Numbered from the stretch's first letter, positions 1 to 64,000 are shown. The stretch: DNA of 64,000 nt from Phoronis australis (GCA_002633005.1 NMRA01000435.1:248001-312000); one strand, 5' to 3'. Program-made: numbers and translations. The notes: a model not told the origin generated them from the letters alone.

Positions 1-3000
1 GAGGATTAGGAGTAGGACACATAGACTTTTGGAAAATGATCATAACCCACGGTTCACAGTGTCGCAAATGTTATACCTGCATGTGCCTTCCATATAAGTA
101 CCCCCCGGCCCGGCCTGGACCTCCCCCCATGGGAAACAATACTCAGTCATAAAAAGACAAGTACAACAGCTCTCTACAACTTCCAGAGCAAATACAACTA
201 GAAAGAGTAAACATGCAATGTTAAACAAATCTGAAGGCTGTTACCAACCACTTCAGATCAGTTATGGTAGTACTCCACTGTCACTTAATAGCCATTTTTC
301 AATTTTTCAAAGGCTGATTATTTTACTGCAAATGACCAAAAATTACTAAAAGTTGTGTTATGACATCTACACAGTACAAACCATGCTGGTAATAGCCTAA
401 AATTTTCCTAATCTTTCTTTTTGAGGAGAAATTTGATAAAATAGAATTTCACTTGTCTGCCATATTGGACATCAATTAAGGGTAATTACAGTACCTGTCA
501 ATTATATGCACAAAAGTGACTGCGCGGGGGGGGGGGGGGCNGGGGGTGACCTCAACCAAGGTCTACCTTCACCATTGATGAGTAATTCAGGACAGCACAG
601 GTGTGGTAAATAACAAATTAATCAACAGGTTAATCGACTGATAATAGCAGACCATTCAGGAGCCTGCGATGCAGGTTAACTGTAGCACCACAAACACTGT
701 CCAGACTAGTCGAAATAAAAAAACACCACAAAGACCTTAAGCTTGCAGGTCGATTTACAAATGAGACGGATCCTAAAACTCTAGCCAGTATTCATGATTT
801 GAAATGCAGTATAGATAAAAAGATTATCTTTGAATTGCCTTAGGTTTTCTCAATCTTGCCTAAGAAAAAACTTGGTTATCATTTTGTGATGCCTATTAAA
901 CAGTCAGCACTTCTCTCAACCAACATGGACATCAACAAAAACAATGTTTACTGCTTGAAATGATCATGACCAGTAATCTTCAGTTTGTCGATTTAGAGTA
1001 TCAGATTACACTACCATACCGACCCCGTTTGCACACATTTGCCAGCGACAAAAATCCTCAAATTCGACATAATCGCCGGTGATCTTATAATTCCAATCTA
1101 GCAAAGGTCATCAAATTTGCAGAAATACTCAGAATTTCGCCAACTTTTATTTGAAGGCAACTGCACAGAACACACTATCAACTAAAATGCTTAAATCTGT
1201 ATTTTGCTGAAAAATTCAACAACATGAAATTTCACTGACGGTAAAAATTCTCCAATTTAGGACAGTGAAAAATTACTTATTTTGCTCAAGGTCAGAGCTT
1301 TTCCCAAATTCTAGAAATACACAATATCAAGAATCATCTGAAAGACAACAAAATTACCCACTCTGTAGATTGAAAACGCATAGACTGAAATTTGAGAAAT
1401 ATGAGAACGCTAAAATCGCTTTCGTGATCGTCCCAGTTATCTAGACCGAAGAACATTCAATTTTTGCGAGAATTTCCGTGTCTCAAGTTCTAGAGACAGT
1501 TTCACGGTGGAGAATTTTTACAGGGTATATCATATCATACTTTGGATTAAACTGAAGAAGCTGTATAGTGTGCAAAGGCATGGAGGAACTCTACCATTAC
1601 TTTCCTATGCTCAAGAAGACAGTCAGGACTGTCAATGTTGGTTTACTCAGACAGTCATCAGATAAGCCTATTACAAGTATAATAACCTGATGGCTGATGG
1701 AGAAACCTGGCAGCATGCCAGCCCCACGCCAGCAGGTCTGGTTAACCACACTAAAATTGAGTCGATCAGTCAGCGCAGGAAAGAGATGCAATTTTTGCAA
1801 AGATTGTACCAAGCGTTTGGTATCTGGCTGATGTAAAAATCATGTTTTACTTTTTTATGTGATGGGTGTGTTGATGCGTGTGTCCGGTGATATTTTGTTT
1901 TTGCACGCTATAGCAAAGACAGCAGGGTCTTAAGGATAACATTCCAAAGTTGATAGACAGAGTAAAACAGAATAGAAATGCTGGCTAAGTGATGCATGCG
2001 GCTTACAACCCCTCCAGAGATAAACAAACATTGGCCCTAAAAAATAATTGCCAAATATTGTCACTTCTTCATCAAGATGTCAGACATTGCCTGATGGCAG
2101 CTGACGCACAGCAGTTCAAAATAACAAAACATCAAATAAGAAGGTATCTTTACGAAACATTGAAGACAATCACTTGTCTGCTGTATTGTGTCCTGGTGAG
2201 ATTTTACCTTACCTAGACAGTCTTCTAGGTTGCAATATAGAATATTCACACAAACATCCAATGATCAGTCCAGTTTTGTGGTATGAGCAGAACCAAGAGT
2301 TGTAGAAGGGGAGGTGTGATTCTCTTACGCGTAATGGTCATGGTGGGTGTGAATTTGAGAGCTACCAGGAAAATGGTTGCCCAAGATAAATAGCAATTAA
2401 TGATGAAAATATACCAGCCATTTCTTTTGATTAGCCACAAAATGACGCCACCAGCAACGCAAAGCCAAAATAACCACCACAGGTAACAACTTGGAGACCC
2501 CAATACTCGTAAAACTTGGCGGTATGTCCCTAACAAACCCTCCCCCTGGTGGTGAGCATACCCCTGATTATTCAGTATTCTCCTCAACGTTTCCCCTCTC
2601 CCACATCAAAAGCAGACAGCTCCATGAAGAGAACACAAGACCGAAAGTAACATTGAGTTCTTCGGCTGACTATGCGCGATAATACCCACATGCGATGAGT
2701 TTTCTGTTGAATAATTTCTCCTGAAGAGCTGGGGGCTTTCAGGTTACTCAATAACTGGGTTCTTGACCTCAGCCATTTATGATAGTGATTAACCGATTTC
2801 TTGACTGTGTTTGGTTAGCCAACTAGGTGTTGAAGGTTTCAAAGCTAGTTTGGATCCGAAAAAGCCGCAGCAGTGAAGATGTGGAAAAGACACCCAACAA
2901 AATTTACAGCATGAACATGTTGAGAGCAATGTATGACATAATGTTCAAAGCCCTAGCATGTTCAGGGTTGGGTTACATATCGCACACAACAGGAATGATT

Positions 3001-4040
3001 TGGTGTGATTTGATAGCTGGTATGTGGGGTATCCAACATATAACTTTTACGCAAAACTCCCCCTCACGGGCTTACAACATAGGTAGACGTACAGGTAATA
3101 GATCTTTCAAAACTTCACTGGATTCTCTTCCTAAAATAAACGAGCAGCAATAAAGTGCCAAAATTCATGACGACAAACTGCTTACAACGGCTGAAAGTAA
3201 CTAACCCGCCACAACAAGAAAAGTTCACAAACGCGGTAATAAGCAATAACGAACTATCAGCTCTTTTACACTAAGAAAAGCATAAGAAGAACTCCGTTTC
3301 ATTACAGTAATTATGTCAAGCCTAAATCAAAAGCCGTTCTCCATGAAGAGGTATAGAGGTTTTTGTTGCAACCCGTGAAACAACAATTTTGCTGAGCAAG
3401 AACCAGGAGGGGAGGAGAATTGATGCAAGCTCGAGAAATTGGGCTTTTAATATACATTCATTTTAAGAGAAGTTAGACTGGTTTACTTGACTTGATTGTT
3501 GGCAACCTTTTCAACTTCTTGTAATTAAATCTCTCATGTGTACAATGCTGTACAGCAACAGACTTCTGCATTGATGACATCCAAGTAAAATCTGATCTTG
3601 GCATAATAAATACCCTTGTCACCTGTCCAGTGTGAATAGCCTTTTTACTCTAACCTCATCCTAAATATTCCTATTGGTGAAAGTTCAACTTGACACCATA
3701 TTGCAAATGTTTCTAACCAACGATCAAACCACTGTTTACCTTCGCTCATTCATTCGTAACACACGACATAATTTCCCACACCAGTTGTGACGTTTTTAAA
3801 CTTTGCCCAATTAACATTAACTAACAATTAGGCCACTGAGACTGGCAGCTGCCATGGACTATGAAGTCATTCATAACCCTCGCAAAGTATCCAACCATGA
3901 TACACACCTAGTGGTCACTATGACAGAAACTTTCTGAAGCAGGCATACACTGATGTTCATCACCATTTCACTAAATTCATGAACATAAACACCTCAATGA
4001 CTCTGTGCACATCCGTTAGTACGTAGTAACACCAGCATTT

Positions 4041-4260
4041 TACCGTAAACTCGCGGGTTAATGCCCATGCCCGGGTGATCGCCCATCCCCGACTTTTGAT
4101 CAATTTTCGGTTTACAAGCACCCATTGCTTGGGTAATTGCCCATCCCCGACTTTTTGCCAAGTTTTCGGTTTAAGCGCCCACTTCTTGGGTAATCGCCAA
4201 CACCCTGTCTCAGGGTTTCCAAATTTAAGCGCCCAGGGCGTAAACCTGCGAGTTTTCGGA
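4041..4260. mobile_element. MITE-like non-autonomous DNA transposon with internal repeats of about 60 bp
   Basis: Imperfect terminal inverted repeats taccgtaaactcgcgggttaatgccc and gggcgtaaacctgcgagttttcggaa. Three internal gggt(g/a)atcgcccatccccgac...aagcgccc units. Confidence 0.65.
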
Positions 4261-7200
4261 AATTTATAGCATGATAGGATAAAAATAAAGTCAAACTTTC
4301 ATCACTATAAAGTTCAATTATCTCTGTACTATAGATATTACTGTGCTGACCTGGGTTATCGCCCATATTCAGGTGAATGCTCGCTCACAAAATTTGCAAA
4401 TTTTCTTATGGCCAAATACTCCCCTCATGTCCTTTTGAACTCCTATCTCACCCAAAATTTAGATTCCAAAATGTACCAAAGTTTGCCCGCTAGTCCAGAA
4501 ACGAACAATCAACTGAGTTTTAAAGTCACCTCGCCTTGTTCGGGTAGGAAAATACCTGTAAGACTATAATCTACTATAATTCGTGTTTTATTTGATACTT
4601 GCTTGTCGGTTCAATGTGTTGGCCTGAATTGACCTTTCAGGTAAAATCTTTTTTGAATACTTACGCACGGCTTATACAAGTTGACTAAAAATCAGTAAAG
4701 TATGTTTGTTTGTTACTCCATCAAAAACTATAAATTTTCTTGAGTTTAATACCACAGTTTTCACAGGTGACAATTTTAATCTAGCTACGAATAAAACACA
4801 TTGGCTACTGGGACTCATTCCAATCCCCCGCAAATATGAACTTATGCTCCCAGTCAAGACAGACTAACACAGGCGTCATTTCCTGGAATCAGCAGATCTC
4901 AGAATGATACCTTTCTTCACCAATGAATAGCTCAGCATGAAGCAAACTTCTCACAATATTGAGATAGGTAGTTCATGTCAAAAGCTGAACTCAGTGGGAC
5001 CAGGTAAAGAGAGGTCAAACACTATGGTACAAGACAAAAGTAATGAAGACAAATCACTGTTTCCAGGTCATGACTGTTAATTTTGTTTACAGCACAAAAT
5101 GACTGGTAACAACTATTATGGCTGAGGAAAATTCTAATTACAGAACAACTTAACCACCTAACTATCTCTCCTGTTTATTCAATGTCATTCTCAGTCATGA
5201 GGGGAGACTACTCTGAATTTGACTTTTACACAGCCACAGTGACAGGGAATATTAAGGATCATTTTGTCAGAATGCTTTTGGCATGCATTGTATATATCAA
5301 CAATAAATCACTGGCCTTAGTGCCAACTGATCATGCATGTCTAAAATTGTATGGGGGAAGCTTGGAAATCAATACAATCAGCATGTGTGGCTTGATAGAT
5401 ATTCTTCTCCCATGCTTCTAAACCACACATATGCTCAGTTACTGACTGACCAGTGAAGTTGTATTACCACCTTCAGAGGTTTATTGTGGTCGGAGAATAT
5501 CTATATACAGAGGTAATTTTAGGAGCATGCCCCAAGCTATTGGCACATAAAAAATTTTATTTAACTCGGGCCAAACGACACGCTAAAACCGAGTCGAAAA
5601 TCACGCCTCATTTCACCCTGCCACTAGAGTGTACACGCATTGCATTTAAATCATATCCCAAATGACAATGCAGACCAATAAATATTATTTACATACTTGT
5701 TACCTGTCTATTGCAGACCCGTCAATATATTTTTTCACAATGTCTGTCACCAGACAACAAACTCAAGGTCAGTTTTAGGGGTTCAAGCTTACCTGCGTTC
5801 CATACTCACAAGACACGAGAATGAAAAGTTAGTGTATGTAATCACGTGTCTCTCTTGTAATGCATTGCGATATCTTGCTAGTTTCTTGCGTCTACGAAAT
5901 ACAGTCATTGAACGAAGAAAAAATGATGAGGAGGCTCAAACTCCAAATTCAAATTTCGTTCCATTTCCGGTACAGGGAACAATTACTTTTGCCAAAATCC
6001 CACGCTGTCACTATCAAAGTTTCGCCATTGACGCACATTATTGGGAGGCATCTATTCCCTCCAGATAATTACTTCCTACAGCTCAATGCAAAAATACAGA
6101 TCCCAACTGTTTGGTTCAATTGAAATGCGGTTTGCCTCTGCCACAGTAATGCACTGGGATACCAGACAAAATCTTGAGCAAAAGATGCCACTCAAAAAAA
6201 TTAAATCGGAAAAGAGCATTAAAACAACCCACAGGTCTTCTAAATTAACCTAGATAGATTTGTGGCCATGTGACTCAATTGGCCCAAAATGATCCCAGGG
6301 CACATGACAAAGATGTTGACAGGTGAAGGCAAGACTTTTTACTAATTAAATGTTTACAGATCAAGTGGCATAATGACAGTTTAAAGTCTACTTTTATCAT
6401 TGGCAAGACGCCCCCTTATGCCTCAGAGACATAAACACTATGATAATAAACAACCTAAAACCCCCAGATCTGAAGGAAGTAGGATTTCACAAGGCAAAGG
6501 TTAAAATCTGCACTTAACATCATTCTTGTTTCTGACTGCATAATTCAAATTATGTTAATATATGCTAATGTGTTGGTAGCCCAGATAGCACCTGCATGTT
6601 ATCACCACCTCTGACGCAAAAACAGACCGACAAAATTACAACAGGTCATAAAGTCATAACGCATGAAGTGACCAAGCTCAAAATTCTCTCAAAAACATTT
6701 AACGGCATTCTCCATCATATCGCCTCTGTCCAATGACTTCACCCAATATCTTAAGTAGCTAAATAGAAGTGTAAAAAACTGGAGATTGCCAAACAGATAT
6801 CAAGTACGGTAAGCCTTCCCTAAAGCTGAATGATGAATGCGATTAGTTTGCAGACAGAAAATGTACTCAGTTAAAACCGACAAGTATTCTTTTGAGGGAT
6901 TACTGCTGATGGAACGGGCTTCTTGAGAGAATGGAGAGCTTGTTATGACGCTGCTTCACCGACGATTATCTACTTCTGTAAATTGCGAGGTGTAACTTTT
7001 GAATATGACACGTTCCATTCACAATGTCTAAGAATTATCCGCGACAAGCGACAGGGGGTGGAACTGCTCAGATATGTTAGATGAGGGCCGTGAGAAATCG
7101 GATACGATGCCTTGAGGCTCGCCAGTTAGCTTTTGTTGTTCAGTGGGTGTTAGTTTCATGCAATAAATTTTAACCCGCAAGTAAACGAGGACCAACTAAG

Positions 7201-8731
7201 AGAATAAATTACCAGAGCCCAGCCACAAACACTAACCATCTCATGGATGTCAGAAGTATTCACTCATTTCGTCTACTTTTATGAAGTCGAATATTGGTCC
7301 AACAAATCACTTGCATGTCATCCAAAAAAAAACAACGATCTACTTTACAAAGAACAGTTATTCCCAGTAAAACTGACCCAAGAGTCCACGATAATTTTTC
7401 TGTCGAAACATCAAATATGCAATCGTCCCCTGATAACCCGTGCCATGAAAATTTCATGGTCAGATACAGAAGGTGTTTATGGTCACTTCACAAATACCCT
7501 ATAATTCATTGGTCAACACAGTACATCTACCCATTCAATACACAAGGGATCAAAATCAATGAATCACATGCAACAATAGATGTGTACTCCACCAGGTGAC
7601 TACACTGGTAGAACCACTCATTAAATATCAGACACCAATATTCAAACTGTTTCAACAATTAAGAAGCATAGCTCAAGCCCACCATGTTTAAGATGGGGAT
7701 AGATCTACTTCAGAGCAGTGACCTCAGAATGTAACCAGAGCCTTGTTATTAAATGACCAGTCACTTAAACTATTAAATATCAAAAGAGAAGTATGATGCG
7801 GAAAATAGGTCTGCTATTAGTGTAAATTTATATCCCACAAGGTCAGGAAATGAGTTTCGCATGTTGAACTCTGTACAAGAACAAGCCGCCCTTGTTGTGG
7901 ATACACTAGGTACTAACAAGTGCAACATCAGAATGGCATCGGTGTATTTCTTATACCAGGTTCACATGCTAACTAACGCTGCTAGTGTTATCACTATTAG
8001 CAAAACATTGTACTGTGAACGGTCGCAAGGGCCACTTTTGCTAGAGGTTTGTACTCCAAAATTACTGGAGTTTTCACCAGCATTTTCATAGCCAGACTGC
8101 TTACTTCAAAAGACTCACATGCGCAGGGATAAGGGACTTTGTTTTATCGACACGACGGGAGAGAATGAGAGTATTTTGAAATCAATTTTCACTTAAAAGT
8201 GAATCAAGTAGCGAGGAACTAACTGCGGGCGAAGATGACCCCATTACAGACAGCTCGTCTGTTCGGTTAAAATGCTAGCATTTTCGCTATCATTTTAGCC
8301 AGCGAAACTGATAGCATTTTCGACACACATTTGAACCTAGTGAGAGATACTGTCTGCATGAATGGCTAGAGACATGTTGCAATGTCTGATAGCAAACAGA
8401 AATATGAACCGTTTCCTTTATGCTGTAATAATCCAGGAAGTTCTTACTGTGCAATGGGCAAGCTATTACCCTACTTTATTTAGAACTTACTGGCAATATG
8501 GATTGTATTCATTCAGGAAATGCGTACTGTAATCCTGACATGATATGTGAAACTTTGATTTACCCCAAGTGACAAATACTACAACTATAGACAGAATGGA
8601 CCTTGACATTGAATCATTTGGCAAAGCAATAAAAATAACCGTTGAAGCCTCTTGATTTCTGTAAAGCGTTTTAGCAACAAGAAAGATTTCTAAGACAGAA
8701 ATAGTCAAACCTCGCAAAACAAGCAACCAAC

Positions 8732-9667
8732 TCAAGTGAAGAATGAAACAAGTTTGAAGTACGTACCGACAAGAGCAACTAGCTTTTGTGCTGTCAACTT
8801 TTCTTGTATCTGATGCATGAGTTCTTGTCTGGGATAGTAGTATGCAACGGGTTTGGGTAAATGTCTGATCACGGTATTATCTGGTGGCCTCACTTTGGTC
8901 ATGTTGAATGTGATTGGATGACCACTCTTCGGAGGGGACATCAGTAAAGTCTCTTCATCCTCTGGTCGACCCTCGCTCAGAAACACGGGAAAGCTGCGTT
9001 TCAACGACCTGTCCCTGTAGGCTTTATACACGATGTACACGATATCCACAAGGGCAATGAGCACGGCGAAGAGTGCAAATAGGAACATCAGGCTCAGATA
9101 GGCCATCTTGCCCGACGGCTTTGGGACGATGCACGGGTAAAACTTTGTGTCAGTCATATTGACGGAGATCTGCAGAGTGTGTGTGCAATTATATACATTA
9201 GGAACATAAAACCCATAATATTTTGTTTGCAGAACCAGCGAGGCAATCTCAAAGGAGATTCGCACAACTGTCTGTATGATGTAACCGACCATGATGCGTG
9301 TGATGATAGATCGCAGGCGATTCTTGTGAGTGTTAACCTGGTACTTAGCATAGGCTGTGTACAGGATCCATGTGATCGCCACAGCGCACGCGAACCCTAT
9401 CCAGAATAACATGTGTGGCACGGGCCAATAGAAGGCATCGTAGCAGTAATGGCGGTCGACAGTGGTCTCCTTGTGTGGGATGTCACAGCGGAGCAAGTCG
9501 CCATCGTAGACCGCCAGAATGGCGATGAAGAGGAGGATGAACCGGACGACAACGAAGGCAAGAACCTGCGCCTCGCCCAGGTACGTGATCACCTCCGGGT
9601 GGAAGAAATGTGTCACCGTTGTGCTTCTGAACAGTGTTGGCATCCTGACGGGTGATGACCGTTTCAT
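8732..9667 (-). CDS. Connexin-like four-transmembrane protein with C-terminal STAND/NB-ARC-like pre-P-loop segment
   Basis: Acceptor ttggCAG|G starts the exon at 9677, with ATG at 9667. The translation aligns by eye to the connexin pattern: ITYLGEAQVLAFVVVRFILL (cf. ST.GK.WL..LFIFRIL), CYDAFYWPVPHMLFW (cf. CYD..FPISH.R.W), YIIQTVVRISFEIASLVLQTKYYGF (cf. Y...I..K..FEV.F...Q..LYGF), and CIVPKPSGKMAYLSLMF (cf. CF.SRPTEKTIF..FM). A phase-1 donor G|GTACGT follows LVALVG at 8767. Read-through stops at 8732, giving 311 aa. Confidence 0.8.
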   Translation of the reverse strand: MKRSSPVRMPTLFRSTTVTHFFHPEVITYLGEAQVLAFVVVRFILLFIAILAVYDGDLLRCDIPHKETTVDRHYCYDAFYWPVPHMLFWIGFACAVAITWILYTAYAKYQVNTHKNRLRSIITRIMVGYIIQTVVRISFEIASLVLQTKYYGFYVPNVYNCTHTLQISVNMTDTKFYPCIVPKPSGKMAYLSLMFLFALFAVLIALVDIVYIVYKAYRDRSLKRSFPVFLSEGRPEDEETLLMSPPKSGHPITFNMTKVRPPDNTVIRHLPKPVAYYYPRQELMHQIQEKLTAQKLVALVGTYFKLVSFFT

Positions 9668-12600
9668 GCTGGCCAACCTGCCAATAGAACACAACTGTAT
9701 AGTACAGGTAATATAATAATACAATATAACATACGATAATTTTTAACATATTTAGTACATAATATGACAGACAAGTAAAATTACATTTTGTCAAATTTCT
9801 CCACATAAGTTAATATTAAGAACATTTTAGTCTATTACAAGCATGGTTTGTAGTGTGTAACACCATTTGGTAAATATTCCGTAATAGCAAGGTAACACAA
9901 GCTAATCAGCCTTTGAAAAATGGACAACGGGTCATTTTCGCAATTACTCATGTGCAAAATAAGAGAGAAATACCGTAACAGAAATACACACACATGAAAT
10001 CTCATATCGTACACGCCAATATGGCATTTTAGCAATATAAGAGAAAACCCATTGGTTACAATGTTACATGAATGCACTACACAAATTAAATCGTCAATAC
10101 TCAAATTTTACCAGTACATATTTGCAAAACATTAGAAGTGATAATTAAGGTCGCGACAACCAAACACCTGATTTTATATCTAAGGCTAACATTGCTGATT
10201 CAGTAGATTCCTAAAAAGTTAGGCTCTATTCATAGTCATCTTAATTTTTTTGATTAGCACTCTTGTACAGGCACAGGTCCTCAGTCACCAAATATTCGCT
10301 GAGAGTACTGCTCACAGACCAAATACTAGTTACTGCTGTTCTGAATTAAATGTTCTAGATGCCTTAGGGCATGAATTCAAAATTGGAATTCTTTGGCAAT
10401 TGTAACTTTATCAAGGAATCTAATGACAAAAGAACAGACCAGATAAAACTAAATATAAGGTTTACCTAAAACAAGCTTTCAAAGAATACTACTGTAGAGT
10501 GTCTACCCGTGACATGCAAAGCGTTTTAGATTTTTTACACCGTAGTTGTTAACTAAATGTAAATTGTAATGAAATTTACTTCACTTGCATTGATCGTATA
10601 ATTGGGAGCTTCTGTGCATAGCTTCCAGGGTCAGTAAAATATAGTTGATCCCAGATTGTGAACAAGTTTCCTGCTCATTACTACTGGAAGAAACTGGTTC
10701 TCAGGATATGGGACAACCATGTTTTACCAGTACTAGACTACAGCATCGGGGTAACACCTCTTGTTGACATATTGCTTTACAAGTTACAAAGTTGCAATAT
10801 ACAGTGGCCTAACAAAGGTAAACTTCATCCCAACAATGAATAACATGGCAATCACACATTTTTAGCCATCTAAATTATCTGGACTGGACACCTTTGTCAA
10901 ATTTTTTTTTTAACTTCGGAATTGAAAAATTTATCTTCAAATTTAATTAACGATACCTGAAATTACATATTTCCCAGAATCGCCTCATACATCTTGGAGC
11001 TAAACGTTATTCATAATCTCAACCCATTGAATTAGTCCAAAGAAATACATTTGAAAATTTTGAAGGAGTTGAAATGATTTAAATACTTTACAACGTTGGA
11101 AGTACAGTAAATCTGACTTCCTGATAAGTTAGGTGACTAAAATACAAGATTACAAAATAATGCAATCTCAAACAGATTTAGCAATGGTTTGCTTTCAAGG
11201 CCAAGTATCTGATGAATGCAATTGTTTCATAAATTGAAATGGACAGTTTGAAGTGGAAGTTGAAAGCATTCCACTCTCAAGTTTACAAGGAATAGAAACT
11301 GACACAGACTGTACGAGTCTTAACATGGCCCTGCATAACTGAGGATTTAAGGAACACCAGCTGTTATCTTTGCCATCATCTAGTCTAGCATGAATCTTTG
11401 GCAAGACACCACGATTTACAAAACGTCTCTTGGTGGCTTTTGATAGTGAAATTTGCCACAGTTAGGGCCATTGTCACTGGAATTAACAGGGAGACCCGTC
11501 ACTGCAACCTGGTTAGACTTTGAAACCTAGAAGACGAACAGCGAAGCATGACATAGACTACGGTGACGGCGCGAAACATCGGAGCCTAAGTCCGAATAAT
11601 CCAAAGTCATTGAGAAAAGCACACAAAATTGATCGCGATTACCGACACTCACCAAGGCTATTTTCTAATCTTCACACGCTTGAACGCAGAAGCTGTCAAC
11701 CACCGATACATGATCACGTAGGCATGGTCATGAATAAAGCGAAATAAAGAATAAAACAGAGGGGCAAAAGTCCACCTCAATCATATATATCGAGACTGCG
11801 TCGCTTTGCACCTTTTCTACCTCTCACTAGCAAGAGTTCAAATGCCCGAAAACTACAATCGTGCCATCTATTGAGCCAATGGCGATTTCAGTCCGAATTC
11901 CTTTTGATGCCTTTTAATAAGCGAAACGTGACAAGTATTGGAAGTTGGGGTTTATAAGGCTGTTTTGCAACATAGCATGCACTTATGTACACTGCTTGCT
12001 TATCGAAAGCGCACATTCCAATTCCCAAGTGCTTCAGTAGAAATTTGATCGTGATCTTCATTGGGATAAAGACGAAATGCTTTCACGTGAATAATCTTCC
12101 ATTTACTGAAGAAAACAACTTCACTTCGTTTCGGTGTTAAGCAATGAAACTGCTTATGAGAAGTAGAATTTACCTCAAACTTCAGCACCAAATGAGGACA
12201 ATTTTATTTCATAAACTTTCAAATGATGCTCTTTCCGGCTAATTACATCTGCATTTATGCACCAAGAAGAAAGCAATTCATCATTACCACAAAATCGTAA
12301 TATAATTTCAGAACATCCCATTATTTCTTAGACATTCCAGCATAGGGTAAACTCGATTGCACTCTCCCACGCGCGCACCCAGGGGGCTCGGCAGACCATC
12401 TTATAGCCATCTTTCCTCCACGTCCTCATTTTGCTAGCTTTTGTAATTAAATTATTGTTTTTATTTACATATTCATATAAGTGCTTATTTATGCATCTAT
12501 AAATCATTTAGTATTCTTCGGCAGTAGTGCCTCTCTGCTGCATTATTTAATTAATTTTACAGATACTAAACCTGCTATAGGGCAGAACACATCGATCGTG

Positions 12601-15239
12601 CATTTTCAGTTTATTTTTTACTTGATGTCTGGTCTTATTTGTAGTGTTTATTTTTAGTTTATACCCTTTACTGTCTCTGTCAGTATTGGTGCAGTGTCCT
12701 ATTGTATTGTATTGTATTAAATCAGTCCATCAACATACAGTAATGTGGTTTTATAGCTAACTGAAAGTCAAACTTTTAGTTAAATTAGACACAGGGAAAA
12801 ATCACCAATTTTAGATTTTTGTTTCCACCAGAAACACGGTCTCTATTGAAAGCCAACCAAATACATCAACCACAGGGATCAAAACATCATTTTTAAATAA
12901 TCAAAGCACACATGTCTTCATAATAACAAATTTATTATTCATTGAAATGTCAAAACAAAAGAGTAGCATATTTTGTATAAAAGTAAAATACACAATTGGT
13001 AACAAGCATCACTGAACGTGCAAACGGAGGTCCAAAATGAAAAGACACATTACTGTTGAACAGCGTGATAACAATGAATGACTGTTACCCCATTATAAAA
13101 TAAGTACATCTTTATTTGTCCTGTGATTTCAGTATACATAAAGTAGAGGCCACTTAGTGTCATACAAGATATTAGAAAATTTCCGTTATGTCAAAAATGA
13201 ATCACTTCTCATTAAATCCATGTAAAATCACCCGCATAATGTCATGAATTATTGTCTAACAACAGCAAATTAATTCTCACCCTCTTATTAGCAAATACAC
13301 CTTCGTTTTTCTACCTAAAAACCAAACCAAATCATCTTCAATTCAACTGCCTTATGGGAACTTGGCACGGGGTTAAAATCGGTTGTTTCCTGTTTAGCAG
13401 TCTTACACTCATAATATACATGTACATCAAACCAAATTATGAAGTTAAGCTGACTCCACAGTACCTGGTCGGGTCTGTAAGGATACTTATGTAAAATCTC
13501 ATTCAAACAAACTAAAACAAAACTGTAATAACCGTTGAAGCTAAAATGCAGACAACACAATTTGGCTGAAAACACAATACATTGGTTTTCATCAGCACTG
13601 CTTTCACTTGAATTACTGGGTTAATCAACTACCATGATAGCAAATCTATTTAATGGAATGTTGACACTAAATACGAGAGACACGTAATAATGAAGACAGA
13701 TTACCGCCTCACTACAAGCTATAAGTCCCAGAATGGTACGTAATAACAGACCAACAGCGTTAAAAGGATACCAAACTTGGTTTTGGCCTATTAACAGATG
13801 TTCATAGCGGCTTTACCATCCAGTTTTCTCAAACAAATTAATGCCCTGTAACCCTCTACAGTGCTAAAAATTTTGGAACAAAATTTGAAAACTCCTTATA
13901 AAGACTGCTAAATGGGGAAGTGTGATCTATGCTTCAGGCGAGTTACACAACTGCAGGGACAGACTTCTGACCAACAACCACAATATCCGACCTGTGACTC
14001 GAAGTGTAGAAGTTGTCAGTTGAATCCTGCCGTTATTACTCAAGTGGTAAGCCAATGATTCATTAACAGGAGACAGAACAAGGATTTAGTATCTGTAAAA
14101 TTGAACTCTAACTTCAAAATCTAAATAGTTACAGAACAAACTTCCTACTAGGCGCTCTTTATTTATTTTCACATATCAACTACAAATATTTGGATAGCTA
14201 ATCCTACTTTCTTAAACACCATGTTCCATTACTATAAATTCCCGCTAAGGCCTTATATTTGAATATGGACTTGATAATCGAGCATAAAGCCACATAATGC
14301 AATTCTGTAGCGTGACTGTTCAGAGCATCCAGCACACTTACTCAGGACAGACGAAATTCTTAAGCAAACTGCAAGTCTTTGTTAGGCAGATGACGTAATG
14401 TCACGCCCGTAAACATTAAGCTGATGGCATTAAACTAAAAGCTGCCTCATGAACTGATAACTTTGTTTTCACGTTTTTGCTCTTTTGACGTTCTAATCTG
14501 TTTAAACCGTTAATAACAGCATGTCCAATTTACAGTCCGTAAAGTTGCATCACCGCCATTTTGCATATTATGTAACTTAAAAACATAAGATACAGTATAT
14601 AAAAAATACTCACCTATGGTTCGCCCTAACTTGAACAAAATCTACAATTAATACACTTTTAGTTTTACTGGTTGTTTCCACGAACAGGTATCAACGATCA
14701 GACAATAGTCATCTGGTTGAATAATTCGACTTTGCAAGTAAGAAGAATAATTCAATATCAAAAATACTGACATATTTATTGTCCAACGGATATTGCATAG
14801 TATATAGACAACTTTGAAACATTATTGGTTGACGTGTGTCACGTTATCATTTATCCTATTTATAAAATTGTTTAGACATTTTTATACACATAATTCACCT
14901 TAAAACACCTTAATTACCTAATTAAAATACAATGGCACAAAATGATTCCATCTTGCAATTCAAAAATGTAATAAAAAGATGACTCAGCCTATGCACATAA
15001 TCAAAAACTGTGAATCAAACTCCTTGTGGTTGACTTTGCAACAATGGTACCAGTTTCGAGTAAATTTGAAAAGGAATGAATTACATTTATTAATTTTATT
15101 ATTAATCTTATCTGATCCGACAAAAATTAACACTATTCAACATTCCATTTGTTCTGAAGATTGTCTTCAAAGATTTCTCAACCAACAAACAAAAACAAAA
15201 TCCTTCCCCTTTTGTAACGCAGATGCAATGGCCTTGACC

Positions 15240-18200
15240 TTAACTGTCCCTCAGAGCATAATTCACATCGTCCTGACTGACATTTAGCCGAATTCTCAAA
15301 TGCAAGTCGTTGCGTCCATTCTCAATAAGCAACAGTCGATAACTAGCAAGACGGAAACACATGCTGGTCACCTCAGAGGTGTTTGGAGCAGGTACGCCTG
15401 TAAAGAAACACAAAGCATATGCAAAAATTCTGAGAAACATTTAAGCGATTAGATTAACCAGGAATGGCTATCAAAGTAAAAAGCTTTCCAACATTTTCAA
15501 AATGTTCTGGATTCCACTGTTTTACTGCGACATTTTCTTGAACATCAAATTGAAACTTATAAATGAAATGAACCTCTCAGTAAATAATTTTTTACAGATA
15601 TTTTTCATATTAAGGATCTTATAAACCAGCCTTCCAACAAAAACATCTTTTTATATTCAGTTATGACTGTTCCAAAACGGTCATGTGTTTAGAAGCACCC
15701 TGTACTCAAAAATCTCAACAATTCATACTTTATTCTGAATGTCAGTTCAACCACGTTGACCTGAAGGGTAACTGGAATGCAGAATCTAGGGGGATACTGA
15801 CCTTCAAACCGGCAGAGAGCCACATGCTGTTTGAATATGTAAGACAAGACTGCTTCCTCCAGCCCTGTTCTGGTAAACTCTGCCACAATAGCCTTCAGTA
15901 GTAGCTGCTCTAGGGTGGAAGTGTTTCTAGAAGACAATGAATGCAGAATCATAAAATATGTCTTTATCGATTACAAGGCAGACATCACTTATATAAGACA
16001 GGGCTTGGAATGACCAATGATAAAAAAGAGGAAAATTTTCCAGGTGATATATCGTTCCACAATTAAATAGGCTCCTGTGATAGAATTTTGTGTTATAAAA
16101 TTTAAATGAAATAAACGTTTTTGCATGAATAAAGTTAAAATAATGAATAAAAAAAGAGACGAAAAGAGAGGAAACTGGAAATCAAATATTTGAGGAAATC
16201 GAAGCCAAAAAAGAGGAAATCCTCTTAAAAGAGGAAAATTCCAAGCCCTGATAAGATCATGTGAGAACCTACAAAAACGGGGCTCGGCCTGCATGCTGTA
16301 AATATGATCTTGTTTGGCGATCTGGTAAAAAATACCAGGTTGTCACGCCACGTCAGAGCACGTACGCAAAATATTGCAGGATGCAAACAGAAGGAAGTTA
16401 GAATCGTTTGTCAAAAATTGGGAGGGCCCGACTGTTCACCAGACTCAGGAAGTGAGCCTATTTGTGCGATACTACACCCTGCGGGAGAAAAATTGGTGGT
16501 TGTCACTCCTGTTCGAGAGAATTCAGATGCACAGGTGAACATTTTCCAAGTTCGCCAGCTTTTTACTTCAGGGACCTTGATTATTTCATTTTTGCCTCTT
16601 GTCAACAAGGTTTGGCGACTCCAGTTCTCATTTCCCAACCTGGGAAATTTACCAGGTCACATTTTGGGACTTGATGTTACGCTAAGCACCGAGTCCTGAA
16701 ATATGTGCAGCAAATTGGCTAACTTTGGAACACCGTATCTCAGAGATGGTCGATCAGATTCAAATGAACTGAGCATTTTTTTCACCTTAGCCGTTAATTT
16801 ACTGGCTCGTCTAAAGTGCTAGTTAGATTAGATTTAGCAAAAATGGTAAGAAGTTTTCAAACTCATTCCAAACTGAAGAGGGCGACAGAGCATTAATTTG
16901 TTTCAAGGATATAAGCGATCTTGTCAAAGTTACTAATCTGACAATAGAGTAAAACAGGGTTCAGTGTCCCCTTAAATAAAGAACCAAGCTATGTGAACAT
17001 ACGGTCTACACACCTGATAGCGACTATGATTGGTGACGAGAACATTTGCTTTAAAGCCTCATCCACATGTTGCATGCCAACCAAGGTCGCGCTGCCGCTG
17101 TTCACGTCTGCCAACTCTGTGGCCCGCCGACAGATATCTAACGCACGGCGAGCGTCACCAGACACTGCTGCCACCTGGAGGAACAAAAAGTGAGTTAAAC
17201 ACTTAAAGACTGCAAATGACTCAAAATCTACTTGATTTGAACGAAAATGAGTACCTGGTTCAAATAAAGTACATGCTGTGATGAGAACTGCTACACAACA
17301 CATCACTTCTGCAATACGTGACCTTTCGCGGTAAATTAATTCCGATTGAATTCCAACCACTGCTCTCACAAAACATTTCATGTAACACAAAACTGCACCT
17401 TTATGGAGTCAACACAGGCAAGCTGTCAATGTTACGTACAATCAATACAAACAAACTGAGAAAAAAAATAAACTCAACTTTTTGGGAAGGCTACAGGGTA
17501 CTAGCCGTATATAACGAGCACGCATTTTGAGAACCAGTTTTCTCCACTGATTAACGGGCATCAAACTGGTTCTCAAAATGTAGAGACGTATATCTAACTA
17601 TCTGACTATTGAGGTCTACAGTGACAAGTCACAGTGACAGCTATGAACCCCTACTTTCGAGTCATGTGCTGGGACTAGTTGTCTATGTTACTCTTACCTT
17701 TCTGGCTGCCAGTTGCACAGCGTCTTCATCAAACACGTTTAGTCCCTTCATCCTACTCATAACTATCTGCTGTAGCTGCTGGAATGTGTATGGTTGGAAG
17801 GTCATCCGTGTCAGACCCTGAGGGAATGAACTGAGAATGAGAGCTGGGACGACGCCTATACACACGGAGACTCGGGCCTGGGATAACCAAACTTGATATG
17901 GAACTACGACTCGGAAATTGGTCATGTGAAAATTCAAAATTTGATTTTTGACAGTGTTTTTCCATTCAGTGACTTTAACAGACGAAGGGGTTGTGAGCCA
18001 GTGATAACATCTAGCTTCTTTGTTAACTGCCAAGCGCAGTGTTTTGTCTGGTATGACAACAGGCATGCCAATTATCTACCAGGCTTATTACAGACCACCT
18101 GTGAACACTGTCAAACCAAGAGTGAATTGGTACATTCGGAAAGAATTGATTATCGTAACTTCAGTTGCCGTTTGGCGATTCAATAACTAAACATGATCAC

Positions 18201-21200
18201 CATTTGATGAGGATTTCAGAAATGCTATTGGTTTATGCTCAAATATGTTATAACTTATAAGCACAGCCCAGTCAGGCTAGATACCATCTTATTGAAGATT
18301 AGAGCAATTATCGAACAAAAAAAAGCTGGCCCTCCAACCATGAATGCCAGATTGTAGTTAATCAGTCATGTAAGATATTGGCTACAGGGGTAAACTTCCC
18401 AACTTGATGTTGGGCTATAGAACCGAACAAGTTGGGAGCAACAGGAAAACGCCGTAATGGCTAAAACAACAATACTACTTTCAAACACCTGTTTCTATAA
18501 GTGATAAAAGCAAACAAACACGACAGTTGCTCACCAATCGACTTGACACTCTGTTCATCATTATGCGCTCAGGCAGGTCCATGGTGTTGGCTATGGCTAA
18601 CACGACTAGTTTAGCGTGCGGTCTCGTCGGCCAATCAAATAGGTTGTACATGACATTCTGCTTGCGGGTCCAGAGAAGGTCAAGCTAAAGACAGTACATA
18701 AGTTATTTATATGGTAAAATCATTAATTCAAGATGGCTGATTTACTCTGAAACAGTTTTGGGTCGTTCAATATGATTTTCCCAAGCAATATGGCAGACAA
18801 GTAAAAACGTCAAATTTCTCAACAACAATAAAGATTATTAAAATTTTAGTCTATTCTGAATTTCGTGTGTTTGTGTAGATATCGTAAAACTACATCAGGC
18901 AGGGTATCCATAATTTGCAACAAGCTAACAACCCCTTAAAAAAATAGAAAAAATTACAATTCTGGCAATTATTTTTGTCAAATGAAAATAAGCAAAGAAT
19001 GACAATAATTCCGCTCAAATATAATATGATTATTATCTTGGGACATACACGTTTGGCAAATGAAGAGTGTTGGAAGAGTGTCTTACTTGGCAATTATTTC
19101 TTCTGAAGACATGAATCCAGTCATGAAATAAGTAAATTACCAATTCAACATTTCCACAACTGTGCTGTATCATGATATTTCTTGCACTCAGACTTATTTG
19201 CTACAAAACCCATCTCAAACGTATTTATCTCAGTTTGAAACTTTGTACTTCAAAAGTGCACCCATTACGGCTTTTAAGATAATTCTCAACTTAGTTACCA
19301 CCAAAGAGGGTCGTCCGTTTTACAATACTATCTCACATTATATAGTACACACCGAAAGTATTCAGACAAAATGACCTGGAATTCTCCGTCATGACGTCTA
19401 GGCGGAAACTGAATTCATTGTCGGAGTAGTCTTCTCTCATGATCGAAAATGAACAGGGAAGTTAGTAACGTGCCTAAGGCATTCTGTAATGAGAATTTTC
19501 CCATCCTCATAGTTATTACAAGTCATTTATAATGTTAATAGAAATTAGTTGGCATGGAGGGCTAATGGCATTTTGTTTGATTAATTTTGTCTTGCACTGT
19601 ACCTCGTCCACGAGTAGCAGCACAATGTCTCGTCTTGTCCCTGCGCTACTGAATCTCTTCTCCAGTAAATTCGCTGCATGCTCTGAGGTCGCTTTTTGTC
19701 CAGTCAGCTCCTGAGGGAAATTGAAAAGCTCATTAATTAGGCATTCATTAGTTACCCGTCCAATATATTGACTTAGTTTTCTTATTTGAATGCTTGTCTT
19801 CAGACACCTGCAAGAGCAGAGAAACACACAAATGAAAGCACTCGGAGGAGCGACACTAAGCGAAATTAACTGAAAAGAACTCAACGGGGGATGATTATGA
19901 CGATGATAACATTCATTTGACGAATGAAGATGTCAGAAATCAGTAAGAAGTAGGCTACAGTCTTGTTCAACAGAAGGTAAAGCGACAACAGCGCAACAAA
20001 ATCGGTCAACAAAGGAACAGCATTATCAGAAAATCTCAAATAATTCGAAAAGTAGACATTGTCCTAGTGAAAAATGAAAAACATCTTCTGAAAGCCCGTT
20101 CAAAACCCTATCTAACAATGTAGACTTACAAAAAACCATAAAGTTTTAGAAAACTTTCAAATTTTGCATCTTTTTTGAAATTCAAAGGCAAATAACTCAA
20201 AAATGGTAAGTCTGAGAAAAAAATTGTTGCAGCTCATTTGAAAGAGTATACCGCAGAGAGTCTACAAGCAAAAATTTATGTCATTTTCTCTACCCGTTCA
20301 AAATGGCACCCCAGCATGAATGAAAATAGGTGAAAATGCACCATTTCTACCATATTGAAAGCAACTTCTGGTTACACAGCACTTAATAATGTTACAAGAA
20401 ACCAACACATGCAATATTTTGAAAGCAATTGATGCTACAATGCGCCCTCTACAGGACAAAATGTTTTCATCCCGAAATCGAGGTGCACATGCGCAGTTGT
20501 CAATATTTCCGCCATCTTTGACAGGAAACATAATTTCCTAAAGATCTGTAGAACACGTCTTGCACAATAACTGTACCGATTTTCAGCTGTGTCCGTAAAA
20601 ATTTATGGCCTCTATGAGCCTTTGAGGCCGAAATCGAAAACAAAATAGCCGCCACGTCTGCCATTTTGGATTTGATCATGACAAACAACAATAGGCTTCT
20701 AACATTTCTAGAACTACAAGTTGTGTAAAAATTTTGTGCAAATCAGACGAAAATTACGACGTGTATCATGCGAACAAACACAAAAACAAGTAAAAAACTT
20801 TGTCAGAGGAACATACTTGACAAAAAATTTTCTGCAAAGTAATTATTTTCCATTTTTAAATTATTTTTAGCGACAAAACTGTTTTCCACAAGGGATGCTA
20901 TGCCTACAACCATACAGACATCATGGCAAAATACATTACATTACAGTAGAGTACCGTGACACACTCTTTTAAGTCAGACGAGCACAAGACAGGCTTTTGC
21001 TTCACTCAGACCAAGTTCCACAGTAGGTATCAACCTTCATGTAAGTCAGATTGCTCCTAACTTAGATAAAATCTCACAGTCTCGTTAGATCAAACTACTA
21101 CAGAACACAAGAACACAAATGTAGTAACAATTTATGTTACAAAACAAAACTTAAAATCCTTAGAAACCAGTCATAAACAGTCTGTGGTGACAGTTCATGG

Positions 21201-21659
21201 TTACCTTGCTACTTTACAATTACATCACCTCTTGAAACACATGTTTAGTGAAGTTTTCTCCTCAGATTCAAACTAAAATGATGGCCAAAATTGGCAATTT
21301 TTTATTTTTCAAAAGGTACCACCAAAAATGTTCAAATTTCAACGTGTGTTTGTTGATGACAGCTGTATTATGTAAAGTTTTGAAATAATCAAGTAAGCTT
21401 GCCTTCTCGATTACACTTGTTGAAAATTTGGATAAAATAAAATTCCACGTTGCACCTTATTGTGTTCTAACTTATAACTCTATTTTATTAAAGCATAAAA
21501 ATGTTTCCAGGTGATTAGTTCAACGGGCCCATCTGAGTGGCTTGCTCATGTCTGGTACAATGTGCACCAGACTGCCATGCTGTAGACTAGCATATGGCTA
21601 AAGCATGTTTTATATCTATTGTATTTTATCCTCAATAAATAAAGTCTATTATTATTCTT

Positions 21660-21721
<62 letters not shown>

Positions 21722-24700
21722 TATTATTTTTATTATTATTATTACTGCCTCCAACTACATACTTCACTTAGTGTTGGAATTAAAAAAAAAACAAATTTGA
21801 TGAGGTAATTACAGCCTGCTGTCAAGCTTTGTCAGAAATCGTCATCCAAATGTCTTCGCAGATGAATCTTTTTTGCAGAGAATATCGTCTCTACCCATAA
21901 AATGCTCTTTTCAAATAGGGCATGGAAATCACCACAGCTTATCCAGACTGTAGTTGGAGTTTCACAGTACAGTCGTGTATGGTAATACAATATCAAGCCA
22001 ACCCCAAGCATATCCATAAACTTTTGACTGACCAGCTTATTACCATGGATACAGTGTAAACAGAGCTGCTGAAACAGCAGACAGTCTGGCAACCATGGAA
22101 ACCCCTGTTCATCAAAGACTAGATCTCAGACCAGCCTCAGTTCCCAGTGGTACATATAATTAAACCACAGCAGTCACCGTGACAACACCAACAGCATACC
22201 ATAACCCAAACTGAGGACTGGCAGATGCTATTAGGCATGACTGGTGGAGCAAGTGACCCATAAAAATATCTGATCCATCAGCAAGTACATCCGTTGAGGC
22301 CTGAGAGTTAAGTGTAGTGCATTCCAACCTGACATCAATATTATATATGTATTTCATCTCCACTTTGCCAGTAGCAGCCAAGTGAAGACCATTCTCAGAC
22401 AGTCTGAATACTGGATAAAGTTGGCTGTAACTTTTGATGATGCTGCCAGTCTAAAAGGTAAGCTTTGGGTGACAACTAGCAGTAATTATTTGTGATTTTT
22501 GTCCAATGGTTTACATAGGTTTGATGGCAATAGTCTATTAAAGGGGTCCCGCATTTTGGGAACCTGAGTTCTCTGCACTGAACAAACTGGTTCTCAAAAT
22601 CTGGGACGGCTGTAAGTGACTATCGCTGGTCTGGCAATAAAATGATTTTAAATATCGTTTGCTACAATAAAGTAGTAAAAATGTAGTAAAAAAGCAGTTA
22701 AACGGTAAAACATGTATAAAAAGGGTCAAGATGTGTCATGCTTTCANGTGTTCTAACTCTATTTTATTAAAGCATAAAAATGTTTCCAGGTGATTAGTTC
22801 AACGGGCCCACCTGAATGGCCTGCTCACGTCTGGTACAATGTGCACCAGTCTGCCATGCTGTAGACTAGCATATGGCTAAAGCATGTTTTATATCTATTG
22901 TACTTTATCCTCAATAAATAAAGTCTATTATTATTCTTATTATCATCATCATCATCATCATTATTATTTTTATCATTATTATTATTATTACTGCCTCCAA
23001 CTACATACTTCACTTAGTGTTGGAATTAAAAAAAACAATTTGATGAGGTAATTACAGCCTGCTGTCAAGCTTTGTCAGAAATCGTCATTCAAATGTCTTC
23101 GCAGATAAGTCTTTTTTGCAGAGAAGATTGTCTCTACCCATAAAATGCTCTTTTCAAATAGGGCATGGAAATGACCACAGCTTATCCAGACTGTAGTTGG
23201 AGTTTCACTACAGTCATGTACGGTAATACAATATCAAGCCAACCCCAAGCATATCCATAAACTTTTGACTGACCAGCTTATTACCATGGATACAGTGTAA
23301 ACAGAGCTGCTGAAACAGCAGACAGTCTGGCAACCATGGAAACCCCTGTTCATCAAAGACTAGATCTCAGACACAGCCTCAGTTCCCAGTGGTACATATA
23401 ATTAAACCACAGCAGTCACCGTGACAACACCAACAGCATACCATAACCCAAACTGAGGACTGGCAGATGCTATTAGGCATGACTGGTGGAGCAAGTGACC
23501 CATAAAAATATCTGATCCATCAGCAAGTACATCCGTTGAGGTCTGAGAGGGGAGTGTAGTGCATTCCAGTGTGACATCAATATTATGTATTTCATCTCCA
23601 CTTTGCCAGTAGCAGCGAAGTGAAGACCATTCTCAGACAGTCTGAATACAGGATAAAGTTGGCTGTAATTTTTGATGACGCTGCCGAGTCTAAAAGGTAA
23701 GCTTTGGGTGACAACTAGCAGTAATTATTTGTGATTTTTGTCCAATGGTTACATAGGTTTGATGGTAATAGTCTATTAAAGGGGTCCCGCATTTTGGGAA
23801 CCAGTTCTCTGCACTGAACAAACTGGTTCTCAAAATCTGGGACGGCTGTAAGTGACTATCGCTTGTCTGGCAATAAAATGATTTTAAATATCGTTTGCTA
23901 CAATAAAGTAGTAAAAATGTAGTAAAAAAGCAGTTAAACGGTAAAACATGTATAAAAAGGGTCAAGATGTGTCATGCTTTCAGACTCCTTCAGTGGCCAA
24001 TGGTAAAGTAAAGTGGCTAGGGAGAGGGAAATTGGGCTATGGGTCCACAGACCATTGTCGTCTCCATAATAGAAAGCAGGGTATTCGGATCTGTCTGAAC
24101 AAAGTCCTCATCTGTTGCCACGTTCAAAGGAAAATGCTTGCCAAATTTCACAAAGTTCCTCCAATAGGTTTTGGAGATACTCTTGGAGATGCAAAAACAG
24201 TCACTAGTTGAACCCATAAAAATCAATGTCAGTCGTGGTCTTCTCAGTAGGAATGAACACATCTGCCAAATTCCACAATGAACCTATGAATGGAGATTGG
24301 TAATTAATGAAAGTGGTTCCAAGGTAGTGTAGAATAAGTCGAATAAGCCCGAAAATGGAAAGGCATCGTTGTCTCCTCAATAGAAATCCATTTGTCAAAC
24401 TTTATGAAAATTCATCATGAAACTCTGAAAGTACAGAGGCAACTTAAAATAGAAAAATTGCCATTAAAAGGCACTAGGGTGTGCAAAACCACTCAAAAAC
24501 TCAGTGTCGTTCGTTTTCAGCTCCATATGAACTAAATTTCACGTAGATACTCCAAGGGGTATTAGAGATACAACTGCTGCCACCTGACGGACGTCCAGAA
24601 ATCATAGTAATGGCAGTAAGCCCCGACATAACGTACATTTTGACACTATATAAAAATAAATTAACTTGAGTTCTTAACTCTGTAAATACAAAGTTAAGTG

Positions 24701-27700
24701 TAAAACAGGATAATAAAACATGAAGATTAAGAACAATGTTTACTACAAATAATTAAAATGGCCACCAAACTATGCATCATGGGATTGTTAGCCGATCAAT
24801 AAATAGACAATCTAGCTTTGCAGCTCTATTTTGCATTGCCTGACCTTTTAAACTAGAAGTTATTCAGACGTGACCGATACAGTGTCAAAGGGAAGACCAA
24901 CTACGGACAAATAAATCAAAAGTTATGTATTTATCAAATAATCATTTGTGACAAAAGCCTGTGACATTTGTCAGGAAGGTTGATCACACAAGATTGAGGC
25001 TACTGTTTTATAGGTAACTCTGTTGTGTGTGAACATGTAATTATGCTTTATGTCAAGATCGTATATGCATAAACTTGGAATTAAATATTTATTAAAAAAA
25101 TAAGATGAAACTCTAAGTCTTTGTTCAGTGAAAATTATTTTTGTAATTATTGGCTTCATGATCACCCATTTTTTCCCTAACCGGAACTTGTGGAATAGGA
25201 GGAATGTGTGAATGGTTAATCAATTATTGCTTTCGTAAATAAAATCGTCATTAGTAGACAGAAGCCAACAAAGGTTGGTTAAAATCAACATTATTTTATC
25301 AACAGGTGATTTGCTTCAGTGCAGTGCAAATTTATATCAACAAGAACATGATTATTTGAGTTAACTTGCCAAGTTTTCTCTGGTATTCAGAGTTCATGCA
25401 GAATTCCAAGTTCGAGCACAACAATTCATCCATCACCTTCAACAAGCATGAATACCTGAGGAATCAACACACCACACCATACTTCAAACATCATTCAGTA
25501 CAACTATTTAATCGACTTTTTTCAGGTGGGGACAGAGGCACTGGACTATGCATAGAACCAACTGTGTTCACCATTGTGTTTATAGACAGGTGTAATAAAC
25601 ACACAGCAACACTCATTGGATGTAAGCAAGCCATTGAAAAACTTCTACAGGCACAATAGTTGGCTTTCTACCAGTCTGTTTACATGAAACACAGATGGGA
25701 TTGACCATTTCATGAAGAGGATTGGCTGCCAGTATTAATGTGCAACAAGATCTTAAAAACTTGCAATAAAGATAGTAGATTTCAGGACAAATGAATTTCA
25801 GCTGTTGATGGCCTAGTAACAGAAGAAGTGTCTCTAAGCCAGGTAATGTTTTCCTAAAGAAATCTGGAGCAGAGAACAAAGAGCATCAACAAAGAGTGAA
25901 ACACAGTGTACTGTGTACTAGAATAACAAAGACAACAGCTGAAGGCCTGCCATGGACTTTCAATAATAGTCACTGGAGCAGTGTGGAGACACCTTAAGGA
26001 CCACAAATGGATAACAAGTAAGGAAAGAAAACAGCTTATGTAATACTGTTTTGTGCTCAACATACTGGAAGGTGGGTCTGCTCCTTAAATGCAGAAACAG
26101 ATACTGGTAAAAACTGATGTAGCATAAGTCCTGGCAACTAGAAATGATGAACAATAGAGGTGATAGTAAAACATTTTAACTGAGCTGGTAAATAATCAGA
26201 ATGAAGATAAGTTTGTTTGTTCATGGCGTTCTTTCTGTTGTCGCCACTAGCATGCTGGTTGGAAGGTGTGTTGGCCTCAAAATTCTGGTCTACCCATTTG
26301 GCATAACGAGGAACTCGCACTCGATTCACATGGAGAAAATGGCCGAACTGCTCGCTGAGAATGGTCACGACGTTCACGTCCTTGTCAGCGAAACGTACAC
26401 GTTGCCACACAGAATTCGTCAAGCTGGGGTCAAGATTATTGTGTTTAAGGTCAACACAACAGAGGTCTCTCAAGATCAAACAAGGTTTACTTCACTGGAT
26501 GCCTATTTGAGCATGTCACCTTTCAATCTGCTCAGTTTTGTAGTGAGAACGATGTACACGATCTGCGAAATGTTACTCCGTGACAACAAGAGTGTGTTGG
26601 AACGTTTGCACCACGAGACTTACGATCTCCTCATTTTCGACTCATTTGATAAATGTGTTGAAGCAATCAGTAGCTATCTCGACAGACCACTGATATCATA
26701 CCACAGTCAGGGTCTAAGCAAAGTTAAAAATCCGGACATTCCCGAACCGAGGTCATACATTCCACTTCACCTCACGGATTACACGGATCAGATGACATTC
26801 TATGAGAGGATGGTGAACGATTTGAAGGGGCTGATGATGATCCCAGTCAGAACAGTCATATACTCGTTTTTCAATTCACTCGCTAGTAAATACAGTATTG
26901 AAGTGAAGGACAAGGAAATTATGAGATTCATCTACGACGATTTCGCGGTTGCGTTTTTGCAACCAATCATGCCTGATATGGTGCTCATGGGTGGAGCCTT
27001 TATTGAGCCACCGAGCCCATTGTCGACAGAGCTTGAGTCCTTTGTTCAGAGTTCTGGAGATAACGGAGTAGTCGTTTTCAGTTTTGGCTCCATTTTGAAA
27101 GACTACGGCGTTAAGTGGACGGAAGTATTTGCCGAAGCTTTCGCCCGCCTACCGCAGAAGGTGTTGTGGCGATATAGCGGTAAACCACCAAGAAATCTTG
27201 GCGCCAACACAAAGCTAGCATCATGGCTGCCTCAGACTGATCTCTTAGCTCATCCAAAGACGAGAGCGTTCATTACTCATTGCGGAATGAACAGCGCCTA
27301 TGAAGCGGCGTTCTTTGGAATACCAGTGGTGGCGCTGCCGTTAGGAGCCGATCAGCCGCACCAAGCAACCAAATTATGTGACCACCACAAGATGGGGGTA
27401 AAACTCGACCTCAGGAGCATGACCATACAGTCACTTATTGACGCTACACAGAACGTAATCAGTAACCCCAAATATAAGGAAAATGCTATGATTGTTTCGA
27501 GACGTTTTCAAGCTCATCAGCGTAGTGCAAAAGAGAAAATATTATTCTGGGTTGACTATGCAGGACACAACAACGGAAGTGATCACCTTATATCTAATGC
27601 TCGTAAACTGCCCTTGCACAAATACCTCTTACTGGACGTGTACACATTCTGCATTGTTGTCATCATTGCCGGCTTTTACGTAATTTACACCATATTGAAA

Positions 27701-30700
27701 TCTCTTTATAAGAAAGTGTGTTTGCGCAAAGCTCAGAAATCAGAGAGCAGAGATAAGAACGATTAAACGAGCAACTATCTCCGGAAACAGAATTCGTATT
27801 CAGTTAAAACAGTAATCAGTATTGCAATAGGTGTACAGAAAAAGAGACAACGAAAATTCAAGGTCGAAATAAGTTGAACGAATATTCCAAACTAAACGCA
27901 GCAGACACAAACAGTGCATTGACGAAGTCGTCTGCTTCTACTTCTTGAAGTCGTCTGCTTCTTGAGAGCCATATGCGGTTTTGTTTACAATAATAGCTGA
28001 TGAAGTCAAATCAATTTTATTCGCTTGTGTTTCCTGTTCACCTAATTAGTGAATTCCTATTACACCTGACTTGCGAATTCTTAATGATTAAATTATTCAT
28101 ATATGGAAGAATGTTTGACCACATCCAAGGTTTTTCCAAGGCAATGTCTCTGGTAACGTTTGTGCTGAGCATTTGCTCTCATGACAACAGCCACTCCCTA
28201 CACAGTTACAAATATTTACATTGAGGAAACCTCAGTTCACATTACAGAACACGTCTTATGGACAATAGATATTGCTAATGTAATAAACATTTGTTTTGCT
28301 TTTAATTCATTCCTTGATATGTCCTAAAACACAGTCTTGACTAATGTTCATGTTGAGGATCATTTGCTGAGACTTCATGGCCATGAACAAAGTCCTACAA
28401 AGACCAGTGGTACAGTTCAACAGAACTAGGGGATTAACATATCAAACATTCAGAAAAATATGGAATTTCTGTCAATAGCAAACACCGACCAAGCAGGTAA
28501 AAGCATTCACCAGTGAAAACATATCATTCACAATAATTACAAACAACTCATTGTCTGGATTTAAACCTCATAAATGACAGATTTGGTTTCTCTTAAAAGG
28601 GAATTACAGAAATGCGGTAAAACCTCATCAATTAAGAATATCTCTTACTGAAGGAAATAACATTCTGTTCTGTGGTTAACGGGAAAATAACTCAAATTAA
28701 ATTTCTTACTGGCATAGTAACATTTTGCTCAGCAACAATGAATTTTGTGTCAAAATACGTTTCCACGGATTTGTTGTGCAAAAGTCCAAGGTGCAAAAAC
28801 CACTGCTCTAAACATTCACACACAAACTTATCTTACTAAAGCAAAGCAACAGCGTGATTAGTGAAAATGTTATTGGCACTTTCATGGTAGGCATTTTTTG
28901 GGTCACCCTGTATCCAACAAAAGAACATCACAAAAAAGTCCAACAACAGGTAATCAAAACGAAATGACATACCATCTTGAAGAAGACAAGTATAAAGCAA
29001 CACGTGTTAATAAAAACAAGATTTTTCAACTTCAACATGTCTCAAACATCATAATCAGGACAAGCAATCAAGGCCATTTACAATCTTGACCCACACAGTG
29101 CTCAACTGGCTCAAGCTAAATAACTAAATAAGCAGCTAGTGCACATTTGTTGCTACGATGCTTGCTGATAGCTCTACAGAACACCATGTGGGTCAAGATT
29201 GCTAGATAGCCTTGGTTGATTGTCCTGATGATGAAGTTTGAGACATCGAAACTTGTTGAATGACATACCTTTAGAAACTGAACGTACGCTTGGTTGGGAT
29301 CTGTTAGTCTCATGCCATTCAGTTCTATGTATTGAAACTTGGGAATCTCTTGAGCCTCGTACGACTCCTGCAAGCATCTGATAACTTCGTGGACGGTAGC
29401 CGTCTTGCCAGTGCCAGGCACACCAGAGATGTACATACACCTGTGACACGAGAGGGATGGTATTATATGGGAGTGACACCAGTATCAGGATGTTGCTGGC
29501 TACACCTGTGACATGAGAGGGATGGTATTATATGGGAGTGACACCAGTATCAGGATATTGCTGGCTACACCTGTGACATGAGACGGGTGGTATTATACGG
29601 GAAAGACACCAGTATCAGGATATTGCTGGCTATAGAATTGTGTGCAAGTGTGTAAGCACATCCCCAGAAATAACTTTCGCATACATTCATTAGTGAGACG
29701 GAGCTCAGAAGAGCAGTAGACACCTTTGTGCAATGCTCAATTGTCTGCCAGTAAAGTTAAGATTCGAAACTGAGTCTCCCTCACAGGAGTCCGAAGCTCA
29801 AACCCTTGGGCCACACTGTCTCCTCAAGTGATCAAGTACAGTACATAGTAAAAGTGATCAGACAAAATACTGTTTTACCGGCAAGATGACTAATTCTGTG
29901 AACAGGAAAATGGCTGGTAATGACTGTTATTGGCGCAAAATTCTAATCATAGAATAGCGTAGTTACTGTATTAACTGTCCTCGAAAATGACCTTCATGAT
30001 CAGTCATGAGGGAAGACTTACTTTGATGATAAATTCAGCTTCAGCCCAGCCATCATGATGAGGAATTCTGGGTAATTTTGTCTGAATACTTTTGGATTGT
30101 ACTGTAAATTGCACCACTAGCATGATGGGACTCATTGACATAATTGCAGAAGTAAAACATGAAAGAACGATCAGAACTGACCCAAGTTTATTGACGATTA
30201 AGACTGATTTTTGCACGTTTCGTCACATTCAGTACATTTTCATCAAGAGGGATGACTACCATTCTAAAAAAATCAACAATATTTTTCTTCTCGTTGAAAA
30301 TCAGCGAAATTTAAAGCTGCAAAAATTTGTGGCCGAATATCAAAATAATTCAAATGTCTTCTGGGTAATTTCGACAGTCAGACAAGCTTTGACACAACCT
30401 CTCTTTGGAAACTAGTGCTCCAGTTTTAACTACAGGACTACTAACCTACCACTTCCAAGGGAACCATGCGTAAGTCTGAGGCTGTACTAAACACAACAAG
30501 TAGGACTGTGCACTGTTTTTTCACATGACTGACATCTGTTGTAATGAATATCAGGGGCCGCGATCTAAACTTTCCACTTGAAATCAAACTCCAAATTATT
30601 TTTAACACTTCTGTCTTACTATGGACCGTACGAACTCAAGATCTGTGCTCGGGTATATTTTAGTTTAGTTGGATGACTTTGTAATTCTATTTTGCACATA

Positions 30701-33700
30701 ATGACACCAGAGTTAAAACCATAAGTTCGAGTCTGAACTTGAACTCTCTAGTTTGTAGTTTGAATCTTGGGGTCATCAAGTGGTTTGCCTAATCCATTAT
30801 ATACTCAAGCACAAAATAATGAATAATTATCTTAAATTCATATCAAAGGAGATTGGTAAATGACAAATGTATTTCAAGTTCGACTTCGAGTAAAAAGTTT
30901 AGATTCCAGCCCCAGATGTTTAAATCCGAAATACCCACCCGCTGGTACCGTCGAGAATTTTGCCTTCAACAAACGTGTAGATGTCCGAGAATTCTTGATC
31001 TCGACAAGGAAGGCTTGTTGGCACAGCTGACACATGTAGTCTACAAGACAGAAAAACAAAAATGTTACCAAAAATTCAACTCAGGTGACAACACAACACA
31101 GTAAACAAAAAATTCAGAGAGAACTTAAGTTATCTGTTTTTAAGAAACACACAAAGAAATACAATCTACTTCCAAGCCTTGCTTAGTGGAGGTAACGTTA
31201 ATTTAACTGGAGGAGAAAGAATAATTTTACCTCAAATCATGCATAACACTTTTTAAAGAGATATAAATGATAGGTGGTTTAAAAATGCTTGAAACACAGT
31301 CCTTTTTCATCTACAAGGCAAAAAAGATGAGAGGCTTATCTAATTTCCAAATGATTGACTGATTACTTGTCGGAATTAATATTGTAAAGTGAGCACAAAA
31401 GTGCAAATAACAACCTGCAAAATAACATACAAATAACGCAAAATGGTCATGATGCAATCAAAAAGGTTTATGGAGATTGTGGCAACTGACGTTCACAGGC
31501 ACTAGAACCTAAGGAATACATAGTGATTTGTAAATTCACCAACATGAAGTTATATTCAAGAACCTGTACATGCCTGGCTCGAGCTTGCTCTAATAAGGAC
31601 ATTGCTTTGTTGGCAGACATCTTCCTAGATGGAACAGACGGAGTCATGCTGGGTCTGACCTTGACTTTTGACTGTGGATAGCAAAACAAACATGTGCACT
31701 CGTTAAGGACCTCATTAAAATAAATGTTTAGCTTGAACTAGAAATTGAGTTATCTACAGGTGGACTACAGTTGTACATTTTTCAATCTCTAAAATGTTTT
31801 TAAGTCACTCATAACGTATTGTAATCAATAAAAATACAAAAATTGCAAACAGTTTTCAAGTCTGGTGTGTACGCCACCTGTTGGCCACATCACATCTAAA
31901 AAAGAATACACAGCTATTATGTAGTTAACTCAGGGATTGAACTAGTCGATAAGTGTGTAAGATGCCATCCCAGATTCAGTAATACACAGAAACAAACAAA
32001 CATTTAGGTTCTAAAATTCACGGTCTAAATTATCACAGAAGAAAAGTGGAGCCTAAAATGGTTATCACCAGTTCTTGAAAAGAGAAAGACAAAAGGGTTG
32101 AAGTTCTGCAAAAACAGACGACTGAGTGTTAATAAGCGATATGAAGTATAAACAAACCATCTACAAGTATGGTTTTCACCGACCAGCGTACAAATAGAAA
32201 ATAGCAACACAGAAATAAAGTCTACTGTAAATTGTGTGTACCTTATTAGGAGTTTTGGAGACAGATGTCCGCCAACTCTGAGAAGCTTTGCTAGATTTAT
32301 CTCTATTTTTCTTCGATGGGACGTAATTGTCAGTCTCTTCATCACTAGAGCTGGCAGATAATTCACTGGCTGAAATGTCATCTGGGCTGTAGTTCTCATC
32401 CTCATTGGTAGAAGCACAACGCTTATTATTTTTAGCCTTTCGTGTCGAACTTTTCCTCGCAGGTCGCGTTGGAGTTCGTGAAGCTGGCGAAGACTTTGTT
32501 TTTTGAGACATTAACTTTTTATCGCCATTTTCCTTAAAACTTGATTGAGCTGTTTCTTCGGCGGTTTTCATGGCTGAGGTAGACTTAGATTTCACGGCTC
32601 GTCTCGGAGTTTTGCGCCTTTTGTCAGACACATCCTTTTCATCCGAAGACGTGTCAGAATCAATTTCTTTACAAGAACTAGGTGGAGGTGATAACCGCAG
32701 TCGTTCTAGAACCTTCTCAGCCCATGTTTTTCTAACGCTTGATGGCCCTTTGTCATCGCGTTTCTTAGTCCTCTTTGAAGATGTCAGCTCAGCTTCAGAG
32801 TCAGATGAGGATAGCGGTGTTATTTCTTTGCCCTTTTTAAAGGAGCCTTTCTGCTGAGTTCTTGACGGTTTTGTAGCTCTCTCTATTGTCTGAACAGTTT
32901 GCCTTGTCCTTTGAGAAGTTAACTTTTTATCGTCATTTTCTTTACTACTTGGTTTAGTCGTTTCTCCGCTGGTTTTCATGGCGGAGGTAGACTTAGATCT
33001 CACTGCTCGCCTTGGAGTTTTCCGTCTGTTGTCGGAAACATCGTTCTCATCTGAAGACGTGTCAGAATCATTTTCTTTACAAGAACTAGGTGGAGGCGAT
33101 AAACGAAGTCGTTCTAGAACTTTATCAGCCCATGTTTTTCTAACGCTTGATGGTCCTTTATCATCTTGTTTCTTAGTCCTCTTTGAAGGTGTTGGCTCAG
33201 CCTCAGAGTCAGATGAGGATAGCGGTGTTATTTCTTTACCCTTTTTAATGGAGCCTTTTGACTGAGTTCCCGACTGTTTCCTAGCTCCCTTTGTTGTCTC
33301 CACTGTTTGCCTCGTGCTTGCCTGGGCACTGTCAGGCGTCCTTATAACAGCCCAAGTTGGGGACTCAATCTTTTTCATTCTACAAACAAGTCAGGATAGA
33401 CTCAAAATATTGTCTGTTTTCTAATAACAAGTTTCCACATATTACACTCTTTACACATTTGTTACCCAGAAAATAAATATGGAAAGGCTAGTCAGAGGTT
33501 GGAAGCCTCAGAACTAGCCAGAGTACGTTCGCTATTTTGATCCTCACTTAACTTTCCACTTACTTATCAACTCCTAAAACACGAGCAACGCAGAGTACTG
33601 ATGAGCATGCTCCGTTGTTTCGCATGTAGTGCAGATACAAGAGACCATCATTACTTTAAACATTCCCACTAACACCAATGACATTCATCATGATCTTTCA

Positions 33701-36700
33701 TGCAGTTTAGTTGACAGGGATATTGGCAATGTATGAGAAGTTGCGTCAGTCCCAACAAGACACAGACACTCCAAGAACAATTTAAAAATCATGCAATCAG
33801 CGAAAACGATGTGAAAAGATGTCAGACTGTAAAGCAAGAGTGCTTCAATTTCAAACAAGAGCAACGTGGAGCGCTGAAATGTGCCCGCTACTAGATGGTG
33901 CAAAAACATACAATCCATCCAAAAACGGGAATATGTCATTGCTTCTATAATAGAAAGCGATACACCAAATTTCATAGAAATCCGTCACGGAACTTCAGAG
34001 AAAGAAAGGAAAACAGAATAAAATGAAATTGCCACTAGGGGGCACAGAGATCATTGGTTCCGCCTGAAAGTCGTCACTGTTTGTTGTTAGCTTCACATAA
34101 ATACACATACAAAAATTAATAAAGATCCTGCAGTGGATTTAGGAGATAAAGCTATGGGCGCAAAACAAAACAAAACTACCACTAGATGGCGCCAGAGTAG
34201 TCAAAGTCGTCATCATCAACTGTCCTCTTCACCCTGAGCACATATACGCCAGTTTTCAAAACCATCCTTAAAATGATTTGGCAGATAGGGAGGTAGATGC
34301 CAAAAAACAGATACAAAAACAGCAAAAATCGCCACTAGCTGGTGCAAAGTACCTTGATTCCATCCGAAAACGGGGTGATAGCATCATCTCACCAACAGAT
34401 GCCCGTATTTAAAATTTTATGAAAATCTGTTGAAGACCTATGAAGATACAGAGGTACAAGTAGGAGGCGTACCAGTAGTCAGATCCATCCCAGAATCATC
34501 GTCATCCGTAGTCAACATCATATAAACAAACTTTTTAAATTTAGTAAAGATCCTGCAAACGGTTTAGGAGATACAGTCATGGGCGCAAAAAAAGAAACTG
34601 CTACTTGAAGGCGCCACAGTAGTCGAAGTCATCGGAAAACCATCCTCAGCCATCCACTTCATAGTAAAAACATGCATGCCAATTCTCACAATTATCCTGA
34701 AAGCGGTTTGGTTGATAGAAGGGTGGACGTCAAAAAACAGACTGGAAAACAGTAAAAATGGCCACTAGGTGGCGCAAACTAGGTCGAATCCATCTGAAAA
34801 CAGAAAGATAGCGTCATCTTCCTAACAGAAGCCTACATGCCAAATTTTATGAAATTACGTTGAGGACCTTTGAAGATACAGCGGTAAACGTAAAAAAATA
34901 AAATTGCCACTAGGTGGCACATCAGTTGTCAGATCTGTCTGAAAATTGTCGTCGTCCATTGTCAACATCATATAAATGCACTTCTAAATTAAGTAAAGAT
35001 GCTGCAAACGGTTTAGGAGATATAGCCATAGGCGCAAAAAAAAAACTGCCACTAGGAGGTGCCACAGTAGTCGAAGTCGTCGGAAAATCATCGTCAACCG
35101 TCCTCTTCATAGTAAGAACATACATGCCAATTTTCACAATCATGCTTAAAGTGGTTTGGTTGATAGAGGGGTGGACGTCAAAAAACAGACTCGAAAATAG
35201 TAAAAATGGCCACTAAGTGGCGCAAACTATGTCGAATCCATCCGAAAACGAAAAAATACCGTCGTCTCACTAATAGATGTCTATATACCAAATTCCATGA
35301 AAATATGTTGAGGACCTTTGAAGATACAGAGGTAAACATAAAAATCTAAAATTGCCACTAGGGGGCACACCGGTAGTCGGATCCGTCCGAAAGTTCGCTC
35401 ATGCCGTCCCATTCATGACAGAAACACATGAGCAAAGTTTCATGAACATACGTCAATCGGTTTTGGAGATAGAGCAGCGGACGCCGGATGGACGGTAGAC
35501 GGACGCCACCTGGACTGACGGACGCAGATGACTGCATAATGCGTCCACATATAAATATGCGGCGGCATAAAACACTATTGATGTCAATAATGATACAAAA
35601 AATTGACGTATCGTTTTAAGCAATAGAGAGAACTATATTTTGCCCAAATTTTCCACATATACACCAGACTTGCTGAGCGGTCCCCAAAGAACTTGCATGG
35701 GGGCTTTTCTATACCAAATTTATGAAAGAGCGCCCCTGGTGATGGTTCTTTCAGAAAACCGCGATACAAAACTGGCAACACAAAAAAATAACATTCACCT
35801 CAATTTTTTAACCGGTGTCCTCCCCTTGTTCACATCGACAGATCTGTCAGCATCGGCACTGCTCTTACCAAAGTACTTTGAACTGACACTCGACTTCTTT
35901 GTTTCAGCAAGAGGACTACCACCGTGGCTAAGGCGTGATTGCTTGAATTTCACAAGTTTTGACGGAGACACCGCAAAAGCATTTGGAGAGCTCATTTTCT
36001 TTCGACACTTTGCAGGTGTTCGACTCGATTTTAATGCCAATCGGCTTGATCGCCTTGAGGATGATGACGACACGCTGTCCGTTTCCCGGCGATCAGCCTC
36101 TCTTTGAATAATGTCTCTTGCTAAATCTTTGCTAGTAATACTGTCACTATCATCACCATGGTAACTGCTTATTGTAGAGACCGCTTCATCATTTAAATCA
36201 TCCAATAGGAAGTCGGCAACGTCTGTCCCCTTGTACCAACTGTGCTTGAAATTGTTGGCCTTCGGGTTTTTTATATCTAAAACAATATTATTAAGTCACA
36301 CAGAGTGAGAAGAAATGGTATAATCCATGCAATGAAATTTCTTTAACTTGAATAACCTTCATACCTATTTAAATAATTGTAAATGAACCCAATACTATTT
36401 TAATCTGTGTGGCAGCAGTTCAAGGCATTATTTGTGTGGGGAAACTAAAGCCTATAATTTAATAAAATAAATTCCACAACCGACACATTTTCGTTGAACA
36501 ACCACCTTGTAAAGTATCTCAACCAATAAATCCAACAGGAGATGAAATCACATATCCATACAACGACATATCTTTAAGTTAAAGTTTATACAATTTTAAA
36601 GAATTGTAAAAGAACCCAATAATACTTTTTATTAGTGTGAGGACGACAATAACAAATGAGTTCCTGACACGTAACCGACACGTGTTCCTCGAACAACCAG

Positions 36701-39700
36701 TAAATAAAAGGTTTCATAATACCTTAACACAAACATTTTTCCTTGGAACCTTCACAAAATCTGATCTTGGAAACAAAAAACAACATTCAAAAGTAGAGAA
36801 TACTTTAAAAAGTTTGCTTGACAATACAACTCTCAGCTATAACCTACAAGTAAAAAATAACTGACAAGCCAACAAGCATTCAAATTTGTAAGCACATTTG
36901 CCACAATAGCACCATTTTATGACGGCAGAAATTCTATTGATAACAAACATGCAACCCTTGGAGGACACAGCTATTGAATTATTTCACCTTGCCGTCTTTT
37001 GACCCCCGGCTACTACGTCTAGATAGATAAAATGTATCACAGCATTTTGGCAATAACAAGAAAAAAAGCCAGATTTGAAAACTTTGAAAGCAAGCACTAC
37101 TTTGTTTTCTGACGATACCGGTCTGACATCACATTTTTCTCAAAGGAAGCATGTTTTCTAGTCCCATAGTGACTTAGGGCGCAGTAATTTCTCAAACAGA
37201 TTTGAACTCTGGAAGTAATTACCTATTTTCTGAGAAGATTTGATTGACGTGAATGGTATCTCTGGTGAAACTGGAGCAAATTGACCTCTAGGCCCTCGTG
37301 GCAACTCTTTGCTGTTGGATACTCCATTCGCTTGACTTTTCCGTCGTTCAGATGTTGGAGTTTTTGAGCAAAACTGCGAACTGAGTCCCTTTTCGTAATT
37401 TCTATCCAGCTCAAGCGACACAAGCTTAGTTCCGTCGTAGGATTTACGAACAAAAAAGCAGTTTTTGCCCACCTTTTTGCGATTGTTGAAATGTTTCTCA
37501 TTTGGGCACGCTGTCACCTGCAAATATTATACAAGCTCATTGGCTCGTGGGGATTGAAATAATTTTTTTTTAAAATTTACTTCATGAACACAGTTATTAA
37601 AGACTTCATCAAAATACAATCCTGTTATTAAAGTACATTTGATTTGCGGTGAATGTTTCATAGCTATCACACTTAAGACTATTGTTAATGGTGTTTACAT
37701 AATTTCCAGAACAAGAATAACGCAAAAAGTTGAAATGCACCGCAGATGGAATGCTACTAAGGATATTTATTAATATCAAGAAGGATACTAGATGGTGCAG
37801 AATACGAGTGTAAAAATCCAAAAATAGAAAAATGACAATTTTTAGCAATTATTTCTTGTCTTGTGAAACCATGTTTGACCCCAACGAAGAATTTCTACGA
37901 CAACTGCGGTGGTTTTGAATTGGATTGAACTAAAAAAAGGAACCGATACGTTTAAGTTGCATTTTGCCTTGCTTAGCTGTAACTTTAAACGTATTTGCAG
38001 TTCATAACCAAAGAACCAAAACCAGGACCTGATCACGGGAAAGGGCGATTGTTGCTTCATGCAACTGACCTAATTTTGAATGGAATTCCTTGCACATAAT
38101 TTTCAAATTTTCCAGGGTTGGCCAACTCCAATAAAATCACTGATATTCTGACATATTTCGTGACCCACTGAAGGTTTGTACGTTCTTCTTGACAATAGAA
38201 AACAAGTCCTATCATGGCAAGGGAAACTTTGTAAGCAGGACAAAATGCAGCTGCAAATAACTCATGGAAGTCGCATCTCGCAAACCAACAATAACTCACG
38301 GTGCATTTTTCAAAGATGGTCTGCACATCAATGTCGTCCTCAATGCCGAGCAAGATTTCATGTTCATTCTCCAGCTGGTTCACCACCTTCTTGGGAAGTT
38401 CGTGAGACCGCCAGTACCACTGAACCTGTGCACGACACTCTTCTTTGACTTCGTCTGAAGACAAAATGTGGTTGAAATATTCGATTGTATATGAAAATAG
38501 ACGTTTTCATTGGTTCCACACAATGTCTTTTAAGACCACCTAACTCTTACGAATGGTAGGTTCTGACTCAAACAACCTTTCTTCTACATGTGTAATCCTT
38601 TCTAAAATCTCTCTTTACAGCAACCTGTACGCTATTTACATTCGCAGAACGTTTCGGTTGCTCATTTCTCTAGCCATCTTCAGGTATTGCAATGCTCTTA
38701 GAAGAACGAGCACGGGTGTATGGTACACTCATGATGGTCAATAATGAGCACGCAATGATTATGATTACCACAGGATGCATCCTATTATCAACGCAATATG
38801 TGTTCATAATTGCAGGAAATTCAGTTACAAAAAGTTATAACATGAAGGGACAAAATCAAAATAAATATGCACCAGCGACACCTAGCTGTAAAATATGAAC
38901 AGTTGCCGCGTACCTGTATTTTTATTGTTTAATATTTAAAAAAGAGGACCCTTACACTGGACACTGACTGCGTACCTCAACTTGAAAGTACAGGTTGACA
39001 TGTCTTCCCTACCTTCATACAGGCTGACTACTTTGGCAATGAAAGCCAATTCCTCTGGGTCTTTATCATCGCCACAGTCCTCATTGCAGACCAACACATG
39101 GTCTCCACACATCACAGTCAACTCATTGACCTTCATGCCACTGAAACAAATAAATGCCAGAACGGTGTTGCAGTTTAAGTACCGTAATTCTTCACTTATT
39201 TGCCGCACAGTATGTCTGACAAGTGAAATTCCATTACGTTCAATTTCTCCACAAAAATAGTGGTTAAGAAAATTTAGCCCATAACTAGCATGGTTTGCAT
39301 TCAATAAAGTTTTCATTATGGGAAGCACGGTAAAATTGATCAATTTTGTAATTATTTTTGTGCGAAATAAGTGTAAAATTAGCATACCATACTAGTAAGA
39401 CTGATTAAGACGCCTTACTTTGACACAAAAGGTTTCGAGTTCAGACTCGGCTGGAACAAGGTGATCTTTCACTATACGAGTGACCAACAGTAGTACATAC
39501 TTATGGCAACAGAGAGGGACCACACACACTCCTGAGTTTGAAGAGCAGGCAGATTTGCAAAACGGGGTTGACTGGATTGTGGAATTCAAGGTGGCATGAC
39601 CCCTCCCAAATCCAGGCCGCAAGACACCTCCCAATTTTATTGGTTGGGGAAATGTGTGGTGAATCTGATCAAGCTGGTCTGGTTGACCATGTGTTGTATA

Positions 39701-40387
39701 GCATGGCAGTTGGTAACACTCTGTACGTATACTCCGTGAAACCTAACTAGTGAAGCTGAGAAATGCTCCAATAGGAGCTTCACGTGACGGAAGCTTTTCG
39801 GCGAATTATGCCTCACATTAATTCCAACATCAAAGTCACCTTTTGCGCATCTGAGGGACACCTTGGGTGACCACATCTTTAAGTCCTTCCAACTCGAGAA
39901 AAAACTCTTGTAAAAATGGCCAGTTGCTAATTTGGGCAACTGAACGAAGCCGAAGGACTGCTCGAAAAACAGTTTGATTACGGGAGTATTTGTTCGAGTT
40001 GGAATGAATTAAAGACATCGACATTCTCCAAAGGTGACCCTCTATGGATGTGCAAAAGGTATTTACAACAACATGACTTTGATGTTACAATCAGTGTGAG
40101 ACATAATTCGTCAAAAAGATTCTGGCAATATGAAGCTTCACCGTTTCTGTGGCCACTGTCTATAATTTGGTTGGAGATAGGATTAGGAGCCAGCATGGAG
40201 AAGTAAAATTCTTGCCCACGTAAAACTTCATCAACAGTTTTCCTAGTTTCAGAAAACTATTCATTTTAAGTGATTTGCACCTGTAATAAAAGCGATTCGA
40301 TAACCGCCTATCCCGGACTTGTCCTTTGCCTATCCATTTTACTTCTTTGGTTTCCACTCGCTCGCGAAAATTCCAGTGCCGAACCAT
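15240..40387 (-). CDS. ORC1: Origin recognition complex subunit 1 (BAH domain, long disordered region, AAA+ ATPase, winged helix); 15 coding exons, about 1164 aa
   Basis: Phase-consistent exons: 40387-40281, 39140-39013, 38454-38300, 37517-37223, 36276-35799, 33379-32242, 31671-31574, 31040-30939, 29440-29269, 19710-19603, 18684-18535, 17817-17698, 17174-17014, 15926-15802, 15397-15240 (total 3495 nt). Diagnostic motifs: [30 protein letters not shown] (Walker A), [14 protein letters not shown] (Walker B), [41 protein letters not shown]. Confidence 0.96.
15999..16250. mobile_element. MITE with CAGGG termini (hAT-like)
   Basis: Perfect 12-bp TIR cagggcttggaa / ttccaagccctg, flanked on both sides by ATAAGA. 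Internal aagaggaaa subrepeats. Confidence 0.7.
17490..17610. mobile_element. Palindromic MITE, same family as 48352
   Basis: cattttgagaaccagttttctccactgattaacgggcatcaaactggttctcaaaatg. Confidence 0.7.
21463..23982. repeat. Direct tandem duplication of about 1.28 kb (21463-22746 and 22748-23982) joined by a single N
   Basis: Near-identical copies with scattered SNPs and indels. N at 22747 exactly at the junction. Confidence 0.92.
21661..21745. repeat. (TCA)20 microsatellite followed by (TTA)n
   Basis: Directly visible. The second copy near 22943 has about 6 TCA units. Confidence 0.95.
26201..27766 (+). CDS. UDP-glucuronosyl/glycosyltransferase (UGT family), single coding exon, nested in ORC1 intron 9
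   Basis: 521-aa ORF. It has an N-terminal hydrophobic signal, the NSH catalytic His region, GVVVFSFGS, the UGT signature [44 protein letters not shown], a C-terminal TM helix and a basic tail. Confidence 0.95.
   Translation: MKISLFVHGVLSVVATSMLVGRCVGLKILVYPFGITRNSHSIHMEKMAELLAENGHDVHVLVSETYTLPHRIRQAGVKIIVFKVNTTEVSQDQTRFTSLDAYLSMSPFNLLSFVVRTMYTICEMLLRDNKSVLERLHHETYDLLIFDSFDKCVEAISSYLDRPLISYHSQGLSKVKNPDIPEPRSYIPLHLTDYTDQMTFYERMVNDLKGLMMIPVRTVIYSFFNSLASKYSIEVKDKEIMRFIYDDFAVAFLQPIMPDMVLMGGAFIEPPSPLSTELESFVQSSGDNGVVVFSFGSILKDYGVKWTEVFAEAFARLPQKVLWRYSGKPPRNLGANTKLASWLPQTDLLAHPKTRAFITHCGMNSAYEAAFFGIPVVALPLGADQPHQATKLCDHHKMGVKLDLRSMTIQSLIDATQNVISNPKYKENAMIVSRRFQAHQRSAKEKILFWVDYAGHNNGSDHLISNARKLPLHKYLLLDVYTFCIVVIIAGFYVIYTILKSLYKKVCLRKAQKSESRDKND
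29437..29630. repeat. Minisatellite of about 65 bp, 3 copies, overlapping the ORC1 exon 9 acceptor
   Basis: Unit acacctgtgaca(c/t)gagagggatggtattatatgggagtgacaccagtatcaggat(g/a)ttgctggct. Confidence 0.9.
29755..29825 (-). mobile_element. Degenerate tRNA-derived SINE head
   Basis: The minus strand reads gaggagacagtgtggcccaagggttt...cagtttcgaatc, sharing its 5' end with the 55040 copy. Confidence 0.5.
32500..33315 (-). repeat. In-frame 408-bp (136-aa) tandem duplication inside ORC1 exon 6
   Basis: [17 protein letters not shown]...[17 protein letters not shown]...[18 protein letters not shown] occurs twice, offset by 408 nt. Confidence 0.93.
33880..35540. repeat. Diverged tandem array of about 145-bp monomers with a higher-order period of about 430-450 bp, probably the core of a non-autonomous transposon
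   Basis: Recurrent ccactagrkggcrc...aaatttcatgaaaat...ggagata units. Blocks at 34331, 34761 and 35209 are closely similar. The array ends in a degenerate (GACG)n tract at about 35480-35525. Confidence 0.8.
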
Positions 40388-40630
40388 GTTGCACGCTAGT
40401 TTGTCTGATTACCGCTAGGTTCTTGCCTATCCAGGCTAGTCACGTGATCTATTCGAAATGTCATAAATTCAACATTTTAGATGCACCAAAACCCAGTGAA
40501 TTTGTGCAGACGAGATCTTTATTGCTCTTAGAATATACATGCTATTGTATTTGATTCAACATCAGTTGAGCAGGACATTTAGCCCTTACGTTTGATGTTC
40601 GAGAGATTCTGAGAAATTGTGAGATCCAAA
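40388..40630. promoter_or_regulatory. Bidirectional promoter region shared by ORC1 and PRPF38A
   Basis: The divergent start codons are separated by only 243 bp. E-box GTCACGTGA at about 40439. E2F-like TTTTCGCG on the minus strand at 40363-40370. YY1-like AAAATGGCG overlaps the PRPF38A ATG. Confidence 0.75.
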
Positions 40631-43600
40631 ATGGCGAACCGCACAGTGAAAGATGCTCACACTGTGAAGGGGACAAATCCTCAATATTTAGTGGAAAAGA
40701 TAACCAGGAGTCGCATTTATGAGTCTAAATATTGGAAGGAACAATGTTTTGCTTTGTCAGGTGACTAAACTTTTGCTGTTTTCTCAATTTTACTGTCAAA
40801 TTTTGCACCTGTAGTAATAGCCGAGATCACCCGACCCGGGGATCGAACCCGCGACCCCCATAAAACCAGAGACTGGCTAATACTGTAGTAGCTGACACAA
40901 GGTGTATATTTAGTATACAGCTTTGCACCAAGACTACCTCTGCCATTGCCAGCTGTTGGCCGGTAGGCGGTAATTGTTGGATGGGTAGGTCCCAGATTTA
41001 AAATTGAATTGTGAAACAGTTACTACCTCTGAATAATGAGTGTTCTTCAGTGGGAGTAACTGGTTCTCAAATCAGGTACCCATGTATCCGACTATTACCT
41101 TTTGGGCAATTACATTGCCATGTATGCCGAAGTTGGGAACTGGCCATTTTTACACTCCTCGAACTACAGGATATGAAATAAGCTCCCCGACCCGGCTGCG
41201 ACAGACATGACGTGAAAACGCTGCTGTCTGATGACACTAATGTTTAAGAACACACGACCACTCGTAGAATTGCAATCTGGTTTTCCAGTCGTGGATTCGT
41301 ATCCCACCCCTAACCCCAAATCTGTAGTATGTTGTACCTTTACTGAGAAACACCACAGAATCACACTGTTGCAATGTTGTGCGTAAAATTGGAATCCTGC
41401 TTAATCTCAAGATGGCGTATGCATGAATTTCACAATGAAACTTTGCAAGTTTTATTCAAATAATCACGTTTACGTTGATAAGAATTTGCACTGCACTTAA
41501 GTAAATTATGTGTTAATAAAACAATGTAAATTTAATTAGTGATCGTGAGGCCAATAATTACGAAAATTCATTACACAGAACAAAAAAATCCCCTGATTGC
41601 CTTAAACGAATATTTGATTCCAAGTTCACGCACAACAACAGCAAGAATACATTAACTGTGAATGGCCGTAAATATCTGTCCCAAGTTCAATTTTAACCAT
41701 CTATGCTTATCTTGATGCCTGTGCTGTTATTTTGTGTCCTGTAGACTTGGAATTTGCACAACTGATATGTAGTATTATTAGATTTTAAGAATACTATAAT
41801 GTTGTTTGGTGTCAAAACATGTTAAATGATCAGATGATCATAGACGCTTTTTGTAGCATTCTCTTAAAGTGTTCATGGATGCGAAAATTTATTTAGTAAC
41901 TGTAATACATGCTAAGGCTGTCTCCATGCGGATTGTCCAAACAAGAAAGATATGCAGTGCCACAAATCTATTCATATGCTTCCAGAGCTTGACATAAGCG
42001 AGTGAACGCTCGAAAATACAAGTGGTAAAAGTCGTATCACTCGTCTGGGGTTTTTTGGTTGCCACTTATTACAGTCCTAAATTCGAGAATACGAGTGGAA
42101 AACATGTCATCGCTTGTATTTTCGAGTGGACTTTTTTGCCTGTGTCGAACGTTGGCTTCGTAATTTCATTCATTGTTTTATCAAATGTGAGCTTTGCTTT
42201 GATGATCTTTGTCCCATTAGTTTGAACTTCAAAGAAAGATTTCTTGCTTTTAGCTGAACTATTAGTGGACAAAGCTATGGAGTTGAAATATGTGGGTGGT
42301 GTGTATGGCGGCAACATAAAGCCTACGCCATTCTTATGCCTCATTCTCAAGATGCTTCAGATTCAACCAGAGAAAGACATCATTGTGGAATTCATCAAGA
42401 ACCCGGACTTTAAGTAAGTTTCTATGTGTTGCCGGTGAAAAAGTATTTTCTTAGAATAATTGTAGTTATATCTCATCTGTACTATTTTGTACTATAATGC
42501 TCCAACGCTGACCAGTATTTGTCATTACTTAGGGAGGTACTCAGGGACCAGGAAAATTATTATGCGTTGGACATTGGGCAAACAGTTTGATGTCCGTTAT
42601 TCTGTTGAGAAAACTGGTTGTTGACCACTGTTAGTGGCCATTGCTGAAAATTGTTTTAACTTGAAAATTTTGTTTGACTTTAACAGTTGTGATTTATTTT
42701 TTGTTTCAGGTATGTCCGTGCCCTAGGGGCCTTATACATGCGACTGACTGGAAGTTCCTTAGATGTCCACAAGTACTTAGAGCCTCTGTATAATGATTAC
42801 AGAAAAATAAAAAGGCAAAACACTTCTGGAGGTAGGGTTGCTTTTTAATTTGAAGTTACATATACCCCATCTAGTGTCGAAATGTGAAAACACCAACGTC
42901 TAAATTAAACATTTTTTCATTTCTCCAAGGTAAGAATTGATTGAGAGGAATGGAGATACTGTTTACTTAGCAATGGTCTCATGATGATATGGCAGTTCTT
43001 GTTAAAGGTTATGTTGGACCATAAGAAGATGGCCAATTTTGGAACATCACATCTCAGAAATGGCTGATGGGATTCATATGAAGCTTGCAGATACTATGTC
43101 TTACACACTGTTCTCCAAAATGCTGCCAAGAATTGTTTTTAAAATGTTTCGCTATTGTATCAGGAGCTATCAGAAAGTCGGATTTTCATGATTTTCATGA
43201 AAAAACTCAAAACTTCCGAAAATGAAATGATGTTGAAAACTGCAATGCCGTTTTTGAGATTTTATCTTGAACTTTGATATTAAATGAAATTTGGTCATGT
43301 TATTCATATTGTTGTTTTGCTATCTGTGCCTTTCTGTTTTGCTAAATTTGGACTAAAAATACATGGCCACGTAATTTAATTGCTGGCAGACTGGTAAAAA
43401 GTCAAAAGTCAAAATCTAAAGACGTTTTATATTCGGAAAACATATTTTTTACTGGGATAAAATCTACAGTTTTGTTGGTATTTGGCTAACTAAACAATCC
43501 TGTATAACCTTTTAACATATATTTAAGTCATATACATATTTTGATTCAGAACCTGAGAATGTCCAAATTAAGTTTGCCTGCAAACTGGGCTTTCAGTCGT

Positions 43601-46600
43601 TTGAACTCAATACAATCAATTATGTAAACGAGAATGAACTATTGCGCTATACACATAACATTGTTTATAGCATAAAAGTTCCAGATTTGCGAGCCAAAGG
43701 TATCGTTTAACATTGTCAATCACTTTCTTTTTGCAATGGTTATTTGGCATCATTTGCACACGTAGCCTAGTTCATTTTGACTTGCCAATAATTTTCATGC
43801 AATAGCACATCTTAGATTTTTTTATATGACAAATGCCTCATGCTTCTGAAAATAGGTTCGAAATGAAAGTTTTAACTGTTGGATAGTCGCCAGAGCCCAG
43901 GGTCTAATCTCTTTTCTCAAAATCGATCTGGAAATTATTTTTGGCATTTCGTTTACACAATGGCTTATATGGATAACTTTCTGATAATTATTTCCTCTTA
44001 ATGATCCCAGCATTTAGTCTAAAAGTTCGAGTCTGAACTCAAAATTTTTTCTTTTATCTGAAATCTTGAGTTTTTGTAGCACCGATATAGGCGTCATCAT
44101 GTGCAAACTTAGTCTTGAAACTCGTATGCATAGTCTATGATATGTCTGAGCACAGAATAATAGATACTTTAGTTTGCACAAAAGTGGAACGGAAAATGCT
44201 GAAAATAATTTTGTGTTTGATTTCGACTACGAGGTTTAGACCGTGGCCCTCAAAGACGTCCAAAATCTAAGTTCTGGTTTCAGGCTGATTTTTTTATTCC
44301 ATTTTCTCTTTGTAGAGTTTGAGTTACTGCACATGGATGAATACATTGATGAACTGTTGCGAGAGGAACGAGTGTGCGACATTATTCTACCAAGGGTGCA
44401 GGTATGTGCCGTATTATCATCTCAGATTATCGCCTTTGAAATTTTATTACACCAATTTATTTTATCTTATACAAAATCATAATTGTATAGGAAAGGGTAT
44501 ATACAGTACGATCCATTAAAGAACTGTTTTTTCCATTGGTTTTAACATGCTATAATAACACGTCTGTATCAAACTTGTGTGTTCTGTAGAAACGACAAGT
44601 GTTGGAAGAGTCCAATCAGCTCGATCCCAGAGTTAGTGCACTCGACGATGATCTCGAGGAAGGTGACCTATCTGACGAGGAAGAATTATTAAAGGTATCG
44701 CCTTCATCTCGACTGTGGTAGCCTCTCTTTAATTATGCATTCAAATTTCCAAAATTTTGTAATTCCTAGCTTTTTTTTCACACTTAACAAGAAATCCTCA
44801 AAATTTCCTGAAGTTTTGTTTAAGATAGCCGTTCAGTGCAAATCATTCTATTGTTGAAGGCAATTTCTTTCTCAACGTTTGCTTTTGTCAAGAAAGTTTG
44901 ATAAATTGAAATGTCCCGTCTCTGCCATTTTCTGTGCTAATTTGAAGTGCCATTAGCGTAAATTAATTCGCATCATTGTTTGTGATGTGGAATGACCTCA
45001 TTTCCAATGTTAAACCATGCAAAATCCCTCCCCCTCCTTCCGGCCCTGCCCCTCCCCAGTAGTTCCCCCTCTCTGCCTTCCCGTCCCTCACTGTGAATTG
45101 GTTACTGAATCGTGAGTGTTCATTTCATTATGTTTGAATAGTTCTCCTTCACTACCGTGAAAGAAAGTTAAGAAGGATCATCAACAATCTTTTAAAAAGT
45201 TCATGGATTCATTGTTTACTGGATTTCTAAAAAAGTCTATGCCATTAAGTTAACACTGTAACCATTGTTGTAAATGGAAAAATTTAAAGAGATACATTTT
45301 TTCCCCTGTGAGCCTTTTATACCAGTTTTCCTGAAATTATTGCTTGCTAATAAAAAGTAATGAAACATGCATACAATAGTTTTGTGCTTTGTACATAGTC
45401 TAGGCCTAGGTGTGAGGTGAAATGACAAACAGACCTTGTGATACTTGATACTTCAAATTGGTGGAAAATGCTTGTGATGTGAACTTTACTCTCGATGAGA
45501 AACTTAGGTATCTTGTAATAATTAGTGTTTACTCCGTGTGTACTTTCTGTAGACGGAACGTTAGAATTTGCTTGTTTTATATTGGCAGTGTGATGTTGTT
45601 AAAAATTTAGAAACTCTAATAGAGAACTGAGTGAAAGGTGGGACCATTATTTCCGTGGCTACCAATGCAGTTACTGTTCTGTTTGGTAACAGATGTAGAA
45701 ACCACCCAGTACAAAACTTTATTTTATGGCTTTATATTACATAAGCAGCGCCTGAATGGTAAACCTCCAAATAAAACTGTATTGCAAAAACAAATTGAAT
45801 TGTATTACTATTCCAAGAATCACGTTTATTANATCATGCAGAAAATAGTGCAAGTGGTCTGCTGAGGTGCGTTGTTTATTTCCCTGCAATCTCTCTCAAC
45901 ACTGTGAAAACATACACAACGTTATGGCTCTTACAATTCTACTTAATGGTGGCTATACCATTAAGGTAAAAAATGTCCTTTCAAATTTCTAGGAAGAAAC
46001 AAAAACGACCGCATCTCCGGAGAGAAATCAACGCGACAAGTCGAGACGGAGTGCATCACCCAAAAGAAGAAAAAGTAGATCACCGACCAGGCGACGGTAA
46101 GTACCTTAAGCTCTGTCGAGGTAGTCCTGTAGAGGGTGCTGTGTGGGGGAGTACCGTAGGATAGGATTTCATTGCAGCTTTATTGTGTCGTTCTCTGTTT
46201 TCAACCGTAACTCCTCCATAATACTGTATTCGCGGAGCAAGTTATGTGCACATGTATACATGAAGGAACATTAAGTACAATGGGTTGCATCACCTCACAT
46301 TCAAAATTGGTTGAAAAACTTGAATTGTAAGTGCTTGTGACTATACAGTTTTAGAAAATAATAAACTGTAAGTCTTGCAGGAATGTTTCTACCTTGCAGT
46401 TTTAAATCATAACTGTCACATTATTGTGTCTTTTTCGACATCATCATAGATGAGCCGATGTTATGCGTCAAGGCCAAGACAAAATTGTATGTCTGCTGGA
46501 TAGGTGCTCATTTCTGATTCAGCTTTCAAACGTGCCTGATTTTGTTCTTTGCCGTTCAGGAGATCAAAGGAACGTGATAGGCCGGGACGAGAACGTCACC

Positions 46601-47133
46601 GCAGCAGGTCACGTGAGAGGCGACACAAGTCAAGGTCACCACATGATCACAGCAGGAGGCATGACGAGGATGACAGGTGACTATTTAATATAAATAGTTG
46701 TCTTTTCATTGTCTGTATCATTGTATACTTCCCAATGTCAAGTCCTGCTCAGTATTTTGGAAGGCAACTTTTTTAAATTTCAGTTCTGGTTGTGTTCAGG
46801 CATGAATGAACGAATTTTAACCTAATTAATATGTATTGCCTTTGATATATACTAGGAAATCAGATTGTAAAGAACAGTCAAATTATCTGAATCTTATTGA
46901 TTTCACAAATCTTTTGATGAGAAAAAGTTGGGTTATTCTGTGTTCTATTGTCTATTTTCAGAAAACGAAGCCACAAAAGTAAGAAAAGTAAACATGATCA
47001 CAGGGACCGAGAGAGAGATGAACATAGGTCAAAGGACAAATCTAAGAAAGACAAGTACTACAGTGAGGACCCGGAGATTGCTGAGGCCAACGCTCTACGG
47101 AAGAAACTCGGACTAGCTCCTTTACAGGAATAA
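40631..47133 (+). CDS. PRPF38A: Pre-mRNA splicing factor 38A; 8 coding exons, about 331 aa
   Basis: Phase-consistent exons: 40631-40760, 42254-42413, 42710-42831, 44316-44401, 44590-44694, 45993-46096, 46560-46676, 46962-47133 (total 996 nt). Motifs: MANRTVKDAHTVKGTNPQYLVEKITRSRIYESKYWKEQCF, PFLCLILKMLQIQPEKDI, YVRALGALYMRLTG, HMDEYIDELLREERVCDIILPR, and an RS-rich tail. Confidence 0.96.
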
Positions 47134-48351
47134 CGTCTGTGTCGGATTTAAACAAACCGACTAAGAATAGTTCACTTGCCCAATTTCAGGTGTAGAAATA
47201 CCTGGTCGGACTGAATTTGCGGAGGGAATGTGCGAGGCTAACGGAAGCAACTGGTACAAGTTGCTCTACAGGAACAACTTCTTCGTGTCTGTTTCAACTG
47301 ACTGCGCTGACGGAAATTAGTTAACCATCGAGTTTCAGATGATGCCCCATGGCAGTTCTAGAGTATTTGTTTCTTTCATTACTTACAGAAATACTATAAA
47401 TCTCTTGTATTTAATGCCACCTAGAGGGTGATTCTGTGGCACTTACAGCAGAAATGTAGGGAAGACTATTGGATGCTCCTAATTGTGGATTCCACAGTAC
47501 GTTAATTCGACGCTTATTTTGCACAAAAATAATTGGTAACATTTTTAATTTTCCATTTTTAATTTTTCATTGGTTGATTAGTTTGCTGCAAACAATGGAA
47601 ATTTTACCCAGCGTTGCTTTGGGACCTCTACACAGTACAAACTGTTCTAGTAATGGACTAAAATGTTTTTAATCTATATTTCTGTGCAGACATTTGATAA
47701 AATAAATATTTCACTTGTCGGCCATATTGTGTGCTAAAGAGGTGAAGAATTAGTGTATGTTTGCTTTGAAGTAGAAAGGAAAATTATAAAATTGCCGTCC
47801 AATGAGCGCTTGTAGTCCTACCATCTGTTATACACACTACTTTTGCGAACGTTCATCTCAGACAGAAACTTGAACTATATCATTTGCTGCAAAATGTTCC
47901 CTGTGTCTGCTATAGTTGGGCTGACTCATCAAATTCCAATTGAAGAGATCTGACTTGAGTCTGAGCTTGTTTGCCAGTTGGATTGCGTAGCTAAGAAAGA
48001 ACATCATACATCTGTTTGGTCAGATTGAATTAGCAAAGAAAATGTACAAATCACTGGTTTCTACCTGTTCATGTTTTTACTATTAAAATAAATGTATATA
48101 AAAACCTTAAATGTTAAAGTGTTTTTTTTTGAAATTACACCATAGGTGATTTAGCTATACAGCTGTATGGCAAGCAACAAAAAAGTTACATATAAACTTG
48201 TAAGAGAACGCGATAGGCAATGACGTGTTCACTCAGCCTGGAAATTTACTGTTTCCAGTTTTATTTTCAATACAAATCTGGGATTTTGTAGGGCTTATCA
48301 CTCCATGTGTGAGAACTCCACACCCCTCCCTGGGCGCCGATACAGAAATAA

Positions 48352-48460
48352 TGGCAACTGTCACTACAGGGGTCTCTCATTTTGAGAACCAGTTTTCTCC
48401 AGTGAATAGCAGGCATCAAACCGGCTCTCAAAATAGTGGACCCCTGTAATTGACTATTGC
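48352..48460. mobile_element. Palindromic MITE of about 110 bp (best copy of a dispersed family)
   Basis: ggcaactgtc...aggggtc...attttgagaaccagttt / aaaccggctctcaaaat...gacccct...gactattgcc. Relatives at about 10645, 17520, 22527, 23764, 40969, 51443 and 55340. Confidence 0.8.
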
Positions 48461-51442
48461 CGAAATAACAATCCTATCATGTAACTATTTGACACAACAG
48501 CTGGAAACACCAATCGAAACGAGCAAGATATATTCCAAATACTTTTATTTTACATACAGATGTGTTTAATCAAAAACATGGTGTTGTTGATCAGTAACAA
48601 GAATTTTCCGCAAGCTCCTTGTTGAGGTTGGTAGTCATCCAATAACAGTCTTACTAGCAAAACTTAACAAAGGAATACCCTAAATTGATAACGTTAAACA
48701 AAATCAAATAATACACCACCAACTAACATTTTCAATAGCTGACTATTGCTCGCTCGAAATATTCACTTTTAAGGAAAGCTGTGTTAGATACAGAAGTTAA
48801 AACACTCCATAGATAAAATTTCACTTACATGAAATTGTAAGTACTTCAGATAAGTTTCAATTTTGTAAAATTCTTTGGTAACACGAGATATTTTTGCATA
48901 AATATTACATCAGCAAGTATTGTTTGAGATGACCGAATCACCTCAAACATTCAGCACTACCTTCTTTCTCGGGTTTAAGACTTCAGTCAGAAATTTCAGT
49001 TTGGGCTAAAAAAGGAAGATGGTTTAGGTCTTTACCACCACTTCATTTTTACACCTGCACTCAAAGATCAAAAACATGTCTGCCTTGATCAATTTCAGCC
49101 AAGGTTTAATCGTATTTTGAAAAGCTGTAAACAAAGATAAGCAAGATTTGAAATGCCATGATTTCCCAAGGTCTCGTTTCAGTTTCGTTTCATGGAACAT
49201 ACCTCCAGGATAGCCAACAAATATCCCTACTTTGATGCAGCTATAAAATGATTTCATGTTATTCTATCGAAACCAAAAAAATCCTTTGAATGAAGCAAGT
49301 CTTTTTTAGACTTTGCTTCCACAAGTGACAGTAGCTTCAGATTGCCATTCATTTCCGCCCAGCTCCAGCCAAACGAACAATCATACAACCGGCCCTCCAA
49401 CATACAGTAAAAATAGAATTTTATAATAATCAGCCCACACAAAGTTACAAATGTTGCCCAAAACTGTGTGAAAAACCTTAAGATTTAAGGTAAAACTGGA
49501 AAATTTACAGACTCCGGTAAGTGATAATGTATCTCCGAACTTTATGGGCTTAACTTTAATTACTGTACATTATATTTTCCATAATAAACATTAAAAATGA
49601 TTATAGAAGTTAATCACTAGGAGAAATGTTTTCCAAGAACCGATTTAAACATTCTTGCAGATGTTGCGAGCACTTCAATATCCCTACACACTACCAACAT
49701 ACGCACCTTATGTATCCGTACAAGTACACATCCTCTCATCAGGCGAATTTCACAAGACACAATTAAGTATTTTATTCATAATAAACTGAACATTTTTGAC
49801 CATCAATGGCAGCGGTCATCCTCAGAATGATGGTTAGGTGGACTTGTAGTCACATGTTGAAGTTCCTGCCTTGGGCCACATAATACGATGTCATTAATGT
49901 CAGAAAGAGAGCGCTAATTTATTTCAATTGAAGGTAAACAAACTTCGACCGCTTTCCTAATAAACAGCTTCTGGTGCTTGAAAATGTTTCAATTTATTGT
50001 AAGTCCTTCATTGCGTCTCATCAAATTCTTCCAATATTTGACTCACCAATCGGGTGAAATTATCTAGTGAGATTATAAGTTTAACCCAATCACGTCTAAT
50101 CTACCTCTCCCTTTGCCTACAGTCTGTCTTTTGTTACGCTAGCACTAAGCTGCTTTGAAAAACCAAAGACATAGAGACAGAGGTTGGCCATCACGTGACT
50201 TTGTATACGCATAGCAGGGCGACCATTGTGTTGTGTGGTATTGAGTGTGATAGACAGTGCAAGCTGGAGGACTAAAAGGCTTTTACTCTGAAACCATTGG
50301 GTTTGAGTTTGATGAAATGGGTAACAAAAATGCTTGTATTTTTGCACTCTTACAACTATTGAGACATTGTGAAATTAAAATGAAAATCCTCTTAAGTCCT
50401 TAATTAGTATCCTGCTAGTGTATTTTTGTTTTATTTCACTGTTTCTCTGTGTCTAATTGTGCATTTAATATACCAAGGTGTCTTATCCACCTAAGGCCAC
50501 CCTGGTTTAAAATGAGCTTCCACGCAACAATGTGGCACCACATGCGGTGTGTGCTTTCACAGCTGTCTATTGTAGAATGTCCGATTTCTGTCTATATATC
50601 TATGGGAAACCTGCTTCAGACAGCACAGATTCATCAAATGTAACCAATGTCCGATACAGGCCCACCCGGGTGTAATCCCATCCCACTTTTGTAGTAGCCA
50701 ATAACAACACCATCTGAGCAAACACAATAATCTAAACATGTTTCAAACAAAGATCTCTAACGAATAACAGCAATATAATCTTAAACATGCAAGTACAACA
50801 GAAGTAACTACAAAAATAAACAAGCAGGTCCAATATCCACAACCGAACCCGATTGGTTCACGAACCAATGACGGAGGCTTTATCAAATTACGGTAAAAAC
50901 TCACTATTTTTGAAAAAAAAATAATGTTTCAAATTCTTCAAACACTGCTATGCATGCTCAGAAATTCTCAGAATCATCGTCTGATGCCAGCTGTTGTATA
51001 CATTTTTAAAGACAGTGTATACCATTTATTTGGCGCTACTAAGCCTTCATGAAAAAGTTAGAAAGTAAAATTTCACTTGTTGAACATATTTTTTCCCAAA
51101 TTGTAAAGATTTTATCGTCATTACTAGAATTCGATTACTTGTGAATGACCTCCCTATGATCAGTCACAGCTAGGGGTGGGCAACGAGATCTTACAATCCA
51201 TACATATTTCCAAAAGACAACTAACAAATTCAATAACAAAAATATTCATAAGTTACAGTTAATGATTAAATTTTCTTAACCTCGACTTAGCATCCAAATA
51301 TCATGGCAGCACTATGGTGAACTTGACAATTATGCATCGATCTCGGCATATTCATTGCTTTTGATTTGCATCTAATTTTATGAGGACAACGTTTTTGAAT
51401 GATTGAAACTGTGTTCAAGGTCCATCTTTACTTGGTCCACGC

Positions 51443-51550
51443 CAAATAGTCGGACACAACGATCCCGCATTTTAGAACCAGATTTCTCCACTGAATTACA
51501 GGCGACAAACTGGTTCTCAAAATGTGGGCACATTATATCCAACTATTGCC
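51443..51550. mobile_element. Palindromic MITE, same family as 48352
   Basis: aatagtcgga...cgcattttagaaccag / ctggttctcaaaatgtg...tccaactattgcc. Confidence 0.75.
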
Positions 51551-51854
51551 TAAAAGACCAATAATCAAATAGAGTCTGAGAGCATGAGTCTTGATGTACA
51601 CTAAAACTTGTACACTGAACGAAAATGTTTTAGAAAGATTCCTACAAAATTAAAACCAGAACCAGGTCTCAGTACAAACAGATACAGATCAAGTAACCAA
51701 GTCTTCACAAATCACAGACATGTAAAAACAGACTCCCTGCTCTTGCACTGAAAGCCTTCAAACAAGAAACATGGTGCTGGCTAAGTTTCTTTTTGGCATA
51801 CATATTTTGATCATGGCAAAAATAGCACCGAGTAAACGAAAAGCCAACATGACT

Positions 51855-54800
51855 TCAAACTTGACTTTCAACCACATCCTCTTGGAACAAGTTGGCAAGA
51901 TTCGGCGGTGGCCTAAGTTTTCTAAGTTCTGTTTTCATGTTCTGTACAACCCTCTCTAGTTTTGGGCTCTTGTTGCGACGTAGCCACCCCTCAGCTTCCT
52001 GAAATAATTCAAATTTATGTATGAATTATTGTAATGTCTGTTGGCAAACTACTATGATCGTCTTCTGAAGGGCATCAAAGAATCATTATACAGGGAGTGT
52101 GACTGGCTCTCCATTGAGGCTGCGCAGGACTTAATCAGCAAGCCTCGTATTTAGCCAACATTTACAAAATTATGAACAGATTTCAACTCAGTGAAAGGAA
52201 TTTAGTAGAATGCTGGTAGAATTTGAGTTTTGACTTTATACCAATCTGCCATTCATTGAGTCACATGACCATGTACATACTAAAATTAAAAAGGAAAGTA
52301 CATTCATAGCAAAACATCAGTATCAATAAAACGACCAAGTTTCTTTTGATAGAAATGTTCATGATGAAATTTCAAAAATGCTGTTATGCGTTTTTAAATG
52401 ATCATTTCATTTTGCAATAAAAATCATGAAAGCTATAATTTTGGTAGCCCCTCACGTGCGTAGGCTCTACGTTCAAATGTCAAAAGGTGGTTGGCTGCGC
52501 CTACACGCCCCACTACAGCACTGGCCCCTCGTGCATAAGTGCAACATTCTAAAAACAATTCCTCAAACCCTTTGCAGAAACGCATACAAACCAAAGTATC
52601 TGCAAGTTTCACATGAATCTGATCCGCCCCTTTTGAGATACAATGTTCAAAAGTTAACCAAATTTGGACATTTTTCTGAGGCTCCACATAACTTAAAAGT
52701 AGCCTGAGGTAAAAACACAACAAAGTGTGCCTTCAATCAATTTTGCAAGAAAGATGGGCTACTGCCAAACTATTAATAAATTGTTTGAAATTCACAATTT
52801 TTGGGCTACCAAACTGCACAGTATCCCTTTAAATAGAGCCAAAAACGTAAAGGAATTGCACATAGCGACATGCTTGTCGAACTGGTGAAGAACAATTTAG
52901 TTGCCCAATACGTGGTATGTTCAGTTTTTTCTTAGGTCTTCTTACGACAGGACGCTGTTCAAAGCAAAAACCAAAAATTTAGCGGGAACAGATTAACACA
53001 TTTGGTATTAATTATTTACACTATAAAAACAAATTACAAGATTGAAAATGAGCAAGCCATATCACATTTTTACTCTAATACCTCAATTAATCTGTCTTTT
53101 TTCAAATAAAAGTGGGCATGTATCACGTCTTCAAATCCCGGACTTGGATTTGTTATCTGAGCGTTCACTGCATATTTGATGTTGTTTATCATCACGTCTG
53201 AAAATATAAAACAGCATAGTACATTTAGGTCACACCAATACTTTACAGACCACACATGGGAAAGAGAAGTGAACAAGTTCCCTAGAATACCTGATCAGCC
53301 ATATGATATAAAAACAAAATTAAGGCAGCAGATTTGCTTTTTAATCAAAAATGGCCAAATTGTGATGACCTAGTTTGTGTAGCTCCAACTTTTCACACAT
53401 GGTTGTCATGTAAAGTATATCACTAAACAGTAACACTGGTCTAATTAAATAACATGAGTTTAAATAAAAACAAATCAATGAGAACAATTATTTCCAATGG
53501 TTACCCAACCAATCCAACAACTAAATCATTTCCATTTTCATTCAGCAAAATCATTTTGATCTTTTAAGGAGCTTTAACTAAAGATCTACTTAATAGCTGT
53601 AAGTTTCTTGAACAACTTCATAAAGAGAATAAGGCTCTACCCAAAACTGCCATGCCCAGCAATGCCTATCTAGGTTATAGTGATTGCCACGCCCTCTACC
53701 AGTGTCTACATAGGTAATAGCGAATGCCACGCCCCCAGCAGTGCCTACATACTAGATTATAGTCGCTGCCATGCCCAGCAGTGCCACTGGTTGTCTTTTG
53801 CCTTTCATCAGCCTTCATTTTGTTTTTTTCGGACCATAATGGAAATAAGTCTTTGACTTTTTATGTTATCCGTGTCTTGCACTTGTACTTTAATTTTTTG
53901 TCTTGCATTTTACATTTTTCTGTACTTGTGCGATTCTAATAAATTTATTATTATAATTATAACCACATCATAGGCACTGCCACGCCCAGCAGTGCCTATC
54001 TAGGTAATACTCAAAGCCATACTTATCAGTCTTACCTAGGCTATAGTCTGCACTGTGTTTCTTGCCCGGTTCTGTGCCAATCTCTTGCTCGTAACCCGGC
54101 TCATTGAAGTAAGGATCAGCCACCAGTATCAATGACTGTATAGACACTAGCACCTGCAAGATCGTCGACGTCGTTTCGTTCCACGTCTCACCTTGTTTAC
54201 CTTCCCACGTGCCCAAAAGCGACAGACACACTTTACCACAACTGGAATAGGACAGACATTACTCAAAGCTCGATTTGAAAATTGACCAATCACATATGGA
54301 GTAAGCACGATACAACAAGACTTTAGAAATCTTAACTTCGTCACGTTACTAAATGTAACAAATAATTTCGAGGATTTCGAGCTTATCCAACAAAGTCTTA
54401 TGTCACACAAGGAATGTCCACATTTTCATATTAATTTCAGGATAACGTTATGTTTACACAATCTTCTTGCTTCTCTTTAATTGTTTTAAATAATTAGTTA
54501 ATTAATCAGAAGCTTACTGGCCTGCTTTTTGACTTGAAATTTTAAGCTAAATTGCTTTAACTTGCTAGCTTGACAGTAACCACAGTGTTTGCAAGTTTGT
54601 AGGAAACTCACTTGTATAAGTTGGGGTTAAATCGCACACTACCTCCACCAGTGGTCTGGAAAGAGAAAACATGTCACATGAAAAATGCATGGTGACTTCA
54701 TAATTGATAGAAACAGAACAAGCTTTACCAGTGTTCGGCAGGTTTACAACAATTCAAAGACTGAATTTTAAAGTGCCTTTAACCTCTCAGTTTAACTCAT

Positions 54801-57800
54801 TAAAAAATAATTGCAAGGGGTCTGATACACGTTGTACCAGACGTGCGCAGGTCGCACATGTGGGCCCATTGCACTGATCACCTGGAACTATTTTTATGCT
54901 TTAATAATATATGGTTAAAACCGAGCTGAGGAGCTAGAAACCTGACTCAAGGGTTTAGCAGTGTGACCTGGTGGGACTCTAACCCACGACCTCGAGTTAA
55001 GAAAGCGGACACCTATCACACTAGGCCACACTGCCTCCTCGGTTTAACTCATTAGTACAGGGTAATTTTAAAAAACTGAATCAGCTCAAACCACTGAATT
55101 ATCTTTCTGACTGAATCAAAAACCTACAATATGAACACTAATTAAATAAAACCACTTAACAACTGAACCAGTCTTCTGAATGCACTCATTCTTGAACGCT
55201 GAAATTACGCTAGGAATACAAAACTCTTCAGTCACTCGAAAAGTAGATTCAGTGGTTTGAGGAATCGATACAGAATTCGGAAAATAAATTCAGGATATCC
55301 TGTCTCCAGTTACCTACACTCCTTTTACTGGAATTAAGGAAACAGTAACTTACAGGAGTCCCGGATTCTGAGAACCAGTTTGATGCCCGGTATTCAGTGG
55401 AGAAAACTGGTTCTCATATATCCAGGAGCCGTGTAAGTGACTATTACTGAAATTAATAAACTAGTCATCTAGTCAAAAAGCACAACATTAGAAAATTCAC
55501 AGATTACCCAATGGCAGAATGCTAAGTCATGCTTAAATCAAATGGAAAAGCCTGCAAGAAAACCAACCACCAGATGGCGCACCCACCTGCAAATGGAAAA
55601 GTTAGCACACCCACCTGCAGATTGACCCTTGGAGGTCGAGTTGGGTAGCCTTCGTCAAAATAGATGTCAAACAGATAACAGCCGCATGTATAGGGCGTCC
55701 CCTCAGGCCTACAAAGAAGATGGGTGGAGACATAATCTCATTCTTGATATCAACTGGTAACGACATACTATAGCACACAGGTTAGACTGAGTTTGTGCAG
55801 TAAAGTGAGCATACTTCTGAACAAAACGTCAATTACAGAACTTCACCCATGCAGTACAAAGCACACTTACCCTGTAATCAGCGCCTTCATCAGGGGTAAT
55901 TTGTCATCATCCTAAAATAAAACAAACAGACTTAGACAATACTATACAAAAACAATGACACAGTCAAAGGAAGTTATAATAAATAAAATTCAAGTGGTTA
56001 AATGTATTTTCAAACTTTAATTTAAGATTATTTTCCTTTTTCACCCCACGCTACTAACAGCCATGGACTACACTGTAACCTAACACACAATCAGGACTTG
56101 TTCCTTTGACAGAATACCGTCCCTTAGCCAGCTGTTTCTCTTGTCCTCAAGACGTGATTTGCCATTTTCAAATTATTTTATCATTGTTGCGTCACTGAGA
56201 GAGCAGACGTAGAAAACCACATGACTTCTAGAAAGTCATTGTTTGTGAAGCTATTAAAGGTTTTGAAAACCCAGCACAATTAAAAAAATTGACTTCGACT
56301 TTCTAATTTGAAACAAGTATTTGTTAGTTTTTTGCACAAAACTCAAGATATGAGTCATCCTTCAAAGAGTGAGTGTTCACTTTCAGAATTAGATGTTGAA
56401 TTTTGTTTTTGACAACAGCTTTCATATACAAAACGTACTGTATGTTTATTGTATGAAACAGTACTACTTACTGTTCTGACAAAGATGGAAGAGGATAGCT
56501 CCAGAGGTAGTGACGAGGACAGTGATGTGTATTCTTGGGCAATTCGAAACACCTGTGACTGAGACGGAACTGCCATGTTGTTAAATTGGCTACTGTAATG
56601 ATGAGCATTAGACCCATCCACTGGAACAAGCAAAAATAGATTACTAATCAACGAAAGGAGCAGAGACGCAGAGACGGTCAATCTTCACCAGCAGTAGCTG
56701 ATAATCAATCCACTTTGAAATACAGTAATTCTCCACCTATTTCGCACACCCATTTGAAAGCGCACGCTCAAAATTATTTCATAAAACTATTTCTTCGTCC
56801 ACTTATTTCACACCAGGTTACTTGGTGGGAATTTTTTGCCTGACCTAAACACAAATGGCTGATAATTAATTACTTTTTACAATGACTTTACTAGATCTTG
56901 TATCAGATAAAATAATTCGACGAATGGCCATTTTCTGAAACAACTGTGACAGTATGAAACCAGCTTAATCACTGGATAGCGGTGGACAGTGTTCAGTGCC
57001 ACTTAAGATTTAAATGAATATTGAAAGCAGTAGAATTTCTCAACACTTCCATAATGTTTGTGCAATCATCACACAGTCAAATTTTCACTGTTGGGTGGTG
57101 GGATGTTCACAGGAAGTGCAGTGTGTTTGTGTGAAAAAAATTGCGTTTTGTCTTTCTTGTCAACTTGACCTGTATACAGCACCTGAATTTGAAACTGGGT
57201 CAAGCATTTATTAATACATTCATGCTCTCAAAATGCTAATAAAAGAGCTGAAAGGTGGATATTTGATATTCTAGCATCCTCGAACAACATACCTGACACA
57301 CCAAAGAAAATAAATCCCCACTTATAAACACAGCTCACGGCCCGTAAACTCACAAAAGTGTGTTTGCGCACTTTTAGTAGCTCGTTCTTGTATCTGTCAG
57401 CCTCGTTTTCATTTTATTGCTGACAAAAGATGACCAGTCTCAAAATGTAGCTGACATATTTATTTGTTATTTCTCTCAGTGGTCTGTTCTACTGTCACTC
57501 TTTGGAGGACCAACAATTACACCAACAGTTTGAGAGAGCCTCCATTAAAATTGTGAACAGACAACACTGCCATATTCTGTGTACAACAGCGGCTGGTGCC
57601 AAACTACTCGTACTCTACCTAATTAGTTATTCAAGATGGTGGACAAAACAATGGAGTCATGTGTGAATGCATTCTTTAAATCAAGGAGGCAAGAATTATG
57701 GGTTTGGTAGAATCTCTCCAATTTCGAACACAATATGGCTGACAGCTGAAATAATATTTCCTCATTTTTCCACGCAAGATATATAGCAACAAATTTATGC

Positions 57801-60800
57801 TTTACTACGTTCAAGTTTTATACAACATCTGCATCATAAAAACACTTTGAAAACTTCTCGGCGCTCACAACAATGCAGGAAGACCTTGAAAAATGAGAAA
57901 AGGACCAATTTTGGTAATTATAAACAATGACAGGCAATTTAGCTAACTCACGATCAATATCCTGGCAGTCGAACTGGATTTCTTGCAAGACCCTTTTATA
58001 TTTGGCTTCCAGAATCTTTTCCTGGAAAACATTTAACACATATTTAAATAGATAACTTGTGGAGAATAACATTTCTGGAAGAAGTGTAAATTTCATATTA
58101 AAAATATTAACGAGTTTCACAATCAATGAGCGAACACTAACGAACTGAAACTTACCTTCCAACAGATGAGAAGGACAAATTTTTACGATCAAAGCAGTGA
58201 AACTTGGGGGTAAAGAATTATAGTTATGAACAATATTGTAAATAGTTAGAAGTTTTTCATCTGTTCCCCTTCTTGGATTACACCACAACTTTAATGAAAA
58301 GTGATAAAATTCTGCAAATTTTACCACCTGTTTTGAAGACGACTCTCATAAGCTAATACCCACTATTAAAGATAACGAACCGTAAAAACATATCGAATAT
58401 GATCCTGAACACGTGATGAACTTCTATTAAAAATTCTCTAGTTTAAGACAGTCTCTCGATGCAACATTTTTGTGCTTCCCCATCGTGTGTACCAGTGGTG
58501 AGCCATCGTAATTCTTGAATTTGGAATGGCATTTACTATTTCTAAAATTTGGTGCAAGCTCTGAACCTGAGCAAAATAATCTGTCCCAAACTGGAGAATG
58601 TTTACCATAATTCATATCCTACCTTATCTAATACTGGCACCTCCACCTGCTCATTGTTTGATTTCTTGGGGGAGTAGAACGATTCATTTTGAATGTTGTC
58701 CCTCTTGAATATGTCTGTGATATCCTTGTGCAGAGTAACTAATTCTCTGAAAAAAAATGTAACAGCCTGAGAACAAATTAATGATAAAGTAAATTAAAAT
58801 TTAATTCAATAAATGTGGTGAATAATGCCATCTAGTGATACACACTGACTCAGGGAATTCGAAAAACAGGCCCACAAATGTTAATGAGCTCATGGGAAAC
58901 AATTGTGAAAACTTCCTAAATGTCAGCACACCAGCAAACACTGGAATCCAGAATACTATTCAAATTTTCAACAAAACACACAAGATAAACCAATCCTTTA
59001 AAAGAGTTTGTGAGAGATAAAATGTCTACCTCTAAATGCAAAGATAATGTTTAGAGTCACAAGATGTAGTACACCCCATGCTGTGACTTAATGCCAACAA
59101 GTGCCACTTAACAAATATATCCGCTGCAAAATGTGATCAGAAGTTTCCAGCAAACGAAAGTAATGTTTTAAAACAAATTTAATTTTTCTATTCGCAGAAA
59201 AAGAAGCAATGAAAGAATGAGTATAATAACATTCAAACAGAAATGACAACAAACAGTAAACAAATACCCTCATAAACAAAATATCAATTAAAAATAATTA
59301 ATCGACAGTCAGCAAGCTTACTTGTAAAACTGAGAATATAATTTGGTCAAGAGAATTTTGAAGCTTATCAATGTTTTGTTTGCATAATTTATGTACTAGT
59401 TTGCATAATTTATGTACTAAAGCTGGTTTTACCAAGCTGAGAATGCTGGAAGACATTGGTCATTTGTAAGCAAAAGTTACCTTAATATTCAAAGATTGGA
59501 TTGAGTCAAATTAACTAAATACCTTGCTAGTTTTTCTTCTTCAGCCGTCTGCTTTGCAGCGGCCAAAGAACTGGACGAGGATTTCTCCGGCGAGCTTGAC
59601 GCGAAAGGAAAACACGTCTGCTCTAACTCTTTATCCTTCTTTGACTTCTTCTTCACCGGTTTAGGAATGGCGCCATTGCCCGACTTGGACATGCGACTAA
59701 TTAAGGACGTGGCCTGGGAGACGAACATAACAGATGAAAGTTATCCATCGAGGTTCACACATGGCTAATATGGCGAAATAATGCGTGAGTCCACTGTGTG
59801 GTATTGTCGTCTGCTAGATTTGGAACCAAATTTATTCTAAAGAGGGGTAAGATAATCCATACAAATAGCTCACCATGACTCTAATCTTAATAGAGGGTGA
59901 ACTATTCCAATTCCCAAAGATTTAAACCCTACCAATCAGGAAATACATGTACTCGACGAGTCCAGGCGATGACCCCACATAGTGGACTCACTGAGTGAGC
60001 AAAACGGTGGGTTGCCGTAGAAATATTTCACCATTATTCCACAACTGTAGCCATGAGTAACAGTTTAGTATTTTTCATAACAATGAAATACTTTGAAGTT
60101 CTACTCCTCTACAATATACACAACAGCTGCACAGTACTAGAGCCGTTGATAGATTTTGACCCTTGGACCAGTACTGATGCAGAAATTTGTTCAAATCAAC
60201 AAGGACTAGAGGGGACATTGTGTTAAAAAAAACTGGTGATGCCAAATGAAAGTATCCGAGTCAACTTGCTTGACACAACTTCATCACCAAATTTGACCTT
60301 TGTGCTTTTCATTCAATAACTCAATTGACCGATAGTGAAATGCTTTGAGCTCCATTCATTTCCAAGAATACAAAACACGGTTGCTAGAACTGTCTCTAAA
60401 ATCTTAAGTAGCTTAGATTTCTGAACATTCTCAAGACTTTTTCATGATGTTATTAAAACTTTAGGAAACCTTCCGCATACCCTCACAACAGGAATTTTTA
60501 AATTCTACACAGCCATTCTTGACAAGTAAAAACTTATGACAAATTCATAACAAAAGAAATTGATGAAATCTTGAACATTTGTAATGGTACGTCTTATCTT
60601 TAGCAGAATAGATGTTTTTGCAACTTAATAAAATCTTAGTTAAAACTTGCAATTCCTTCGCTGATATTTTGTCCGAATAAAATGATAGTTTTTGTGATAA
60701 CGGTATAATAATGTTTCCTCTATCAAACACTTGTTGTTGTACTTCAAACAGAAATCTTCTTGTCAGTACAATTGTAAATAATATGTTCTGTTTCAGGCTT

Positions 60801-63522
60801 ACTTTTTGTTCCATGGTTTTGACTAAGTTGAATACAGACTCCTCCTGCTCTGGTAGCATGCAAAGCAGACGGATTAGTTGGGGCTGCAGCGCTGAAAATC
60901 AAAATATTAAAGGAATAAGCCTCTTTAAAACACCATGATTTGTTAATTTTATTTATGTAATAACAAATAGTATATATAAACTTTTAGGTTCTCTTTTCAT
61001 GGAGCAAATTGACCATGTCAATGCACATTTACAATTTTATCAACTTTTATAATAGTCCGTGAAAATTCCAATTTACATACCTAGTTCCCTTATGATGTCT
61101 ATGATGGCTTTATACACCTGAAATTTAGGAAGGACATTTTTACTAATTAGTCATGTATCAAATGGGTTTAGTATCCTTTTAAGCACCCTTCAACTGCCAA
61201 AAAAGCAGGTGATTCATTCACCTATCACTGACACAAAGCTCAAAGGAATTTTTCATGCGAAGTGCCTTACAAAACTAAACCCCAGATCGTGAGCCTAAAT
61301 ATACCAACTATTCAAGACTGGTAAACACCGATCCTGGCATTTCAGTTCAAGAGCTTATATTTAAATGCTCATACTCCACTTTAAAAAACTCATCCCCTGA
61401 TTTTTTACATTTTCAAGTAATACATTCTGGCTTGCACAGATATGTACATATCTTAAAGAAAAATCGTTCTAATTAAACCTAATTGACAAATACTGCTTCA
61501 GAAAGTTAGTGAAAATCCAATCTGCAATTTCTCCCGGACATTTGCAATAATATTACAGTTACGTTAAAAACTATACAATAACTGCAGCTCAAACAAAGTT
61601 TATTCTAGTGTTATGATTAAACGAAATTGGAGAGAATGAATAGCAACAGACTCACCGACATGTGTCTGCAGATTTCAAGAAATGAGTCAGCTTTCATGTA
61701 TTGCTGAAGACAAACAAAAATAATAAGATGAAGTCAGTACACTGATATACGACAGAGATACACAGTTAAAGTACAGGGGAAACAATCTTCCACATTCAAC
61801 TCCCAGTTCTCAGTGACAATATTGTGCCTGACGAACACAATTCTTTTCGCACTAAGCTGCATTTCTTCTCTCGCGTACTTCAATTTTGTGCTTAGGGTCA
61901 AATTTCTGTACCCATGAACCTTAGACAGAGTTCTAGGATAAGTGCATTGGATACGACAGCAGTTTGTGAGACAGTTTGTTTGCCGTGACAAAGATTTTCA
62001 AACTGTTTTGAGGAAGTCTTGTACTCATTTGAAGCCAGAGTAATTAAGGTATGGCACAGTTCACTTTAATTGTCTTCATACTGAATTGTACTTACCTCAA
62101 TGAATGGAATGAGTGATGATCCCTCCAGTATGGTAAACATGTCCTCCACGGGATCTACCACTTCTAAAGGGGTGTTTGTTGGCCCACTGGCATTTCTAGG
62201 CTTTAACTGTGGTGCATGGTTGGCATATAGGATTTTCAGTTCGTGTAAAATTTTGTATAGAACAGTTTCAACCTGAAACAAGAACAACGTGAGTATGACA
62301 GTGGTTGTGTATTTCAAACTCAATCTATGCAATATTCACAAGTCTGACTTGGCGATTAAAAAAATTTCACCATGCAAACTCACGTCAAAACTAGTTACAG
62401 ATAAAGATTCTCCAATCTAAAATGAAAAGGGCTTTCTTCCACTTTTCAAAGGCTTAATATAACGGTCGAAATACCAAACTGTCATGTGAACACAGATGAA
62501 AGTCTGAAAGATTAGTCTTCCTAGACACTCAGATGTCACAACTGAGGGACTGATAAGTTGAAAAACGAAAAAGTGAGGCATCAGCAGAACACGGAAAATT
62601 GCACGACTTCAAACTACGACGACGATTATTCTTCGCCAATTTAGTGCACAGTAAAATATATATCAATAAAATGATGAATATAAAAAAAATAATTAGTTTG
62701 TTGGTAGCTGTCATTGTACTGTGCATATGTCGTCAAACAAAATTCACCAGTCTCCATTATTTGAAGCAAGCAGCCTTTTGGAAAATTTAAAAATGAAAAT
62801 TTTTGCGATTATTTTTGTCTCCATAACAGCAAGTAGCAGCATATGTTAATAAAAACAATGACGGATTTAAACCAGCTTGACATGTTTCATCGTTTATTAA
62901 AACACCATCATCAGAAGAAAAAACAGTGGCCACCTTGCAAGGCACAACAACAAGGTGGCCTCCGTCTTTTCTTCTGAGGATGGTGCTTAAATAAATGCCG
63001 AAACAGGTCAAATCCGTTTAAATCCGTCATTGTTTTTATTACTTATTTTTGTGCTAATAAGTAAAAAATATTGTATCTAGTGCTTGCAAATCAAAGTCTA
63101 TCCACACAACATTATAGTTAGGGGAATACAAAGAGCAGGATATGACGGATGAAAGCAGTGCAAAGAAGCTTTAACAATTTTGTGCGTCCAAAAGTGCCCA
63201 TAAACTGTGCACTGTACAGCCGTCACAACAAAATACTGACACTATCATAAAAACGTGACTTTAAATTTAAAGCCACAAATCAGCAATATTTTGTCAGTGA
63301 ACTCATTACCTGATTGTCCTTTTCCTTCTGAGCCGCAAGGTATGCCTTGACGTCCCACCCTGATCGTTTCTCATGGCCATAGCCGGTACCCGGGGCCCAG
63401 TATTCATGATTCCGTGGGTCGTCACCCTCGCCCGATGGTCTGTTGACTACGGCAGGAGCCTGCCGCACCTCGGACGGGTCGAGATGGAACTGCAGATTGA
63501 CCCGTGGGTTGACCTCGCTGAC
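51855..63522 (-). CDS. BIRC6-like ubiquitin-conjugating (E2/UBC) enzyme, 3' part; 5' exons lie beyond the window
   Basis: Phase-consistent exons: 63522-63310, 62272-62096, 61703-61656, 61117-61081, 60891-60803, 59713-59523, 58746-58623, 58021-57952, 56620-56472, 55911-55871, 55708-55615, 54655-54612, 54241-54036, 53197-53082, 51998-51855 (TGA). Motifs: [66 protein letters not shown] (catalytic Cys codon 54228-54226), [23 protein letters not shown]. Confidence 0.9.
53646..54010. repeat. Minisatellite of about 40 bp interrupted by an AT-rich insert of about 180 bp
   Basis: Units tgcca(t/c)gcccagca(a/g)tgccta(t/c)ctaggt at about 53648, 53685, 53725, 53767 and 53978. Confidence 0.65.
54920..55040 (-). 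mobile_element. tRNA-derived SINE 5' region
   Basis: The minus strand reads gaggaggcagtgTGGCCTAGTGtgat...gtcgtgGGTTAGAGTCCcacc, giving Pol III A and B boxes. There is no intact acceptor stem. A related copy lies at about 29760-29825. Confidence 0.65.
55340..55449. mobile_element. Palindromic MITE, same family as 48352, opposite orientation
   Basis: cttacaggagtcccggattctgagaaccagttt / aaactggttctcatatatccaggagccgtgtaag. Confidence 0.7.
62848..63040. mobile_element. Fold-back MITE-like palindrome of about 190 bp
   Basis: Outer arms aataaaaacaatgacggatttaaac / gtttaaatccgtcattgtttttatt. Inner arms tcagaagaaaa...ggccaccttg / caaggtggcc...ttttcttctga. Confidence 0.8.
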
Positions 63523-64000
63523 CTGTCAACAAGGCACTTATTCTATACATAACTGCCATTCACGATAAATGTTTGACAAAACAACAAAAAATACAATTTC
63601 CAAACTATTGAAAGTATGAATTTGGACTAAAGGAAACAGAAACAATAACTAGGCATTCCCTATCATGACGGCCACTATGTTTGGCACATAATCTCTAACC
63701 TTCACATTAAAATTATTATTTTGCAAGTGAAAACCTGCACGATTAAAAAAATTCTGTGAGTTTAAATTTCAATCATAAGACGCCATGATACATGAAAAAT
63801 AAAAATTTCAATTTCAAAACACGTTAAACTAAAAAACGTCATTAGCAACTCAGCTCGTGATGTTGCTATGCAGTCGGAACAGTCGACTTTCCCCCAACAG
63901 ACAACGGATTTTTCAACTTGGCTGATTTTGCTTCAAGAACACTGACAACTTTAAAGTTAATTTCGACCGATTTTAAACGAGAAATAAATACTCAAGATTA

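Follow-up and report, generated by a model that had tools for sequence, protein, structure and literature searches.

A divergent connexin-like gene of Phoronis australis whose coding exon probably continues into a STAND NTPase of likely NB-ARC class

The connexin-like gene described here lies on the minus strand of a stretch of 64,000 nucleotides from Phoronis australis (GCA_002633005.1, NMRA01000435.1:248001-312000), which is called the window throughout and has a GC content of about 38%. Directly upstream, on the same strand, is ORC1 (15250-39400), a large exon of which (32176-33390, minus strand) contains a tandem internal duplication of about 130 low-complexity residues. An intronless gene for a UDP-glucuronosyltransferase of 524 amino acids (26192-27766, plus strand) is located on the opposite strand inside a 9.5-kb ORC1 intron, and a tandem duplication of about 1.2 kb, seen as repeated translations, lies inside the long ORC1 intron (21549-23971). 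Exons of PRPF38A (44240-47133, plus strand) are arranged head to head with ORC1, and these two genes are presumably neighbours in human as well. Further along, the minus strand carries exons from the 3' end of BIRC6 (52400-63525), which encode, among other parts, the UBC domain. The features of the connexin-like gene itself are collected in Table 1.

Table 1. Features of the connexin-like gene, in window coordinates
Feature	Position	Strand	Basis
5' exon without coding sequence; its 3' end (11653) is exact and its 5' end approximate	11653..12142	-	RNA junction and strand-specific depth
Intron 1, GT..AG, 1975 bases, within the 5' UTR	9678..11652	-	Junction reads: 4, 5 and 4 in runs X1-X3
Coding exon: 10 UTR bases, residues 1-300, first base of Gly301	8767..9677	-	Translation and RNA junction
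Connexin-like domain, about residues 24-225, four helices	8993..9598	-	Pfam, PDB, alignment, low-confidence model
Pair of putative sequons for N-glycosylation, Asn160 and Asn170, both in extracellular loop 2	9152..9190	-	Sequence
Start of a STAND NTPase, likely NB-ARC, with run-in helix and first strand (residues 259-301), ending at the first Walker A Gly	8767..8893	-	In-register alignment to Owenia CAH1778566 and paralogues
Phase-1 splice donor GTACGT	8761..8766	-	Donor scoring, base composition; acceptor absent from 1-8766
Continuation of the frame past the donor, in the presumed intron, for 10 residues up to a stop; unlike the Walker A of the relatives	8732..8766	-	Translation, tail comparison
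AATAAA/ATTAAA signal, the sole one within 3 kb downstream of the donor	8475..8480	-	Motif search

The open reading frame of 311 codons (9667-8732, minus strand) translates to the protein that the original prediction quoted. The start of the coding exon is given by RNA reads that span from 11653 to 9677, and since an in-frame stop precedes the ATG by five codons, Met1, or else Met9, is the start of the protein. The 5' leader contains several upstream ATGs and short ORFs, one of them in frame, 17 codons long and ending five codons before the start; these upstream ORFs could dampen translation. The RNA data come from three Phoronis australis runs (X1-X3), about 18-19% of each mapped onto window positions 1-14000. 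Between 8407 and 9340, the three runs contain first mates on the plus strand only, which in most stranded libraries signifies minus-strand RNA. The reads show that the connexin-like gene is transcribed and that its 5' exon is spliced. At position 8784, all covering reads (13, 5 and 12 in the three runs) differ from the assembly and change Lys295 to Arg, which is likely an allelic difference.

The connexin-like domain of four helices that had been predicted for this exon is borne out by profile and structure-database searches. The 311-residue protein matches the Pfam Connexin family (PF00029) with 54.5 bits, against a gathering score of 31.3 (E 1.8e-14), and in the PDB it has 24 matches with an E of 10 or less, every one of them a gap-junction protein, the best being Cx43 (E 1.1e-10) with an alignment that spans TM1 to TM4. 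Four long helices are present in a single-sequence model of low confidence (pLDDT 52), and the hydropathy profile has three peaks over 1.6; fold searches with this poor model were uninformative, and the ESM Atlas gave no usable match for the protein. Each extracellular loop contains two Cys (61/75 and 161/179), all four being invariant or nearly so in an alignment of 42 rows. Together with Tyr129, Glu140, Trp89 and Gly152, they are residues of vertebrate connexins that are kept here. Canonical vertebrate gap-junction connexins have three Cys per extracellular loop, a feature from which the protein departs with its two. The combination of a connexin-like sequence, two Cys per loop and a domain on one exon is that of the invertebrate connexin-like (CxL) proteins. 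The Lys-hydrophobic consensus for the CO2 carbamylation motif, taken from a recent preprint (bioRxiv 10.64898/2026.06.13.731801), has no match in the protein, which is a weak test as the pattern also missed the Owenia protein P0002. Metagenome scans with a protein and a DNA pattern found no locus like this one. Word-based searches among proteins of 171-545 and of 546-2000 residues gave no match to the protein, and no identical sequence was found among the database proteins. In all, this is a real, expressed and divergent connexin-like gene.

An exhaustive search of 1.84 billion representatives with the protein yielded 44 matches with an E of 0.001 or less, of which none reached 1e-10. A Connexin domain is present in each of the 26 matches that were scanned, accompanied in one by a RHIM and in one by a P-loop. 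Ten of the 44 are named: four, including the top match, are from Owenia fusiformis and six from vertebrates, with no anthozoan among them. The best non-vertebrate relatives are the Owenia fusiformis proteins. Phylogenetic trees place the connexin domain next to the Owenia group on a long branch, separate from the ten canonical vertebrate rows. Support is 82-99 in the quick trees. One quick tree was made from a set of 48 rows, with P0017 and P0049 left aside; other trees comprise 21, 19, 13 and 19 chosen rows, and in the careful 19-row tree, in which no anthozoan or Lingula rows were identified, the branch with six Owenia rows has a support of 81/53 and a grouping with GJE1 is not rejected (p-AU 0.30). 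The protein is not a close paralogue of the Owenia proteins.

The sole P-loop protein among the 26 scanned matches is CAH1778566.1 (P0014) of Owenia fusiformis, with a length of 983 amino acids. It was found through its connexin part (query residues 115-229) and not through the tail of the query, by which is meant the stretch that the original prediction had read as the run-in to the Walker A motif of a STAND NTPase. That reading is upheld: BLASTP aligns residues 101-301 with residues 1-176 of CAH1778566.1 (27% identity, E 3e-17), in register from TM2 to the Gly that is split by the splice donor, after which the Owenia protein continues GPPGSGKT. The tail alone scores 55 against CAH1778566.1, shuffles scoring 28.4 +/- 4.1 with none of 2000 as good, and its match to the run-in of this protein ranks first of 3510 six-frame window peptides. 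An hhalign comparison with six Owenia proteins extends from TM3 to the same Gly (97%). Further Owenia proteins, four of them from 7997 scored candidates and a fifth from a cluster, share an RPP motif and the run-in.

The match is strong to one Owenia run-in only, the five run-ins ranking the window ORF 1, 3, 278, 38 and 2 of 3510 peptides. A profile of the five sequences gives E 2.6 against the ORF, and the tail is absent from the top 12 of a profile of the full Owenia NTPase-TPR region. The tail is identified by a homologue and not by a family profile. One could imagine that the likeness is due to chance and that the exon splices into another domain or none, given that no family profile recognises the tail and that two of the five run-ins match it poorly; against this, 0 or 1 of 2000 shuffles reach the score at six tail lengths, and the match stands at the expected place in a connexin-homologous protein, which makes chance highly improbable.

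The Owenia P-loop connexin-like proteins (CAH1778566.1, CAH1797686.1, CAH1797688.1, CAH1798091.1 and CAH1798092.1) share with the protein from the window a connexin domain with two Cys per loop, the RPP motif, the run-in helix and the first strand as far as the Walker A Gly, and the order of these elements agrees. They are 25-30% identical to it; its linker of 122 residues is 30 residues longer than theirs (91-92), its sequons are in loop 2 while those of Owenia are in loop 1, and its long branch lies outside their group. One partial Owenia model starts inside the Walker A motif and the next accession is a connexin-only partial model; this pair hints at an exon boundary in the Walker A, three codons later than in the gene from the window. 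In the paralogue CAH1797688.1 (P0046), Glu replaces the last Gly of the Walker A, and in CAH1779526.1 (P0006) a RHIM tail takes the place of the NTPase, a remnant of the run-in being kept in the alignment. Owenia connexin-like proteins with "P-loop NTPases" have already been mentioned (bioRxiv 10.64898/2026.06.13.731801).

The Walker A motif is complete in four of the five Owenia relatives that span it, and only its first Gly is visible in the gene from the window. After the connexin domain, the Owenia proteins have a Walker A, a Walker B, a PLGI motif and an MHN/MHD, the last two of which we take to be the GxP and MHD motifs of NB-ARC. A sensor strand and helical and winged-helix domains are likewise recognisable in these relatives. 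This region matches the bacterial NCBIfam model FxSxx_TPR with E-values of 8e-16, 2e-13 and 4e-18, at scores far below the cut-off of the model, and its neighbours in the ESM Atlas are NB-ARC-TPR clusters from bacteria and fungi, nine of ten structural rows having a TM of 0.54-0.66. A model of one Owenia protein (P0048) is confident only for the NTPase core and the last helices. The four top Foldseek matches of this core are NRC3, Dark (twice) and NRC2, the best having an E of 0.0013 and none reaching 0.001. With Z-scores of 11.0 for NRC2, 11.0 for Cdc6 and 10.6 for Dark, the fold matches of the modelled core would leave Cdc6/ORC, tied with NRC2, as an alternative for the Owenia NTPase. In the five Owenia proteins scanned, Pfam gives matches at the level of nSTAND3 and none to NB-ARC, NACHT or LRR, and PADLOC gives generic P-loop matches only. 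The Owenia NTPase parts are read here as divergent NB-ARC-TPR STANDs and not as NACHT-LRR. These relatives support NB-ARC, as originally proposed for the gene from the window, as its likely class; the tail alone has no match to a Pfam or NCBIfam model at E 10.

As had been predicted, a phase-1 donor (G/GTACGT, last exon base 8767) falls within the Gly codon. It is the best of nine GT sites scored within 100 bases, with six of nine consensus letters, and the T content rises across it from 0.22 to 0.47 (60 bases on each side). Donors of the GTAC type are also present at two ORC1 exon ends in the window. The mean RNA depth in the bin 8407-8873 amounts to 0.26, 0.29 and 0.29 of the depth at 8784 in the three runs. 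The expected ratio is 0.23 if the transcript is spliced at 8767, 0.30 if it ends at the stop and 0.90 if it is read through as far as the poly(A) signal at 8480. This ratio is a rough one, of a bin mean to one position, by which a splice (0.23) and an end near the stop (0.30) are inseparable; it argues against a normal read-through transcript and is no proof of a splice. The poly(A) signal could terminate a minor truncated isoform.

In the original prediction, no completion of the Walker A had been found in 1-8766, and the same result is obtained here: none of the 493 AG sites on the minus strand of this stretch completes the motif, and neither tblastn with nine Owenia proteins nor a profile of the Owenia NTPase-TPR region finds an NTPase exon in it. 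A downstream exon inside the window is ruled out by the acceptor scan, tblastn and profile taken together. A repeat insertion at the donor was likewise rejected, as the stretch from 5295 to 9728 is free of repeats when 1-14000 is compared with itself. The suggestion that the rest of the gene lies beyond the window, after an intron of over 8.7 kb, finds support nearby: the ORC1 exons that correspond to residues 58-116 and 112-153 of the human chain, one directly following the other, are about 9.5 kb apart, and an intron of this size is therefore ordinary at this locus. The intron after 8767 likely exceeds 8.7 kb, with the next exon beyond the window.

A different fate of the gene could be imagined, in which the downstream exons of a connexin-NB-ARC ancestor have been lost or are bypassed, leaving a stand-alone channel of 311 residues with a vestigial NTPase start. 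It would account for the 8.7 kb free of a downstream exon, for the lack of a listed RNA joint from 8767 within 1-14000 and for a frame that stays open for 10 codons past the donor, and it would have parallels in the short connexin-only models of Owenia (P0002 and P0010, both marked partial) and in the non-NLR connexin-like genes that have been reported (bioRxiv 10.64898/2026.06.13.731801). However, a joint to an exon beyond the mapped stretch could not have been listed, the RNA depth drops close to the donor instead of continuing as far as the sole poly(A) signal at 8480, and the homology ends exactly at the donor, where the composition becomes intron-like. Such a truncation is quite improbable, and with good confidence we expect exon 9677-8767 to splice into an NTPase, which would give a connexin-NB-ARC(-TPR) receptor.

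How such a receptor might work is a matter on which we lean, with some reserve, to a predicted hexameric hemichannel whose opening is tuned by the switch. The exon would be joined, outside the window, to sequence for an NB-ARC switch followed by TPR-like sensor repeats, resulting in a membrane-anchored receptor of immune type. This would form a plasma-membrane channel of six or seven subunits, as measured for related domains (bioRxiv 10.64898/2026.06.13.731801), and the two sequons in loop 2 suggest a hemichannel rather than a gap junction. A ligand at the TPR repeats would lead to ADP/ATP exchange, a ring of NB-ARC domains beneath the pore would rearrange, and the channel would be opened or biased, with ATP release or ion passage as a danger signal. 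A loop sequon is also present in Owenia CAH1779526.1 (P0006, 39.7 kDa), which by its mass seems to be the gap-junction-forming ofCxL40, and sequons are therefore no proof of hemichannel-only behaviour.

The original idea that the STAND module drives assembly of the pore is weakened by measurements on related proteins. Connexin-like domains, whether or not a NACHT is attached to them, assemble into channels that depolarisation or CO2 opens; this opening was not blocked by the NACHT fusions, and forms fused to NACHT, caspase or TIR gate much like unfused ones (bioRxiv 10.64898/2026.06.13.731801). As related domains need no help to assemble, the role of the switch would be to gate a channel already in place and not to build a pore in the manner of plant resistosomes. 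The same gating data suit a receptor that is made in full but in which the connexin ring is an anchor and pre-oligomerising scaffold for the STAND module, or in which signalling is reversed, the channel opening to voltage or CO2 independently. Owenia also places the domain before a RHIM (CAH1779526.1) and, according to the preprint, before STING, which fits such a role. Yet passages of two sources (PMC12803255; PMC4986451) describe the N-terminal domain of the tripartite STAND layout as the effector, these proteins have no other effector domain, and the gating data of the preprint cover no activation of a form that bears a sensor. A scaffold or reversed signalling thus seems rather unlikely, and the tuned hemichannel remains the preferred reading.

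The fusion as such is less new than the original prediction supposed. Connexins have long been regarded as restricted to chordates, as passages of PMC8769644 put it, but connexin-NACHT-LRR fusions are known in anthozoans (PMC3879445; bioRxiv 10.64898/2026.06.13.731801), and connexin-like domains have been placed in anthozoans, one annelid and one brachiopod (bioRxiv 10.64898/2026.06.13.731801). The terms "NB-ARC", "TPR" and "oligomer" are absent from the main text of the preprint, whose supplementary tables may name these domains, and no report of a connexin-NB-ARC fusion was found in the literature as judged by title or abstract. What is likely new is a divergent member, at most about 30% identical, outside the named species, and a second STAND class (NB-ARC-TPR). 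The gene thus adds a deeply divergent and expressed connexin-like member from another animal and points to this second class, which suggests that the connexin pore was recruited more than once as an effector of immunity and that it is more widespread in bilaterians than annotated proteomes show. It also provides a compact system for asking if connexin channels can be gated by a STAND switch. More tentatively, and with more doubt than credence, it could be imagined that connexin channels were coupled to STAND modules on two occasions, with NACHT-LRR as the partner in anthozoans and NB-ARC-TPR as the partner in a lineage of bilaterians that extends beyond Owenia, the sensor directly opening the channel in the latter. 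If true, an animal immune receptor would itself be a large-pore channel gated by its ligand, and the connexin ancestor would have a living model in it.

Among known systems, the anthozoan connexin-NLRs resemble the gene from the window in an N-terminal four-helix domain on one exon, two Cys per loop and a STAND fusion, which is likely in the latter. They combine NACHT with LRR and are mostly single-exon genes, whereas the relatives of the gene from the window have NB-ARC with TPR-like repeats and the gene itself has an intron in the Walker A. Vertebrate connexins (Cx43, Cx36 and GJE1/Cx23) share the PF00029 match and a gene layout in which a first exon without coding sequence precedes the single exon for the domain; the protein differs from them by its loop sequons and by two Cys per loop, as in the epsilon clade (bioRxiv 10.64898/2026.06.13.731801), and no scanned vertebrate match carries an NTPase. 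The nearest look-alikes of the Owenia region are the NB-ARC-TPR STAND receptors of fungi and bacteria, and in fungal NLRs NB-ARC with TPR is described as the preferred pairing in the passages of PMC4986451 on the subject. Plant CC-NLR resistosomes and fungal HeLo-type pore effectors would be alike in their working if the switch controls a membrane pore. Their effectors are soluble helix bundles that are inserted on activation, while the effector encoded in the window is of the integral four-helix, large-pore channel type, whose related domains assemble unaided.
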